A stretch of 64,000 bases of DNA from Candidatus Bipolaricaulota bacterium. Its GTDB lineage: Bacteria; Bipolaricaulota; Bipolaricaulia; UBA7950; UBA9294. Location of the stretch: contig JAUWGE010000001.1 of NCBI GenBank assembly GCA_030606565.1, positions 4,478-68,477 on the forward strand, written 5' to 3'. Below are positions 1 through 64,000 of the stretch, piece by piece. Under the pieces are notes generated by a model. That model searched no databases. It was not told the DNA's origin and saw only the letters and a program-made list of their open reading frames with translations. A program made the translations under genes and the position numbers. How positions within the stretch are numbered: position 1 is the stretch's first letter; each line of letters starts with the position of its first letter.

Positions 1-1171
1 GCTCGCCGAGCATGACAAAGCGCGTGTTTCCCGCTCCCTGCAGTGCACTTTCAATGACAAGAGCGACACCGCCGAAGGCCTGTATCATCCCCAGAATGAT
101 GAGGGGAGCACACCCCAACGCGATTACAGCGGAATCGGATGTGTAGATGGAGAAAATCGCTCTGGGGAAGGCAACAAATAGGAGTCCCACTGCGCCCATC
201 AGGTAAGCACCCAGTTTTGCCGCTTCCCAGGTATACCGCTCCGCTTCCTTAGACTGACTGGCACCGAGATTCTGCCCGACCAGGGTCGCGGCGGCGACTC
301 CGAGTCCAATTGTCGGCATGATGGATAGGCCGTAGATTGAGCGGATCACGTTACTCGCGGCAAGTTCCAAGGTGCCGATACGGGAGACGATGGAGAAGAA
401 CGCGAAGAAGCTTCCGTTACCGATAAAGCGCTGAGCGATCACCGGAAGGGATAGGCGAAAGATAGGGGCAAACCAGGGAATAGCAAGCGACAGGCGGCGG
501 TAGGGGGAGAAGCTCTTGCGATAGCGACCCAATAGACTGATGATTACAAAGTAGGTCGTCCCTATTCCGGTGGCGATTGTAGAGGCGATCGCCGCGCCCG
601 CGATTCCCATTTGTGGTAGGCTGGCGTGGCCAAAGATCAGCAGGTAGTCTAGGAGAATATTGATGACAGTAACGATGATTGCTGAAGTCATTACTTGCTT
701 AGTGCTTCCCACTCCGCTGAAGAATCCGCGGTAGACCATATTGAGGAGCAAAAACGCCGCTCCAAGGAAGCGGTACCGCAAGTAAAGCTCCCCAAGGTGC
801 GCAACCTGCGGTTCACCGGATAGTAACGGAGCAAAGGCTGCGGCGACCCAGGGTCCTGCCGCAACCAATGGGATCCCACCGATTAAGGCCAATAGTAGCC
901 CCGCATTGAGGACGTGGCCGCACTGCGCGTAGTTCTCCTCACCGTAGCGGCGCGAGGTGAGGGTTTGGACGCCGACCCCGATTCCGGCCAACGAGAAGAC
1001 GATGGCAAAGTATCCAACCCCGGAGATACCAGCGGCGGCAAGCGGGACCGCGCCAAGGCGCCCGAGCATCGCCGTGTCGACGACACTCAGCAGGGTGATG
1101 GAGAGCATCCCTAGCGCCACTGGATAGGCGAGGCGGATCACCGCACGTGAGCGCGTTGGGTGAAGCTTCAT
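1..1171 (-). CDS. MATE family multidrug/oligosaccharidyl-lipid efflux transporter (partial; C-terminus runs off the window start)
   Basis: Manual reverse-strand translation gives MKLHPTRSRAVIRLAYPVALGMLSITLLSVVDTAMLGRLG..., the typical MATE/NorM N-terminus with 12-TM hydrophobic periodicity. The ORF is open to coordinate 1. Annotated ORFs in this interval are out-of-frame artefacts. Confidence 0.8.
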   Translation of the reverse strand, partial: MKLHPTRSRAVIRLAYPVALGMLSITLLSVVDTAMLGRLGAVPLAAAGISGVGYFAIVFSLAGIGVGVQTLTSRRYGEENYAQCGHVLNAGLLLALIGGIPLVAAGPWVAAAFAPLLSGEPQVAHLGELYLRYRFLGAAFLLLNMVYRGFFSGVGSTKQVMTSAIIVTVINILLDYLLIFGHASLPQMGIAGAAIASTIATGIGTTYFVIISLLGRYRKSFSPYRRLSLAIPWFAPIFRLSLPVIAQRFIGNGSFFAFFSIVSRIGTLELAASNVIRSIYGLSIMPTIGLGVAAATLVGQNLGASQSKEAERYTWEAAKLGAYLMGAVGLLFVAFPRAIFSIYTSDSAVIALGCAPLIILGMIQAFGGVALVIESALQGAGNTRFVMLGE

Positions 1172-1217
1172 CCTCTTCCAGAGGCTGCACGAATGAGTAA
1201 CCGATCCTTTCATCACA

Positions 1218-1682
1218 CTACCCCTTCTCTATCCCTTCAACCACCGTTTTTAGGTTCACCTTATCCAGTTGCGTCAACATCACTCCGGCGATCGTTGCTA
1301 ACGTTCCCAGTACCTTAAAGAAAGTGAGGCTTCCTCCCATAAGGAGAACCTCGGCAAACAGGGTGATGAGGGGAATGGAGTTCGCCGAGACTGCGACCTG
1401 AGTAGCGGAGAGATGGACAAGGGCATAGTGCATAGTGAGGAAGGCACCAGCCGGGCAGAGGACGCCCAAGAACAGGATCTCCGATACGATCGTAGGGGTG
1501 ACCTGTGTGAACCAGCGCAGGCCGTCGGTTGCTGCAAGCGGGCCGAACAGAAAGAGGAGGGTGAAGATGGGGATTGTCTTTACCGCGTCCTTGATTGCCA
1601 GGAAGGAAAGGCCCCAGATGAGCATCGCCGAGAAGAGGGCGAGATAAACGATAGCGGTCTTCCTGTAAGATTGCATGGACAT
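1218..1682 (-). CDS. Small DMT/EamA-like membrane protein
   Basis: Hydrophobic 4-TM product ...IVYLALFSAMLIWGLSFLAIK... resembling an EamA half-domain. The start was chosen at the MSMQ/MQ codons next to a GGAAGG RBS. The ORF track gives 1218..1727. Confidence 0.4.
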   Translation of the reverse strand: MSMQSYRKTAIVYLALFSAMLIWGLSFLAIKDAVKTIPIFTLLFLFGPLAATDGLRWFTQVTPTIVSEILFLGVLCPAGAFLTMHYALVHLSATQVAVSANSIPLITLFAEVLLMGGSLTFFKVLGTLATIAGVMLTQLDKVNLKTVVEGIEKG

Positions 1683-1793
1683 ACCTTCCTGTTTATCGCG
1701 GTGTGCTGGGTGCATTGTGCCTGCCATTACTTACTTTAACAACTGGCTTTAGCCTCGCAACAGTGGTAACGTGGGTCTAACGGCGCAAGGAGA

Positions 1794-2762
1794 GTGGAAG
1801 TGGGTAAGCGGGGCGTATTTCTCTTGGTGGCACTGGTGGGCATTCTCGTCTGTTTTTTCAGTTTCATCCGATTGGGTTATGGCGAAAAGCCTGTCCTTAG
1901 CCTGCGAAGCTGGCTTTGCATCCTTCAAGATGCCGAGGCTGAAACTGTCATGCGGTCCGGGTTTGACCTTGTGGTCATGGACTACTCCAGGGACGGCTCT
2001 GATGAGGCACGCTATACGCAAAAGGAGATCGGTGAGATCGTGGCTTCCGGAGTTATCCCCATCTGCTATCTGAGCATCGGCGAAGCCGAGGACTACCGCT
2101 TCTACTGGGAGACCTCCAGGAAGGAGGATCCTCCGTCCTGGCTTGGACGGGCCAACCCTGGCTGGGAGGGGAACTACAAGGTCCGCTACTGGGAGGAGGG
2201 CTGGCAGAGGATCGTCTTTTCCTACTTGGACCGGGTTCTTGAGCAGGGCTTTGCTGGAGTCTACCTGGATGTCATCGACGCGTTCGAGTACTGGGCCGAT
2301 CCTCAAAACGGTGAGTCCATTCGCCCCAGTGAAGAACTTGCTGCACAGTGGATGATCGCCTTTGTGAAAGAGATAGCTCGCTATTGCAGGGAGGAGAAGG
2401 TGCGATCTTATTTTAACATCATTCCTCAAAACGGCGAGCGGATCCTCGACTTCGATACTGATCGTTCGTATCTGGCCGCGATCTCTGGGATCGGGGTTGA
2501 GGACCTCTGGTACGACGAGACCGAGCTTCAACCACAGGAGGAAACAGACTGTCGCCTCTCCTACCTCTTCAAGATCGCGGCTGAAGGTAAGCTCGTCCTT
2601 TCTATCGACTATGTGGATGACGGAACAGGCTACCGGGGCGGTAACTTGGCTCGCATCCGCGACTACCGGGCGAGGGCTGAGGCAGCGGGCTTTATCCCCT
2701 ATGCGGCGCGTACTGACCGCGCGCTTGACCGCATCATTAGGATCACCGGTCTGCAGCCGTAA
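1794..2762 (+). CDS. Glycoside hydrolase family 114-like (TM1410-type endo-alpha-1,4-polygalactosaminidase-like) protein with N-terminal TM anchor
   Basis: Motifs ...GVIPICYLSIGEAEDYRFYWE... and ...GVYLDVIDAFEYWAD... are characteristic of the Glyco_hydro_114/TM1410 family. An N-terminal hydrophobic segment precedes them. The exact start is uncertain (GTG 1794 or 1800). Confidence 0.45.
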   Translation: MEVGKRGVFLLVALVGILVCFFSFIRLGYGEKPVLSLRSWLCILQDAEAETVMRSGFDLVVMDYSRDGSDEARYTQKEIGEIVASGVIPICYLSIGEAEDYRFYWETSRKEDPPSWLGRANPGWEGNYKVRYWEEGWQRIVFSYLDRVLEQGFAGVYLDVIDAFEYWADPQNGESIRPSEELAAQWMIAFVKEIARYCREEKVRSYFNIIPQNGERILDFDTDRSYLAAISGIGVEDLWYDETELQPQEETDCRLSYLFKIAAEGKLVLSIDYVDDGTGYRGGNLARIRDYRARAEAAGFIPYAARTDRALDRIIRITGLQP

Positions 2763-2831
2763 CAGGGCGCGGTTTACTTTAAGATCTTGTCACGGTAAAG
2801 TCTTCCTGCCAACATAATCTAGGAGGTTGTC

Positions 2832-3785
2832 TTGTCCGGCCCTACAGTGTTTAGTCAGAATCGAATTTGCCAGATGCTTCATATCCGCTATCCTATTCTT
2901 TTGGGAGGGATGGCACATGTGTCGCGCGCGCCGCTAGTTGCTGCCGTCTCCAACGCGGGCGGCTTGGGGATCATTGGATCTGGCGGGATGCCGCCCGATA
3001 TCTTGGTCGAGCAGATCGCGCAGGTGCGGAAGAAGACCGACCGACCGTTTGGCGTGAACCTGATGTTGATGGACCCAAACATCGAAGAGCAGGTCGAGGT
3101 CGTCCTGCGTGGGGACGTCCCGATGGTCTCGACCGGGGCGGGAAATCCGGCGAAGTACATGGACAGGTTGAAAGAAGCCGGGATCAGAGTCTTTCCGGTC
3201 ATCCCGGCGACGGCACTCGCCCGCAGAATGGAGCGGGCCGGAGCCGACGGTATCATCGCTGAGGGGACGGAATCCGGTGGGCACGTCGGAGAGGTGACGA
3301 CGATCGTCCTCGTGCCGCAGGTAGTTGATGTTGTGTCCGTACCGGTCGTCGCCGCCGGTGGGATCGCCGACGGCCGCGGTCTTGCGGCCGTCCTTGCCCT
3401 TGGTGCAGAGGGAGTGCAGATGGGGACCAGGTTCCTTGCCTCGGCCGAAGCACCGGTTCATTCGAATTACAAACAGGCGCTCTTGAAGGCAAGCGATCGC
3501 TCGACGATCGTCACCGGGCGCAGCCTCGGCGCGCCGGTGCGCACGATCGTCAACCGGATGACCAAACAGTTCGCCCGCTATGAACAGGAGCATCGCTCGT
3601 TTGAGGAATTCGAGAGCTTGGCCGTGGGTGGGCTTCGTCGTGCTGTCTACGATGGTGACACAGAGGATGGTTCCTTGATGGCCGGGCAGATTGTTGGTCT
3701 GATCGATGAAATCAAACCGGTGGAGATGATCATCGAAGAGGTAGTGCGAACAGCCACAGAATTACTGCAGGAGGGGAAGCTTTAA
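2832..3785 (+). CDS. fabK: Nitronate monooxygenase / enoyl-ACP reductase II (FabK) family FMN oxidoreductase
   Basis: The product shows the typical NMO/FabK fold motifs: ...MLHIRYPILLGGMAHVSRAPLVAAVSNAGGLGIIG..., ...AEGTESGGHVGE..., ...PVVAAGGIADGRG. A TTG start sits 5 nt after AGGAGG. Confidence 0.8.
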   Translation: MSGPTVFSQNRICQMLHIRYPILLGGMAHVSRAPLVAAVSNAGGLGIIGSGGMPPDILVEQIAQVRKKTDRPFGVNLMLMDPNIEEQVEVVLRGDVPMVSTGAGNPAKYMDRLKEAGIRVFPVIPATALARRMERAGADGIIAEGTESGGHVGEVTTIVLVPQVVDVVSVPVVAAGGIADGRGLAAVLALGAEGVQMGTRFLASAEAPVHSNYKQALLKASDRSTIVTGRSLGAPVRTIVNRMTKQFARYEQEHRSFEEFESLAVGGLRRAVYDGDTEDGSLMAGQIVGLIDEIKPVEMIIEEVVRTATELLQEGKL

Positions 3786-3789
3786 TTGG

Positions 3790-6141
3790 ATGGCAGTTGC
3801 TAACGACAGGACGCTGCGTGACCTGGAGTACGATCGGCTAAAACACCTGCTCAAGGAGTTTGCCTCTTCTTCCCTTGGAGAAGAGGCGATCGATGCTCTT
3901 ACTCCGCTTGCCGACCAACCAGCGATTGAGCGGGGGATGGCCGAGGTGAAAGAAGCGATCAGCTTTCTGGAGCAGCGAGGGCACTTCTCGCTTGGTGGCG
4001 TGCACGACCTTGCTCCTCTCCTTGACCATGCCAAGGAACGGACCCTCCTCGATGGTGAGGAGTTTCTCCTCGTCCTTCAAACGATCGAGAGCACCCACCA
4101 AATTCGGGCCACGCTTACCTCGAAAGAGGATTTACCCCTCCTTCGACGGTTCGCCGAGCGCCTCTCTGAAGCAAGTGAACTTGCAAAAAGGATCACTCAA
4201 GCGATCGACGAAACTGGTGAGATCCGTGACGACGCCTCGCCCACCCTTAAGCAATTGATGGGCAGGCGGCGAACCCTTGAGGAGCGGATCGAGAAAAAGC
4301 TACACGCGTTGATCGAGCGTAATCCTGAACTGATCAGCGAAGCCGTGGTGACCCGCCGCACCGGACGCCTAGTGATTCCGATTAAGAGTGGAGCAACGGG
4401 GGCGATGGAGTTCGTGGTACACGACCGCTCGGCAACCGGTCAGACCCTGTACGCCGAGCCGACCTCGCTTGTGGCGGAGAACAACGCAGTCGTTGGGATA
4501 GAAAGCGAGATTCGCAAGGAGAGGCTGCGCATCCTGCGCGAGTTGACAGATGCGTTCAAACAAGCGGAGCCTGCATTCCTGCGTGACCGGATGATCTTGG
4601 CTCACCTTGATTCCCTTTTTGCTCGTGCCGCCTACGCGGCTGCCCACCACTGTGCGTTTCCTCACCTCTCAGATGTTATTGTGCTAAGGGATGCTCGTCA
4701 TCCCCTGCTTCCGGAGAAGAGGGTTGTGCCGATCTCACTCTCCCTGGGCGGCCATACCCGGATGACCGTAATCACCGGCCCCAACACCGGCGGGAAGACG
4801 GTGACCTTAAAGACGATTGGGCTGTTGACGCTGATGACCCAGTCGGTCATTCCCATCCCCGCCTCCCCGGACTCCGAGCTTGCGATCGCTGCAAAAGTGC
4901 GAAGTGACATTGGCGATGAGCAGTCGATCGAGCAGAACCTCTCTACATTCTCTTCCCACATGGGAAACATAGTCTCTATCCTTAAAGAAGCGGATGCCGA
5001 CTCGTTGATACTGCTCGATGAACTCGGTGCCGGGACCGACCCGCAGGAAGGTGCGGCACTCGGGCTGGCGATCCTTGAGGACCTGTTATCAAGCGAGGCG
5101 CTGGTTGCCGCCTCCACCCATCTCACCCCGCTCAAGTACTTCGCCATTCGCCATCCTACGGTAAAGACCGCCTCTATGGAGTTTGATGTAGAGACCCTCT
5201 CGCCGACGTTTAGGGTGGTTGAAGGGATACCCGGCCGGAGCAACGCCTTTGTCATCGCCCGCGGGCTCGGTCTCTCTGCCCCCTTGGTCAAGCGCGCCCG
5301 CTCGTTCCTCTCGGAAGGGGAGATCAACGCTGAAGACATCATCGAGGAGTTGCAGCGCGAACGCCAGACGATGATTAACTATCGAAGAAAGGCGGAACAG
5401 AAACTCTCCGAAGCCAAGCAGTTGGAAGAGTCCTACCAGGAGCGACTCGCCGCTTTTGAGAGCGCAAAAGAGGAAGAAATCTCCTCAAGGCTGAAGGAGT
5501 TGGAAGCCTTCCTCCGTCGTGGCCAAGAGAGGGTGGAGCACCTTCTTGCCGAGATGAATGCCAGTCCCACCGTGGAAGGGGCAAAGGGTGCCTATCGCGA
5601 ACTTGCCGGGCTGCGGAGGGAGCTTTCTCAGCAGGAAGAGTTGTTCTCACGCAGGGAGGAAGAAGAGGGGATCTCCTCGGCGGAGCTTAAGGTCGGATGC
5701 CTCGTCCACGTACGCAGCCTGGATGCCGACGGACGCATCGTACAGCTCGCCCAGGGGGGGAGAGTAACGGTCGATCTTGAGGGAATCCGGGTGCTCACCG
5801 ACCGCTTCGATTTAGCACCGCCTAGACAGGAGCACAAGGTCAAGTCCCACTCCCCGCTGCCCTTGCAGCCGTCCGTTGGGAGGGTTAGTTTGCAGTTAAA
5901 CGTGCGCGGGATGACGGTCACTGAGGCACTGCGCGAGGTTGAATCCTACCTCGACCGGCTTCTTTTAGCCGATGTCAGGCAGGCGAGCATACTGCACGGG
6001 AAGGGGACCGGTGCGCTGCAGGATGCTGTGCGCAACTACCTTTCTTCTTGTTCATTCGTCGGATCCTGCGGCCCGGCGCCGCCGCGGGAGGGTGGGGAAG
6101 GGGTGACCCTCTTCGAACTCATGGGTGAGGAGAAGGATTGA
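3790..6141 (+). CDS. mutS2: Endonuclease MutS2 (MutS domain plus C-terminal Smr domain)
   Basis: 783 aa. Walker A GPNTGGKTVTLKTIGLL is present. The C-terminal Smr domain is LNVRGMTVTEALREVESYLDRLLLADVRQASILHGKGTGAL. Confidence 0.9.
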   Translation: MAVANDRTLRDLEYDRLKHLLKEFASSSLGEEAIDALTPLADQPAIERGMAEVKEAISFLEQRGHFSLGGVHDLAPLLDHAKERTLLDGEEFLLVLQTIESTHQIRATLTSKEDLPLLRRFAERLSEASELAKRITQAIDETGEIRDDASPTLKQLMGRRRTLEERIEKKLHALIERNPELISEAVVTRRTGRLVIPIKSGATGAMEFVVHDRSATGQTLYAEPTSLVAENNAVVGIESEIRKERLRILRELTDAFKQAEPAFLRDRMILAHLDSLFARAAYAAAHHCAFPHLSDVIVLRDARHPLLPEKRVVPISLSLGGHTRMTVITGPNTGGKTVTLKTIGLLTLMTQSVIPIPASPDSELAIAAKVRSDIGDEQSIEQNLSTFSSHMGNIVSILKEADADSLILLDELGAGTDPQEGAALGLAILEDLLSSEALVAASTHLTPLKYFAIRHPTVKTASMEFDVETLSPTFRVVEGIPGRSNAFVIARGLGLSAPLVKRARSFLSEGEINAEDIIEELQRERQTMINYRRKAEQKLSEAKQLEESYQERLAAFESAKEEEISSRLKELEAFLRRGQERVEHLLAEMNASPTVEGAKGAYRELAGLRRELSQQEELFSRREEEEGISSAELKVGCLVHVRSLDADGRIVQLAQGGRVTVDLEGIRVLTDRFDLAPPRQEHKVKSHSPLPLQPSVGRVSLQLNVRGMTVTEALREVESYLDRLLLADVRQASILHGKGTGALQDAVRNYLSSCSFVGSCGPAPPREGGEGVTLFELMGEEKD

Positions 6142-6203
6142 AAGGATTAAGCCTTTTCGTTAACATGAATCGCTAAGTCTACCGAATAGGGAGAGTTTCA
6201 AGC

Positions 6204-6512
6204 GTGAAGATTACCAAGGTAGAGATCCGGCCGATGCGCAGCGAGGGAAACCTAAAGGCGTTTTGTTCGGTCGTCTTCGACGATGTGTTCATCGTCCATA
6301 GTGTGAAGGTCATTCAGGGGAAGGAAAGCCTGTTTGTCGCCATGCCCAGCCGGGAGATCAAAAACGGCGAGTTCCGCGACACAGCACACCCAATTGACAA
6401 CGACTTCCGCTTAAAGATGGAACAGATCATCATTGATAAGTACAAGGAGGTTGTAAAAGAGGAGCAGGCGGTACTATCTGCGGATATTCCCACTGAGGAT
6501 CTGACATTTTAG
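6204..6512 (+). CDS. spoVG: Septation protein SpoVG
   Basis: MKITKVEIRPMRSEGNLKAFCSVVFDDVFIVHSVKVIQGKESLFVAMPSRE... is a near-canonical SpoVG. GTG start with an upstream GGGAGAG. Confidence 0.85.
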   Translation: MKITKVEIRPMRSEGNLKAFCSVVFDDVFIVHSVKVIQGKESLFVAMPSREIKNGEFRDTAHPIDNDFRLKMEQIIIDKYKEVVKEEQAVLSADIPTEDLTF

Positions 6513-6580
6513 GGCGTAGCCAAGCGGTAAGGCAACGGCCTTTGGAGCCGTGATCGGAGGTTCGAATCCTCCCGCCCTAA
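6510..6580 (+). tRNA. tRNA-Gln (anticodon TTG)
   Basis: A manual cloverleaf was built. Acceptor TAGGGCG/CGCCCTA gives a U1:A72 pair as in bacterial tRNA-Gln. U8 and A9 are present. The anticodon stem is ACGGC/GCCGT with loop CTTTGGA. The T-arm is GGAGG-TTCGAAT-CCTCC. The 5' end overlaps the spoVG stop codon. Confidence 0.65.
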
Positions 6581-6589
6581 CACTTAAGT

Positions 6590-7282
6590 ATGAAGGAAAG
6601 ACCGATTGAGGAACTGGCGAGGAAGCTTCGCTTGAAAATTGCGCCGGAGGCGCTGGAGCGGGCCTTCCTCCACAGTTCGTATGTGAACGAGCGTGGCGAC
6701 CCACGCGGCTCGAACGAGCGGCTGGAGTTCCTGGGCGATGCGGTAATAGGCCTTGCCGTGACGAACTACCTGTGCAAACAGTATCCGGATGCGGATGAAG
6801 GCCGTCTTACCAAGGCGAAGTCGATCGCTGTCAGCCGACCGATGCTGTCCGAGAAGGCAGAAGGGCTAGGCTTCTCTGCTTACCTTCGTTTGGGGAAGGG
6901 AGAGGAAGCAAACAATGGCCGCAAGCGAGCCTCCAATTTGGGGAACGCCTTTGAGGCCCTGGTTGCGGTTATCTTTCTCGAGCGCGGATTTTCATACGCA
7001 GCGAAGTTCGTCGTGCGTTACCTTAAAGAGGATATCGAGCGGTTCCTCGCTGAACAGTCAGCGACAGGGGACTATAAAAGCCTATTACAGGAGGCGGCAC
7101 AGCGACTGTTCGACCGTCGGCCAGCATACGTCGTTACCGAAGCAACGGGAAAGGAGCACCGCAAGAAGTTCACGGTGAAGGTCGCTGTGGCCGGGCACCG
7201 TGGAATCGGCCGCGGTCGCAGTAAGAAGGAGGCTGAGCAGGCAGCGGCGAAACAGTTATACTTGATATTGGAGGAGTTCTAA
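6590..7282 (+). CDS. rnc: Ribonuclease III
   Basis: The RNase III signature ERLEFLGDAV is present, and a C-terminal dsRBD follows. Confidence 0.9.
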   Translation: MKERPIEELARKLRLKIAPEALERAFLHSSYVNERGDPRGSNERLEFLGDAVIGLAVTNYLCKQYPDADEGRLTKAKSIAVSRPMLSEKAEGLGFSAYLRLGKGEEANNGRKRASNLGNAFEALVAVIFLERGFSYAAKFVVRYLKEDIERFLAEQSATGDYKSLLQEAAQRLFDRRPAYVVTEATGKEHRKKFTVKVAVAGHRGIGRGRSKKEAEQAAAKQLYLILEEF

Positions 7283-7287
7283 GAAAC

Positions 7288-7361
7288 GCGCCCGTAGCTC
7301 AGTTGGATAGAGCAGCGGTTTCCTAAACCGCAGGTCGGAGGTTCGAGTCCTCTCGGGCGTA
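7288..7361 (+). tRNA. tRNA-Arg (anticodon CCT)
   Basis: GCGCCCGTAGCTCAGTTGGATAGAGCAGCGGTTTCCTAAACCGCAGGTCGGAGGTTCGAGTCCTCTCGGGCGTA. The anticodon loop TTCCTAA gives CCT. The minus-strand ORF 7279..7524 is a translation of this tRNA. Confidence 0.8.
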
Positions 7362-7531
7362 CAGGTTTCATCTCGTTTAAGCTTCTGTAATCCAGAACGC
7401 GCTCCGGCCTATCTTGACCTTTAATCATGCTGTTTTTGTGTAGCGCAGCGCTAGCCCCGTTCCTGCACGCGATAGCGCCTCTTCTAAGACGATTTTTTAC
7501 TACAGCCGTGACACCAGCACCCACTTTTGGT

Positions 7532-7548
7532 GTATATTATAATATTAC
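7532..7548 (+). promoter_or_regulatory. AT-rich -10-like element (TATATTATAATATTA) directly upstream of the Cys-rich protein gene
   Basis: A conspicuous AT island in a GC-rich genome. TATAAT lies at 7541-7546. No clear -35 was found. Confidence 0.2.
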
Positions 7549-7553
7549 TCGAC

Positions 7554-8147
7554 ATGGAGGTGAGAGATGTGAAAAAGCGGTTCGTGTGGCCAGGCGTTGT
7601 TCTGGTGGGGCTCCTACTTATCGCAGCTGTGATGGGCGCAGCATCGACCTCGTCAAGCGTTTGGAGTGGGCGATACAGGGTGGGAGAGACAGTGTTATTT
7701 AAGGTGGAAGACCAGAAGGTCTTCTGCTGGTGCTGCTGCTGTCAGCCCGCCTGCCCCGAGACGCAGGTGTTGGGTTGGCATATTGCCGACTCTAGTGGTG
7801 GGATCGTCTATTCTGTGGTGAATGACGCACCGGTCCCGGCATCCATCTGGCAGGGAAGTTGGTCACAGATCAATTCCCTGGGAGCATCCGTTGCTGCAGG
7901 CTACTACATACTCTGCGTGGACACGTCGGTGGGAACCCTCTCGCGGTGTCTTTACTTGTATGACCCGTGCTGCGGTTGCTGCTGGGGCTGTTGCGGCTGG
8001 AGCTGTTGTGGATGGAGCCGCTGCGGATGCGGACCACAGTCAACGATCACCAGCTGTTGCTCTCGGACAAGCTTGGTATGGATTGTGGAGGAAGCACCCT
8101 GTTGTCACCTCTTCTTCCGGTGGCCGTGTTGTTCTAGCTGCCCGTAG
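7554..8147 (+). CDS. Cysteine-rich secreted protein (31 Cys in ~193 aa) with signal peptide
   Basis: The likely true start is GTG 7569, 8 nt after GGAGG, giving MKKRFVWPGVVLVGLLLIAAVMGAAS. Cys clusters include CWCCCCQPACPE, CCGCCWGCCGWSCCGWSRCGCG, SCCS and APCCHLFFRWPCCSSCP. Confidence 0.6.
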   Translation: MEVRDVKKRFVWPGVVLVGLLLIAAVMGAASTSSSVWSGRYRVGETVLFKVEDQKVFCWCCCCQPACPETQVLGWHIADSSGGIVYSVVNDAPVPASIWQGSWSQINSLGASVAAGYYILCVDTSVGTLSRCLYLYDPCCGCCWGCCGWSCCGWSRCGCGPQSTITSCCSRTSLVWIVEEAPCCHLFFRWPCCSSCP

Positions 8148-8236
8148 AGGACTTGACGATCGATCTTGCAGGAAGGTGCGTGAGAAAAAGAGTAAAGCGA
8201 CGTTAAACGCGGATATAGACTATCAAGGGGGTACTT

Positions 8237-11200
8237 GTGAATAGGATTAGGGTATTTTGGGTGTTGTTGGGGGTCATGCTGCTCGCACTGACAAGCGGGA
8301 TGGCCAAGGAGGAGGTCACACCGGTCCTTCCCGATGTCGTTGCTATGGCACAGGCGGCCGCCCAGGCAGCCGCGCTAGCACAAGCCCAGGCTGAGGCGAT
8401 TGCCACCGAAGCCCAGGAGCTCTTGGACTCTCTAGATGTTGGGCAGCTGTTGAGCCAAGCCAGCGCAGCAAGCGCTGACGCGCAGGCCTCTGCCCTGGCG
8501 ATCGCAGACGCTGAGTCACGGGCACTAGCGATGGCCGACGCGTTTGCGATAGCGTGTGCCCAGGCTCAAGCCCAGGCCAAGGCAAGCGTGCAAGCGTGCG
8601 TAAGCGCGGCAGCTCGTGCCGACGCAGCGGCAGCGGCTTTCGCATTAGCCTGCGCAGGTGCTGAAGCCCACACTGGAGCATCAGTGAGTGCATGTGCCGC
8701 AGCGAAAGCCAAAGCCGCGGCGGCGATTGAAGAGGTAATGACAGCAATTGCCTGCGCCCAGGCCGAGGCTGAGGCAAGTGCGCGTGCGTGCGCTGTGGTG
8801 GCCGCTGAGGTTGATGCCTATGCATTTGCGGTTGCTGAGGCGCTGGCCGAAGCAGTGGCGATTGCGAATGCCCAGGCGATCGCAGCAAGCCTCGCGGTGG
8901 CGACGGCCGAGGCTGAAGCCAAGGCGGTCGCCGAGGTGTCGGCCTCGGCCCAGTCGCATGCCCTGGCAGTGTCCGCAGCTCTAGCACGGGCAGAGGCCCA
9001 CGCGCGAAGTGCGTCCACCGCATCCGGCCAGGCTCGAGCAACGACCGAACTCACTACGCAGAGGATAAAACAGTCCGTACCATGTGGCACAGTTGTTGCC
9101 GAGGTGGGTGGAGTCATCGAGGCAATCGCTGATGTCGTGGCAATGGCCAGCGCTTCCGCGGACGCATCCGCGCAGGCGGCAGCCATCGCAGCAGCCTCAG
9201 CCAGTGCATCGGCAGAGGCCGCGGCTTCGGCTTATGCTCGAGCAAAGGCCGAAGCGGAAGCTGCTGCATTTGCGTTCGCCCACGCTCAAGCCTCAGCGCT
9301 AGCCGTTGCTGAGGCGCACGCTCTTGCCATAGCGGAAGCCGAAGCGGCAGCGAGTGCGATCGCCGTAGCGTATGCCGAAGCGCAAGCCCAAGCCAATGCA
9401 GTGGCGACCGCTCTTGCGCAAGCCAGGGCGGCTGCCCACGCCGCAGCAACGGCGATCGCTGGATCGTACAGTACCGCATTCGCGGAGGCCGACGCGGTCG
9501 CTACAGCGTGTGCACAAGCGACGGCAGCAGCCAGGGCAATGGCTCGAGCAATCGCCACAGCAAGGGCCCAAGCCGAAGCTACCGCTTCAGCAGCGGCCGA
9601 TGCCTGTGCGGTAGCAACAGCCAGTGCACAAGCCATGGCAAGCGCAATTGCGCAGGCTGCGGCGCAGGCATCGGCCAGTGCGGCAGCGGCGGCATCAGCG
9701 TATGCGGAGGCGCGAAGTGAAGCAAGCGCCATGGCCGGTGCGGTCGCCATAGCTGTCGCCGAGGTACAGGCTCAAGCTGCGGCCTGCGCAACCGCAGCGG
9801 CGCAGGCACAGACGGTAGCTACAGCGTGTGTTCAGGCAGCCGCCCAGGCCTCTGCATCTGCCGAGGCCAGCGCATCGTCAGTCGGAACCGGTGAAGCCTA
9901 CGCGCAGGCCTTCGCAGCCGCGGTGGCGATAGCCTCTGCCGATGTCTTCGCCCACGCACAAACCGCTGCACAGGCGGCAGCACAAGCGCAGGCGGCAGCA
10001 CAAGCGTGCGCATCCGCGTTCGCCGAGGCACAGACGGCAGCAGCAGCCGGAGTGCAAGCGGTAGCCGAAGCCGTCGCCGAGGCGCAGGCAGCGGCCCACG
10101 TGTGTGCGTCCGCGCAAGCTCAAGCCGAAGCCGCAGCGTTTGCAGGTGCAGAGGCAATCGCTGAAGCATCTGCGCAAGCACAGGCTGCAGCGCTGGCTGC
10201 AGCGCTGGCCCAGGCGGACGCTGAAGCCCAGGTGGCTGTAGGTGTCCTGGCTATTGCCGAAGCGCAGGCCGAGGCGGAAGCCTCCGCGCATGCGGCGGCA
10301 CTTGCACTGGCTGCAGCGGAAGCGCACGTCACCGTAGGGGTAGAAGCAGCTACAACGGCGTTTGCGGATGCGGCCGCGGCCGCGTATGCCGCAGCTGGAG
10401 CATTGGCAATAGCGCATGCTGAGGCGTACGCCGCAGCGGGGGCTCTGGCGATTGCCCAAGCAGATGCCTATGCCGCAGCTCACGCCTGCGCAATAGCGTT
10501 TGCCGCCGCAGAAGCATCGGCCGAGGCCGTCGCTGATGCCCAGGTGAGAGCATCCGCGTCAGCGGAGACGGCCGCAGCAGCTCTAGCCCTCGCCTACGCC
10601 ACAGCTGAAGCGGCAGCGAGTGCAGCCACGTCAGCGTCCGCTTCTGTGAGGGTGGTCCCCAGTATCGAGGCCTCGGTCAAGGCGTTTATCGATCCAGAGT
10701 GCCTCCAGCCTGTGTGCGAAGAATACGAGCCTTGTCCGCCTTGCCCGCCTTGTCCGGAGCCGGGCGAGCCGACGTATCCCGAGGGGTGTCCCGAGCCGGA
10801 GGATCAGGCTTGGAAGTTCGGTGAGGTAAAGGCCGGTGTGTTCAGCATGAAACAAGCGACGCTGCCACCCGATATCCGGGCGAGCTTCGAGCCGTTCAAT
10901 ATCGTCAATAGCTACGAGATCACGAACACCTTGCCTTCAGGCACGATGACGCTTGACACAAGCACCTGGACCTGGACCGTGACCTTCACCGGCGCCCTTC
11001 CTGCAGGCACCTACCATGTCCTCTACGGGTTCATCGATGCCAGGCAGTGCCCGGTCGGAACCTTGGATGTGTGGATCAACGCTTTTGGCAGAGTGACGCC
11101 GGGAGTCACACCGACTCCTGAACCAGAAGAGGCCTGCGTAAGGATAAGTTCATTCTGTGTGCCGCAGCAGCGGATCTCTCTACTCACTCTTCTTACAGGT

Positions 11201-11884
11201 GGACTCACGGAGTTCTCCACCACCATGACGATCAACAACGTGCGATACTCAACGGAGTTTGAATACTGTGGGGAAGAGGGGACGCGGTTTATAGTGTGCA
11301 CACCGCAGGGCGTGTATGCCGCGGACCAAAGCCAACGCGTTTTCGCATACTGGGCAGCGTATGACGAGACGGAGCATTCTTGGGAACCGTTCTCCGAATC
11401 GAACTGCACAGCTGTGACGATTGAGGACGGCGCGTGGATCGCCGCGTTCTACCAGTGCGAGACGAGTTCTGGCTATACCCCACCACCTCCGTCGGAAGAG
11501 GTCTGCGTCAGGGTGAGCGCGTTCTACCTGCCCCCCGAGGCCCCACCTATAACTACGCCGACTTACAAGCCAGGAACGCCGCAGTATCTCGCGGGCCCGG
11601 TGCCGTTCCAGACAACATTCACCAAAGATGACAAATACAAGATCCTAACGGGATCAGAGCAGTGCGGAGAGCCCGGTGAGGGCTTCAAGATCTGTGCTCA
11701 CCAACAGGTTTGGACCAGCACGGAGGAGCAGCTCGTCTTCGCCTACTGGGCAAAGTACAACGAGGAGAGCGAAACATGGACGCCAATCTCTGAAGCCACC
11801 ACGTGCATTCGAGTCACGACGCGCACAGGCGCTTGGCTCGGCGCGTTCTACAAGCTTGTAAGCCCACAGACGGAAAACTACTAG
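8237..11884 (+). CDS. Giant secreted (Ala-X)n dipeptide-repeat protein with Cys/Pro linker and internally duplicated C-terminal domain
   Basis: GTG start after AGGGGGT. The signal peptide is MNRIRVFWVLLGVMLLALTSGMA. About 800 residues have Ala at every second position with the phase maintained, where X is E/Q/S/V/T/C/H/Y/F/L/I/K/R. The linker CPPCPPCPEPGEPTYPEGCPEPE follows. The C-terminal ~400 aa contain two ~115-aa repeats: ...CGEEGTRFIVC..VFAYWAAYDE..W.P.SE..C..VT...GAW.AAFY and ...CGEPGEGFKICAH..VFAYWAKYNE..W.P.SE..C..VT...GAW.GAFY. Confidence 0.75.
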   Translation: MNRIRVFWVLLGVMLLALTSGMAKEEVTPVLPDVVAMAQAAAQAAALAQAQAEAIATEAQELLDSLDVGQLLSQASAASADAQASALAIADAESRALAMADAFAIACAQAQAQAKASVQACVSAAARADAAAAAFALACAGAEAHTGASVSACAAAKAKAAAAIEEVMTAIACAQAEAEASARACAVVAAEVDAYAFAVAEALAEAVAIANAQAIAASLAVATAEAEAKAVAEVSASAQSHALAVSAALARAEAHARSASTASGQARATTELTTQRIKQSVPCGTVVAEVGGVIEAIADVVAMASASADASAQAAAIAAASASASAEAAASAYARAKAEAEAAAFAFAHAQASALAVAEAHALAIAEAEAAASAIAVAYAEAQAQANAVATALAQARAAAHAAATAIAGSYSTAFAEADAVATACAQATAAARAMARAIATARAQAEATASAAADACAVATASAQAMASAIAQAAAQASASAAAAASAYAEARSEASAMAGAVAIAVAEVQAQAAACATAAAQAQTVATACVQAAAQASASAEASASSVGTGEAYAQAFAAAVAIASADVFAHAQTAAQAAAQAQAAAQACASAFAEAQTAAAAGVQAVAEAVAEAQAAAHVCASAQAQAEAAAFAGAEAIAEASAQAQAAALAAALAQADAEAQVAVGVLAIAEAQAEAEASAHAAALALAAAEAHVTVGVEAATTAFADAAAAAYAAAGALAIAHAEAYAAAGALAIAQADAYAAAHACAIAFAAAEASAEAVADAQVRASASAETAAAALALAYATAEAAASAATSASASVRVVPSIEASVKAFIDPECLQPVCEEYEPCPPCPPCPEPGEPTYPEGCPEPEDQAWKFGEVKAGVFSMKQATLPPDIRASFEPFNIVNSYEITNTLPSGTMTLDTSTWTWTVTFTGALPAGTYHVLYGFIDARQCPVGTLDVWINAFGRVTPGVTPTPEPEEACVRISSFCVPQQRISLLTLLTGGLTEFSTTMTINNVRYSTEFEYCGEEGTRFIVCTPQGVYAADQSQRVFAYWAAYDETEHSWEPFSESNCTAVTIEDGAWIAAFYQCETSSGYTPPPPSEEVCVRVSAFYLPPEAPPITTPTYKPGTPQYLAGPVPFQTTFTKDDKYKILTGSEQCGEPGEGFKICAHQQVWTSTEEQLVFAYWAKYNEESETWTPISEATTCIRVTTRTGAWLGAFYKLVSPQTENY
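8339..10660 (+). repeat. Coding (GCN-NNN)n hexanucleotide periodicity encoding the (Ala-X)n tract
   Basis: Alternating GCN codons over ~2.3 kb. They generate long spurious ORFs in the other five frames (Arg/Pro-rich, Ala/Cys-rich). Confidence 0.8.
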
Positions 11885-11896
11885 CTCCAACTATCC

Positions 11897-11927
11897 GGGG
11901 GATGGCGAAAGTCGTCCCCCGTTTTTC
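11897..11927 (+). terminator. Rho-independent terminator after the giant repeat-protein gene
   Basis: GGGGGATGGCGAAAGTCGTCCCCC is a hairpin with a GAAA-type loop. It is followed by GTTTTTC. Confidence 0.6.
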
Positions 11928-11972
11928 ATTGCAGTTGACGGGGTCGGGGACGCTTGTTACTCTAGGAAAGAC

Positions 11973-12054
11973 GCGAGGGTGGCGGAATTGGCAGACGCGC
12001 TAGCCTTAGGAGCTAGTGCCTTAGGGCGTGCGGGTTCGAGTCCCGCCCTTCGCA
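11973..12054 (+). tRNA. tRNA-Leu (anticodon TAG)
   Basis: Acceptor GCGAGGG/CCTTCGC. Anticodon arm CTAGC-CTTAGGA-GCTAG. A long variable arm and T-arm GCGGG-TTCGAGT-CCCGC are present. Confidence 0.8.
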
Positions 12055-12096
12055 GTTGTGGTTACTCGCATTTCCCGCTATAATGATTAAGCCTTT

Positions 12097-12168
12097 GCGG
12101 GAATAGCTCAGAGGTAGAGCACTGCCTTGCCAAGGCAGGGGTCGCGGGTTCAAATCCCGTTTCCCGCT
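12097..12168 (+). tRNA. tRNA-Gly (anticodon GCC)
   Basis: GCGGGAATAGCTCAGAGGTAGAGCACTGCCTTGCCAAGGCAGGGGTCGCGGGTTCAAATCCCGTTTCCCGCT. Confidence 0.85.
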
Positions 12169-12199
12169 CTTTAAAAAAGCTGGGAAGTCAAGGATGTTT

Positions 12200-12283
12200 G
12201 CCGGGGTGGCGGAATAGGCAGACGCAAGGGACTTAAAATCCCTTGAGGGTTTCCTCGTGCGGGTTCGAGTCCCGCTCCCGGCA
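12200..12283 (+). tRNA. tRNA-Leu (anticodon TAA)
   Basis: Acceptor GCCGGGG/TCCCGGC. Anticodon arm AGGGA-CTTAAAA-TCCCT. A long variable arm is present. Confidence 0.8.
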
Positions 12284-12292
12284 CAAGAGATC

Positions 12293-12367
12293 GCGGGGTG
12301 GAGCAATTAGGAAGCTCGTCGGGCTCATAACCCGGAGGTTGCTGGTTCGAATCCGGCCCCCGCAACC
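12293..12367 (+). tRNA. Initiator tRNA-fMet (anticodon CAT), CCA encoded
   Basis: A C1:A72 mismatch (CGCGGGG / CCCCGCA) is present. The anticodon stem has three consecutive G:C pairs with loop CTCATAA. The 3' end is ...ACCA. Confidence 0.75.
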
Positions 12368-12372
12368 AGTCA

Positions 12373-12447
12373 GGCGGCGTAGCTCAACCGGTTTAGAGCG
12401 CTCGGCTCATATCCGAGAGGTTCGGGGTTCGAGTCCCTGCGCCGCTA
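12373..12447 (+). tRNA. Elongator tRNA-Met (anticodon CAT) or tRNA-Ile2 (lysidine)
   Basis: GGCGGCGTAGCTCAACCGGTTTAGAGCGCTCGGCTCATATCCGAGAGGTTCGGGGTTCGAGTCCCTGCGCCGCTA. Confidence 0.7.
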
Positions 12448-12464
12448 GTTGTTTCATTAAATAA

Positions 12465-12538
12465 GGGGGCGTAGCTCTAATCGGGAGAGCGCTGCGTTCG
12501 CATCGCAGAGGTTGGCGGTTCGAATCCGCTCGCCTCCA
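12465..12538 (+). tRNA. tRNA-Ala (anticodon CGC)
   Basis: The G3:U70 identity pair is present. Anticodon arm CTGCG-TTCGCAT-CGCAG. T-loop TTCGAAT. Confidence 0.8.
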
Positions 12539-12604
12539 TTCCCTTGTTTGATAAGTGTCCTTTCCCCGTTTTGACGAAAGGGCACGAGACCTCACCTGCT
12601 TAAC

Positions 12605-13498
12605 CTAGAGGCCGGCCCGCCATAGAAGAAAAGCGATTCCGGATGAGGCGATGCTGGTCCCAGCCAGGATGGCAACGGCTTTCCTTACGCCGAAGCGGAT
12701 GGCCAACCGGTGGTGGATATGGCGCTTGTCGCCCTGGAATATCGACTGGCCGCGTACAATGCGGCGAATGACGGCAAAGACGGTGTCACTCAGCGGAAGT
12801 GCCACAAGGAACAAGGCTGGTAGGATTGACCATCCTTCTGGGTCACGGTTGAGGATCATCAATGTAAGGATTGCAAGTAGGTATCCAAGGAGCTCGGCGC
12901 CGGTATCCCCCAAAAGGAGCCGACCACGATGTCGGTTGAAGGGGTAAAACCCGACAAGCGCCCCCAGTGTGGCCGCAGCGAGGATCGCCCCCACAGAGCT
13001 TCCTATCGAGAAAGCGATGATGATGAGGGCGGTGAGCGGCGAGAACAGTGTGGCGATGGCCAGCCCGTCCAGCCCGTCGATCAGGTTCACCGCATTCATC
13101 AAGCCAACCACCCAGAGGAAGGTCACGAACCACTGAGCGCTTCCTAGATAGACCGCTGTGCCAAGGGAGATTAAATGAAGTGAGGAAAGACCGATCGCCG
13201 CGAAGGTCGCTGCAACACCCTGCCCGAGGAGCTTATACCGAGGGGAAAGGTCGATCCGATCATCGATTAAACTGACGAGGAGGATCACTGCGGCTCCCGC
13301 CAGGAGAAACAGGTTTAAATCGCTAAAGATTGGGATCATCCCCACGAGGGTGCCAACAAGGAGCACCGGACCGCCGATCGGCCTACCCTCGTCCGCAGCC
13401 CGAAATGGCCACGTTCTCCCAGCGTGGAGGATCAAAAGAGCGCCCACAATCGTGACGGCAAGTGAGAGTAGAACCGCCATGAGAAGTGACCAGACCAT
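12605..13498 (-). CDS. Glycosyltransferase family 4 polyprenyl-phosphate N-acetylhexosamine-1-phosphate transferase (WecA/TagO/MraY family)
   Basis: Motifs NAVNLIDGLDGLA and DKRHIHH are present. The protein is multi-TM. Confidence 0.85.
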   Translation of the reverse strand: MVWSLLMAVLLSLAVTIVGALLILHAGRTWPFRAADEGRPIGGPVLLVGTLVGMIPIFSDLNLFLLAGAAVILLVSLIDDRIDLSPRYKLLGQGVAATFAAIGLSSLHLISLGTAVYLGSAQWFVTFLWVVGLMNAVNLIDGLDGLAIATLFSPLTALIIIAFSIGSSVGAILAAATLGALVGFYPFNRHRGRLLLGDTGAELLGYLLAILTLMILNRDPEGWSILPALFLVALPLSDTVFAVIRRIVRGQSIFQGDKRHIHHRLAIRFGVRKAVAILAGTSIASSGIAFLLWRAGL

Positions 13499-13574
13499 GG
13501 ACTAAATTGTAGGAATAGGCCCCTGGGCGGGCAAGCTCTTCCTTAAAGGAATTAAAGACTCGGGATAACTTTGA

Positions 13575-14843
13575 CTACCAGGTTAGTGCCATCCCGATTC
13601 TCCACTCGGTAAAACCGGTGGTATCGATAACCACTCCGCTTGACACCGAGAAGAACCCACCGTTACTGAGGGTTGCCTCCATCTCACTTCTACCCCAGTC
13701 GAATAACAGCCCTGTCGAGGTCGAGAAGAAGGTATCGACGGAGAAGGTGGAGCCGCATCCAGCGGGGGGGATCTCTACTATCAAAGAGATGATCTCCCAG
13801 TATTCCTGCGGGTAGTAGAGGTGGTCTTCCTCTAGGGCTTCAGTTAGTGGCTCAACGATCAAGCCGTACTCAGGGATCGTGATGACGTACTCACTCGTGT
13901 CCAGATTCGAGATGCTGGTGAAGGTCGCTCCGGCAAAGGTCGCCTGGAACGCGATCCCGTAGATCTCAATCCCGGTGAGCTTTGCCCCATCTTGCAAGAT
14001 TTTGGTGTATATCTTCACGCAACCGAAATCGGTTTCCAGTGAGGGAATAAACGTATGACTTGCAGTCTGGATGGAGAAGTAATAATCCAGCGTTATATTC
14101 AGTGGAAGTCCGAACAGGTGTGTAAACGATAGCTCGATCTGTTGGGACTCAAAGCCCGAGCAGGTGAAGCTAGTCACGCTCGTCAGCTCAACGCAGGCAA
14201 AGGCGTTGGCCTTAAAGGTGAACTCCGCTCCCGAGAACGAGAGGTCACAGGACGCAATGGTGGGATCCGTCGTGTACGTCTTCGTGAGCAAGCTCCATAC
14301 GGCGTAAGAAGGGGTTTGGTTGGTCGTTTGTGGGGCGGTAAACGTAATTCCGCTCAAGTCTGCTCCCAAGAAGATGGCAGCCTCGAATGAGGCAAATCCT
14401 CCCGGCAGCTCTCCGTAAAGATCGAGCACGTACCCGTTCTTCCAGCCTCCGGCGGCGTTCGGCCCCACCATGGCGGAGTAGAGCTTCATCTCAAGCGCTG
14501 AAAAACCAAACCTTAATACACCCTGTGCATAGAGAAATGAGCCAGTCTGTGGTTCAAAGAGCATCATCCCGTCGAAGCCAAAACACCCCAACGAGGCAGA
14601 AAGACCAAACTCCTGCCATAGCCAGCCGCTAAAGAGGAAATCAGAGGTGCTCGATACTTCTAAGAACGCAAGGCGCAAACCCACCTCAAGGGTCGACGAA
14701 AAGGAAGAAAAGGGCATCGTCTGCTGGGGAGACAGACCGATCTCTGCATTCCAACTTCCCGTAAACGACGGTTCCATGGCCAGGCAGGCTGTCGTTCCCA
14801 AAAACACAAATAAGCTCACAATAACTACAATGCGGTAACTCAC
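13575..14843 (-). CDS. Secreted beta-rich hypothetical protein (possible outer-membrane beta-barrel)
   Basis: A signal peptide MSYRIVVIVSLFVFLGTTACLA is present. Gly/Ser/Thr/Phe-rich alternating strands follow. The C-terminus is aromatic (...MALTW). Confidence 0.4.
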   Translation of the reverse strand: MSYRIVVIVSLFVFLGTTACLAMEPSFTGSWNAEIGLSPQQTMPFSSFSSTLEVGLRLAFLEVSSTSDFLFSGWLWQEFGLSASLGCFGFDGMMLFEPQTGSFLYAQGVLRFGFSALEMKLYSAMVGPNAAGGWKNGYVLDLYGELPGGFASFEAAIFLGADLSGITFTAPQTTNQTPSYAVWSLLTKTYTTDPTIASCDLSFSGAEFTFKANAFACVELTSVTSFTCSGFESQQIELSFTHLFGLPLNITLDYYFSIQTASHTFIPSLETDFGCVKIYTKILQDGAKLTGIEIYGIAFQATFAGATFTSISNLDTSEYVITIPEYGLIVEPLTEALEEDHLYYPQEYWEIISLIVEIPPAGCGSTFSVDTFFSTSTGLLFDWGRSEMEATLSNGGFFSVSSGVVIDTTGFTEWRIGMALTW

Positions 14844-15085
14844 CTGAGACTCCCTTTCACTCCGGTCACAATAAGCTCCTGCGTGTTAAGCGCATCTTTT
14901 AAGCCCCTTTTTGCTCTTTTCTGACCCTATCCCGTAAACCCCCCTGACCTCTACACTCTTCGACCAAGCCAGAGGGGAAATAGGTCACCCGCTTAACCAG
15001 CAACGGTCCCTCTGGGGGTTGACATCGATTCCCTCTCACGAGGGGGCGGTTGGCGCGGGGTGGGTTTCCCGGTAGACTACTGCGT

Positions 15086-15895
15086 ATGCGAAGGTTCGTG
15101 ATTCTCGGCCACAAGGCGGCGGTAACGCCGCAGTTTAACCTGGACGACCTTCCCGGAAGTGCGGGGAGGATGGACATCCTCTGCCGCGCGATCGGGGCGG
15201 CCTTCTTTCTCTCACACGAGCTGCGCCGCGACATTGAGGTGACTCTCCTGTTGCAGAATAAGGTCCGGATCCGGCTTCTCGGAGAGAAGCTTCGACACTT
15301 AAACCCGGATGAGCGGTCGACCGGTGCCCTACTGAAGCACGCTTTAGAAAAGCTGAGTGACGAAGAGGTGGAGAGCACCCCCGGAATCTACATTTCTCAA
15401 GGGAATCTCAGTGCTACCCTTGACCGACTGTATCAGGTGGGGGCCCATCCAATCGTCCTTTGCGAAGAGGGGGACCCGTTTGACTCTGCCTCACTGCCGG
15501 AGGATCCCGCCTTCTTTCTCTCCGATCACCTCGATTTCACTGCTACAGAGGAAGAGGTACTCGCCGATCTACCTCGCCTTTCCCTGGGAGAGCAGCCCCT
15601 ACATGCGAGTCAGTGCATCACCATCGTCCACTACCTCCTTGACCGACAGCGCGAACAGGATCAGGCCGACCTCGTTTGTTGCCACAAGGTGTGGGGCGAG
15701 CCGAAGTCGCTTTTGATCAAGGGATTACTCGAGGATTTTGGGATCCCGGTGAACCTCCTCCGCCACGTCCCTCCTTCCGTTTATCCGATGACGGTCGACG
15801 GCCTTGCCGAGGTGAGGATCATGGTTTGCGAGAGCGACCTTCCCCGCGCCAAGGAGATCATCGCCGAATACTTTGAGGAACCAACCGACGAGTAG
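15086..15895 (+). CDS. TrmY-like SPOUT methyltransferase (DUF358) fused to C-terminal DUF2007-like domain
   Basis: The N-terminus MRRFVILGHKAAVTPQFNLDDLPGSAGRMDILCRAIGAAFFLSHELRRDIEVTLLL matches the tRNA pseudouridine-N1 methyltransferase TrmY pattern. The C-terminus ...PKSLLIKGLLEDFGIPVNL...VRIMVCESDLPRAKEII matches DUF2007. Confidence 0.5.
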   Translation: MRRFVILGHKAAVTPQFNLDDLPGSAGRMDILCRAIGAAFFLSHELRRDIEVTLLLQNKVRIRLLGEKLRHLNPDERSTGALLKHALEKLSDEEVESTPGIYISQGNLSATLDRLYQVGAHPIVLCEEGDPFDSASLPEDPAFFLSDHLDFTATEEEVLADLPRLSLGEQPLHASQCITIVHYLLDRQREQDQADLVCCHKVWGEPKSLLIKGLLEDFGIPVNLLRHVPPSVYPMTVDGLAEVRIMVCESDLPRAKEIIAEYFEEPTDE

Positions 15896-16221
15896 GAAAG
15901 CTATCAGTACTCAGTAGCAAGCGGTCAGGACCCACAAGAGGAACGCTATTTTTCTGGCTCTTCTCTATTCGGTATGGGTAAACTGGTGCTCTCGTGCGGG
16001 CAAGCTCAACTTCAGACTACCCACTTGAACCGAAGGCCTTTGAAACTATTAGGGAGCCAAGAAACCAGGAAAGATTATCATTTTTTACCTCTTGTCTCTG
16101 AGTTCTCATGGCTTCCTGGCTTCCTCATGATAAGATTGTAAGCCAGTTTGACCTCAGGTTACCCACTTGAAACAGTGAGGAGCCATTTTTCTTCTCTAGT
16201 AGTTGTCTTACAATTCGTGTT

Positions 16222-16887
16222 ATGGAGAGCTACCACCAAGAGAATGACCCGTTTGCGACGAGGCGCCATGCGATGGTCAAACATCAGCTGCGCGCCCGTG
16301 GGATTGCGGATAAGGACGTCCTTGCCGTGATGGGAAGGGTTGCCAGGCACCTGTTTGTACCTTCGCCCCTGCGCGAGGAAGCGTACGCGGATCACCCGCT
16401 ACCGATCGGGGAGGGGCAGACGATCTCCCAGCCGTACATCGTCGCCTTGATGACCGAGGCCCTTTTCGTGACAGGAGGGGCAAAGGTCCTTGAGATAGGG
16501 ACCGGCTCCGGCTACCAGACAGCCATCCTCGCGGAGTTGGCGAACACCGTATTTACGGTTGAGCGTTCTAGTGCCCTCTCTTCTGGGGCGCAACGACTCC
16601 TGCGACATCTTGGGTACGAAAATATTCAGTTTGTTGTGGGGGACGGGACTCTGGGCCTTCCCGCAGAGACGCCGTTCGATCGGATCATCGCCACGGGGAG
16701 CCTCCCCTGTCTCCCCCAGGGGCTCCTTGACCAGCTCACCGTAGACGGGATCTGCGTCCTGCCTGTGGGAGATAGATCCCTACAGCGCCTGTTGCAGGTG
16801 AAAAAGGTTGGCTCCTCAGTTGAGCAACATGACCTGGGAGCATGCTGCTTTGTCCCCTTGATTGGGAAAGAGGGGTGGAGTTCGTAA
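16222..16887 (+). CDS. pcm: Protein-L-isoaspartate O-methyltransferase
   Basis: ...GEGQTISQPYIVALMTEALFVTGGAKVLEIGTGSGYQTAILAEL... is the canonical PIMT motif. Confidence 0.9.
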   Translation: MESYHQENDPFATRRHAMVKHQLRARGIADKDVLAVMGRVARHLFVPSPLREEAYADHPLPIGEGQTISQPYIVALMTEALFVTGGAKVLEIGTGSGYQTAILAELANTVFTVERSSALSSGAQRLLRHLGYENIQFVVGDGTLGLPAETPFDRIIATGSLPCLPQGLLDQLTVDGICVLPVGDRSLQRLLQVKKVGSSVEQHDLGACCFVPLIGKEGWSS

Positions 16888-16965
16888 ATGCGCGATTTTT
16901 AGGAACCTAACAAGAACCACCTACGCCTTCATTTCATGTTAAGATCTAAACTGAAAGGAGCCACC

Positions 16966-18042
16966 ATGGAGTTCATCGATCTTCGTAGCGACACCGTGAC
17001 CAAGCCAACGCGTGGGATGCGCCAGGCGATGGTGCAGGCGAAGGTGGGTGACGATGTCTACGACGAGGACCCCACGGTCAACCGCCTGCAGGAGATGGCG
17101 GCCTCGATGCTCGGCAAGGAAGCGTGCCTGTTCGTCGCCAGTGGAACGATGGGAAACATCGTGGCAATTCTCACCCACGGCGGACGCGGCGATGAGATGA
17201 TCCTGGGGAACCTGTCACACACCTTCCTTTACGAGGGAGGCGCAGCGGCCGGGCTGGCGGGAATCCATTCTCATACCCTTTCAAATCGACCGGATGGGAC
17301 GATCCCAATTGAGGCTATCGAGGAGGCGATTCGCGCGGATAACGTTCACTTTCCCCGCACGCGCCTGATCTGCCTTGAGAACACGCATAACCGCTGTGGA
17401 GGAGCGATCCTCACGCCGGAGTACTGCGACGCGGTCGGCCAACTTGCTCGCAGCCGTGGGATCGCCGTTCACCTTGATGGAGCGCGTCTGTTAAACGCCG
17501 CCATCGCCTTGGGAATCGAGCCGTTAAAACTGACCCGCAGTGTCGACTCGGTGATGGTCTGTCTGTCCAAGGGGTTAGGTGCTCCGGTTGGTTCCCTTTT
17601 GTGTGGGTCGCGCGAGTTCATCCTTAAAGCAAAACGGATGCGAAAGATCGTCGGGGGAGGAATGCGCCAAGTCGGGATCATCGCTGCTGCAGGGGTCTAT
17701 GCCCTGGAGCATAACATCGACCGACTGGCAGAGGACCACAAGAATGCTTCCCGCCTCGCCGAAGGGATCAACACACTCCATGGACTCACCTGCGGGGCAG
17801 AGGGTGATACCACACAGCCTGTAAAGACAAACCTCGTCTATTTTAAAGTCGACGGGGCGGCGGTGGGAGACCCCTCACTTGACGCCCGTGTACTATCAAA
17901 GCGCCTGCGAACACATGGGGTACTTGCCAATCCCCTTGGTAGCGACCCTAACCAGATGCGCATGGTCACCCACCTCGATGTGACGGCCCAGGGCATCGAG
18001 GAGGCACTTTTCGCCCTTAAGTCATCTCTTAAAAAGACATAG
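16966..18042 (+). CDS. ltaE: Low-specificity L-threonine aldolase
   Basis: MEFIDLRSDTVTKPTRGMRQAM...DDVYDEDPTVNRLQE... matches the threonine aldolase signature. An AAGGAG RBS lies upstream. Confidence 0.9.
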   Translation: MEFIDLRSDTVTKPTRGMRQAMVQAKVGDDVYDEDPTVNRLQEMAASMLGKEACLFVASGTMGNIVAILTHGGRGDEMILGNLSHTFLYEGGAAAGLAGIHSHTLSNRPDGTIPIEAIEEAIRADNVHFPRTRLICLENTHNRCGGAILTPEYCDAVGQLARSRGIAVHLDGARLLNAAIALGIEPLKLTRSVDSVMVCLSKGLGAPVGSLLCGSREFILKAKRMRKIVGGGMRQVGIIAAAGVYALEHNIDRLAEDHKNASRLAEGINTLHGLTCGAEGDTTQPVKTNLVYFKVDGAAVGDPSLDARVLSKRLRTHGVLANPLGSDPNQMRMVTHLDVTAQGIEEALFALKSSLKKT

Positions 18043-18181
18043 GTCCGCATCAGTTAAGAAATAGATCTACTCGCCTTGAGAACTATGGGCTACGCTTTAC
18101 GGAAGAAAGCCCTTAGGCTAGCCTTACCGGGTGGTGAGGGCACTTCCTTAGAGGAGCTGCCCTTCCCTAACTCCCAAGACT

Positions 18182-19000
18182 GTGGAAAAGGGGGAGATGA
18201 TGAAGGGGCTAGTGACTGTTGGGGCTGTTCTGATCCTCTGGGCAGCCATGCTCATCGCAGGGCCAATAGAAATCTACTTCAGCGGAGGCCCATCTGCGGC
18301 CGCCCTTAGCGAGATCAACGCGATCAAAGATCGAATAAACGCGATCATTACTCTGCTCAACGATGACATTGCCCTCCTGCCGGAGATCGAGATCACCGAA
18401 GAGGTGGGGTTACTGGACGATATGGGCAGTGGGATCGCCTACCAGGCAGGGGAGAGGCTCTGGCTTTCTGATCGGTTCGCCCTCGGTGGAAAGATCGAGG
18501 TTTTCCGTGTATCGACCTCGACCGCTGGGGTCTACACCTCGAGTGAGACCTCCGAGATCTCGATCGATCTTAATTGCTACGCCGTCGGGTTCTTGGTGAG
18601 CGGCCGCTACGACTTCCTTGATGCCGGTGTGATCCTTTCGGCCGACCTAGGACTCGGCTATTACTACTCCGGCTTCAATCGGGCGATCACCTTCCAGATT
18701 CCCCCGGAGTATCCGAAGGCCATAGCAGGGCTCCCCCCTGAGGGCGAGGGCCGCTATAGCGGTTACAACCTCGGCTTTGAGGGAGGTCTGTCACTTTTCT
18801 TTCCCATCACCGATTGGTTGGAGGTTGGCTCATCTCTCTTCTACCGCTCCCTTACGCTAGGAGGGATGAGAGACCGGGAGGGAAACAGTTTAGATCTAGA
18901 TGGAGACGGTACCCCGGAGAAGGTTGATCTCGGTGGAATCACCGTGCAGTTTACCTTCTCCTTGGTCATTGATCTTAACCCTGAAGGGAAAAAGGAGTGA
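18182..19000 (+). CDS. Secreted hypothetical protein (beta-rich)
   Basis: A signal peptide or anchor MMKGLVTVGAVLILWAAMLIAG is present. No recognisable catalytic motifs were found. Confidence 0.4.
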   Translation: MEKGEMMKGLVTVGAVLILWAAMLIAGPIEIYFSGGPSAAALSEINAIKDRINAIITLLNDDIALLPEIEITEEVGLLDDMGSGIAYQAGERLWLSDRFALGGKIEVFRVSTSTAGVYTSSETSEISIDLNCYAVGFLVSGRYDFLDAGVILSADLGLGYYYSGFNRAITFQIPPEYPKAIAGLPPEGEGRYSGYNLGFEGGLSLFFPITDWLEVGSSLFYRSLTLGGMRDREGNSLDLDGDGTPEKVDLGGITVQFTFSLVIDLNPEGKKE

Positions 19001-19005
19001 TATTA

Positions 19006-19670
19006 TGAGGAGTGCGAGTTTCTACCTTCTTTTAGGATTGATCCTCCTCGTCGTTGTTGCCATTACAGGTTGCCTTGGGGTGAAGTCTGGCGAACCTCAG
19101 GCCCTGTTCACCGCTTCGCCGGTGAAGCACATTATTCCGTTCACGGCCAACTTCGATGGAACCCTCTCTTACGACCCCGATGGACGGATCGTCTCCTACA
19201 TGTGGAACTTTGGGGACGGTGCCGCTGCGGAGGGACCACAGACCGCACACGTCTACGAGGAGGACGGAGAGTATACGGTTTTACTGACCGTGGTTGACAA
19301 CCAGGGAATCTCCGGTTCAATTTCCCTTATGGTGCAAGCGCTCAACCCACCGCCTTCCGCCACCTTCTTCTACAGACCCAAGAGCAAGATGGGTGATAAG
19401 TACATCGTGGGGATGTATGAGTTGATCACCTTCAACGCCTCGGAATCAACCGACGATGGAGAGGTTATCGCCTACGACTGGAACTTTGGGGACGGGGAGA
19501 CCGCTCAGGGCGAGGTTGTAGAGCACCGCTACCTCTGCGCGGGCACCTACAAAGTCGTCCTTATCGTCACTGACGATGACGGCGGAAAGACAAAATACGT
19601 TGATTGGATCAACATCCTTGGAGAGCAGCCCTGCAACGGCGTCTGCCCAGGAGAAGGGAGTTGCCGATGA
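19006..19670 (+). CDS. Lipoprotein with two PKD domains
   Basis: A lipobox ...AITGC is present. Two WNFGDG (PKD W-x-FGDG) signatures are present. ATG follows a GGAG RBS. Confidence 0.75.
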
Positions 19671-20677
19671 AGAAAACGATTCTTGTCCTGCTTCTCCTTG
19701 TGCCACTGTTCCTGACTGGATGCAGCTTAAATGACATCATGAGCGGCCTGGTGAACCAGGTTCCAGAAGCGGTGATCGATGCCTCTCCCAGGGAGGGGGA
19801 TGCCCCGCTGACGGTGAAATTCGATGCCAGTTACTCTCACGACGATGGAACGATCGCGAGCTACCATTGGGACTTCGGCGATCCACATGACACTGTGCCA
19901 GCGAGCGAGGCCGTTGCCTCCCATAGCTACACCCTGCCTAGGAACTACCTTGTTAAGCTGACCGTGATCGACGACAAAGGTGAGATAGGCTGCGAGAAGA
20001 TTGCAATTATAGTTAAAAACCCACCACCGGTGGCGAGCTTCACGGTGAGTAACGAGCTCCCCCGCGCCGGAGAGACCGTGATATTTGATGCTTCCGAATC
20101 CTACGACTCAAACGGTGAGATTGTCAGTTACGCCTGGAAGTTCGGTGATGGCAACACCGGTAGCGACGTTTGGACTAGTCACGCCTACATGAAAGATGGT
20201 GACTACGATATCACCCTCACCGTCACTGACAATGCGGGGGCGATGGGTAAAGCGCGCCAACGTAGGATCACCGTGCAAGAAGGAAGCGGCGGGTGCCCTG
20301 GAGACTCCTGTGGGATTAGCGGTGACCGTCCATTAGCTGTGATCACTGTGATCACAGGGCCTCACTCCTGTCAAGATTGGAAAGTCGGCGTCCCGATCGA
20401 GTTTGACGGAAGCTTCTCTCGCGCCGCTGAAGGAACGATCATCCGCCATGCGTGGGACTTCGGGGATGGCGAGAGCGCTGTTGGCGCACGGGTGAGCCAC
20501 GCCTATCAGCAGGCCGGCTCGTTCACCGTCACTCTTACCGTCACCGACGATGAAGGACGACGGTCATCAGCCCATCGGGACAAGCTGCTACTAGTTGAAG
20601 AAAGCGTTCAGCTTTCAGCTGTCAGCGCTCAGCTATCAGCAAATAGTCTCGGCAGATGGGATTTTCCTGAGGGCTGA
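19667..20677 (+). CDS. Lipoprotein with three PKD domains; last ~28 codons encoded by a palindromic repeat element
   Basis: The signal peptide is MKKTILVLLLLVPLFLTGC. Three PKD signatures are present: WDFGD, WKFGDG and WDFGDG. The start overlaps the upstream stop (ATGA). Confidence 0.75.
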   Translation: MKKTILVLLLLVPLFLTGCSLNDIMSGLVNQVPEAVIDASPREGDAPLTVKFDASYSHDDGTIASYHWDFGDPHDTVPASEAVASHSYTLPRNYLVKLTVIDDKGEIGCEKIAIIVKNPPPVASFTVSNELPRAGETVIFDASESYDSNGEIVSYAWKFGDGNTGSDVWTSHAYMKDGDYDITLTVTDNAGAMGKARQRRITVQEGSGGCPGDSCGISGDRPLAVITVITGPHSCQDWKVGVPIEFDGSFSRAAEGTIIRHAWDFGDGESAVGARVSHAYQQAGSFTVTLTVTDDEGRRSSAHRDKLLLVEESVQLSAVSAQLSANSLGRWDFPEG

Positions 20678-20716
20678 CTGCTGAACGCTTCTTTCTTCCT
20701 GATCGCTGATAGCTAA
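20597..20716. repeat. ~120-bp palindromic interspersed element (copy 1 of 2), GCTGAnn-rich arms
   Basis: gaagaaagcgttcagctttcagctgtcagcgctcagctatcagc...gctgactgctgaacgcttctttcttcctgatcgctgatagct. It is ~85% identical to 51258..51368. The arms are inverted repeats. Confidence 0.6.
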
Positions 20717-20842
20717 ATGCCAAGTGTCGGACACAGGTTCCTCCGCTACGAATGCCCTCCTTCGATGTTTTATTTCGTCGTGCAATAACAGGCCTTGTGA
20801 CGTAGAATTGACTTAGGTAACGACGAGAGGGTGAGTTTGAAA

Positions 20843-21445
20843 ATGAAAGTTCGATCGGCTCTTTTACTATTGGGCGTCGTGGTTGCCCTGACCGGCTGTC
20901 TCTTTCAAAGCATTCCCCGCGCCGATTTCACTCCTACCCCCTCAAGCGGCTACCCACCGCTTACGGTGCACTTCGATGCGAGTGCCTCGAGGAGCCCCAA
21001 TGGGCCCATCGTATCATACGATTGGGACTTTGACGATGGAGAAGAATCAAGCGGGGTGACGGTCGACCACACGTTTACGGTGAAGAGGATATATCGGGTT
21101 ACCCTTACTGTGACCGATTCCGAAGGAAAAGTGGGAACGCTCTACCGCAATGTCCAGGCCCTGAGTCTTCCCCCTGTTGCTGACTTTGATTACTGGCCCT
21201 ACCTACCAACCAAGCAGACCCCGGTGGAGTTCGATGCGCGTGAATCCTACGATCCCGATGGGGAGATCGACGAGTGGATCTGGTCGTTCGGGGACGGCAC
21301 CTCGGGCTGGGGAGAGATCACCGAGCACCTCTTTCCCACGGCAGGGATCACGTATTCCGTCACCCTGACCGTGATCGACGATGACAATGTGGAAAACTCC
21401 ATTACAAAGCCCGTGTGGGTCGTCGGCTGCGAGGGCTGCGGCTGA
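20843..21445 (+). CDS. Lipoprotein with two PKD domains
   Basis: The signal peptide is MKVRSALLLLGVVVALTGC. Signatures WDFDDG and WSFGDG are present. Confidence 0.7.
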   Translation: MKVRSALLLLGVVVALTGCLFQSIPRADFTPTPSSGYPPLTVHFDASASRSPNGPIVSYDWDFDDGEESSGVTVDHTFTVKRIYRVTLTVTDSEGKVGTLYRNVQALSLPPVADFDYWPYLPTKQTPVEFDARESYDPDGEIDEWIWSFGDGTSGWGEITEHLFPTAGITYSVTLTVIDDDNVENSITKPVWVVGCEGCG

Positions 21446-21627
21446 TAGGTAACACCGAGTTTCCGGTCCGACGTTTCCCCTCAGCTGGGCGCACCCTGCG
21501 TTCGGTCTTAGACGCTTGGGTTCAGATCCATTCCCTCTGGGGCTCTCACACCTCGACACTTGTAGGTCCTTCCGAGCGCTGCACAGCTAGGTGCTCTTCG
21601 GTAGTTGATCCTCGTTCGCCTCGCAAG

Positions 21628-22632
21628 CTATTCTCTAGGCGAGAGTATCCCAAATTCAGCGGAGAGGATGTGTGTGTCACCTTCCAAACCGCCTGCACTC
21701 CCCTTCAAGTAGGCGTAATCGATAGTCAGACCTTCCCATGGATTTATTCCAAGCCCAGCGCTCAACCGTCTTGTCCCATCGCGCCAAACGATAAACCCTC
21801 CGCGCAGTGCAAGCTGACTCACAGGGAGAACCTCTACACCCAAGTGTAGCCGATCCAGATTGGAATAACGGGGCAAGTCAGAATGTGGGGCTGCAGGCGA
21901 AAAATCGATATCTAGAGCTAGCATGAGCTTGCTGTCAAGAAGGAGAGCCGTTGCCCCAACCCTGACAATCCAGGGGACATAATTGTCTGGGTTATGAGCC
22001 GTCCCTCGCCAGCGTACGGTCGTCTCCAAAGTGTCTGTAGAGACAATCCCGACCGAGACCGGAATATCATCCAATGCTCCCTTGAAGAGAAGCCCAAGGT
22101 CAAATCCCAATCCACTCCCAACACCATAGAGGATAGTTTCTCGATAGTACTTCACGTTACCCCCGAGCGAGGCGGTCCAATTCTCCGCTATTTCGAGAAG
22201 CCAAGAAACAGAAGCAAGAAAGAGGGATTGGTCTGCGTCAAAGGTTCCTCCACCGTCATCCCCTGTGTATGGGATGCCAGAGACGGTATGGTTTATCCAG
22301 GTAATTCCCACTCCAAGGGAGGAAAGGCTTCCCGTTTGAACAGGTTTTGCTAACAGACTCAAATCCTGGAACTTTATGTCCGAAATCCCAAACCTTCCCC
22401 CAACAACGCACATACCCCCCACATGGTATCCCTCCAAATAGCCAATCCCGGCCGGATTCCAGAACCCAGCGGAAGCATCGTCCGCTGTGGCAACGAAAGT
22501 TCCTCCCATCGCAAGGGCGCGGGCACCGATTCCATCGCGAGCAAAGCTTCCTGCGTCCGTTCCCTCTCCGAGTGTGCTCAAGCTCAGGCCAACCAACAAG
22601 ACACCCACCAAACAGATAAATCTCTTCCGCAT
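21628..22632 (-). CDS. PorV/PorQ-like outer-membrane beta-barrel protein (putative)
   Basis: A signal peptide is followed by GARALAMGGTFVATADDASAGFWNPAGIG. It is a paralog of 44178..45128. The gene lies immediately downstream of the S8 protease that carries the sorting-type C-terminal domain. Confidence 0.45.
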   Translation of the reverse strand: MRKRFICLVGVLLVGLSLSTLGEGTDAGSFARDGIGARALAMGGTFVATADDASAGFWNPAGIGYLEGYHVGGMCVVGGRFGISDIKFQDLSLLAKPVQTGSLSSLGVGITWINHTVSGIPYTGDDGGGTFDADQSLFLASVSWLLEIAENWTASLGGNVKYYRETILYGVGSGLGFDLGLLFKGALDDIPVSVGIVSTDTLETTVRWRGTAHNPDNYVPWIVRVGATALLLDSKLMLALDIDFSPAAPHSDLPRYSNLDRLHLGVEVLPVSQLALRGGFIVWRDGTRRLSAGLGINPWEGLTIDYAYLKGSAGGLEGDTHILSAEFGILSPRE

Positions 22633-22820
22633 AAGTTCCTCCTGAAAAAGCGATGCTGTAATCTTACCCCCTGACGTTGATAATGCCAGAGAAGGTCCTC
22701 GGTCTTAAAGAAAAGCCCGCTGAAGTGGGATACTCCAGGGAGGTTAATGTACCCTGCCACCTCAGGATCGCAAGCTCCTTTATCTCACTCCCAACCCTGA
22801 GGCAAGGCACGCTTACCACA

Positions 22821-25310
22821 TCACCGCAAGATGACCAACTTTTCTAGCCCCGTAGTGACCCATTCGTCCCCGATCTTCACCTGGGCCCGGTAGAGATACA
22901 CGCCGTTACTCAGGTATTCACCTAGCGTGTCATGGGTGAACCAGGGCAGGACGGGCATGTCGGTCTCGCCCTGCCACACGAGCCGCCCAGCAAGGTCGTA
23001 GATCTCAACCCGCAGACCCTCGACATTACAGTGGCAAACGCCTTGCACCCAGAACGTCATTGCAAGCTCGGTCGTCACTGGGTTCGGCATGTTTACCACC
23101 CTCAGGGTGGCAAGCTCATAGGAAGACGCCTTTGGCATCGGAGGAAGATCAGCAGGCACCACAAGAGCCTTGGGAGCCATCGGCGCGAACGTCGCACTTA
23201 CCGGTGTACCAGAAGCGTAGTTAAGCTTCAGGCTGAGGCCAGAGACCTCCGCCCGCACCCAGTAACCATACCACGGATCGAGCGTAGACGGTGTGTTGTA
23301 ATCACCGTCGGTTGCCTTGTAACCGTAGATGTCGTCGCGGACCCAACCGGCGGCTGCCGCATCGGCCCAGGACTTGGTCTGGGTTCCGCAACACACGGAA
23401 CTCCGTATCACCTGGATTGCGCTCTTCGGGTAGCTCCATGGCGCGCTGATCTGGTGCCAGCCTGCGGTCGAGATGTCGAGCGTGACATCGGTTGTGACCT
23501 GATCACCTCTATCGGTGACGCTCTTGCTCGCTGGCAGGTACACCCAGTAGCCTTCAGCGGGTTCGATCATGGTGACCATGTCGTACTCACCCGTTGCTGG
23601 GTTCCAGCGGTAGGCGGCAGTGCCGTAAAGGTTAGACGATGATCCGCCATTCAGCGGGACGGAGGCCATGTACCAACCAGGGGCTGCACCATAGGTGTGG
23701 GTATTTCCGGGCGTTATGCTCAAGGGCAGGTAAAGGCGTCCATGACCGTACAGGTTGTCTTTTCCCAAAGTCCCTATATCTACAGCGTTTGATTCCAACC
23801 ACTCTCGCACGCCGGTCGCACTCCAACTCTGATACTTCGACCATAGTAAGGCCGCCGCGCCAGCCACCTGTGGCGAGGCGGCAGAAGTCCCGTAGAAAGC
23901 TGTCTCATAGGACATTCCTGACACCCCATCCGCGCCACAGATATCCGGCTTGGTGATGGAAGCGGCGTGTTGACTATTGTTGGTGGGGCCTTGTGAGCTG
24001 AACGGCTCCTGTGGGCCGGTCTGCCAATCGTGCCAATCGATCACTCCCACAGTGAATACAAACGGGGCGTTCGCCGGAGCGGCGATGGAGCTGCACTCTA
24101 CAGAATACTCTAGAGGAAGATCGTAAGGCTTGCAGAAAAGCTCCATTCGCGGGTGTGCCGGTGCACTATATACCTGTATCGCCACCCCGTAGTTATCGGA
24201 AGCCGGCGCTGTGTACTCGATGATCTCGCTCGGCTCCTGCGTACCACCCTGATAATTCTCCGACGAAGCAACAATATCCCCCACCCCGTTTACCAAAAAC
24301 AGATCATAGTCTTGATCGCTACTTGGCCAGCCGTCCCAGGTGAGATACAGCCCGATCGTCTCGCCCATCTCGAGGTAGAAGCCGTTCTCCTCATCCAAAG
24401 GGGCAAGATCCAACCACCCATCAGCATCGGCATCATGCCAGTCGCCCTCCCAGTGCCCGCCGGCCGCCGAGTTTCCCGCCGCATTCACCCACAGGATGCC
24501 ACTATCCACCGCTTGGGCGACGATCTCCGGGATCAATCCTGTCCCATCATAGAAGTTGGTGTTGAACCACCCCATCGAGTGGGTGATCACATTTACACCA
24601 TGAGAAATGGCATCGGAGACGGCATTGGCGAGGTCCACATCGCTATCGATCTTCATCAAGAGAAGCTCCGCCGCTGGGGCCATATCGTGGACGATCTCCG
24701 CACAGGCCGTCCCGTGCACGCTGTCCGTCTCCAGTCCCTCACCGGTGTAGTCATGAGTGAAGGTGACATGCGCAAGCTCCCCCGCTGACAACGCCTCGGT
24801 GAGGCCGTCAAATCCTCCATCGATCACGGCTACACGGATCCCCTGGCCACGGTAGCCCGCTTGCTGCCAAGCTTGCGCCCCACTCAGTTCTACCCCTTCT
24901 GAAACAACAAGAGGGACCGGACGATACGGCCGCCGCACAAATCTCACTCCGGGAAGACGGGCAAGTTCTATCAGACATACAGCGGGAATCTCTACCTCCA
25001 GCATATTCAACGCATCGGCCCGCGAAAGGACCTCACCCCCCAATCGCATGATTTCACTCGTAGAAAGAGGGCCATCTGTCGCCACCACCACACGAACATG
25101 ACCCTCTCGCCACATCATCCCCAACCCCCTAGCAAGCGTTTCTGCCTGAGTGAGTGTCTGCTGAGCCTCTTCTGCCAGCTGTTGCAGAGCCGTCTCCAGG
25201 GTGGGGATCATCTCCTCGGGAGGGATCGGCTTCTCTTGTTCACTGACACCCTGCAGTCCCGCACCCACAGCGACAACAAGGATCAGCACATACATAAGAA
25301 TCCTACGCAT
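22821..25310 (-). CDS. Subtilisin-like S8 peptidase with C-terminal conserved cassette and T9SS/FlgD-like C-terminal sorting domain
   Basis: The catalytic triad motifs are VAVIDGGFDG (Asp), HGTACAEIVHDMAP (His) and GTSAASPQVAGAAALL (Ser). The C-terminal ~200 aa are ~75% identical to the tail of 40605..43943. The terminal segment is ...IYDLAGRLVW...GVYLYRAQV...KLVILR. Confidence 0.85.
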   Translation of the reverse strand: MRRILMYVLILVVAVGAGLQGVSEQEKPIPPEEMIPTLETALQQLAEEAQQTLTQAETLARGLGMMWREGHVRVVVATDGPLSTSEIMRLGGEVLSRADALNMLEVEIPAVCLIELARLPGVRFVRRPYRPVPLVVSEGVELSGAQAWQQAGYRGQGIRVAVIDGGFDGLTEALSAGELAHVTFTHDYTGEGLETDSVHGTACAEIVHDMAPAAELLLMKIDSDVDLANAVSDAISHGVNVITHSMGWFNTNFYDGTGLIPEIVAQAVDSGILWVNAAGNSAAGGHWEGDWHDADADGWLDLAPLDEENGFYLEMGETIGLYLTWDGWPSSDQDYDLFLVNGVGDIVASSENYQGGTQEPSEIIEYTAPASDNYGVAIQVYSAPAHPRMELFCKPYDLPLEYSVECSSIAAPANAPFVFTVGVIDWHDWQTGPQEPFSSQGPTNNSQHAASITKPDICGADGVSGMSYETAFYGTSAASPQVAGAAALLWSKYQSWSATGVREWLESNAVDIGTLGKDNLYGHGRLYLPLSITPGNTHTYGAAPGWYMASVPLNGGSSSNLYGTAAYRWNPATGEYDMVTMIEPAEGYWVYLPASKSVTDRGDQVTTDVTLDISTAGWHQISAPWSYPKSAIQVIRSSVCCGTQTKSWADAAAAGWVRDDIYGYKATDGDYNTPSTLDPWYGYWVRAEVSGLSLKLNYASGTPVSATFAPMAPKALVVPADLPPMPKASSYELATLRVVNMPNPVTTELAMTFWVQGVCHCNVEGLRVEIYDLAGRLVWQGETDMPVLPWFTHDTLGEYLSNGVYLYRAQVKIGDEWVTTGLEKLVILR

Positions 25311-25361
25311 AGACTATCACCTCATCGATAGTTCCAGGTGATGTTATAACGGAGATGGATC

Positions 25362-25946
25362 GTGAGACAACTTCTCGCTACCATTACCAAGAGAAAGGAG
25401 GAGAGGACCCTGACGCGCAGAACGAAGTGGGCGGTAATCGGGTTTGTAGGACTTCTCTTGGTGTGTGGGGCCACTGCTGCAACGCTTCTATTCCTGAACG
25501 CGAATAAGCAGCCGCCCGTCGGCACCAAAATAAGAGAGACTGCTCCTTCCTTCACGTTGGAGGATCTCGACGGGGTGCCTGTCTCCCTTTCCGACTTTTA
25601 CGGCCGCGTGGTTATCCTGGAATTCTGGCAGACTTCTTGCCCGGATTGTCGTAAAGCTATGCCTCACTTAAAAACCTTATATGCCCGCTACAAGGACAAG
25701 GGACTGGTCTGGTTAGGGGTAAACCTTGACCACGACCCCGAGGTCGTAAAAGCGTACCTTAAAGACAGCGGATTTCTCGACCAGATCACCCTGTGGGGGT
25801 CCTTTTCCGCCGCGATGGATATTGTTGATCTCTTCGATGTAGATCTCGTGCCGCGCGCGCTTGTTATCGATCGCCGCGGGATCATCCGCTACATGGGAAC
25901 CTATCCAGATGAGCCAGAAGCCTCCGACATTGAACCCTGGTTGTAA
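25362..25946 (+). CDS. TlpA/ResA-like thiol-disulfide oxidoreductase (thioredoxin fold, membrane anchored)
   Basis: An N-terminal TM segment is present. A CxxC motif lies in VILEFWQTSCPDCRKAMP. Confidence 0.8.
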   Translation: MRQLLATITKRKEERTLTRRTKWAVIGFVGLLLVCGATAATLLFLNANKQPPVGTKIRETAPSFTLEDLDGVPVSLSDFYGRVVILEFWQTSCPDCRKAMPHLKTLYARYKDKGLVWLGVNLDHDPEVVKAYLKDSGFLDQITLWGSFSAAMDIVDLFDVDLVPRALVIDRRGIIRYMGTYPDEPEASDIEPWL

Positions 25947-26179
25947 CTAAAATCAGCCGTCAGTGATCAGCCATCAGCAGTCAGGAAAGAAGGAGCGATC
26001 AGGGAAAAGAAGTAATGAGTGATCAGGGGAAAAGACAGTCAGTAATCAGCCAAAAGAAGAAAAGGCGCTTTTAGCTGACGACTGAGTGCTGACGGCTTCT
26101 TCTTCGTGACGTTACGCTTGACGCACCGGTCTGCTATCCTTAGAATAGAAATTACAAACGTAATATAAATAGTATTCCT

Positions 26180-26437
26180 ATGAAGACAAAGACGATAACT
26201 GTGAAACTAGAAGACGAACTCGCGAACGCTGTAGAACGCATGCAGAAAGAGGCGGGTTTCCACAGCAAGAGCGAGATGATTCGCGAAGGGCTGAGAGTGT
26301 TAATCGCACGGGAACGCCACCGGAAACTAACAGAGAACCTCACGCGCTATCTGAGAGATCGCGAAGCCCTCGACGAAGCAGCCCAGGAGGTTGAAGAGCG
26401 AATACCGTCCACCGAAGAGGCGCTGAAACGGTCGTAG
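26180..26437 (+). CDS. Ribbon-helix-helix (CopG/ParD-like) antitoxin
   Basis: The RHH N-terminus is TITVKLEDELANAVERMQKEAGFHSKSEMIREGLRVLI. The gene lies immediately upstream of the MazF-like frame. Confidence 0.6.
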   Translation: MKTKTITVKLEDELANAVERMQKEAGFHSKSEMIREGLRVLIARERHRKLTENLTRYLRDREALDEAAQEVEERIPSTEEALKRS

Positions 26438-26439
26438 CC

Positions 26440-26785
26440 ATGATCCAGCGCGGTGCGGTGTTCAACGTCAACTTTTCAGTCCAAGGCGTGGCCATGAAGG
26501 AGTAAGGCCGGCGATTGTCATACAAGCCGACCTTTACTGCCCTCTCTCAACCCTTCTCGTCATTCCCACTTCAACACACGCCCGCAAGGAGATTGACTTT
26601 CATGTCCCGGTGACCGTTCAAGGGATTCGCACCTATGCGTTGATCGAGCAGCTCACCGCGGTGGACAAAACAAGGCGGATAAAGAGCGAAAACTATCTGG
26701 GGAGGATCTCACCGAAAGAGATGGAGAAGATTGATCGGATGCTCAAGGTTTTCATCGGCCTCGATTCAAAACTGTCGTTCCTCTA
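26440..26785 (+). pseudogene. mazF: MazF/PemK-family toxin disrupted by a frameshift near 26495-26505
   Basis: Frame A reads MIQRGAVFNVNFSVQGVAMKE* (stop at ~26503). A second frame continues GHEGVRPAIVIQADLY...VIPTSTHARKEIDFHVPVTVQGIRTYALIEQLTAVDKTRRIKSENYLGRISPKEMEKIDRMLKVFIGL, which is a typical MazF. Confidence 0.6.
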
Positions 26786-26958
26786 GCTGAGAGCGATCGG
26801 TAATCAGCGATCAGCTTAAGGCCTCTAAGGCTGACAGTTGATAGATGGTAGCTATTTCCCCTGCCTTTGATTTGCTTTAGGCTGATAGCTGAAAGCCAGT
26901 AGAGTTCGCCGCCCACCGGGCGGGACGTTCTTCACGGTTCTGGTAAACTTGTGAGGCA

Positions 26959-26967
26959 GTGTATAAT
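26959..26967 (+). promoter_or_regulatory. Extended -10 promoter element TGTATAAT upstream of TA pair
   Basis: TGTATAAT is a perfect extended -10 element. It lies ~23 nt upstream of the GGAGGTG RBS and ATG 26990. Confidence 0.3.
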
Positions 26968-26989
26968 TGGAGAGATGGAGGTGTATACG

Positions 26990-27208
26990 ATGACGAAACT
27001 TCTCAAAGAAGCGTTTACCGAAGCTTCCAAGCTCCCCGAGAGTGAGCAGAATGTGTTTGCGGAATGGTTGCTAGAGGAGCTAGCATCCGAGCATCGTTGG
27101 GAAAAAGCCTTTGCTGGATCTCACGAAGCGCTTACACATTTGGCAGATGAAGCACTTGCCGAGCAGCGCGACGGCCGCACTCAAGTGCTTAAACCGCATA
27201 AACTGTGA
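26990..27208 (+). CDS. Putative antitoxin (addiction-module component)
   Basis: MTKLLKEAFTEASKLPESEQNVFAEWLLEEL... is an acidic helical small protein. It is translationally coupled (overlap) to the downstream toxin-like gene. It is homologous in architecture to 39933..40133. Confidence 0.5.
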   Translation: MTKLLKEAFTEASKLPESEQNVFAEWLLEELASEHRWEKAFAGSHEALTHLADEALAEQRDGRTQVLKPHKL

Positions 27209-27474
27209 CATCCTACACGACGGGATGCTTCCGGAAGGCGTTTTCCCAGTTGCCCCGGGATGTTCAGCAGAACGCCAGAGAGTCTTACAAGCTATTCGCA
27301 CAAAACGCGTATCATCCCAGTTTACGTCTTAAGCAGGTGCATCCGACGAAGCCCATCTACTCAGTTCGAGTCACTAGTAACTACCGAGCAGTAGGAGTCC
27401 ACGATGGAGACAATATGATCTGGTTTTGGATCGGTTCTCATGCTGATTATGATAAACTACTCTCTAGGCTTTAG
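27205..27474 (+). CDS. RelE/ParE-superfamily toxin-like protein (paralog of 39672..39932)
   Basis: ...FRKAFSQLPRDVQQNARESYKLFAQNAYHPSLRLKQVHPTKPIYSVRVTSNYRAVGVHDGDNMIWFWIGSHADYDKL shares the pattern F..LP..VQ...NP.HPSL..K.V....SVR....RA....D..W.WIG.H..Y with 39672..39932. Confidence 0.55.
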   Translation: MTSYTTGCFRKAFSQLPRDVQQNARESYKLFAQNAYHPSLRLKQVHPTKPIYSVRVTSNYRAVGVHDGDNMIWFWIGSHADYDKLLSRL

Positions 27475-27592
27475 GCTAGCTATCAGCCGTCAGGGAGGAA
27501 CAAACCGTCAGCTACCAGCTTTCACCATCAAGCAGAAGCGGCTTTTCTTTTAGCTGAGCGCTAAATGCTGACGGCTGATTGCTGGTTGCTAC

Positions 27593-28189
27593 TCAAAACA
27601 CCTCTTCTAAATCGATGGAAAGCCCAGCAAGAAGGGGGGATTTAAGAGGTGCCTTTTCTTTGCAGGCATAAAGGGCAACCTGGGAAAAGCCCTGCTCCTG
27701 CAGCTTTAACACCTCAACCGTCTTTGTGGCAGGATCGACCAGCCAGTACTCCTTGACACCATGGCGGGCATAGAGGGCCTTTTTGTAGGTGCGGTCGCGC
27801 TTTGCTGTTGCCTCAGAGAGAATCTCGATCACCAGACCAGGGGCACCGCGGATCCCTTCCTCGGCGATAATATCGGCCTGTTCCTTTCCGACAAACAAGA
27901 TATCAGGCTGGAGGACGGTGTCTTCGCTGAGGATGACGTCAAGAGGAGCATCGTAAACAAAACCTAAGTCGTGCTGTTTGACGAACCCGCGCAAAATAAA
28001 CTCCAGGTTTCCTGAGATGCGTTGGTGATACTCATTCGGTGATGGAACCATGACTAACTCCCCCTCAAAAAGCTCATAGCGCTCCCGCTCGGACTCCGGT
28101 GCGTTTCGATAGTCTTCGTAGGTAAACTTGATTCTAGTAGCCGGCTTTTCCATCGGATCCACCTCCATCGAGTATTCTAGAACGTCCAT
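27593..28189 (-). CDS. Uma2-family (DUF820) putative restriction-endonuclease-like protein
   Basis: ...YELFEGELVMVPSPNEYHQRISGNLEFILRGFVKQHDLGFVYDAPLDVIL...PDILFV... is the Uma2 pattern. Confidence 0.75.
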   Translation of the reverse strand: MDVLEYSMEVDPMEKPATRIKFTYEDYRNAPESERERYELFEGELVMVPSPNEYHQRISGNLEFILRGFVKQHDLGFVYDAPLDVILSEDTVLQPDILFVGKEQADIIAEEGIRGAPGLVIEILSEATAKRDRTYKKALYARHGVKEYWLVDPATKTVEVLKLQEQGFSQVALYACKEKAPLKSPLLAGLSIDLEEVF

Positions 28190-28325
28190 GGTCCAAAGTC
28201 CAAAAAGCGGTGATGAGTTAAGGGTGATGAGAGAAGAAGAGCGGGATTAAGGAGTATGGATTAGGGATTCAAGGGGCGAAGGCAGCGATGAGGGATAGGT
28301 GAATCGTGGATGGTAGACTGTGAAT

Positions 28326-28403
28326 GGTGAATGGTCCAGAGTCCACAGTCCAGAGCCGGTGATAAATTGTGAATTGCGAATGATGGAGAGCGGGTGTGTG
28401 CTG
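28326..28403. repeat. 78-bp interspersed repeat built of 7-nt periodic units (copy A)
   Basis: GTGAATG GTCCAGA GTCCACA GTCCAGA GCCGGTG ATAAATT GTGAATT GCGAATG ATGGAGA GCGGGTG ... It is ~94% identical to 32310..32387. Confidence 0.7.
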
Positions 28404-28455
28404 AAAGCTGACGGCTGATAGCTGAAATGCTGATAGCTTGACCGTTGATTGCTGG

Positions 28456-28866
28456 TCATAGCAGGAAGCTTCTCGTCCGAAGCGGTACAAAACGACAGAT
28501 CTCCTCAAAGTGGTTGTCCGCATGCCAGAGCAGAAGATCCTTGGCAAGGGCAGCCTGGGCGATCAGTAGATCCGGAAGGGGGATAGGAAGCCCCTCTTTG
28601 CGCAGCGTATACCCCAGGCGAGCCGCCTCTTTCCAGACACCTTCGTCGATGGGAATATCTGGAACTACACCGAGGTGTTCCAGCAGTTTGTCAAAACTTT
28701 TCTCATCCCTTGAACCGATCAGGATCTCCGCTCGTACAACCCAACACGAGAAGACGCGCCCTTTGGTAAGCGCCTTCTTCACCGAGGCCTTTAGTTCCTC
28801 CCGCCCCTCCGGTCGGAGATAATGGACCCAAACCGAGGTATCGATAAACACGGGCTCTTCGCCCAT
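28456..28866 (-). CDS. vapC: PIN-domain toxin VapC
   Basis: MGEEPVFIDTSVWVHYLR...D...IAQAAL is the PIN pattern. The start overlaps the vapB stop. Confidence 0.75.
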   Translation of the reverse strand: MGEEPVFIDTSVWVHYLRPEGREELKASVKKALTKGRVFSCWVVRAEILIGSRDEKSFDKLLEHLGVVPDIPIDEGVWKEAARLGYTLRKEGLPIPLPDLLIAQAALAKDLLLWHADNHFEEICRFVPLRTRSFLL

Positions 28867-29102
28867 CAGATCGACTCTGCGCTGGATTCGCGCCACTCTT
28901 TGAGATCCTCCGGCGTCAGCTCAACGAGGCCTGAGCCAGCAAGTTCGGATAGCTTCTTCAGATGGCGTGCGCGCACGAACTCACGGAGCGCCACCTCGAT
29001 GGCCTCCCGTTTGGTCTTTACGTTAGCCAATCGCCTGCTCTCTTCCAGAAGTTCAGGATCCACCGAAACCGAAAGTCTACTTATGGTGCACCTCCAAAAC
29101 AC
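28866..29102 (-). CDS. vapB: VapB-family antitoxin
   Basis: ...LSVSVDPELLEESRRLANVKTKREAIEVALREFVRARHLKKL... resembles Rv0623-like VapB antitoxins. The exact start is unclear, with no ATG near the RBS. Confidence 0.6.
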   Translation of the reverse strand: MFWRCTISRLSVSVDPELLEESRRLANVKTKREAIEVALREFVRARHLKKLSELAGSGLVELTPEDLKEWRESSAESI

Positions 29103-29397
29103 CTAGAAGATACACCATTCATCGAGGGTTAACAAGCCAGTGTCAGTATGGTAGGGATTGTGGATAGTTGATCGCTGGTGGAGGGAGAAGGCTAATACGT
29201 TTCTCTCTCTTCCCGCGTCCCCGTGTCTTCCCCTTCCCTTCTCCGTGTTCTCTCCGTCCTCTGCGGCGAGGCGTATGAAAAAGGGCTCTTCGCTATTCGG
29301 CCTGCCTGCAGCAGGCAGGTCCGGTTCGGAGGGGGGAGGGACCGGGAACTTAACTGGTCCTTCCTACCCTATCTGGGTCTTCGCATCAACAAAAACG

Positions 29398-29421
29398 GCC
29401 CCGGGGCCCTTCCGGAGGAAT
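29398..29421 (-). terminator. Terminator-like palindrome GGCCCCGGGGCC followed by T-run (minus strand)
   Basis: A perfect 12-bp palindrome with TTTTT follows on the minus strand. It lies just downstream of the relE stop. A similar motif follows the two beta-helix genes. Confidence 0.45.
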
Positions 29422-29449
29422 GCGGAAGATATCTGCGGTGCCTCATCTA

Positions 29450-29716
29450 CTACCGGCCCCCCAGGCGCTCCATGACCTCGTGGGATCCTATTCGACGGAG
29501 TATAATGGCCTCGCCTTCTATCTGAAAGGTGGACCGGTAGCCGCCGCCGACCTTCGCCTTCCAGATCCGCTTCCGTTTGTCGATGATCCGCGCTTCCAGA
29601 GAGGGATGCCGAGGAGCCTCCAGCAGAAAGGCAAGCTGCTTATCAAACCGCTTTTGGATTTGGAGGGACAGGCTCTGGTAATCGCGGATGAAGGGCTTCG
29701 TGAAAACCGGCTTCAT
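29450..29716 (-). CDS. RelE/ParE-family toxin
   Basis: MKPVFTKPFIRDYQSL...GGGYRSTFQIEGEAIILRRIGSHE matches the RelE pattern. Confidence 0.7.
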   Translation of the reverse strand: MKPVFTKPFIRDYQSLSLQIQKRFDKQLAFLLEAPRHPSLEARIIDKRKRIWKAKVGGGYRSTFQIEGEAIILRRIGSHEVMERLGGR

Positions 29717-29997
29717 GCCCTGGTCTTTTTTAGAGCTTCAATCGCCTCTTGGGTTGTCGCAAAGGGTCCGATCAACTCACCCTTCTTAATTGCCTCATCC
29801 GCCTCCCGCTCCTTCTTTTGCCATTCCTTTGACCAAAACCAGACATCTTCCTTATCAACCAGCCTCTTGGGAATGATGACGATCTCGCCCCCTTGGGCTT
29901 CGACCTCGACGTAGTCGCCAACCTCCAAGCCCACCTGCCGACGTACCTTCTCGGGGATGGTCACTTGGTATTTGGTCCGCACTTTGACTACCGGCAT
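29713..29997 (-). CDS. AbrB/MazE/SpoVT-family antitoxin
   Basis: MPVVKVRTKYQVTIPEKVRRQVGLEVGDYVEVEAQGGEIVIIPKR is a swapped-hairpin AbrB-type fold. It overlaps relE (ATGA). Confidence 0.65.
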   Translation of the reverse strand: MPVVKVRTKYQVTIPEKVRRQVGLEVGDYVEVEAQGGEIVIIPKRLVDKEDVWFWSKEWQKKEREADEAIKKGELIGPFATTQEAIEALKKTRA

Positions 29998-30341
29998 CGT
30001 TCTCCCTCCTCTATCAAGAGTTTGAAAGCAATGCAGTATTGCAAACTGATTATAATGCTGTCCATCTCTAACTGCAAAGGTCCGCAAGAGTCGAGAGTTG
30101 AGTGAAGCCCATTCGTTGAGTTCGTTGAGTTTGATCACCCACTACCTACTACCCACCATTCTCATCTGTCCAAAGGTCAAGGTCCAACGTCCAAGGTTGG
30201 TGGTAAATGGTGAATGGTAAGTAGTGAGTAGTGAATGGAGAACGCTGACCGCTGATTGCTCCAAGGAAAACAGCACGGGGTCTTAGCAGCCGGGATGATA
30301 TTAAGTGTCAAGTGTGGGCATGACCCCGGAGCGCGGTGAAC

Positions 30342-30626
30342 TTACCCCCGATACGCCTCACGCCGAGGCTTGCAGGAATAGAGCACCACGTTCTTTTCGA
30401 GGACATCGTAGCGAATCCGGTAATCCCCCGAGGCAATTCTCCACTGCCCTTCCCCCTTCTTCATTCCCTTGAGCTTCTTGATGTTGTGCCGACCGCTCCG
30501 GGCGTAGGGATCTTCACGGAGAACTTCTACCATGGCCTCAACATGGGAGATCGCTCCGGGCGTTCGTCTGGCCAGACTCTTGTAGTCGCGGTCGAAGTGA
30601 GGGGTACTGAGGATGCGGTAGGGCAT
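30342..30626 (-). CDS. RelE/ParE-family toxin
   Basis: ...KKLKGMKKGEGQWRIASGDYRIRYDVLEKNVVLYSCKPRREAYRG is the canonical RelE C-terminus. Confidence 0.7.
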   Translation of the reverse strand: MPYRILSTPHFDRDYKSLARRTPGAISHVEAMVEVLREDPYARSGRHNIKKLKGMKKGEGQWRIASGDYRIRYDVLEKNVVLYSCKPRREAYRG

Positions 30627-30636
30627 GGGCAGGCTG

Positions 30637-30930
30637 TCACTTCGGCCGCTTGGTCGTCGTGCGCACCTCGGCTAAGACTTTCTCCACGGAACGGGTCTTG
30701 CCAGTCTGATACTCCCGGTAGCCCTGCCGAATCTGTGCCTTCAAAGACTCATCGTGCAGATCCAGGTAGTCCTCCAGCTCGTCGGCGTCGAGGATACCGA
30801 GCACCGGGAGCCCATCCCGCTCTACGATAATGTATTCCTTGCCCACTTTCACCCGGCGGATCAGCTCACCGAAGTGGGTCTTGGCCTCGGTCGCGGAGAC
30901 GCGGGTCACTTTGGGAGCTCGTGTGGCCAT
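30637..30930 (-). CDS. Phd/YefM-family antitoxin
   Basis: ...VSATEAKTHFGELIRRVKVGKEYIIVERDGLPVLGILDADELEDY matches Phd/YefM. Confidence 0.75.
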   Translation of the reverse strand: MATRAPKVTRVSATEAKTHFGELIRRVKVGKEYIIVERDGLPVLGILDADELEDYLDLHDESLKAQIRQGYREYQTGKTRSVEKVLAEVRTTTKRPK

Positions 30931-30946
30931 CTCCCCTCCTCAATGG

Positions 30947-31150
30947 TCAACGTTGGTCAATCAGGAGGATAGCCGAAAGAAGAGCGGAAAGCAAGGCCTT
31001 ACCGGGGAGACCTACCCGGTCCTTGACCTCATCCGAGCGCTCGATCATCCCTGCATCCAGAGCGGTCATCACGTCTACCCCGCGGGCGCGTAAAGCCTGT
31101 ACCAGGTCTTTATCCATGGCATCTTCATCTATATAGAGACGGATTGTCAC
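30947..31150 (-). CDS. DUF5615-family PIN-like protein (toxin-like partner of DUF433)
   Basis: MTIRLYIDEDAMDKDLVQALRARGVDVMTALDAGMIERSDE... matches the DUF5615 pattern. Confidence 0.6.
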   Translation of the reverse strand: MTIRLYIDEDAMDKDLVQALRARGVDVMTALDAGMIERSDEVKDRVGLPGKALLSALLSAILLIDQR

Positions 31151-31449
31151 GAATCTTTTTCTTTCTGGGAGAGAAAGTGCTCATGCTTCAATCGCTCAGC
31201 CTCCGCTTCCTCGGCAGCGATGTCGGCTTCGATCTCTTCTCGATTGGCGTGATAATAGGCCAAGGCGGCGTGGACTTGAGCTAGGGATAAGTGGCCTATC
31301 CGATCTGCAATTTCTTCCGGGCTCAACCCTAGCTTATACCAGCCTACGATGCGCCGTACCGTCACGCCTGTCCCCGCAATCCGCGGACGCCCCCCACGCA
31401 CCTCCGGCGTCCGAACGATGAGCGTCCCAACCTCAACTACATTTGCCAT
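31147..31449 (-). CDS. DUF433-family antitoxin-like protein
   Basis: ...VRGGRPRIAGTGVTVRRIVGWYKLGLSPEEIADRIGHLSLAQVHAALAYY matches the DUF433 core. It overlaps the downstream DUF5615 gene. Confidence 0.7.
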   Translation of the reverse strand: MANVVEVGTLIVRTPEVRGGRPRIAGTGVTVRRIVGWYKLGLSPEEIADRIGHLSLAQVHAALAYYHANREEIEADIAAEEAEAERLKHEHFLSQKEKDS

Positions 31450-31816
31450 GATTGATCGCCCCTCACGATACTGTTGTCCGTTTTGTAGAGATGTGATCTA
31501 TATTTAGTCTAACGCATGTGCTCGACCATTGTCAGCACCTCGTCTCTTTCCGGGTTTGGATGCTAGATGTGAGGATATTAGGTGTTAGGCGCGGTGGGTG
31601 ACGAATGGTGAAAGCGGCCGCAGATGGTGGGTAGTTTGTGGTTCGTAGTTTGAAGTTCAAAGTTCCTGGTTTGCTGACTTGCCGACTCTTGACTCAATCT
31701 CTCAATGGCTCTCGACTCTACCGTGCCCGGAGAGTGTCAAGTGTAGGCCTGACCCCGGCGTTCTGGTAAGTAGTAGGTGGAAAAGCTAGGAGCTGAAAGC
31801 TGACGGCTGATAGGCG

Positions 31817-32233
31817 TCACGCCAGCTTTGTCTTTATCCTTTCTATCTCGCTTTTGTTCTTCTCTACATCGCCTTCTATCCGCCCGATCCACGCCGTTGT
31901 AGCAACTCTCTCCTGATCGATACGGGTGAGAATTGTCATCATCTTGTCCTGACCGCGCGCCATCTCGTCCATGCGTTCGTTGAACTCCGTCCTGGTCACC
32001 ATTTTTTTTATCTCTTCACGGTTGTTAATGACTTGAATGGTGAGGTTATCGATCTTCTTGCTGTTCGTATCGATCTTCACGCTGTTCGTATCGATCTTCT
32101 TGCTGTTCGTATCGATCTTATCAGTGAGTTTCTGTTCCACCTGATCGATCCTGCCAGTGAGTTTCTGTTCCACCCTGTCGAGGTCTTTTTTGGTCGCTGG
32201 TTCGTCACGGCGGTCGTTCATAGACACCTCCAC
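31817..32233 (-). CDS. Coiled-coil protein with 7-aa tandem repeats (IDTNSKK)x3 encoded by 21-nt DNA repeats
   Basis: ...KIDTNSKKIDTNSVKIDTNSKKIDNL... The DNA carries three tandem copies of cttgctgttcgtatcgatctt. Confidence 0.45.
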   Translation of the reverse strand: MEVSMNDRRDEPATKKDLDRVEQKLTGRIDQVEQKLTDKIDTNSKKIDTNSVKIDTNSKKIDNLTIQVINNREEIKKMVTRTEFNERMDEMARGQDKMMTILTRIDQERVATTAWIGRIEGDVEKNKSEIERIKTKLA

Positions 32234-32309
32234 TTGATAGTTATAGCGACTGCCCTCAGAGCTGTCAACCTCCGCTGGCGGCGAATGGTGGGTAGTGAGT
32301 GGTGGGGGG

Positions 32310-32387
32310 GTGAATGGTCCAGAGTCCAGGGTCCAGAGCCGGTGATAAATTGTGAATTACAAATGATGGAGAGCGGGTGTATGCTGA
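32310..32387. repeat. 78-bp interspersed repeat built of 7-nt periodic units (copy B)
   Basis: ~94% identical to 28326..28403. Confidence 0.7.
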
Positions 32388-32616
32388 CCGCTGATCGCTT
32401 CTCTTAGCTGTCAGCTCCTGGCGATCTTAGCGTCTTAGCGAGAGAAAGGCATGTGCTTCTCGCGAAGGCCTGTCTGCCTCGCCGGCACAGGCAGGCCTGT
32501 CTGCCGTCGTATTCTGACAGGCAGGCGCGGAGACACGGGGAGGAGGAGACGCGCAACAGGCAAGTCAGAGCAGTCAAACGTCAAGAAACAAGCATCTTAC
32601 CGCAGAGGGCGCCGCG

Positions 32617-32820
32617 GAATTGAGAGATCGGGAGATCGTATAATTGATAGATTGAATCATCGGGAGATCGTATAATTGATAGATTGAATCATCGGGAGAT
32701 TGAGAGATTGGGGAGTTAAATCACTCAATTGCTAAATCACTCAATCTCTCACTTACTCACTCGCTCAATCATTCAATCAATCTCTCACTCGCTCAATCCG
32801 AAGAAGTCTGGTAAGATATC
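32617..32820. repeat. Composite element: tandem ~32-bp (8-nt periodic) GATCGGGAGATCGTATAATTGATAGATTGAAT units plus complementary AATCACTCAATC arm (copy 1 of 3)
   Basis: The left arm carries about 2.5 tandem units. The right arm is built of 8-mers such as AATCACTC, AATCTCTC and ACTCGCTC, which are partly the reverse complement of the left arm. It ends in ctcaatccgaagaagtctggtaagatatc. Confidence 0.65.
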
Positions 32821-32888
32821 GGTTGGAATTGGCTTTGGAATCTTGCTACACTGTTTTAGAGTGAACTTTTGCAGGAGGGGAATATCGC

Positions 32889-33116
32889 ATGAGCAAGGAG
32901 CAAGACCGAACGGAAGTAAAGATAGGGATCTCTGTTGAAGAGCTAATATCTGCTATCAACGAACTGGATGAAGAGCACAGGGAGTTCCTGATCGAGAATC
33001 TCCTGGCTGCCACGAATCCTGATTACCTTCACAGCATCGAAGAGGCGCGAGTGAATTATAGGCAGGGCCAGATCCTTCCCCATAATAAGGTATTTGGCAA
33101 GGCGGAGAAGAATTAG
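32889..33116 (+). CDS. Putative antitoxin partner of RelE/ParE toxin
   Basis: A small acidic protein lying 10 nt upstream of the relE/parE-like gene. ...ISVEELISAINELDEEHREFLIENLL... Confidence 0.45.
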   Translation: MSKEQDRTEVKIGISVEELISAINELDEEHREFLIENLLAATNPDYLHSIEEARVNYRQGQILPHNKVFGKAEKN

Positions 33117-33125
33117 GGGCAAGCT

Positions 33126-33380
33126 TTGAAATACGAGCTGTTATATACCAAGCGTGCGGCAAGGGACATCTCCAGATTGGATCAGGTAGCCAAGGAGCGA
33201 CTAAGGAAAACCTTGGAGAGGTATGCACAATCTCCTTTCGACTACGCGAAGAAGATGGTGGATCCGGCGCTGGGTACTTATCGCTTCCGAATCGGAGAGT
33301 ATAGAGTCATCTTCGATGTGGAAGGTAATAAGATCGTTGTCTTGCGAGTAGGCCATCGTCGCGAGATATACCGCGGATGA
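33126..33380 (+). CDS. RelE/ParE-family toxin
   Basis: MKYELLYTKRAARDISRLDQ...GTYRFRIGEYRVIFDVEGNKIVVLRVGHRREIYRG is the canonical pattern. Confidence 0.75.
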   Translation: MKYELLYTKRAARDISRLDQVAKERLRKTLERYAQSPFDYAKKMVDPALGTYRFRIGEYRVIFDVEGNKIVVLRVGHRREIYRG

Positions 33381-33737
33381 GAGCAGCTTCCCGTTCAAGA
33401 TCGAGTATTGTGGCATCAGGTTTAACGAGGGATTCTGGGCGGACATCTTCATCGAAGCAAGGGATACTTCCCAAGAGGACACGTCCCAAGGCTATCTTGT
33501 CTGCTGTGCTGGCACAGGCAGGGAACTCAAATCGGTAAAAGCGGTGAACAATGCCGCAAGAAGCAACTGCTTACGTACCTGCCTGTCTGCGTCCGAAGGA
33601 CAGGCAGGCGCAAAGACCGCAAAGAGCTGTCAGCTATCAGCCGTCAGCGATCAGCTTGGACTACCAACCCAGTTTGTTTCTTACTCTGCCCTTCACTCAC
33701 CACTCTTCACTGCTTTAGCGCCTTTGCGAGAGGCACA

Positions 33738-34010
33738 AGCTTTTTCTCTCGCCCGTTCGTTGCACTCACTCAAGCCGCAAAGGTCGCGGAGGAATTGAGA
33801 GATCGGAAGATTGAATGATCAGGAGATCGGATGATTGATAGATTGGATGATCGGGAGATCGTATAATTGATAGATTGAATCATCGGGGGATTGAGAGATT
33901 TAGAAGCTAAAATTTAATCAATCGCTCAATCATTCAATCGCTCAATCATTCAATCACTCAATCTCTCACTTACTCACTCATTCACTCACTCACTCATTCA
34001 ATCACTCAAT
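33738..34010. repeat. Composite 8-mer tandem-array element (copy 2 of 3)
   Basis: It shares the leader ...cgttcgttgcactcactcaagccgcaaaggtcgcggaggaattgagagatcggaagattgaatgatc... with the copy at 38597. It carries about 3 tandem units and a complementary CTCAATCATTCAATC arm. Confidence 0.65.
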
Positions 34011-34013
34011 AAA

Positions 34014-34052
34014 AACGGCCCCGGGGGGTTAGCCCCAGGGCCGGGGGAATTG
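34014..34052 (-). terminator. Rho-independent terminator of the beta-helix gene (minus strand)
   Basis: A GGCCCCGGGG...CCCCAGGGCC hairpin is followed by TTTTT on the minus strand, directly after the stop. A near-identical structure follows 40605..43943. Confidence 0.5.
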
Positions 34053-34061
34053 CGAATTAGG

Positions 34062-37000
34062 TTATCTCAGGATCGCGAGCTTCTTTACCTCGCTCACGAC
34101 CCACTCACCATTGACCAGCGCGTACAGCTTGTAGAGATACACCCCGTTGGCGAGGTACTCGACGTCGCTGTTCTCGGTGTGCCAGTCAAGGCTCGCGCCA
34201 GGCTCCTCGGCCTCGTAGACCAGTCGGCCGGCAAGGTCGAAGATCTGGACCTTGATCGCCTCGACGTACGCTGCCGCGCCCTTCACCGCAAACGTGGTGG
34301 TGTGGACATCGATGATCGGGTTCGGACTAACTGTAAATGTCAGCACCTCTAGGATTTCACGCAACGAGAGCGTGGGCGGTGGCGGCGGATTCCCCATGGT
34401 CCCTGTACAAGCGCGCCACACCACCTCGCCACATGCAGATCCCGTAGTTATGCCAGATCCGGAGGGTGCGAAATGCAGGATGACCCCACTCGTGAGCGCC
34501 TTCAACCAATAGCCCGTCCAGGGGTCGAGAACTGCACCTGAGCTACCATCGATAGCTTCGTACTCCCCGGTTAGTACGTTGTATGTCCAAAGACGACCCT
34601 CAATCCAGCCAGCAGCCACCGCGTCAGCGAGCGATTTCACTTCACCGTCCTTGGACAAGGTGATCGAGTCACCGCTACCCCACACAACGGGGTAAGGAAC
34701 GCCGATCATGTGCCAGCCCGCTCGCTCCAATAGCAGCGCTTGCTCTCCCACCAGGGAGTCACCTTGGAAGTGAAGCTCCATCGGCTCGCCAAGACAGAGC
34801 CAATACCCGTGCATACAGCAGATGGCGGTGAGCGTCCCTGCCTGACAACTGTCATAGCACTGGCCGTTGTAGTTGAACAGACGCAGCGGATCAATGCCAG
34901 CAAAGACTACTTCCGGGGTATTGTCCTCAAGCGACAGCGGAATCGCGATCATGTGCCAGCCCGCGGACAGGTTCAACACATTCTCGGCCTCGAGGGCAGT
35001 GATCGTCACGTCATCGTAGTCGGACTTGCTAGAATGATTCGTCACTACCAATGTGATCACATACCGACCCGGCACGTCGGGAATGAAGGTTGGGTCAACC
35101 GTATTGCTGTTGGACAACATCGCCCGACTACCGGTGGGCTTCACGGCGATCGACCAATCGTAGCCGACCCAATCGCTTCTTGTATCTCGCGATTCCGACG
35201 CGGACCCATCCAACTGCACCAAGCGCCCCACGGTCACTGTTTGATCTTCTCCCGCGTCCGCCTCGGGACGCGGGCGACTCGGCCCACCGCCGCCGGCAGC
35301 CGTTCCCGATCCGAAGGCAAGGCCGGTCAGGTCGTCGAGTGTGGGTTGGGTTGTGGGAGTAACGGTTACCTCCACACAATTGGTAGCTGCATTGAACACC
35401 TGATTGGAGCATTGCTGCCAGGCCGCGCCATCCCAGTAGGAGATGATCGTACGCGCATTCGACGGGCAAAAGTCGATCGTTAAGCTGTTTACACCTGTAT
35501 CGTCATCCAAATGGACATCCCAGTAGTTGCCGGTTGCGTTTCCCAACGCCGTACCGCCGGGATTGTTGTTGTACGTGGCAGTTGTGATCGTGTGATCTCC
35601 TGCTGCGTCGATATCAATGGAGCCGATCCCGGTCACAGTATCATCAGCAGGGACCGTACCGTCACCAGAGACAGTGTTCGACGACGCCTCCCCCAACTCC
35701 GCTCCTGTCCACGGGCAGTAGTCCACGTTGGCGCTGACCTTGTCGCCAGTGCCATCAGCGTTCACCTCAGTTGTGGGATCATCGGTGCAGGGCGGGACCT
35801 CGTTTGTGCCATCAGTATCCTCTGGCCCACTGTCATCGCCCCACCAGTTGTTGGTGGCGTCAAATTGGTTTGTATCCACGTTTTCAACACCGTACCGCGT
35901 ACTGCCGGTGATATTGTTGAAATGGGCTTCGTTGCTTGCATGATGGACGAACAAGCCGACGACATTCCCCGTCAGGGTGTTTCCCTGCACGCTGACGTTA
36001 GTAGGGCTCTCGCCAGGCATCCCTCCGATAATGATCCCCGAATTCCAATACGTGTTAACACCTACAGGCTTTGAATCAGCATAGGTGAGACCCATGTCGG
36101 TGACGGTATTGTTGGTAATCGTACAATCCGACGACCATATCTGGATGCCGTTGATACCGTCGCTAACTGTGTTGCTGTCAACGGTAACGTTACCGCCAGC
36201 AGCACTAGGATTGACATTGTCTTGTACATGTATTGAAGCGTAATCCCAGTCGCCGGTGCCGTCCCCACCATAATAGTTACACTTGGTCAGGGTGTTATCA
36301 TAAACATAAGTGTATGGAGCGCCAATGACCTGGATACCCGGGTACTTGGTTCCAGAGATGATATTGCCTATCACCTGTACCCTGTCTGCTGTCCCGGTAG
36401 CGCCAGACCTTATTATGTTTATACCCTTATCCTCAGTAGCGTTAATCTCGTTATTGTAGATATAGGTGTATGGGCTGCCAAAGGTCTGGATACATGCAGC
36501 ACCCCAGGTGTTTCCGCAGTCAGATACAATGTTACCAGTTACTTCTACCCTGGTTGCTTCGCTAGTGGCAGGGCAATTTCTTACATATATGCCCTTATCT
36601 GCACAAGAGCTGACTATGCAATTTGAGACTCTACACCCTGTGACACCATTAAGGTAAAATCCATTCTCCCCATTTATCGCCTTGATCCCTTGTACTATTA
36701 CATTATTCGTGGTTATCTCGAAGCAGTTATTGGCTGATTGCGGGGCAGCATATTGCACCAATACCATCTCGGGATTTCCAACATCACCGGTGATGGTCAC
36801 CCCTTTGTTAACGACAATTGCCTGAGTAATTGTATACGTCCCCGCTGCCACATTGACTGTGCTGGCGGTGACTTCGTCCACGCCCTCCTGGATGCGCCCG
36901 GTTGCACCAGTTTGTGGGCTGTCATCATCCACGTTTAGCACGGACAAATCGCCCTGGAAACCGGGTCCGGGATCTGTGTCAGTCCCGCTGTCCAGCCAGG

Positions 37001-38009
37001 GGGTGTAGTCGACATCGGCGCTGACTTCGCCAGCTACGCCGGCTGCGGTGTTGGTGCTCCACCAGTTGCATGAGGCATCAAGGGTTGTTCCAACATCTAG
37101 GTTGTTTACTCCGTAGGCGACACTGCTATAGATGCTGTTGTAATTGATAGTATGGTCTGCATTATGAACAATCCTGACACCGTCTCTAGCACTGCCATAT
37201 ATTTCGTTATACTGAATGTTCACATCGTGAGAATTGGCAGTTCTGATGCCATCGTGGCCAACATTCTTGATTTCGTTGTACTCTACGGTGTTGTTCGAAC
37301 CTACTGAGGAGTAATTGAAAAGGATCCCTGCGCCACCTGAGTTCTCTATCAGGTTATGCTCAATTAGACTATTAGTGATATCAGCAGTCCATGAGTTCAA
37401 GCCAAGGAACATTCCACAACCACCACTAGGACCTATGTCCAGAATCCAATTATAGGACACAGTCAGATTGTCGCACTCGCAGGCGAAGATGCCAGGCGCA
37501 TTCGTTGTCACAGGCGACGCGGAAGGCGTTACGATGTTGTTCTTGATGACTACATCGTCAGCTCTATTCTCGACAATATCGTCACCAGCTTTAAGCGTGA
37601 AGCCATCAATTATAACGCCATCGGCACCATCGAAGATATAGATGGCATTGCCATGTGGGACGTTGGGTCCTTCAATGATGGACTCCGCAACACGCGTACC
37701 GTAACCAGGGGTTCCTGCATTGGCACCGCGGAGCGTTATCCCACCTTGGCTGCCATCGAATTTCAGTCCATAGTGATCCGTCGCGAATGGCCCTCCTGCC
37801 GGGGTATACGTCCCCGCCGCCACGTTGATCGTGTCGCCAGCAGCAGCGGCATCAATGGCAGCTTGTATCTTACAGTAGGGGTCGGCCTGAGTACCACTAC
37901 CAGGCCCTGGGCAGTTGTCATCATCAACATACCAATCCGCCGCCAACCCCACCGCTCCCGATACCAAAATCGTTAATGCCAGCACTCCTACAGCCATCCA
38001 CCGTTTCAT
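34062..38009 (-). CDS. Large secreted right-handed parallel beta-helix (pectate-lyase-fold) protein with C-terminal conserved cassette and sorting-type C-terminal domain
   Basis: The signal peptide is MKRWMAVGVLALTILVSGAVGLA. The N-terminal motif is DWYVDDDNCPGPGSGTQADPYCKIQAAIDAAAAGDTINVAAGTY. Many NxxxxN/IxxN beta-helix rungs follow. The C-terminus is ...VQIFDLAGRLVYEAEEPGASLDWHTENSDVEYLANGVYLYKLYALVNGEWVVSEVKKLAILR. The start is ATG 38009 after AGGAGGAGGA. Confidence 0.8.
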   Translation of the reverse strand: MKRWMAVGVLALTILVSGAVGLAADWYVDDDNCPGPGSGTQADPYCKIQAAIDAAAAGDTINVAAGTYTPAGGPFATDHYGLKFDGSQGGITLRGANAGTPGYGTRVAESIIEGPNVPHGNAIYIFDGADGVIIDGFTLKAGDDIVENRADDVVIKNNIVTPSASPVTTNAPGIFACECDNLTVSYNWILDIGPSGGCGMFLGLNSWTADITNSLIEHNLIENSGGAGILFNYSSVGSNNTVEYNEIKNVGHDGIRTANSHDVNIQYNEIYGSARDGVRIVHNADHTINYNSIYSSVAYGVNNLDVGTTLDASCNWWSTNTAAGVAGEVSADVDYTPWLDSGTDTDPGPGFQGDLSVLNVDDDSPQTGATGRIQEGVDEVTASTVNVAAGTYTITQAIVVNKGVTITGDVGNPEMVLVQYAAPQSANNCFEITTNNVIVQGIKAINGENGFYLNGVTGCRVSNCIVSSCADKGIYVRNCPATSEATRVEVTGNIVSDCGNTWGAACIQTFGSPYTYIYNNEINATEDKGINIIRSGATGTADRVQVIGNIISGTKYPGIQVIGAPYTYVYDNTLTKCNYYGGDGTGDWDYASIHVQDNVNPSAAGGNVTVDSNTVSDGINGIQIWSSDCTITNNTVTDMGLTYADSKPVGVNTYWNSGIIIGGMPGESPTNVSVQGNTLTGNVVGLFVHHASNEAHFNNITGSTRYGVENVDTNQFDATNNWWGDDSGPEDTDGTNEVPPCTDDPTTEVNADGTGDKVSANVDYCPWTGAELGEASSNTVSGDGTVPADDTVTGIGSIDIDAAGDHTITTATYNNNPGGTALGNATGNYWDVHLDDDTGVNSLTIDFCPSNARTIISYWDGAAWQQCSNQVFNAATNCVEVTVTPTTQPTLDDLTGLAFGSGTAAGGGGPSRPRPEADAGEDQTVTVGRLVQLDGSASESRDTRSDWVGYDWSIAVKPTGSRAMLSNSNTVDPTFIPDVPGRYVITLVVTNHSSKSDYDDVTITALEAENVLNLSAGWHMIAIPLSLEDNTPEVVFAGIDPLRLFNYNGQCYDSCQAGTLTAICCMHGYWLCLGEPMELHFQGDSLVGEQALLLERAGWHMIGVPYPVVWGSGDSITLSKDGEVKSLADAVAAGWIEGRLWTYNVLTGEYEAIDGSSGAVLDPWTGYWLKALTSGVILHFAPSGSGITTGSACGEVVWRACTGTMGNPPPPPTLSLREILEVLTFTVSPNPIIDVHTTTFAVKGAAAYVEAIKVQIFDLAGRLVYEAEEPGASLDWHTENSDVEYLANGVYLYKLYALVNGEWVVSEVKKLAILR

Positions 38010-38211
38010 TTCCTCCTCCTTCTCAAACAAAAGAGCTCCCTTTCGGAGCTCCTATGATCCGCTAACAAGTAAAGAACCATTCACTATCAAATCTCTACAC
38101 TTCTCCCCCGCCCTAAGAAGTAAATCACCCATCTACATCACCAGCGTCTCCTGATACCCCCTTTAGCATAACATACAATCTGCAATTATGGATTTTTTAA
38201 TCACATAACTA

Positions 38212-38262
38212 CTATATAACTCGTTACACGTATTTGTACTATATAGCTCGTTACACGTATTT
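38212..38262. promoter_or_regulatory. 23-bp AT-rich direct repeat (x2) in the promoter region of the beta-helix gene
   Basis: ctatataactcgttacacgtatttgt / ctatatagctcgttacacgtatttgt. Each copy contains the partial palindrome ACACGT. Confidence 0.35.
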
Positions 38263-38596
38263 GTCAAGTGTTTGTTGTCCGCAGAAGCCTTAACATTGAG
38301 CACCTTTGCTTAGAGAAGACCTCTCCGGCAGTATCCATCGTGTGAGCGCTGCCAAGGAACTCGTCATCTGCGGAGGAATGCTGGGGCACGTGTAAGCAGT
38401 TAGCAATCCATAGCCCATGCGAAACGCTCTCCAACAGTGATCCGCTCGACGTTGACTTCTCGCCGCCGAGCGCGCAAAGAACGCGGAGAGATTCCTGATC
38501 GCCGTCCGTGATCTCGACGATCTCCGCGGTGAGCTGGAAAGGTCGAACACTGACTGCTGATGGCTTCAAAGAAAACAGCACGGGATCTGGCGTTCT

Positions 38597-38870
38597 TCGT
38601 TTTCTCTCGCCCGCTCGTTGCACTCACTCAAGACGCAAAGATCGCTGAGGAATTGAGAGATCGGAAGATTGAATGATCGGGAGATCGGATGATTGATAGA
38701 TTGAATGATCGGGAGATCGGATGATTGATAGATTGAATGATCGGGGGATCGTATAATTGATAGATTGAATGATCGGGGGATCGTATAATTGATAGATTGA
38801 ATCATCGGGGGATTGAGAGATTGGGGAGTTAAATCACTCAATTGCTAAATCACTCAATCTCTCACTCAAT
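38597..38870. repeat. Composite 8-mer tandem-array element (copy 3 of 3; 5 tandem ~32-bp units)
   Basis: gattgaatgatcgggagatcggatgattgata is repeated 5 times with minor variants, then AATCACTCAATTGCTAAATCACTCAATCTCTCAC follows. The right-end motif ctcaatccgaagaagtctggtaagatatc recurs at 39030..39058. Confidence 0.65.
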
Positions 38871-39057
38871 TGCCCTCTCTGCGTACTCCGCATCCTCGGC
38901 GGTGGAAGCTTCTGCTTCGCAAGGAGAAGAGGCTTGTAGAACAGGTTCTGTAAAAAAGCCAAAAGCAAAGCCCCCATGATCTCTACTGATATGGAGGTGA
39001 TGAAGCCAGATCGCTTATATGGGGAAAATACTCAATCCGAAGAAGTCTGGTAAGATA

Positions 39058-39315
39058 TCAGTCCTTGAGTAGCTTAAGACGCTTTAGATCCTCTTCGCTC
39101 CACTGAGCCTGCTTGCCAATCATGCTTTGCAGGGTGCCGATCTTAAAGGTTTGACCAGGGTAGTGGAAGGTCACGGTAACTCTACGGCCATCGGCGTGTG
39201 CATAGCGATGATGTGATCCTCGTCGACGCTTGCGGCAAAACCTATCCCGCTCCAAGGCCGTGATCAATTTGCCAGCCGTAAGGCTGCGGAGTTTGCTGTA
39301 GTCGATCTCGCTCAT
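39058..39315 (-). CDS. hicA: HicA-family toxin
   Basis: ...GSHHRYAHADGRRVTVTFHYPGQTFKIGTLQSMIGKQ is the HicA/YcfA pattern. Confidence 0.75.
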   Translation of the reverse strand: MSEIDYSKLRSLTAGKLITALERDRFCRKRRRGSHHRYAHADGRRVTVTFHYPGQTFKIGTLQSMIGKQAQWSEEDLKRLKLLKD

Positions 39316-39581
39316 ATGGCGACGCTAATGGCTGGCTCATCAAGGACTTTAATCTCGCTCTCCGGTCCAGTAGGAATAGGCCTGCCTTCCTCCAAGAACT
39401 CTTTCAGGATCATCTCCAGGACTTCGTGGATGTTCTTGAGGGCTTCTTCCTTGGTTTCGCCCCAGGTTGAGGCACCTTGCGCCTCAAGGATCGGGATATG
39501 AGCACGCCAAACCGCTGCGCTCTCAGGCTCATCAGGCCAGCGATCCTCTTCAAGGACGATACGAAAGACGTAGGTCTTCAT
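39312..39581 (-). CDS. hicB: HicB-family antitoxin
   Basis: MKTYVFRIVLEEDRWPDEPESAAVWRAHIPILEAQGASTWGETKEEALKNIHEVLEMIL is the HicB/UPF0150 fold. It overlaps hicA. Confidence 0.7.
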   Translation of the reverse strand: MKTYVFRIVLEEDRWPDEPESAAVWRAHIPILEAQGASTWGETKEEALKNIHEVLEMILKEFLEEGRPIPTGPESEIKVLDEPAISVAI

Positions 39582-39671
39582 CCCTTCCTCCTCCGACTTC
39601 CCCTGCTCGAGGCTTGCCATAATGTGAAGATACGGCAACAGAGTTTTCTTGTCAAGGATAGAAATGCTTTG

Positions 39672-39932
39672 TTAGCCCATTCCTTTAATCATTTGTTTGT
39701 ATTCGTTATGAGTACCAATCCAAACCCAAATGAAGTCTCCACCATCCTCAACCGCAAGGGCCCTATGATTAATCCCAGCTCGAACTGACCAAAATTTACT
39801 TACTTTCTTGAAATGGAGGGAGGGATGCAAAGGGTTCGCCTTGAGCAGCTCGAAGTTTCTCTTTGATACCTTTTGAACAGGGGCAGGAAGACTCTCAAAG
39901 CATGTCCAGAACCGGCTTGTTGTTCTATGCAT
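39672..39932 (-). CDS. RelE/ParE-superfamily toxin-like protein (paralog of 27205..27474)
   Basis: ...FESLPAPVQKVSKRNFELLKANPLHPSLHFKKVSKFWSVRAGINHRALAVEDGGDFIWVWIGTHNEYKQ. Confidence 0.55.
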   Translation of the reverse strand: MHRTTSRFWTCFESLPAPVQKVSKRNFELLKANPLHPSLHFKKVSKFWSVRAGINHRALAVEDGGDFIWVWIGTHNEYKQMIKGMG

Positions 39933-40133
39933 TTAGAGTTTCTTTAGCCTTCCCTTCGCTTTTTCATCACTGGCTTCCGTGATCAGAAAGTCCAATTTCC
40001 CTGATTCTGAGTCTATCTCAATCTGTCTATCCCATTTTTCCTGATCCCTTTCAGAGAACCACTGCCTCAACTGCTCATATTCCTTTTCCGGGAGAGATTC
40101 AATTGAACATAAAATTTCCTCTACTTTTGGCAT
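39933..40133 (-). CDS. Putative antitoxin partner
   Basis: MPKVEEILCSIESLPEKEYEQLRQWFSERDQEKWDRQIE... It is adjacent to and co-oriented with 39672..39932. Confidence 0.45.
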   Translation of the reverse strand: MPKVEEILCSIESLPEKEYEQLRQWFSERDQEKWDRQIEIDSESGKLDFLITEASDEKAKGRLKKL

Positions 40134-40550
40134 ATATAGCTCCTTTTCTATTCATCAACTCACAATGATCCGCCAGCACACCCGCTTGATAGTACGATGG
40201 GTGATCCTGTCCGTCAATACGTCTCACAGGCGGTGGACTGATTGGCGACAATTATTTGGCTCTTTCGCAGGTTGGCTGATGGTGGGAGCAAGCTTTCTTC
40301 CGGCGGCGTGGAAGCCGCCTCTGCTTCTGGTCTTTCCATCTCACCGCAGAGCAGCAGGCTCTCGCTCCCATGCCCAGCCCGGGGGACGCAGTATAACTCC
40401 GGTCTTTTCCTTCAAAGCGCTTGAACGCATGATAAACAGATAGGTACGGGTCTTGTTCTCGTGTAGCTAGCCCATTAATCAGCCAACCTGCAAAAGACCC
40501 GAAAATAAGCTGATGGCTGACGGCTAATAGCTACCAACTCCCTAACAAAG

Positions 40551-40592
40551 AAAATCCCCGACCCCGGGAGAATTCCCCAGGGCCGGGGGAAA
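40551..40592 (-). terminator. Terminator-like hairpin after the second beta-helix gene (minus strand)
   Basis: ccccgaccccggg...cccagggccggggg is preceded by AAAA on the plus strand. The region is near-identical to 34014..34060. Confidence 0.4.
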
Positions 40593-40604
40593 TTGCGAAT
40601 TAGG

Positions 40605-43600
40605 TTATCTTAGGATCGCGAGCTTCTTGGTCTCGCTCACAACCCACTCACCATTGACGAGCGCGTACAGCTTGTAGAGATATACCCCGTTTGCGAGGTA
40701 CTCCCCGTAGTCGCTGTCGGTATGCCAGTCTAGGCTTGTTCCAGCTTCCTCGGCCTCGTAGACCAGTCGACCAGCAAGGTCGTAGATCTCGACCTTGACA
40801 GCGTCCACGAACGCCGCGCCCGCACCCTTCACCGCAAAGGTGGTGGTGTGGACATCAACGATCGGGTTCGGGTAGTTGCCGAACTCAAGGTCATCCGCAC
40901 CCACAGAGGGTGAAGGAGGCATCGGAGGAAGATCAGCCGGCACCACAAGGGCCTTTGGCCCCATTGGTGCAAATGAAGCACTGACCGGTGTACCCGAAGC
41001 GTAGAGAAGCTTCAGGGAGAGACCGGACACGTTGGCCCGCACCCAGTAACCGTACCACGGGTTGATCGTGCTGGGCATGGTGTAATCGGTACCGGTTGCC
41101 GAATACGCGTAGATGTCATCGCGTACCCAGCCGGCAGTTGCCGCATCGGCCCAGGTCTTCTCTTGAGCGCCCTTTATCACCTTAATCGCGCTCTTCGGAT
41201 AGCTCCACGGAGCGCTTACCTGATGCCAGCCTGTGCACGAGATGTTGATCGTGACATCGCTCGTCACTTGACTACCAGAGTCTGTGACGCTCTTACTCGC
41301 GGGCAGGCTCACCCAGTATCCGAACTCGGGCTCGACCATCGAAACGATGTCGTAAACCTCAGTTGCGCAGTTCCAGCGATAGGCAACCGTGCCGAACAGG
41401 GCACTCGGCGTACCGCTGTTTAACGGGACCGAGACCATGTACCAGCCAGCCGCCGCACCGTAGATGTGGGACTTGCCAGGCACGGTTCCGCAGAGCGTCC
41501 AACCAGTAAAGTCGACGTCGCCAAAGACGTTGACTCCCTTGACAGGCTCCACTCCCCAACCGTTATCCGTAGCATCGAGCATTCCGAGCCCGTCGTTTCG
41601 AGCGAGGATCGGCGCATCGAAGCAGTTGCCGTGGAGGTCGAACGTATCAGCATTCCCAAGGGTTGTGACCAAGAGAGCTGTGGCACCGCCGTACACCTTA
41701 TTCACGTTGGTGATGTCAGCCGCTCCGCTTTCCATCGAGATACCAGTAACGTTGCCGGTGAGGATGTTCCCCTTGACCTCGAGCGGGTTGTTGATCGTGC
41801 CGCCCCGCAACCGGAGACCAACATCGATCATGCCCTCGATGGTGTTGTTCTTCACCGGGGTCTCGTTCGGGGTTGTGATGTCGATTCCCACGCGGAGATT
41901 GCCGGTGTTCGTGACTGTGTTCCCCACGAGGGTGTTGTTTGTCCCCGCCAACATCCGAATTCCAACCGCCACATCAGTGCTATCACCCGTCACCGTCGTG
42001 AAGTCCTTGACGGTGTTGTTAATGATGTCGCAGTTGTCAGGGACAGTACCTGCTCCGGATGAATCAAGCACGTCAATACCCACCGCGTAGGTGGAGCTTC
42101 CAGCGTTGATGACCGTGTTGCCGTCTACCACGTTGTTGTCCGCACCCGCGTTCGCGCCGCCAATGTCATCGAGACGGATCGCAGCAAAGCGGGAGGCGGC
42201 GACGTTCACCGCGTCCTTCGCGGCATTCTCAACGGTGTTTCCGACGATGTTGTTGTTATCACCACCGTTGACGAGGATCCCGTCCTGGCTTACCGAGAAG
42301 ATCGTGTTGTTCAGGATTTCGTTGTTGTTAAAGTTAACAACGTCCATGCCGATACCGCCGGTCAAGATGTTCTTGATCGTGTTGTTCTTGACAATCTGGT
42401 TCCCACCGCCAAACAGGATTCCCGCACCGCCGCCGGTGACGGTGTCCACCGTGTTCCCGGTGACTTCGCAGTTGGCGACCGTTAGGTCGATCCCATCGAA
42501 ACCACCGCTCACGCTCTTGACGGTGTTGTCCTTCACGAGAACGTTCCCGCCGGCGACGTTGATCCCATCACCCAGAGTCACCGCAGTGATCTTGTTTCCG
42601 ATCACCTGATCGTTCACGCCGGTACCGATGCCGTTACCACCGTTTACACCGGTGAACTCGTTGTTGCTGATCGTGTTGTTCCCGGCGGACGTGATCCCGG
42701 CGCCACCGACACTGACGAACGTGTTGGTGCTGATCATGTGGTTCGTTCCGCCACCCGCGTTGGCAATACCGGCCGCGCCAAGGTTGTTGAACGTGTTTCC
42801 AGTCACGGTGAAGTTCGAGTTCGCCCCGACATTCATCAGGATACCGTTAGCCGCAGCACCAAGAACGGAGTTGTCCGTAATCGTGGCATTTGTAGCACCA
42901 CTCGTCGCGGCGTCGATCGCGTCTCCAGCAGTTGTTGCATCCAGTTGATTACCCGAAATGATCGCGTTCGAGCTGCCGAACTGAATCGCATCACCACCGG
43001 TCCCACCACCTGTCACCTGGTTGTCACGGTATTGGTTGTTTGAACCGCCAGCGTCGAGGATCCCGATTCCCCCCGCGGCCTGCGCGTACGTGAAGATGTT
43101 TCGCAGGACCTGGGTGTTGTTGGAGTCGCCCGCTAGGTCGATGCCATTCGTGCGCAGCTGGCCGGCAATGTTGTCCCGGATCACACTGTTCGTGTACCCG
43201 TTCGCGCCCCCGACGAGCTGCCCCGCGAAGTTGATCGTGTTGTTCCAGGCAGAAAGGGTGTTGTAAGACGCAGCGCTCGCGTTCTCGATGAAGAACGTGG
43301 GAGCCGGAACAGCCAACGCTCCGATGACCTGGTTATCGTAGACCTGGGCACCGATCCCAAGCGTAAGTTGAATGGCTGGAACAGCGCCGATCGTTAAGTT
43401 GAACGTGTTATTTTTTACTATACAGTCGTTTCCTGCAAGCTGGATGGCAGCCGTGGCAAAAGCGCCTGCTCCGTCGTTGAACGTCATGCCTTGGATGCGC
43501 GCATTGCCGTTACACACGATCGCGTCGTCGGCAGCACCACCAGACGAAAAGATATCGAAGTTCTGAAGGGTGACGTCCTGGATCCCGATGTTGACGAGGA

Positions 43601-43943
43601 TTCCAACGGCATTGTTTGTCGTCAGGCGCGCACCGGTAACCTCTCCAACGATTGTCTGGCCGTTTCTGGAAACGATCAGCGTCGTGACAGCGACCGGTAT
43701 CGCACCAGCCCCGAGCTGAATTCCGGTAGCAGGGACACAATACGTGCCGTCCAGCTGAAGCGTTCCAGCCGGGTTGGCGCCCGTACCGTCAGCCACTGGG
43801 AGCGCAACCGCGGGACCGTAGTTGGCAGCAACACCAAGGTCATAAGTCCCCAGCGGGCACGCTGCAAAGATCGGGAGGGCAAAGACGGCCAGCCCCAGTA
43901 GGGCCGCCATCAAAATCCCGATTTTTATCCGATTTAATTTCAC
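40605..43943 (-). CDS. Large secreted parallel beta-helix repeat protein with conserved cassette plus sorting-type C-terminal domain
   Basis: GTG start after GGAGGT. The signal peptide is MKLNRIKIGILMAALLGLAVFALPIFA. There are dozens of N-rich beta-helix rungs (NNTI.GN, VKNNT). The C-terminal 200 aa are ~75% identical to the S8 protease tail. The last 110 nt are near-identical to 34062..34170. Confidence 0.8.
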   Translation of the reverse strand: MKLNRIKIGILMAALLGLAVFALPIFAACPLGTYDLGVAANYGPAVALPVADGTGANPAGTLQLDGTYCVPATGIQLGAGAIPVAVTTLIVSRNGQTIVGEVTGARLTTNNAVGILVNIGIQDVTLQNFDIFSSGGAADDAIVCNGNARIQGMTFNDGAGAFATAAIQLAGNDCIVKNNTFNLTIGAVPAIQLTLGIGAQVYDNQVIGALAVPAPTFFIENASAASYNTLSAWNNTINFAGQLVGGANGYTNSVIRDNIAGQLRTNGIDLAGDSNNTQVLRNIFTYAQAAGGIGILDAGGSNNQYRDNQVTGGGTGGDAIQFGSSNAIISGNQLDATTAGDAIDAATSGATNATITDNSVLGAAANGILMNVGANSNFTVTGNTFNNLGAAGIANAGGGTNHMISTNTFVSVGGAGITSAGNNTISNNEFTGVNGGNGIGTGVNDQVIGNKITAVTLGDGINVAGGNVLVKDNTVKSVSGGFDGIDLTVANCEVTGNTVDTVTGGGAGILFGGGNQIVKNNTIKNILTGGIGMDVVNFNNNEILNNTIFSVSQDGILVNGGDNNNIVGNTVENAAKDAVNVAASRFAAIRLDDIGGANAGADNNVVDGNTVINAGSSTYAVGIDVLDSSGAGTVPDNCDIINNTVKDFTTVTGDSTDVAVGIRMLAGTNNTLVGNTVTNTGNLRVGIDITTPNETPVKNNTIEGMIDVGLRLRGGTINNPLEVKGNILTGNVTGISMESGAADITNVNKVYGGATALLVTTLGNADTFDLHGNCFDAPILARNDGLGMLDATDNGWGVEPVKGVNVFGDVDFTGWTLCGTVPGKSHIYGAAAGWYMVSVPLNSGTPSALFGTVAYRWNCATEVYDIVSMVEPEFGYWVSLPASKSVTDSGSQVTSDVTINISCTGWHQVSAPWSYPKSAIKVIKGAQEKTWADAATAGWVRDDIYAYSATGTDYTMPSTINPWYGYWVRANVSGLSLKLLYASGTPVSASFAPMGPKALVVPADLPPMPPSPSVGADDLEFGNYPNPIVDVHTTTFAVKGAGAAFVDAVKVEIYDLAGRLVYEAEEAGTSLDWHTDSDYGEYLANGVYLYKLYALVNGEWVVSETKKLAILR

Positions 43944-44177
43944 TTTGTACCTCCTCTTTTCTTTTTCTATTTTGTCACTTCGTCCGTCTCTTCTATTATA
44001 CAGGTTATTATCTATGGCTAAACACCTCCTAAATCAGTCCGGAGTCCAAAGTCCGGAGTCGAGGAACGAGGACAGAGGCATTGCTGCCGTAGTCGCATCC
44101 TCTCATACTCATGCTTTCACCTCGATCCAAGGATCTCGATCCAAGGATCTCGATCCCTCGCACCTGCGTAGCCTATT

Positions 44178-45128
44178 CTATAGTGGTGGCTCTTCCAGTG
44201 GCTTTTCCTCCTCGCCCCCGCCCAGAATGTCACCGAGCGAGAACTCAGCCGAAAGCACAAGCGTGTTTCCAATCGCCTCGTTCAGGAGGTAGGCCGCGTC
44301 CACGTACAGGCCGGCCACGCTGATCCCCGCACCAACGGAGAAGTAGTAGTCCTGGAAGTCATTGGTCAGGACTACACCCCCGCGCAGCGCGAGCTCCTCG
44401 ATGACCTTAAACTCCATCCCGAGGTGGGCATCGCCTAGATTCGTTCCGTCAAAGTCCATGTCAGCGGCGAAGATCAGCGTGTCATCGACCAACCGCATCG
44501 CCATTCCCGCCGTGTATAGGGCGGAGACGGTGTCCTGTGTACCACTGTCCCAGGTGATCTTCGTGCCACCGAGGTCGGCCGCATTCACACCAAATGTGAA
44601 TATCTCGCCGAGGTTAACCAGAAGGCCAAGGTCAAAACCGAAGCCATCGGCCGTTGCCCCTAGCCCGGAATCGGCCATGTAGTACTTGACGTTGGCACCG
44701 GCAAGGCCGATGTCAAAGACGTTTGCCGCTAAGGTACCGATGATCGCCTGTTCGCTCCAGGTGAACACGTCACCCAGATCCCCGTTCGCATCGACCACCT
44801 GTGAAGCAACGGAAGCCCGCTCCCAGGAAAGGCCGATTCCGAGGTCGGCGAACATGGTCGTCGCGCCGACAAACTGGTGCGTGATCCCCAGGCCGAACAG
44901 ATCGGTCGACATCCCAGAAAGGCGGGTGTCATCTAGCTGGGCCAGTCCTGCCGGGTTCCAAATTACTGCCGTAGTGTCGTCCACAACGGCTACAAATGCA
45001 CCGCCCATGGCCAGTGCTCGCGCGCCTAACCCGCTCTTGAAGGCACTGAACGCACCAGTGCCATCAGCCAGGGCAAACGCGGAGATAACCATGATGAGCG
45101 CTAGACTTACCACTATCACTCGTTTCAT
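44178..45128 (-). CDS. PorV/PorQ-like outer-membrane beta-barrel protein (putative), paralog of 21628..22632
   Basis: A signal peptide is followed by GARALAMGGAFVAVVDDTTAVIWNPAGLA. The gene lies immediately downstream of the 1055-aa gene that carries the sorting-type C-terminal domain. Confidence 0.45.
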   Translation of the reverse strand: MKRVIVVSLALIMVISAFALADGTGAFSAFKSGLGARALAMGGAFVAVVDDTTAVIWNPAGLAQLDDTRLSGMSTDLFGLGITHQFVGATTMFADLGIGLSWERASVASQVVDANGDLGDVFTWSEQAIIGTLAANVFDIGLAGANVKYYMADSGLGATADGFGFDLGLLVNLGEIFTFGVNAADLGGTKITWDSGTQDTVSALYTAGMAMRLVDDTLIFAADMDFDGTNLGDAHLGMEFKVIEELALRGGVVLTNDFQDYYFSVGAGISVAGLYVDAAYLLNEAIGNTLVLSAEFSLGDILGGGEEEKPLEEPPL

Positions 45129-45206
45129 CGTTGTTGTTACCCCCTTATTTAATCGATCGGGGACCCTCCGGGGCCGTTTCCGACCCCGGAAGATCGCCTC
45201 TCTTAT

Positions 45207-48200
45207 TTACTTATTGATGAACACCGTGCTCTTGGCGATATGGATGTCCTCGCCAGCAACAACCATCATCACGTAGAGGTAAGGACCGTTGGCAAGGTCA
45301 GCACCGTCCCACGTGATCTCATTGCTGCCTAAAGCACCTTCCAGCTCCGCTACAAGATGACCGGATGCGTCGTACACGGTGACCGTAAACGAGTCGGCAG
45401 GCCCTATCCCGTAGCTGAAGGTAACTTCAGTATCGAATGGGTTAGGCTTCACGATCGGCTCAAACACCAACTCACTGGCCACGATACTGACCGTGTGAGA
45501 GGAGCTGTCCAGCGGATCGGTCGGATCGGTGTAGGTCGCGGTGATCGTATCACCGGCTACCGCACCGAGATCGGCCATGCTGATCGCCTCTGTGATGAAC
45601 GTGTCGGTGTTCGCCCCCTCAAGGTAGGAGAGGTCGTAGGCGATGCCTTCGACTTCCAGACCGGTCAGGATACTGGCACCGGTATGGGATGGGTCGATGA
45701 CCTTTACGTACACGTCATCAACGTCGGTGTACTGCATCACCACGTTGCCCTCGGCATCGGTGAACCTGGTCGTTGAGGCCTCTCCCGGGGGCACACCGCC
45801 ACCACCACAGCCGACCTTGATGGAGATCCAGGCCGAATCACTGTGGTTTGACGGGTCCTGATATACAGCGATCATCGTGTCGCCCGGCAGTGCACCGAGC
45901 ATTGGCAGGCACTCGTACTGGGTGACCAGATCGATGCAGGTCACACTCCGGAAGATACCCGTGGCCACACCGGACTCCATCAGATCCACCGGTACCCAGC
46001 GGCCGTTTCGCGGGTTCAAGATGTACAGCTTGGCCAGGGTTCCGTTATCGGAGATGTTGGTGTCGCCCAGAAGCTCGTTCACCGGGTGAAACTCCTCATC
46101 GAGGAACCCACAGGGTACGTGGTTTGCAGCATAGTCCCACGGCCCGAACGGGAAGTTCTGCTGGCCGTCCCAGAAGGCGTCGATTCGCTCGCGACGGTAT
46201 TGGTCTTCATCCTGGTCAGGGTCAATCACCTCGACAAAGACGCAGTCAGAGTTCGTGTAACCGAATACTCTGTTTCCCTGCCTGTCAAGGAAGTACATGT
46301 TGACCGAGCCGGTCGCGCCGTTAAAGACTTGGGTGTCGGCAATCTCCATCAGGTCGAAGGAAACGTCGTTGTCCTTACGTATTCTATCGATCTGCGGCGG
46401 GAAGGCTGAGGCGATATTGCTATCGCCTAAAAGACCCATCTCCGCCTCTTCATACCATTGGTCATTATAGCGTACGTAGATCGAATCCTCGTTGAACGCC
46501 TCTAACTTCCAGTTGTCAAGCTGCAATTGGTAGCCGCCACGTGAGGCCGGCAGCCCTACCCCGAGCGCGTCCCACACCGGTAAAAGCTGGTATCCGGCGT
46601 TGGAGAAGAAGACGGGCGAATTTGAAGATGTCTCATCAAGGATGAGCCATTCGGAGTCGTCTTCCTCGTGTGGATCGCAGATGTGCACCACTACCTGCTC
46701 TGGGCAGCAAGGGTCGACGTTGGCGTTAGAGTCGATCACTTGCACGTACACTGGATCGCGACCGAGCCAGAACTCGGACTTATTCATGCGCAACGCATCG
46801 GTGAAGTTGGTGATGCTCGCGCACTCGCGGGACTCGATATAGGCTATAGCCAGCTTGAAGTCGTCAAAGTCGTTGGGGTCCAAGTAGTAAGCGACGAGCG
46901 TGTCGCAGACATCCAGTCTGTCAAACCCCAGGTCAACCAGTATGCTGTTTAACTTGAGTTCAAACACGCCGGTGTCCACGCCTGTCTCATGCGCGTAGAA
47001 CATCGCGCGGGCAAAGCCATCAGGATCGTCAGTCTCAAAGTAGGTAACGTTGCCATCGGCTTCTGTCGGGTACTCAACGTAGTAAGCGCCCTCAGACCTC
47101 GGTTGGTTGTTGTCGGGGTAGTTGGGCCCGATACCGCTATCGTAAATGTTGTACCAACGGATCGATACCTCCCGTCCGGGTGCGCTGTTCGCACCGGGAA
47201 CGACTCCGCCGAGGCGCTTTAACATGCAGAAGTTGGTGGCGCTTGTACCGTTAGCAAAGTCATCCGCCGGGTTCCAAGAACCGGGGTTGACGATGATGAA
47301 CACGGGCACGTACTCCGCCCGGTTGCAGTTTAAGTTCTCGTCTGGGTCGACCACCGTGATCGTCGCCGAGGAGTTCGCGTCCTTGTAGATCGGGCTTGCT
47401 CCTGGCTGGCCAGGGGTGATCGGACCGCACTCAGTGGCACCGCTCCAGTAAAGCTGTGCTTCGGTATCGATAATCTTGGCCATTCCAACCACGATATCCC
47501 CAAGATCGTTCGGATCCTGGTAGATCGTGACGAGCGTGTCCATGTTCTCAAACCGCCCACACGGCCACTCGTATGGCACAGCTGGGATAATCTGCATCGG
47601 CTCCATCCCTGCGCTTGAAGACGCTGGAGGTGGAGGCGGTGGACCTGGCGGCGGTGGTGGCGGTGGAGGTGGTGGCGGCGGTGGAGGTGGTGCCTCACCG
47701 CCTATCATCCCTTCCGTGAAGTTACCCAGGCAGTCAAACCAGCCGCGTATGCCGCCATTGACCCCAGTTAATGTGTTCGGATCCCAGGAATAGGCGTAAT
47801 TACCCCACTGGAAATCTTCCTGAACGATCGCGTGGGTTCCAAGCTCGGGATGGGAAAAATCCTCCCGCGTCCCGATCTGGAAGGCGCGCTTGCTCACAAA
47901 CAACCCTGTGTTCGCACCGGTCTCTTCCAGGTGGTCAGCCCCAACGTAACCGACCGGACCACCAGGGTAGTGCCCCTTAAACGGGTAGTATCCAGGGTCA
48001 TCGTACGCGAATCCGTTTGCGTCACCGTTTTCGTCCATATAGCTGACCCAGACGATATACGCGCCCGTCTTGGGATCGAAGATCTTGACATTGGTCCAAA
48101 TCTTGTCGCGCACATCACAATCGATATCTTCATCCGGATCGTAGACAGCGACCCATACCTCATCGCCTTCTTGTAGCAGTGTTACCCGGTTATTCCCGTT

Positions 48201-48314
48201 TGAGTCCGAGGAAAAGTATATATCCGCGGACGTCGCGAGGGTAGCCAGGGCAAAGAACGCCATGAGCAGAAATACCATGGCACTCCCTATAACTAGTTTC
48301 TTTTTCAAGGTCAT
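45207..48314 (-). CDS. Large secreted protein with poly-proline tract, repeated D-rich modules and sorting-type C-terminal domain
   Basis: The start is ATG 48314 after AAGGAGG. The signal peptide is MTLKKKLVIGSAMVFLLMAFFALATLATSA. A P15-GP6 tract is present. Repeated Y(Q/L)DPND / VIDPxxD motifs occur. The C-terminus is ...FTVTVYDASGHLVAELEG...GPYLYVMMVVAGEDIHIAKSTVFINK. Confidence 0.7.
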   Translation of the reverse strand: MTLKKKLVIGSAMVFLLMAFFALATLATSADIYFSSDSNGNNRVTLLQEGDEVWVAVYDPDEDIDCDVRDKIWTNVKIFDPKTGAYIVWVSYMDENGDANGFAYDDPGYYPFKGHYPGGPVGYVGADHLEETGANTGLFVSKRAFQIGTREDFSHPELGTHAIVQEDFQWGNYAYSWDPNTLTGVNGGIRGWFDCLGNFTEGMIGGEAPPPPPPPPPPPPPPPGPPPPPPASSSAGMEPMQIIPAVPYEWPCGRFENMDTLVTIYQDPNDLGDIVVGMAKIIDTEAQLYWSGATECGPITPGQPGASPIYKDANSSATITVVDPDENLNCNRAEYVPVFIIVNPGSWNPADDFANGTSATNFCMLKRLGGVVPGANSAPGREVSIRWYNIYDSGIGPNYPDNNQPRSEGAYYVEYPTEADGNVTYFETDDPDGFARAMFYAHETGVDTGVFELKLNSILVDLGFDRLDVCDTLVAYYLDPNDFDDFKLAIAYIESRECASITNFTDALRMNKSEFWLGRDPVYVQVIDSNANVDPCCPEQVVVHICDPHEEDDSEWLILDETSSNSPVFFSNAGYQLLPVWDALGVGLPASRGGYQLQLDNWKLEAFNEDSIYVRYNDQWYEEAEMGLLGDSNIASAFPPQIDRIRKDNDVSFDLMEIADTQVFNGATGSVNMYFLDRQGNRVFGYTNSDCVFVEVIDPDQDEDQYRRERIDAFWDGQQNFPFGPWDYAANHVPCGFLDEEFHPVNELLGDTNISDNGTLAKLYILNPRNGRWVPVDLMESGVATGIFRSVTCIDLVTQYECLPMLGALPGDTMIAVYQDPSNHSDSAWISIKVGCGGGGVPPGEASTTRFTDAEGNVVMQYTDVDDVYVKVIDPSHTGASILTGLEVEGIAYDLSYLEGANTDTFITEAISMADLGAVAGDTITATYTDPTDPLDSSSHTVSIVASELVFEPIVKPNPFDTEVTFSYGIGPADSFTVTVYDASGHLVAELEGALGSNEITWDGADLANGPYLYVMMVVAGEDIHIAKSTVFINK

Positions 48315-48972
48315 ACCTCCTTCTTCGGGTTTTCGATTTCGCTTGCAAAAACTTCTTCGACATTTTTCATCCAAGCTGACTGACCTCCTTCTTCGGTAAG
48401 AACCCTCGTCCGAGATTTCGTACCACCCCCCTCATTATCTCCCAGTGTATCCTTCCTTTGTTTCTTGCTTTTAATCCTTAAGGATGAGGCTTTTATCCCA
48501 TCCTAGCCCGTTATAAAGCCTTCTGTCAAGACACACACCTTCTCTCAAGTGACCAGAGAGCACCACACCGACCCCATCTATTATGGATACAAACTTCGAG
48601 CATCTTATCACACCACAGCAACCCGTGTCAAGTCCGGAAAGAATCACTTTGAAGTTGCACCAAGTATCTCTTGCGGCCGTAAGAGGCGGTGATGGGGCTA
48701 ACGCCTGAGTGGCTCCGCAATCCAGACACTTGTTTCCCACCTCCTTTGCTGGGAGATGACTGCATCCTGAACCTAACGTTGCTCCCTCCCTTTGGTGAAG
48801 GAGCTTGGTGTGGCCGGATGCGTCTTTGCGTCCGGCCAAGGTGGGACAGGTGTCCAACGGCGGACACGGGTTCCGCCGCTCGTATGCTGGTAGTGAGGCG
48901 ATGGTGCGCCGTTGACATTCCGACAAATCTGTTGCTACAATATCGAGGAAGACGGGTCTAGCGAAGGCAGGC

Positions 48973-49276
48973 ATGAATCATGTAGGAATCACTGTCCCTA
49001 AAGACAGCGTTACCAAATTTTTGTCAGCACCACCATATACGCAAACTCGCCCTCTTCGGATCAGTACTGCGTGAGGATTTCGGGGCGGAGAGTGACGTGG
49101 ATGTATTGGTGGAATTCGAACCAGGACACGTGCCCGGCTTTATCCGTTTAGCGGGCATGGAGTTTGAGCTTGAGGAACTATTCAGCGGACGGAAAGTGGA
49201 CCTGCGGACACCAGAAGACTTGAGCCGGTATTTTCGCGATGGAGTGGTGGCCACGGCGATGGTTCTTTATGGATAA
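48973..49276 (+). pseudogene. MNT-type nucleotidyltransferase (HEPN/MNT antitoxin) with a frameshift in a T5 run
   Basis: Frame 1 reads [21 protein letters not shown]...*. Frame 2 reads ...[84 protein letters not shown]. Removing one T at ~49023 joins them into a canonical ~100-aa MNT. Confidence 0.5.
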
Positions 49277-49381
49277 GGCCGATGAAATACGGTTACGTCA
49301 TATGCGGGGGTGCGGTGCGGGATGCCATCAGTTTCGCGACACCTAGCTATCAAATCATCAGTTTTCGTACCAGTTGCCAAT
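49269..49381 (+). pseudogene. Truncated HEPN (DUF86) toxin remnant
   Basis: [12 protein letters not shown]... then a frameshift to ...VRDAISFATPSYQIISFRTSCQ*. It is about 40 aa against an expected ~115. Confidence 0.35.
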
Positions 49382-49478
49382 AAAGCCCGGTCCATGATCA
49401 GGGTTTGAATTACGCTTCTGGGAGTAGTATCATTATAATAGTATCATCACTAGATGAAGAAATTGATACTCTTGAGAG

Positions 49479-49772
49479 GTGATGAAGATGAGTGTCTATT
49501 CTAAGGCTAAAGCAAAGAGCGGACCTCTTCGCACCAGGAGGGTTCAGACGGTCCTCACCAGTGAGCAATACGACCTCCTGTTACAGATAGCCAAGAAGAA
49601 GCACAAACCGGTAAGCGCCCTCGTGCGTGAGGCGCTCGAGGCGGGATGTCTTAAGGAGGAGCTGTGCACCCAGCGCCAACGTGCTCTAAAAGGCCTCCTC
49701 TCCCTCAAGGCACCGGTGGCTGACTGGGAGAAGATGGAGTCCGAGATCCTCGAAGGGGCCATGGATGGGTAA
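49479..49772 (+). CDS. RHH/VapB-like antitoxin
   Basis: ...RTRRVQTVLTSEQYDLLLQIAKKKHKPVSALVREALEAG is a ribbon-helix-helix fold. It overlaps the downstream PIN gene. Confidence 0.55.
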   Translation: MMKMSVYSKAKAKSGPLRTRRVQTVLTSEQYDLLLQIAKKKHKPVSALVREALEAGCLKEELCTQRQRALKGLLSLKAPVADWEKMESEILEGAMDG

Positions 49773-50220
49773 GGTCTTCCTGGATGTGAACATCCCCATG
49801 TATGCCGGTGGCAAGGACCATCCCTACAAGGAGTCATGTGCTTGGATCATGACCGAGGTAGCGGAAAGAAGGCTTAAGGTGGCCACGGACACCGAAGTTA
49901 TCCAAGAAATCCTCTACCGTTACGGAGCAATAGAGCGGTGGGAAACCGGCGTGGCGATGGCTAACGCTGTTATGGAGCTTGTCCCCGAGATCTACCCCGT
50001 CAACTTAGCCGACATTCGCCGCGCGGTCAATCTCTTCCAAACCTACGGGCCAAAAGGGGTTACTGCCAGAGATGCACTTCATGTAGCCGTGATGATGAAT
50101 AAGGGCTTAAACGAGATTCTCTCCACTGATTCCCACTTCGATCTTATCAAGGAAATAAAGCGGCTGGACCCCAAAACCCTCTTTCGTCAAGGCAAAACAA
50201 CCAAGAGAACACCTCCTTGA
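49765..50220 (+). CDS. vapC: PIN-domain toxin VapC
   Basis: MGKVFLDVNIPMYAGG...DALHVAVMMNKGLNEILSTDSHFD is the PIN pattern. Confidence 0.75.
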   Translation: MGKVFLDVNIPMYAGGKDHPYKESCAWIMTEVAERRLKVATDTEVIQEILYRYGAIERWETGVAMANAVMELVPEIYPVNLADIRRAVNLFQTYGPKGVTARDALHVAVMMNKGLNEILSTDSHFDLIKEIKRLDPKTLFRQGKTTKRTPP

Positions 50221-50559
50221 GGTGAGGAAGCCTCCTGAAATGGATTAGCCTCTTGCCTTCACTGGCGAGTCTTGCCTCGGAGAGCATGCGATCAAAGGCC
50301 AACAATTCGTAACACTGTCTCTGTCAACGAACCCTCCTGTTTTTTTGCTTGCCTGCTTGGGGGGTGTAGTAACCGGTTTGGGACTTATTACACCCCCCGG
50401 GTGGGGTGTAGTAAACAGCTCGTCATGTACTACACCCTCCAGGTCTTGTTCACCGGGGAGAAGTCCCACCTCTGGGTCGATGATCTACGAGCCTTGACAG
50501 GGATGAGCAAAAGGTATTATTGTAGGGTGGGTTCAGCAAATCCTGTTTGGAGGTACGAA

Positions 50560-51201
50560 ATGAACATGGTCTACAGAAGCTTACCGATCGCGCTTTCTCT
50601 TCTTCTCCTCTTCTCGCTGGCTGCTGTTGCCGCACCGGCGCTTCTCATGACGAATACCGGAAAGACGCAGGAAGGGAGCCTCATGGGGATTTCCCCCGTG
50701 ATCCGTCTTAACGTTCCCCGGTCGGCATCACCGTTTGGCCCACCGCAGGCGTTTGACATTCCGCTGTCCACAGTTTGCCAGATCACGGTTGACTTTCCTC
50801 GCCTGATCATTGAGACAGACAAGCGGGTCTACCTTGGTCCCTTCTCCGCGTTTAGCGGAATCTCGGAGCTTCTCGCGCTCCGCACAAAAGACGAGACGCT
50901 CAAGTTTCCCACCGCCTCCCTGCGAGCGATCGCCCTTCACGGTAACCCGCTTGGGCCGGTGCCACGACAGTGGCTGGGAGATAAGTTTCTATTGCTGCCA
51001 GAGGTGCTAACCGCTCAAGCTTTACAGGCGGAGGACGGCGAAACTCTCCCCGAAGAGCCAAGCGAGAGGATCTACTGGGAGGAACTTTATCCAACACTCC
51101 CTCCTGAGCCCACTCAGGAGACGAGCTGGTGGCTAAATGCGTTGATCTTTGCCGGCCTGGCGGCCCTGGTGTACTTCAGCCTCAGCTCAAGTGGGGGTTA
51201 A
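50560..51201 (+). CDS. Secreted hypothetical protein with C-terminal TM anchor
   Basis: The start is ATG after GGAGGT. The signal peptide is MNMVYRSLPIALSLLLLFSLAAVAAPA. The C-terminus is WWLNALIFAGLAALVYFSLSSSGG. Confidence 0.5.
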   Translation: MNMVYRSLPIALSLLLLFSLAAVAAPALLMTNTGKTQEGSLMGISPVIRLNVPRSASPFGPPQAFDIPLSTVCQITVDFPRLIIETDKRVYLGPFSAFSGISELLALRTKDETLKFPTASLRAIALHGNPLGPVPRQWLGDKFLLLPEVLTAQALQAEDGETLPEEPSERIYWEELYPTLPPEPTQETSWWLNALIFAGLAALVYFSLSSSGG

Positions 51202-51257
51202 ACGTAGTTTTTTCCCCGTAGTTCTTCGTCGGGGAGGTGCCACGCCGCTACCTGGTT

Positions 51258-51368
51258 GAAGAAAGCGATCAGCTTTCAGCGATCAGCTTTCAGCAAATAA
51301 TCTCGGTAGATGGGATTTTCCTGAGGGCTGACGGCTGAACGCTTGTTTCTTCCTGAGTGCTGATAGTT
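51258..51368. repeat. ~110-bp palindromic interspersed element (copy 2 of 2)
   Basis: gaagaaagcgatcagctttcagcgatcagctttcagcaaataatctcggtagatgggattttcctgagggctgacggctgaacgcttgtttcttcctgagtgctgatagtt. Confidence 0.6.
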
Positions 51369-51410
51369 CTGCTTGCAGGAGCGCTGTAAACACTCTACTA
51401 TCACTTTTAA

Positions 51411-51497
51411 GGAGGGATGACCGAATGGCAAGGAGCCGGTCTCGAAAACCGGTACGCCCGCAAGGGCTTCGGGGTTCGAATCCCCGTCCCTCCGCCA
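51411..51497 (+). tRNA. tRNA-Ser (anticodon CGA), CCA encoded
   Basis: Acceptor GGAGGGA/TCCCTCC. Anticodon arm CCGGT-CTCGAAA-ACCGG. A long variable arm is present. The 3' end is ...GCCA. Confidence 0.8.
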
Positions 51498-51501
51498 TTT
51501 T

Positions 51502-51574
51502 GCGCCCGTAGCTCAGAGGACAGAGCGTCGCACTGCGGCTGCGAAGGTCGGAGGTTCGAGTCCTCCCGGGCGTA
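51502..51574 (+). tRNA. tRNA-Arg (anticodon read as GCG)
   Basis: GCGCCCGTAGCTCAGAGGACAGAGCGTCGCACTGCGGCTGCGAAGGTCGGAGGTTCGAGTCCTCCCGGGCGTA. The anticodon loop is CTGCGGC. Confidence 0.6.
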
Positions 51575-52396
51575 CTCAGTGCAGCTTAACCGAGAACCGA
51601 TGGTGAAAGGTTCTCCGCATGGTGAACTCAGCCGTCCTCCACAGATCGCTGGTATCCAGTCGAAGCACTTGCTTTCCGCATCGAACCGCTACAATCATTG
51701 CAACATCTCGCCTCTGCTACGTGCAGAGGAAAGGGGGTGATCCGTATGACAGAAGGTCCAAGACGGTCAGCGGTCACCCCCTTGTTCACAGTCCTTTAAG
51801 TTGTCGAGCGATTTCTACCACCCAGCGAGAATCTCAGGGCTAATCTTGATCCCGGTATTCGCATGTCCGGGACGGTCATGAGAAGATGCTTGTAGGAGCG
51901 GCTGCTGACCTCAATAGGGCATAAGCAGGAAGTTACATGGGTTCACACCTACCTAATGGTTTCGCGGGCCACCCGGCCACGATCGACGATGTCCCGGCGG
52001 TCGTGGATTGCTCGCCTGTTTCAACCCGTCACCCGCCGAGACGCAAGCGTCACACAGAAAGCACAGGCCCTGTTCACACTCTCCTCACATACGTGGCGTA
52101 GATTATCAACATACGGGAGCACAAAACACCTCCATACCGAATGAGACGAGGGACCAAAAGGCCCCTCGCTTCTTTTGCCATCGGGGGCAATGGGGGTGAA
52201 AACAAGCGTTATCGACTGAACAGCTCAAGCACTTCTACGCCTAAAGAGACTCAACTCGCCTGCTTTTGCTACACAAGATACGCTTTCGTTGCGAGAGTGG
52301 CTAATCCCTCTCAATCAGTTTTCGTGCTATACTTTAGGACGCAGGGTTACTGAACGGGAAATACAAAAGACGCCAATCAGGAGGAAGGTGCGTGAG

Positions 52397-52870
52397 ATGA
52401 GACGGACTGCTCAACTGCTTCTTTTCGTGTCTCTGATATTGGTGCCGGTCCTGATAGGACAAGGGATGGACATTGGGGCTAAGTTTGGTACGCAAACTTC
52501 TTCCCTTGTGATCCAGGCTGAGTGGGATATTTCACCGAACCTCACTATGACAATCTTTCTTGAGCCTCAACTTGGAAGTATTGTCAACCCAGCCACTGCC
52601 CAGACGCCGTCTTTTACCATCGGGCTAATAGGGAAGTACCGGTTTCCCAGTGCGAATTCCCCATTCGTACCATACTTAGGGTTGGGCGGGAGCCTCAAAC
52701 AACAGGGCCCCGAGACAACGATAGCAATAGAAGCACTCGCTGGCACACGCTTTTACCTTGCGTCAAACCTGTACCTGTTCGCTGAAGCGGCATTCTCTAT
52801 CTTCTTCCCAATAACCGATGTGGCAAACTGGTACAAGGACCTATATCTAGGGTTTGCTTTCCGCCTGTGA
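52397..52870 (+). CDS. Small outer-membrane beta-barrel (OmpW/OmpA-beta-like) protein
   Basis: The start follows AGGAGGAAGG. The signal peptide is MRRTAQLLLFVSLILVPVLIGQG. Amphipathic beta strands follow. The C-terminus is LYLGFAFRL. Confidence 0.55.
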   Translation: MRRTAQLLLFVSLILVPVLIGQGMDIGAKFGTQTSSLVIQAEWDISPNLTMTIFLEPQLGSIVNPATAQTPSFTIGLIGKYRFPSANSPFVPYLGLGGSLKQQGPETTIAIEALAGTRFYLASNLYLFAEAAFSIFFPITDVANWYKDLYLGFAFRL

Positions 52871-53115
52871 TCTTCGCTAATCGACCCTCTCGGAGTTGTC
52901 GCGGTCGCCCTAAAAGGGGGATGGCTACCTATCAACTCTCTGCGCTCACGATCTAGATTGGCATCTCGTGGTGGAGGAAGAAGGCGCAATCAGAGGAGGG
53001 AATTGTCAGCTGTGCCCGAATCTACGCAACGAAAGCGATCAACTGTAGCAGCTCTTCCAATGGCAGGAGACTGCTTCTTTTTGTGCTATATTGGCAGCAC
53101 TAAAGGAGGATGCTG

Positions 53116-53844
53116 ATGGGCAAAGTGCTAATTTGGAATCTATTGCTGGTGATGGTTTTGACTCTTGCAGCCATGGCGGACGAGACCCCAGCGCCCTCGT
53201 CTCAAGTGTATTACGGAGATATCTCCGAAACGGCAATTCTCTGGTTTGCTGGAACGAGTGTCACAACAGAGATCCACGGCGATTTCGCTCTCTCAGGGAG
53301 CCTGACGATCAAGGATGAGGCAATTCCTTTCACCACATGTGGGGAGATGAGCGGATTCGGAGAGGGAGATACCGCGACCCTCACCGGTGTGATGTGGACG
53401 ATCTTTACTACAGCGGGCACGTTGGGCAATGGAGAAGAAGTTGAAATCCGAGGGGGCCTTACTGTCGATAGCGGGGATTATCTCCTGGCCACCGAAGCTA
53501 CAGGAGAGGGTACAGGAACCTTCTACATGATGATCCTCTTGACAGACGCAAGGATTGAAGTTGGAGGCACTGTGTACGGATCAGCAAGTGGTAGTTTCGT
53601 ACCGCCGGATGACCCGTACACGATGCAACTCGACGTATCAGGAACCATGCGCTTTGAAGTCACCTCTACAATCCAGTCCTTAAGGAATACACCAATCGAT
53701 CTGGGGACCCTGCAGGAAAGGCTGCCATGGGACCTAGGCATGTGGCCGGAGGATCTGTTTTCCCAACTTCTCTTGCTGCTAGGCGAGTCCCCTACGGAGA
53801 AGGGAACAGTTTCGCAGAGTGGGTGTAATGCCCAGGGTTCCTAG
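53116..53844 (+). CDS. Secreted hypothetical protein
   Basis: The start follows AAGGAGG. The signal peptide is MGKVLIWNLLLVMVLTLAAMA. The mature part is G/T/E-rich. Confidence 0.4.
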   Translation: MGKVLIWNLLLVMVLTLAAMADETPAPSSQVYYGDISETAILWFAGTSVTTEIHGDFALSGSLTIKDEAIPFTTCGEMSGFGEGDTATLTGVMWTIFTTAGTLGNGEEVEIRGGLTVDSGDYLLATEATGEGTGTFYMMILLTDARIEVGGTVYGSASGSFVPPDDPYTMQLDVSGTMRFEVTSTIQSLRNTPIDLGTLQERLPWDLGMWPEDLFSQLLLLLGESPTEKGTVSQSGCNAQGS

Positions 53845-54105
53845 CCTGGGCGGAACTCTTGTTGAGCTCCTGATGGCACTAAGGAGAGGCACAGTTACTT
53901 CTCGCAGCAAATGGTCGCGGTTGTTGCAAGGCCTAGGAGGGCAAGGCTTAGGCAGCAGGGATTCCCAGCCTATAGGCTGTCAACCTCTGAATTGGTCGAC
54001 GTGGCTGCTTCTCCTACTAAGACATAACCAGGCTCTTGACAGCAAGAGACCCACGAGGAGTATAATGGAAGGTAGGAATCCGTTTAAGACGGGAGGTTTG
54101 ACAGA

Positions 54106-55128
54106 ATGAAGAAGCTTTCGATTGTGCTAGGAGTTATAATAATCCTACTCGCGGGCGGGACGGCCCCTGTATTGGGCACCCTTCAAGTCCCACCCCTAGT
54201 CCAGCCTCAGCTACAACCGCTCCTGAAGTATCTCCTTCGTCCGGACCTGGAAGTTGAAGAAATCTGGTGTACAACTCCCGGAGGTACGTTGGCCTTCAGC
54301 GTGATAAATAGCGGATTTAGTCCTCTCCCCGATGGATGGGAGTCATACACCCACCTCACAGCCCGCGTTTCCCATATTTCTGGAGGCATAGAGGTACCTC
54401 TCGGTGAATTCAATCTCTGCCTTCCCTCTAGCACTGAGAATGGCGGAATTGGGATACCTGATGGGATTTCCAACTATGTGACAAACATCATCTTAGAAGG
54501 TGAGGCAATCGTCAAGGTCGAAGTCGACTATCACGATCGAATCCAGGAACTAAACGAGGTGAACAACTTCGAACTGACGATTTACACCCCATGTGGAAGG
54601 GGAACAATGCCCGATCTCGAAGCTTCCTTTGTTGAGTTGCCAGTAGACATCTTGCGTCCAGGAACCGACTTGAATAACTACATCGGGATCTTGATCACGA
54701 ATCTCGGAAGAGGTCTAGCAAAAGGAACTGGGAACTGGCCCACCGAAGGCTATATCATCGATGTTGTTCTCTCGTCTGATATGGTTGTTCCTCCAGGCGC
54801 TACTATGGTTGTCACCCTAGCTGGGCAAGTGTTTCCAGTACCCGTTCCCTCCACCTATCGCGTCTATCGAGAAGACATGCTCATCGGAAGAATATGGACC
54901 ACAGAGGACATCCCGAGAGAGGAAGAGGTTATTTACGGCTTGCATAGGGAGCCTGGATGCGAAGTGATTGGTCTTCCAATGGAATACCCATCTGTAGTTT
55001 GGCCTAGTTCGGGAGGATATAGAGCCTTCTATATCGTTGTCCTTGTTGACCCTCTAAACAACATATCTGAAGCTAGAGAAGACAACAACAAGTACTTCTT
55101 CCGCTTGATGATCGAAGAGCCGCTGTAA
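54106..55128 (+). CDS. Secreted protein with two CARDB-like domains
   Basis: The signal peptide is MKKLSIVLGVIIILLAGGTAPVLG. The motifs PDLEVEEIWCT...ELNEVNNFEL and ...EAREDNNKYF match the CARDB pattern E.NE.NN. Confidence 0.6.
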   Translation: MKKLSIVLGVIIILLAGGTAPVLGTLQVPPLVQPQLQPLLKYLLRPDLEVEEIWCTTPGGTLAFSVINSGFSPLPDGWESYTHLTARVSHISGGIEVPLGEFNLCLPSSTENGGIGIPDGISNYVTNIILEGEAIVKVEVDYHDRIQELNEVNNFELTIYTPCGRGTMPDLEASFVELPVDILRPGTDLNNYIGILITNLGRGLAKGTGNWPTEGYIIDVVLSSDMVVPPGATMVVTLAGQVFPVPVPSTYRVYREDMLIGRIWTTEDIPREEEVIYGLHREPGCEVIGLPMEYPSVVWPSSGGYRAFYIVVLVDPLNNISEAREDNNKYFFRLMIEEPL

Positions 55129-55985
55129 TCCCTGTCGCTCAGATAATCGAGCCTGAATTGACGACAGCAAGACCGTTGGTGTCGAGAAACCCACTGCGGC
55201 AACATACGGTTCCTCTTGTTGCCAAGCCTGTCCTGGCAGAAAGCCATCCCGCTTGCATAGCCCAAAGAACCTTTCGCACTACTGCAGGTTGATCCATTCT
55301 CGCCCTTTCAGCATGCCACCAGTTGACTGGCGACCCTCCTGCCAAAACCCCACTCAGTATCACAAGGTTGTTTCGCTGCCGGTGAGCCGGTAGAACCGAA
55401 GACACGCGTCACCACTTGGTGTAGTCAAAAACCCCAAAGCAAGTTGGGGCATTAAAAGCAAAAACCCAAAGGTACGATGCTACAAAAACGAATGTAGCGT
55501 CGGAACCTGCCTGCCCGTCACATCCACCTGTCTGCGTGCGAACCTGCCTACCGCCCCAGCGGGGCAGGCAGGCACGCACAGGCAGGCACGGCAGACAGGT
55601 CTCCGACGTTGAGGGGTTTATTCCCGTGGGAACTCATGTAGCAAGCAAAAACAACAGGCTGATTCGCCGAAGGCTAATCTCCTCTTTTCTCCCTCCAGCA
55701 AGCTTTAAAAGTATCAAGCGGAGGCTTTTCATGAACATCACTCTATCTCTGCGTACGGATGCCCGCGAAGAATATGACCTAAATCACCCCTCTCCGTTGA
55801 ACCACTGTTCTTGGCCAGTGTGATCAATATCACAAAGATCTTTCACCTCGGTCCTCATTAACATCACCCCGGAGCGTTACCATAAGCCTGCTATCACATC
55901 GATCAACGCGTGGTTAAAAGCGAGCCTCATCGCCAGGTAAGCGATGGCCATCAAGTTATTAGGGAGAAAAAGGAAGGGTGATATC

Positions 55986-57569
55986 ATGAAAGGTCGGATG
56001 ATAGTCGGGCGCTTCCCCGGCAGGCGTGCCTTGGGATCAATTGTGCTGCCCCTACTCCTGATCTTGCCCGTTGTGATAACTTGTGCTGAGGAATGTCCAC
56101 CTGCTGTCCGGGCTTACGATCAGGCAGTCGTCCCGGAGGAGGTCGTTCAGGGCGAGATCATCACCGTGACCGCTTGGGTACAGAATACAAGCTGCGACAC
56201 GCTTGGGGCGTTTGAGGTCGCAGCTTACTACGATGTGGTGGATGAAAACGACCCTGATGCTCACTTGATCAGTACGCAGACCGTTCCTGGCTTAGACCCG
56301 TGCGAGGAAAAGCAACTGACCTTCTATTGGGACACTACAGACATCCCACCGGGGACCTATCCGATTCAGGTTTGGGCCGACTCCTCGAAAAAGTTCAACC
56401 AGGAGCCTGAAGGCGACAACATCTGTAAAGCAAGGGTCATAACGAGAATCAATCCCGTTCCGCCCCTTATTCGAGCGAGCAAGACATTCGTGGACATTGA
56501 CGGTGGTTTACCAGAGTCAGGGGACACCGTTGAGTATGAGATCATCATCGGTAACTATGGCCTCGGCGACCAAAGTGATAACTTAGGGCCCGAATTTGTC
56601 GATGAAATTCCCGCTTTTATGGCCTATATAGATGGGGCGGCTAGCGCCACGTCAGGGACGATCAGCTTCGATGCCTCAGGTAATAGCATTGTCTGGAATG
56701 GCTCCATCCCCGCTTTAGGGTCTGTGACCATCAACTTTCAGGTGAATATAGATGAGGCAGCGCCCGGTGGATCACTGATCTGCAATCAGGGCGTTGTAAC
56801 TTGGGATATAGACGGTGATGGTACAAACGACTCCCAAACGCCCACCGATGATCCAAGCACGTCGGCGCCCGAGGACCCCACGTGTCTCGTCATTAATTTC
56901 CCGCCACAGGCCCATATCGATGTGAGTAAGACGGTGACCGACTTAAACGGCGATTCCCCTGAACCTGGAGACATCGTTGAATACGAGATCATCATCGGCA
57001 ATGCAGGCAACGGCGACCAACAGGACAATCCCGGTGACGAATTTGTAGATTATATCCCGCCCTGGATGAGTTACGTTAAGAGATCGGCGCAAGCCACGTC
57101 AGGAAAGGTGAGGTTTCACCGAGTTAGCTGGCTTCGTCGAATCCTGATGCACGATGAAGATAGAGGGAATTGGGTTACCTGGAACGGAAGTATCCCCGCT
57201 GGGGGATCGGTGATCATCACGTTTAAGACAAAGATCGATAAGGACGCGCCTGCTGAGTTGATCGTCTGCAACCAAGGGACGGTAAACTGGGACACTGACG
57301 GAGACGGCACAAACGACACCGCGGAGCCAACTGATGACCCAGATACGGTGAAGCAGGATGATCCTACCTGTCTTCTTCCGATTGCCTCTCCACCCGATGT
57401 TTCTCCCCCACCGGGGCAAGTCGATCCTGCTCTCCCGGCTGATCCTCCCGCCGGTTGCGCGGCCCCCACCTTGTCTGAATGGGGGCAGATCGCGTTGATC
57501 GGCCTCCTAGCGCTTGCATTCACTGGGGCGCTGTGGCGGAGAAATCGGCTTTTACCCCGGCGAAGGTAG
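55986..57569 (+). CDS. Secreted CARDB + 2x DUF11-repeat protein with IPTL-CTERM-like C-terminal sorting signal
   Basis: A CARDB-like N-domain ends ...EPEGDNICKA. Two repeats of ...GD.VEYEIIIGN.G.GDQ.DN.G.EFVD.IP..M.Y......ATSG......W.G.IPA.GSV.I.F....D match DUF11. The C-terminus is APTLSEWGQIALIGLLALAFTGALWRRNRLLPRRR, a PTLSEWG motif followed by TM and Arg-rich segments. Confidence 0.65.
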   Translation: MKGRMIVGRFPGRRALGSIVLPLLLILPVVITCAEECPPAVRAYDQAVVPEEVVQGEIITVTAWVQNTSCDTLGAFEVAAYYDVVDENDPDAHLISTQTVPGLDPCEEKQLTFYWDTTDIPPGTYPIQVWADSSKKFNQEPEGDNICKARVITRINPVPPLIRASKTFVDIDGGLPESGDTVEYEIIIGNYGLGDQSDNLGPEFVDEIPAFMAYIDGAASATSGTISFDASGNSIVWNGSIPALGSVTINFQVNIDEAAPGGSLICNQGVVTWDIDGDGTNDSQTPTDDPSTSAPEDPTCLVINFPPQAHIDVSKTVTDLNGDSPEPGDIVEYEIIIGNAGNGDQQDNPGDEFVDYIPPWMSYVKRSAQATSGKVRFHRVSWLRRILMHDEDRGNWVTWNGSIPAGGSVIITFKTKIDKDAPAELIVCNQGTVNWDTDGDGTNDTAEPTDDPDTVKQDDPTCLLPIASPPDVSPPPGQVDPALPADPPAGCAAPTLSEWGQIALIGLLALAFTGALWRRNRLLPRRR

Positions 57570-57603
57570 AGGGAAACCGCTTTGTGAAGAAAACCGTGAG
57601 AAG

Positions 57604-58125
57604 ATGAAGAAACCGACAAGCCAAAACATGCGGAAGCGGAGGATAATCCGCCCTTATCTGATCTTCGTGGTCTGCCTTGCCGGAGCTTCGGCGTTGCTTG
57701 CGTGGGTCACAAGGAACGAGTGCGCGGTGAGTTTCGTTCAGACAGGCGTGGCGCGCTGTACCAGCTTCGTCCTCAACTTCCTCAACATGCAGACTGTGGT
57801 GGTAGGGCATACCATCGAGTCTAGCCGATTTCACATCGAGGTTATCACGGCTTGTACAGGGCTTTATGTCGCCAGCGTATTCCTGCCGGCGGTGATCGCC
57901 TATCCTTCCCGATTGATCGCCAAGCTGATCGGAGCCACCTGTGGAATCGCGGCGATCTTCGCGCTTAACATCATCCGCTTGGTGAGCCTTTTCTATATCG
58001 GAATCTACTTGCCCAGTTTCCTAGAGAAGGCCCACCTTCTCGTGTGGCAATCCCTGTTCATCATCTTTGCCCTGTTCCTGTGGTTATTCTGGGCCGAAAA
58101 GGTGGCTCATGCCTCTTGCAAGTAA
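57604..58125 (+). CDS. Small exosortase/archaeosortase-like polytopic membrane protein (candidate sorting enzyme)
   Basis: About 170 aa with 5-6 TM segments. ...FHIEVITACTGLYVASVFL... is a CxG motif resembling exosortase CSG. ...IAAIFALNIIRLVSLFY... is an N-x-x-R motif. It lies 35 nt after the IPTL-CTERM protein. Confidence 0.5.
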   Translation: MKKPTSQNMRKRRIIRPYLIFVVCLAGASALLAWVTRNECAVSFVQTGVARCTSFVLNFLNMQTVVVGHTIESSRFHIEVITACTGLYVASVFLPAVIAYPSRLIAKLIGATCGIAAIFALNIIRLVSLFYIGIYLPSFLEKAHLLVWQSLFIIFALFLWLFWAEKVAHASCK

Positions 58126-58711
58126 GGACACTCCTCGGTCAACAACTCACCTCCTGCGTTTCGCCGCTACATTCCTTGTGTGTTTCGTGCTCGTTTCTTT
58201 TCTCTGGCTCTTTGTCTCCCCTATTTACAATCGAGTGATCGTCGGGGTCACCAACGCGGTGCTTCCGTTGGTCGAACACCCGTCAATGACCAGGGTGGGG
58301 GCGGAAGGGGAAAGCGTTTTGGTCTATCGCGATGAGCCAGGAGCCCAAGGAGGGCGTCTTTTTTTGAAATTCGCCACCCGTTACGTATATCTCGCATTCG
58401 TACCGCTTTTGGCTCTCTTTCTGGCTACTCCCAGACTGCGAGTGGTGCGGCGAATTAAGCTCGCTCTTATAGGATTGATTATTCTAGCTAGCTTTCATAT
58501 CACTTATCTAATTACAGCTGTACGGCTGGGGTATATCTTTGTTGGCCTGAGTAAAGTGGGCAGGGCGGAGTACTGCTTTTGCGACTGGATGCAGGTCCTT
58601 CTGCGAATACTGTGGGAAGTGGCTGCCGTTCTCATTTGGTGGGCTTTGACCTTCAGATATTGGTGGAAGCGCCCTCTTGTCCAGAGCAAAGGCTCTTTCG
58701 CCAAATCATGA
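58109..58711 (+). CDS. Polytopic membrane protein co-transcribed with the sortase-like gene
   Basis: MPLASKDTPRSTTHLLRFAATFLVCFVLVSFLWLFVSP... with 4 TM segments. It overlaps the upstream gene by 17 nt. Confidence 0.4.
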   Translation: MPLASKDTPRSTTHLLRFAATFLVCFVLVSFLWLFVSPIYNRVIVGVTNAVLPLVEHPSMTRVGAEGESVLVYRDEPGAQGGRLFLKFATRYVYLAFVPLLALFLATPRLRVVRRIKLALIGLIILASFHITYLITAVRLGYIFVGLSKVGRAEYCFCDWMQVLLRILWEVAAVLIWWALTFRYWWKRPLVQSKGSFAKS

Positions 58712-58819
58712 TGCTACCATATGTTCCGACCTTAAACGGACTAATTCAGCACTGCAACAGGGCCTTTCACATTTTTAGGGACTTCACCCTTGTGCTATGG
58801 TGGAGTAGGCGGAGGAGGT

Positions 58820-60106
58820 ATGCACAAACCGAGTTTGTTTGAGTTTTGCTCTTGGGTGTGGATGGGAAAAGCGTTAGGTGCGATCATCTTCTTATCATCC
58901 GCCCTCTTCCTTTTGGTAGGATGCGGAAACAGCGTGCCCATTGCCGTATTCACTGCGTCACTCTCCACGGGAGTTGCTCCCCTTACGGTGGAGTTCGATG
59001 CCTCTGTATCGTTAGATCCTGATGGGACTATCATAAGCTACCAATGGGACTTTTGTGACGGGAACCTGGGTTCTGGTCCACAAACGGTGCACACTTTTCA
59101 GAACGCTGGCACCTACAAGGTCAAACTCATAGTCATCGACAATAAAGGAGCGAGCGATTCGGCCACCCTGTCGATTCAAGTAACCCCTCCTGCCAACGTC
59201 ATTCCCGTAGCGAGTTTCACTGCTATGCCCACCTCTGGAATAAGGCCACTTGCCGTAAGCTTTGATGCCTCTGCCTCCGTGGATAGCGATGGGGTCATTA
59301 TCACATACACCTGGGACTTCGGCGATGGAGTAAGTGGGTTTGGGATGATGGTCTCTCACACCTACACAAGCTCGGGGACTTATACCGTCACCCTCACAGT
59401 TACCGATAACGAGGGCGCGGCCGATGATAAGACCACGCTTATCACGGTCTCGGAACCGCCAAGACCGGTCGCTCGCTTTACCGCCACCCCTACCGCCGGG
59501 CCGGTCCCCCTCACGGTGGAATTCGATGCCGGTGCATCCTACCACGAGGACGCGGAGAAAAACATCGCCTCTTACCGGTGGAGCTTCGGCGATGGTGGGA
59601 GCGAAGCCGCAGAGACGGTCATCCACGTATACGAGAGCGCAAGGACTTACACGGCGACACTCACAGTTGCAGACGAGGACGGGGTCGAAGATGTAGCGAC
59701 CCAGACCATCCAAGTGTCAGGGCCCGAGTTCCTCGAGCTAGGTGATAGCGTGTGCAACGGTGAAATCAGGCTAACGCTCCGCGCTGTACGGTCTGCTAGC
59801 GCGATAGGAGTATGGGAACCCGATCCGGAACATATCTATGTTATCGTCGATTTGAGAGCGGATGGGATCAAGGATGGCCAACTGATATGGATCGATGACT
59901 TTAAGATCGTTTGTGGTGACAGTGAGGTTCGAGTCACCAAGGACATAGCCACATTCTCACTGGATCATTATTTCAAAGGCGGAAACCTGGATGCGGGCCA
60001 GTTTGTGGATGGGGAGCTCGCATTCGAAGTGCGTACCGCCGATTTTTACATCCTCGAATACACCCAGTGGGGCGAGGAACCCCTCAAGTTCCGCTTGCGC
60101 CCGTAG
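58820..60106 (+). CDS. Lipoprotein with three PKD domains and a C-terminal domain; stop codon lies inside a duplicated tRNA-Arg sequence
   Basis: The start follows GGAGGAGGT. The lipobox is LLVGCG. Signatures WDFCDG, WDFGDG and WSFGDG are present. The last codons ...FRLRP* are encoded by the tRNA copy at 60097. Confidence 0.7.
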   Translation: MHKPSLFEFCSWVWMGKALGAIIFLSSALFLLVGCGNSVPIAVFTASLSTGVAPLTVEFDASVSLDPDGTIISYQWDFCDGNLGSGPQTVHTFQNAGTYKVKLIVIDNKGASDSATLSIQVTPPANVIPVASFTAMPTSGIRPLAVSFDASASVDSDGVIITYTWDFGDGVSGFGMMVSHTYTSSGTYTVTLTVTDNEGAADDKTTLITVSEPPRPVARFTATPTAGPVPLTVEFDAGASYHEDAEKNIASYRWSFGDGGSEAAETVIHVYESARTYTATLTVADEDGVEDVATQTIQVSGPEFLELGDSVCNGEIRLTLRAVRSASAIGVWEPDPEHIYVIVDLRADGIKDGQLIWIDDFKIVCGDSEVRVTKDIATFSLDHYFKGGNLDAGQFVDGELAFEVRTADFYILEYTQWGEEPLKFRLRP

Positions 60107-60169
60107 ATCAGAGGACAGAGCGTCGCACTGCGGCTGCGAAGGTCGGAGGTTCGAGTCCTCCCGGGCATA
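60097..60169 (+). pseudogene. Degenerate second copy of tRNA-Arg (GCG) (72/74 nt identical to 51502..51574)
   Basis: GCGCCCGTAGATCAGAGG...CCTCCCGGGCATA. The C-to-A change in the D-stem and the CGGGCAT acceptor strand create D-stem and C2:A71 mismatches. Confidence 0.5.
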
Positions 60170-60259
60170 AAGGCCTTTTCCCGATACGCCCTCAGTATCA
60201 CAGGCGATCACTATATCGGAGGTGGTTCAACCCTCCTGTTAAAAGGTTCGCTCGCCGGT

Positions 60260-61117
60260 CTAAGGGCTCTCTGGGATAGTCTCCTCTACTATCCCACCCT
60301 GCAGTTTCTCCCTTTGCTCCTTTGTGACATCGATGATGGCTGTCCCTTCCGGGACATCGAACTTGAACTCCTCATCAGGAATCTCGATGTTGACCGTAAC
60401 ATCCTTTAGCCTTTGCTGGTAGATCAGTTCACCATCCGGGGAATACGCCTCTATCCTCCTCTGTAAACCATCCACCCCTGAAACCCATGCCTTGACTCGT
60501 GCAACTTCTGCGTCTTCTTCCTGGGTCACATCGCCTTGAAAGACATAAACTTCCTCACCATCCAGATCCTCAATGCCGAGGTACTCAATACTGCCTTTGT
60601 CGATCTTGCCCAGCACGCCCTCAATGTCCGCCTGCCCCTCGACCAATTCTTTGATGGTCTCTGGAAACTCCTCCCTCAATGCGGCCAGATCGACCTTGGA
60701 AGCCATCTTAAAAAACGGCAGATATTGCCAGAGTGTGAGTCCATCAGAATACAGGTATTGCTTGGCCCTTTCGTCTTTTCCCATGCACATCTCCATCCTC
60801 AATCGGTCCGGTCTGACGAATGCGATTGTGCCATATGTAGTCTCACCCTCTGTAAAGACTATCTCGAATGTCGCGCGATAGGAGCTCAAACTTCGAATCT
60901 TGCTCTGAAGATCGCTTAATAATGCTTCTGCATCTGCCTTAGGTTCGGTTATCTGCGGAACCTCGCCGGGTGGGCTTTGAACCGTTAACTCCCTGGGGGC
61001 GGCTACATCAGGGGAGGGAGGCCCTTTCCCCTTATCACCACAGCCTGTAAGACCAAGCAAAGCGATCAGCAGAGCAATCCCCCAGATGTAGCGGGGTCTT
61101 TTCCTCTTTGCCACCAT
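60260..61117 (-). CDS. LolA-like / DUF4292-type lipoprotein
   Basis: MVAKRKRPRYIWGIALLIALLGLTGCG is a lipobox. The mature domain has LolA-fold-like composition. The assignment is tentative. Confidence 0.4.
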   Translation of the reverse strand: MVAKRKRPRYIWGIALLIALLGLTGCGDKGKGPPSPDVAAPRELTVQSPPGEVPQITEPKADAEALLSDLQSKIRSLSSYRATFEIVFTEGETTYGTIAFVRPDRLRMEMCMGKDERAKQYLYSDGLTLWQYLPFFKMASKVDLAALREEFPETIKELVEGQADIEGVLGKIDKGSIEYLGIEDLDGEEVYVFQGDVTQEEDAEVARVKAWVSGVDGLQRRIEAYSPDGELIYQQRLKDVTVNIEIPDEEFKFDVPEGTAIIDVTKEQREKLQGGIVEETIPESP

Positions 61118-61497
61118 TGGATCCCTCCATTCGATAAATCCCAACCATTCACCTACAGGATAGCCGAGCAATTTTCAAATTCTGACGGAGTTGGGTTCGG
61201 CCTGGATCGGTGTTATCAGCGTCGCGGTGGATTTTAGACATAACACCACAAGTAGTTGCGCATCTCCTTGTCGCATAATGTTCTCTGGAACAACGTCCTT
61301 CGGGCCTATGCGCGCTTATTCAAGGCGTTGTGTATAGACGGATAAGCATCTTACCAGGCTATGTGGGAAAGTTTGTCACACCTCTGGGGCCAGATTAAAA
61401 TACTCAAAGTAACATGGCGAGCAAAAGACGTTTTTTTATTCTTACTCTGCTGACCTTAGTTGTGGTGTCACTCACAGGGTGTTTCTCGTTTCGCGGA

Positions 61498-61549
61498 AAT
61501 CAAGAACCCTGCGCTTTCGGCGCAGGGTTCTTGATTTTACGATTTTTTG
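61498..61549 (+). terminator. Strong intrinsic terminator-like hairpin (17-bp perfect stem) with U-rich tail upstream of tkt
   Basis: AATCAAGAACCCTGCGC-TTTCG-GCGCAGGGTTCTTGATT then TTACGATTTTTTG. Confidence 0.5.
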
Positions 61550-61635
61550 CAACACCCTCCCCTGAGACTACCATCCCCCCTATAAACTTCGTATTATTTT
61601 ACAAGTGCAAACGGCAAAAAATAAAGAGGAAGCGA

Positions 61636-62460
61636 ATGGAGATTGAGGCCCTGAAAAGGAAGGCAAACAAACTGCGAGGGGATGTGCTTCGCATGGTGAC
61701 GAAGGCCAACTCCGGCCACCCCGGCGGTGCGCTGGGAATGGCCGATCTCCTCACTGTGCTTTACTACCAATACCTCAAGCACGACCCGAAGCGGCCCGAC
61801 TGGCCGGATCGCGACCGTTTCCTCCTGTCTAACGGCCATACCTGCCCGATCCTCTACGCCATCCTCGCCGATCGTGGCTACTTCCCGCGCGAGGAGCTGT
61901 GGCACTTCCGCAAGCTCGGCGCCCTCTTGCAGGGACACCCCTCCACTGCCTGGAAGATCCCCGGGGTGGAGCTATCGAGTGGATCGCTCGGTAACGGGCT
62001 TTCAGTCTCACTAGGGATGGCTCTTGCTGCAAGGCTCGACAAGAAAGACTCCCGTATCTATTGCTTCATCTCCGATGCCGAGTGTCAGGAAGGTCAGCCG
62101 TGGGAGGCGGCGACCGCTGCAGTACATCACCGTGTCGATAACCTGTGCGCGATCCTTGACTGGAACGGCTGTCAGATCGATGGCTACACCGCGAACGTGA
62201 TGGACGTCGGTGACCTCGCGGGCAAGTTCCGATCCTTTGGCTTCACCGTACACGAGATCGATGGGCACAACTACGAGGAGATCATCACTGCGTTCGACGC
62301 CTTCCTTGCTGCCGCTGGAACGGCAAAGCCAACGTTGATCGCTGCCCACACCACACTCGGTAAAGGGGTCTCGTTCATGGAGAACGATCCCAAGTGGCAC
62401 CACGGTGCCCTTTCCGAGGAGCAACTGGCGCAGGCCCTTACTGAGCTTGGCCTGAATTAG
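61636..62460 (+). CDS. tkt: Transketolase, N-terminal (TPP-binding) subunit of a split transketolase
   Basis: ...MVTKANSGHPGGALGMADLLTVLYY...LSNGHTCPILYAILADRGY...GSLGNGLSVSLGMALA... An AAGAGGAAG RBS is present. The upstream in-frame extension 61414-61635 is probably not translated. Confidence 0.85.
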   Translation: MEIEALKRKANKLRGDVLRMVTKANSGHPGGALGMADLLTVLYYQYLKHDPKRPDWPDRDRFLLSNGHTCPILYAILADRGYFPREELWHFRKLGALLQGHPSTAWKIPGVELSSGSLGNGLSVSLGMALAARLDKKDSRIYCFISDAECQEGQPWEAATAAVHHRVDNLCAILDWNGCQIDGYTANVMDVGDLAGKFRSFGFTVHEIDGHNYEEIITAFDAFLAAAGTAKPTLIAAHTTLGKGVSFMENDPKWHHGALSEEQLAQALTELGLN

Positions 62461-62909
62461 CGCTCTCTTAATACCTGGGTTGAAGTTCGAATCCCCTAGG
62501 CTCCATACCCGGCCACCTCGCCGCGCAAGGATGAGCTTCTCAACGCCTTCGGGAAATGACCGGAGATATACATGCCTCGAATGGACAAGAGCAGGGAGAT
62601 CCAAAGTCGCTGATGGCTGTTCTTGGGGTCGCGAAGTTCACTTAATGTTCACACCCTGTTCATGATGTCTTGATAACCAGCAGATAAAATAAGGTTGTGT
62701 AAGAGCGCAAACGACACACCTTCTAACAGCGCATACTATGCTAACAGGGAGAGGCCCCAATAGGGGCTTCTTCCTTTTGTGGGGAAAAGGTGCCGAGGTG
62801 ATACCTTGCCTGATTGCACCCCCACATCCACCAGGCACCTTCACGGGAACCACTTGAGTTTTTGTAACTAATTCTGTCTCGGTGTGTATATCAAGCAAAA
62901 GGAGTAAAT

Positions 62910-62996
62910 ATGTGCCTGTCGGCTTGGCTGCTTCTATCCTTCTTCTGGGCTTTCTGGATCTTCGCGTTTGCTGGCTGGTGGTGCGGCTGTTGCTAA
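62910..62996 (+). CDS. Possible small hydrophobic Trp/Cys-rich peptide (28 aa)
   Basis: MCLSAWLLLSFFWAFWIFAFAGWWCGCC follows an AGGAG RBS (7 nt upstream). It lies in a lower-GC segment. Confidence 0.25.
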   Translation: MCLSAWLLLSFFWAFWIFAFAGWWCGCC

Positions 62997-63545
62997 TTTC
63001 TTCGTAGTTTAGGAGAACTTTTACCAAGCTTTCTCACACGCCAAGTTACGTCCTGCAGCGGCTAGCTAGGCAAGGAACGGCCAATGCGTTAGAAGCTTCG
63101 GTCCCTCTTTTTATTTGGACTGTTAGCCCCTTGACTTTGTTCGCCTCTCGGCAGGACCTACTCTGCTGCGAATAGCGAGGAACCTTACCTCCTCGATGCT
63201 CTCTGTCGACCGGGTACAACCACGCGCGAAATCCTAACCTGCGCCCAATCTGTGCTCTGCCTTGGTCATACCTCCGGTATGGACCTGCTTACAGGCGTAA
63301 TCGCCGCGTTGGAATGGGGCCTTGCGATCTCCAATTAGCGGCAGCGGGCTTCTTTCGCTCGACGGTAGATTGCTTCTAGGCTCGAGTCCCTTCAGGCACG
63401 CTTGAGTTCACCGCACCTAGAACCTTCCAGGTGACCTTTGACGTTTGTCTGAAATAGAAGGGCGCAAATTGGAAAGCCTTCATCCCTCTGATTACTGATT
63501 CGTCTCTTGTCTTTTTGGAGCATCCTGCGTATAGTCCTTTCGGAA

Positions 63546-64000
63546 ATGAGAGATACCATTGTTCTATTCGACGGATTCAATCTCTACCACGCCTTGATTG
63601 AGAAACACGGTGGCTATCGTCCATTCAAAGGGTACAAATGGCTAGATTACCGCGCTCTGGCCCAAGAGCTTCTTTCTCTACAAGAGACCCTTTCTGACAC
63701 GTATCTTTTCACAACGCACACGATTCCCGGAATGTATGCGTGGAAGTCGAAGAAAGCGCGCCACACAAGACTTCTTGAAGTCAATAGGGACAAGGGTGTT
63801 CAGGTCATAGAGGGGCGTTTTGCAAAGCGCCGACAAAAATGCCTAGTACCAAAGAAAGACGGGGGCTGCCGCAAGAGTTTCCTAAAACATGTGGAAAAAC
63901 GAACAGACGTGAACATTGCCGTCATATTGGTGTCGCTTGCATATCAGAAGGCGTTCGACAACGCTCTCCTTAGTGTCAGCAGACAGCGATCTAATCCCAG
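63546..64000 (+). CDS. NYN-domain (LabA-like, PIN-fold) protein, 3' partial
   Basis: MRDTIVLFDGFNLYHALIEKHGG... matches the NYN N-terminal pattern M..IA.F.DG.NLY. The gene continues beyond the window. Confidence 0.6.
   Translation, partial: MRDTIVLFDGFNLYHALIEKHGGYRPFKGYKWLDYRALAQELLSLQETLSDTYLFTTHTIPGMYAWKSKKARHTRLLEVNRDKGVQVIEGRFAKRRQKCLVPKKDGGCRKSFLKHVEKRTDVNIAVILVSLAYQKAFDNALLSVSRQRSNP

Follow-up and report, generated by a model that had tools for sequence, protein, structure and literature searches.

The genes at 55986..57569, 57604..58125 and 58109..58711, all on the forward strand, very probably form a dedicated exosortase H/IPTL-CTERM sorting cassette of Candidatus Bipolaricaulota, with one enzyme for one adjacent substrate, where 'dedicated' is judged within the 64 kb of the window (the whole stretch of DNA analysed). 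The grouping of a cargo protein, an exosortase H-type enzyme (XrtH) and a membrane partner is real and conserved; the pairing of exosortase H with IPTL-CTERM proteins, together with the associated membrane protein, has its entries in the catalogues, and genes nearly identical to these carry such names. The locus is thus an ordinary example of this pairing.

The three genes are tightly packed. The gap between the stop codon of the cargo gene and the ATG of the second gene (57604) is 34 nt, one less than the 35 nt given in a first-pass annotation of this DNA, and the third gene overlaps the 3' end of the second, as had been noted there, by 17 nt; its ATG, at 58109, is preceded by the Shine-Dalgarno-like sequence AAGGTGG. 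The overlap suggests translational coupling of enzyme and partner. A scan of the locus found no terminator-like sites between the three genes, the site numbers of the promoter and terminator scans being not above those of shuffled sequence, and an Rfam search returned tRNAs only. Two tRNA-Arg copies flank the block; the idea of a genomic island that this pair raises is neither supported nor excluded. The block has no integrase and no GC shift. Downstream, at 58790..60106 on the forward strand, lies a gene for a lipoprotein-like protein with three PKD_4 domains and a DUF4352 domain (Pfam), whose product carries no IPTL tail. A PKD/DUF4352 gene follows the partner gene in locus L001 but does not do so in loci L004 and L007; it is possibly a fourth member of the cassette solely in the closest relatives.

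The cargo gene (55944/55986-57569, where 55944 is an alternative start) encodes a secreted surface protein of 527 aa when read from the ATG at 55986. Its N-terminus, MKGRMIVGRFPGRRALGSIVLPLLLILPVVITCA, has, by eye, the n, h and c regions of a signal peptide; it is followed by a CARDB domain (aa 47-147), two DUF11(CLIPPER)/DUF7927 CnaA-like domains (all Pfam) and a proline-rich linker. A Lys/Asp/Asn isopeptide triad has been reported in DUF7927 domains (PMC12617251), and the spacing of K166/D206/N267 and K315/D355/N429 would fit such triads. The tail, which starts at aa 493 (57462..57566, forward strand), closes the protein with the C-terminus APTLSEWGQIALIGLLALAFTGALWRRNRLLPRRR and consists of three parts: APTLSEWG, a hydrophobic helix of 17 residues (QIALIGLLALAFTGALW), which the motif directly abuts with no spacer residue between them, and the basic end RRNRLLPRRR. 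Such a tripartite tail at the extreme C-terminus, together with an N-terminal signal peptide, is the IPTL-CTERM architecture, which the first-pass annotation had read from the PTLSEWG motif, TM helix and Arg cluster seen here, and the tail narrowly passes the NCBIfam model TIGR04174 (IPTL_CTERM), with 20.8 bits against a cut-off of 20.5, while with the corresponding Pfam model, PF18203, it stays below threshold (11.0 vs 20.8). It is the one IPTL-CTERM-type tail within the 64-kb window, and orthologous cargos share its motif in the form (T)IDAPTLSEW[GA]. Assignment of the cargo to the midcut-by-XrtH proteins (NF033207) was rejected: the score is 15.4 bits against a cut-off of 45 for a model of 175 positions, and the match is limited to the sorting-signal region (cargo aa 487-519, model positions 31-63).

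The second gene (57604..58125) encodes the polytopic protein of about 170 aa that had been marked as exosortase-like; it is 173 aa long and is a member of the exosortase/archaeosortase family. It passes the exosortase/archaeosortase signature TIGR04178 with 47.0 bits (cut-off 23) and falls below the cut-off of Pfam PF09721 (21.4 vs 25.7). Its best subfamily model is TIGR04177, exosortase H, which it matches along its whole length (4-153 of 158) with 82.6 bits; this misses by 3.4 bits a curated cut-off of 86, which is an operational naming threshold and is straddled by the relatives (P0006 86.0, P0019 103.1, P0021 100.5, P0003 82.3), homologues of 46-59% identity reaching it with 86-103 bits. 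In GenBank, a cluster mate at at least 90% identity is named "exosortase H [Candidatus Bipolaricaulota]", and the JGI name on relatives is 'exosortase H (IPTLxxWG-CTERM-specific)'. The proposed catalytic pattern of Cys, Asn and Arg holds and has to be extended by a histidine: Cys84 (57853-57855, within ITACTGLY), Asn122 (57967-57969) and Arg125 (57976-57978), both within ALNIIRLV, and His144 (58033-58035) are invariant across 28 homologues of 36-65% identity, the candidate catalytic Cys, Arg and His standing at helix ends, in agreement with the Cys/Arg/His triad of the superfamily as stated by Haft (10.1101/2023.06.07.544157). We found no XrtH biochemistry in the open-access literature and, in a PDB search, no structure of the family; cleavage site, acceptor and the role of the partner are therefore all inferred.

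The AF2 model of XrtH (pLDDT 82) has five helices and a three-stranded sheet. Lysine and arginine are concentrated at the N-terminus (7.0), in the loop 100-107 (2.3) and at the C-terminus (2.0), and the helix 40-59 is amphipathic, with a moment of 1.09 and low hydropathy. Because of this charge distribution and the amphipathic helix, a topology with four TM helices and the N-terminus inside is preferred over an alternative with five, in which the triad would come to lie on the inner side; the preferred topology would bring C84, R125 and H144 to the outer side of the membrane, on which the motif of the cargo is predicted to sit as well, the positive-inside rule being the sole basis of this placement.

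A mechanism can be proposed on these grounds. The CARDB/CLIPPER-type cargo would be exported via its N-terminal signal peptide, while its C-terminal helix would keep it tethered to the cytoplasmic membrane and leave the Arg cluster on the inner side, as the architecture of its sequence implies; XrtH would position Cys84, Arg125 and His144 near the outer membrane face and attack the cargo at or next to PTLSEWG, removing the helix. For this attack we draw on family membership, the invariant residues and the analogy to archaeosortase A (ArtA), in which mutagenesis has established that the homologous Cys and Arg are required for cleavage (PMC9263693). The acyl-enzyme would then be resolved either by transfer to an envelope or lipid acceptor, anchoring the cargo as happens to ArtA substrates, or by hydrolysis, releasing it; the co-translated 200-aa partner would act as an obligatory accessory subunit. 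That XrtH is a releasing endopeptidase only, which hydrolyses the helix off and frees the CARDB/CLIPPER protein with no re-anchoring, is a reading we consider rather unlikely. It would agree with a locus that lacks an obvious gene for an acceptor-making enzyme, and one-step cleavage and attachment is not established for exosortases (Haft preprint, 10.1101/2023.06.07.544157); against it, cleaved ArtA substrates end up with a lipid anchor (PMC9263693), Methylomirabilis lanthanidiphila has an IPTL-CTERM protein as its S-layer protein, which is attached to the cell (PMC8671808), and CLIPPER/DUF7927 domains typically build the stalks of cell-bound fibrillar adhesins (PMC12617251).

The third gene (58109..58711) encodes the XrtH-associated membrane protein of 200 aa, whose family is already catalogued as NF041730 ("exosortase H-associated membrane protein"). 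This is the sole model that the partner matches, with 23.9 bits (E 2.8e-5) over positions 2-165 of 184, 11 bits short of the cut-off of 35; 66 of 82 partner-family members match it as well, all of them sub-threshold (best E 2.8e-7). PF28117 is recorded on two relatives of the partner. None of the residues of the Cys/Arg/His triad is conserved across the partner family. The AF2 model of the partner (pLDDT 84) has the same predicted order of helices and strands as that of XrtH, with basic loops at the same places, and the two profiles align collinearly in hhalign with a score of 23.9 (P 0.0055, at a probability of only 6.6%), against 15.7 +/- 3.0 for block-permuted controls, one in 60 of which reaches the real score, and about 13.5 for reversed profiles. 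In addition, 22 of the 82 partners give weak, collinear matches to the archaeosortase D model, and phmmer finds 42 pairwise links between XrtH and partner proteins at E<=0.01, compared to 4 in a reversed-sequence control; a recorded fusion of XrtH and partner, P0270, points the same way. We thus give an even chance to the partner being a degenerate, catalytically dead paralogue of the mini-exosortase that forms a heteromer with XrtH, the working enzyme being a pair of sortase and pseudo-sortase. On this view the variability of the system would lie in the pseudo-subunit, whose family shows two- to fourfold duplication in certain lineages and fusion with TPR or SEC-C modules in others; its task could be the docking of substrates or a connection of the enzyme with export.

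The first-pass annotation took the enzyme for 'either a split or a minimal exosortase', the first of which would make the 173-aa and 200-aa proteins the halves of a normal exosortase of about 8 TM helices whose gene has been divided. The two genes are indeed adjacent, overlapping and almost always found together, their summed size resembles that of a full-length EpsH-type enzyme, and one fusion of an XrtH and a partner is on record as a protein of 340 aa (P0270, from ENA ERZ23498363 scaffold_754); a second apparent fusion, at L045, was discarded, its xrtH being frameshifted. Nevertheless, we regard a division of this kind as very improbable. The 173-aa protein spans mini-sortase models completely (XrtH 4-153 of 158, ArtB 26-154 of 156), and in the long models it aligns with the C-terminal catalytic half only (TIGR02602 109-236 of 241; Pfam 124-252 of 254). 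The partner sits downstream, not upstream, does not match the EpsH models, and weakly resembles whole mini-sortase models (ArtD 14-130 and 60-130 of 150), its similarity falling in the region of the catalytic core and not in the N-terminal half. Furthermore, two Terriglobia loci (L046 and L047) have xrtH and a cargo with no partner, and many loci have two to four partner copies in tandem. Models of 150-175 positions exist in number (XrtH, ArtB, XrtX, XrtM, ArtE, XrtY, XrtF) and the 173-aa protein covers one of them end to end, which makes 'minimal' right and 'split' wrong: the enzyme is a complete minimal exosortase of a known size class, and the partner probably serves as a sortase-like scaffold with no catalysis of its own, not as the missing half of the enzyme.

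Within this size class, a different mini-sortase subfamily could be the home of the enzyme, archaeosortase B for instance, and its signal could be one other than IPTL-CTERM. Archaeosortase B is the second-best model for the 173-aa protein (65.1 bits), its score equals or exceeds that of XrtH in some relatives, and JGI lists several relatives as 'archaeosortase B (VPXXXP-CTERM-specific)'; we rejected this name on scores far below the cut-off of TIGR04144, whose 150 bits are never approached by the 173-aa protein or its relatives. The window has no VPXXXP tail, and each of the adjoining tails belongs to the PTL..WG type; we regard membership of another such subfamily as very improbable.

Relatives from Bipolaricaulota, Methylomirabilis, Fraserbacteria, Chloroflexota and other lineages show the same succession of cargo, xrtH and partner. 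The 40 related loci contain 33 IPTL-like tails, compared to 1 in reversed controls and 0.45 per replicate in shuffled tails, which upholds the expected co-occurrence with IPTL-CTERM proteins in other genomes; of 40 distinct loci, 27 have such a tail in the vicinity of xrtH, and a gene of the partner family stands directly 3' of xrtH in 36 of 39. That the cargo and membrane genes are neighbours by coincidence, for which borderline HMM scores and nothing more can be adduced, has next to no probability and is effectively refuted by synteny, the identical gene order being found amid different flanking genes in many lineages. The nomination of the pair as the IPTL-CTERM processing enzyme stands as an interpretation; the novelty it implied does not, JGI and GenBank names for such genes being in existence.

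Compared to the known XrtH/IPTL-CTERM/NF041730 system, the window has the same gene order as loci whose XrtH passes the cut-off, and differs in that enzyme and partner fall 3.4 and 11 bits below the curated cut-offs. The clade of the window has a form of its own: at every locus a single large CARDB/CLIPPER (CARDB/DUF7927) cargo lies immediately upstream of xrtH, at a distance of 0-150 nt and on the same strand, with a tail of IDAPTLSEW[GA], helix and RRR, the Cys of the enzyme stands in an ITACTG context, and there is a single partner. Canonical XrtH loci, by contrast, have one to three small IPTL-CTERM cargos upstream; in the canonical form of Bipolaricaulota and Fraserbacteria these are several proteins of 170-250 aa (VPTLTEWGLIAL), accompanied by an ITECTA context and two to four tandem partner paralogues.

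Archaeosortase A of Haloferax volcanii, with its PGF-CTERM signal, belongs to the same superfamily (TIGR04125 match, E 5.6e-6), and its signal has the same tripartite design as the cargo tail; the enzyme itself, however, is archaeal, larger (a model of 271 positions) and PGF-recognising, and it has many lipid-anchored substrates. Exosortase A (EpsH), which acts on PEP-CTERM, has a homologous catalytic core (PF09721 positions 124-252), but the N-terminal half of that enzyme of about 8 TM helices has no counterpart in the 173-aa protein, which scores far below the cut-offs of both models (TIGR02602 17.2 vs 105.6; PF09721 21.4 vs 25.7), and both the PEP motif and the EPS locus are absent here. 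The JDVT-CTERM system with its myxosortase-type protease likewise has one target gene in tandem with the processing enzyme, and there, too, the case is built on the conservation of the two genes as neighbours (10.1101/2023.06.07.544157); its enzyme is of an unrelated, Rce1/CPBP-like family. Sortase and LPXTG follow an analogous logic, in which a motif, a helix and a basic tail at the C-terminus are served by an enzyme with Cys, Arg and His, but the fold of sortase is unrelated to that of exosortase, its active site is outside the membrane, and LPXTG is separated from its helix by a spacer, unlike PTLSEWG here.

As a discovery, the locus matters little. Its value is practical: with an enzyme of 173 aa, one partner of 200 aa and one adjacent substrate it is compact, and it thus offers a model cassette that comes close to the simplest possible exosortase system for reconstitution. 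Such a cassette bears on questions of the whole family, namely the position of the cut, the coupling of cleavage to lipid or envelope transfer, and the role of accessory proteins. The lead that points to a dead sortase paralogue in the partner may be modestly new and, if confirmed, would provide a structural principle for minimal exosortases.

The cargo/enzyme cassette is real, and its interpretation in the first-pass annotation as a candidate cognate sorting system is correct; the system is a rediscovery of a catalogued one. Its three genes follow each other on the forward strand. The cargo ORF occupies 55986-57569, with an alternative start at 55944; the xrtH-type ORF (57604-58125, 173 aa) opens with an ATG at 57604, 34 nt beyond the cargo stop (their adjacency had been noted, with the gap given as 35 nt); and the partner ORF (58109-58711, 200 aa) starts within the final 17 nt of xrtH, at an ATG preceded by the Shine-Dalgarno-like AAGGTGG. 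Coordinates and motifs of the three ORFs are otherwise as first described.

At the C-terminus of the cargo, APTLSEWG is followed by 17 hydrophobic residues and RRNRLLPRRR, the succession of PTLSEWG motif, helix and arginine cluster from which the IPTL-CTERM architecture had been recognized; this tail narrowly passes the NCBIfam model TIGR04174 (IPTL_CTERM; 20.8 against a cut-off of 20.5) but stays below the cut-off of the Pfam IPTL-CTERM model (11 against 20.8). A pattern scan in six frames found no second IPTL-type tail in the 64-kb window. The protein carries a CARDB and two DUF11/DUF7927 domains (Pfam). Both DUF11, now called CLIPPER, and DUF7927 belong to the CnaA-like domains, have Lys-Asn isopeptide bonds within the molecule and typically build the stalks in fibrillar adhesins (PMC12617251); in the cargo, K166/D206/N267 and K315/D355/N429 are spaced in a way that would match the published DUF7927 triad. 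In the literature searched, experimental data on an IPTL-CTERM protein were found solely for Methylomirabilis lanthanidiphila, whose S-layer protein has such a tail; peptides from the mature form did not reveal the tail (PMC8671808). A related locus from Candidatus Methylomirabilis oxygeniifera (L021) encodes an XrtH with 40% identity to that of the window and, 4.7 kb upstream of xrtH, a Thr-rich protein of 313 aa (L021 351-1292) that has an IPTL-like tail and matches the experimentally identified S-layer protein (312 aa) in size.

The exosortase kinship proposed for the 173-aa protein is borne out by profile searches: its score with the family signature model TIGR04178 is above the cut-off (47 against 23), and among the subfamilies it scores best with exosortase H (TIGR04177; 82.6 bits, model positions 4-153 of 158), followed by archaeosortase B (65.1), XrtX (60.5) and XrtM (50.4). 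The curated exosortase H cut-off of 86 bits splits the window's own clade, whose members score on either side of it (P0019, 103.1; P0021, 100.5; P0006, 86.0; P0003, 82.3 bits); we therefore name the protein XrtH-type, 3.4 bits short of the operational threshold. The Cys, Asn and Arg pointed out at first reading are Cys84 (in ITACTGLY), Asn122 and Arg125 (both in ALNIIRLV), and all three are invariant when 28 homologues of 36-65% identity are aligned, as are T85, P101, K107, G110, S128, H144 and W148. The catalytic triad proposed for exosortases and archaeosortases is Cys, Arg, His (Haft preprint, 10.1101/2023.06.07.544157); archaeosortase A (ArtA) requires Cys173, Arg214 and Arg253 for activity (PMC9263693), of which Cys173 and Arg214 correspond to the conserved Cys and Arg of the XrtH-type enzyme.

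Its small size had been explained as that of either a split or a minimal exosortase. Long EpsH models align to the 173-aa protein with their C-terminal catalytic half only, and the partner, as the adjacent gene, might have supplied the N-terminal half that is lacking; the partner matches no EpsH model, is unlike such a half and weakly resembles mini-sortase models as a whole, so that the split reading is rejected. The 173-aa protein spans the complete models of several mini-sortase classes (150-175 positions) and is a minimal enzyme.

A PDB search found no solved structure of a relative. The AF2 model built from the 28-sequence alignment is confident (pLDDT 82), with helices at 6-37 and 39-59, three short strands within 65-79, and helices at 83-99, 104-135 and 143-166. 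Mean K/R counts in the family are 7.0 for the N-terminus, 2.3 for the loop 100-107 and 2.0 for the C-terminus, and helix 40-59 has the lowest hydrophobicity and the highest amphipathicity among the helices. The topology is best read as N-in with four spanning helices, in which case Cys84, Asn122/Arg125 and His144 would lie close to the outer face, the side on which the cargo motif has to be.

The association of the enzyme with IPTL-CTERM proteins, one of the points on which the proposal was to stand or fall, recurs among 40 distinct loci, which were gathered through look-ups of exact proteins and a single scan over GTDB species genomes. The window's clade comprises L001, L004/L007, L013-L020, L023 and L025, with the labels Bipolaricaulia or 'uncultured Thermotogae'. 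All of its loci have, 0-150 nt upstream of xrtH and in the same orientation, a gene for a CARDB/DUF7927 protein whose end is (T)IDAPTLSEW[GA], a helix and RRR; the flanking genes vary from locus to locus. Bipolaricaulota loci with an XrtH above the cut-off (including L010, L011, L026, L030) have 1-3 small upstream proteins (about 170-250 aa) ending in VPTLTEWGLIAL...RRR, and Terriglobia and Dehalococcoidia loci follow the same logic. The tail pattern has 33 matches in 2,997 ORFs, against 1 in reversed controls and 0.45 per replicate in shuffled tails. By the partner profile, a member of the partner family starts within 200 nt of the xrtH end in 36 of the 39 loci with enough sequence, and none is found in the two Terriglobia loci. 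Several Bipolaricaulota and Fraserbacteria loci have two to four tandem partner paralogues, as in the canonical loci L010 (8530-10645), L026 (6505-8640), L033 (6520-8699), L030, L027 and L045, where the partner is followed by 1-3 divergent copies; members of the window's clade have one copy each. In L045 (6001-7141, a Bipolaricaulota MAG) xrtH is apparently frameshifted into the partner frame, which makes it a pseudogene or else an error of assembly.

Upstream of the cargo, 52289-55128 (+) holds three genes (193, 244 and 340 aa) with N-terminal hydrophobic leaders, the last with a CARDB domain, for which neither an IPTL tail nor a family assignment was found. Downstream, 58790-60106 (+) encodes a lipoprotein-like protein with an LLVGC lipobox, three PKD domains and DUF4352; L001, the genome locus closest to the window's, has an orthologue 3' of the partner (9159-9884), which is absent from more distant loci. 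The stop of this gene overlaps the second of two tRNA-Arg(GCG) copies (51502-51575 and 60096-60170), a 75-nt direct repeat, 97% identical, that encloses an 8.5-kb block with the cassette and four further genes for secreted proteins. In the second copy the acceptor stem is changed and the Rfam score is lower (53.3 vs 67.8 bits); neither an integrase nor a GC shift was found between the two, and the repeat may have arisen by duplication of a tRNA or through an old insertion. Farther off are two very large beta-helix/NosD-type secreted proteins, 34062-38030 (-), with a PKD-like and a CHU_C (type IX secretion-like) C-terminal domain, and 40605-43943 (-); similar beta-helix genes lie 3' of the xrtH array in L010, and in L004 and L007 the partner is followed by a gene for a protein of 1000 aa whose tail is of the T9SS type. 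A LolA-like/DUF2092 protein with an outer-membrane lipoprotein-sorting fold (60260-61171, -) may be relevant to whether the organism has an outer membrane. A six-tRNA cluster (Leu, Gly, Leu, Met, Met, Ala) is found at 11973-12538.

The sole match of the partner is NF041730, 'exosortase H-associated membrane protein' (23.9 bits, E 2.8e-5, cut-off 35); given the NCBIfam matches of cargo tail, enzyme and partner, all three parts of the proposed system are therefore existing families. JGI labels relatives 'exosortase H (IPTLxxWG-CTERM-specific)', and the exact XrtH and partner proteins are present in NCBI on a 190-kb contig; their cluster mates at 90% identity or above bear the names 'exosortase H [Candidatus Bipolaricaulota bacterium]' (MCK4391559.1) and 'hypothetical protein KAX17_01455' (MCK4391558.1). 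The cassette is a complete minimal exosortase with a known companion, in a one-to-one 'dedicated' arrangement.

The companion itself has a predicted fold (AF2, 82 sequences, pLDDT 84) of a helix at 11-55, three strands within 61-89, a short helix at 97-106 and helices at 112-146 and 152-186, the same order of elements as in the XrtH model; its strongly basic loop PRLRVVRRIK occupies the position of PSRLIAK in XrtH, and both its termini are basic. Several comparisons point to a distant kinship of the partner with the sortases. Profile-profile comparison with XrtH gives a collinear, weak match (score 23.9, P 0.0055, probability 6.6%), against 15.7 +/- 3.0 for block-permuted controls, 1 of 60 of which reaches the real score, and 13.8 and 13.2 for reversed ones. 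Among the 82 partners, 22 match the archaeosortase D model collinearly, 5 XrtX, 2 pacearchaeosortase and 1 ArtF; beyond the partner family itself, the weak matches that the partner profile has in the local database are mostly XrtH ORFs, and pairwise links between the two families number 42, against 4 in the reversed-sequence control (E<=0.01). The partner family has no conserved Cys, Arg or His. With 586 representatives at E<=1e-3 in a set of 1.84 billion proteins it is a small family, and its variants (P0258, P0257/P0287/P0289/P0317, P0242/P0279, L011 8578-9210, P0270) include a partner-partner tandem protein, fusions to a C-terminal TPR domain resembling PrsT, forms with a C-terminal SEC-C zinc motif, and one single-ORF XrtH-partner fusion (P0270, L048 1263-2285), possibly an artefact since it occurs on one scaffold only. 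We see about an even chance that the partner is a degenerate sortase paralogue acting as an accessory subunit, and this pseudo-sortase is the sole lead with some novelty.
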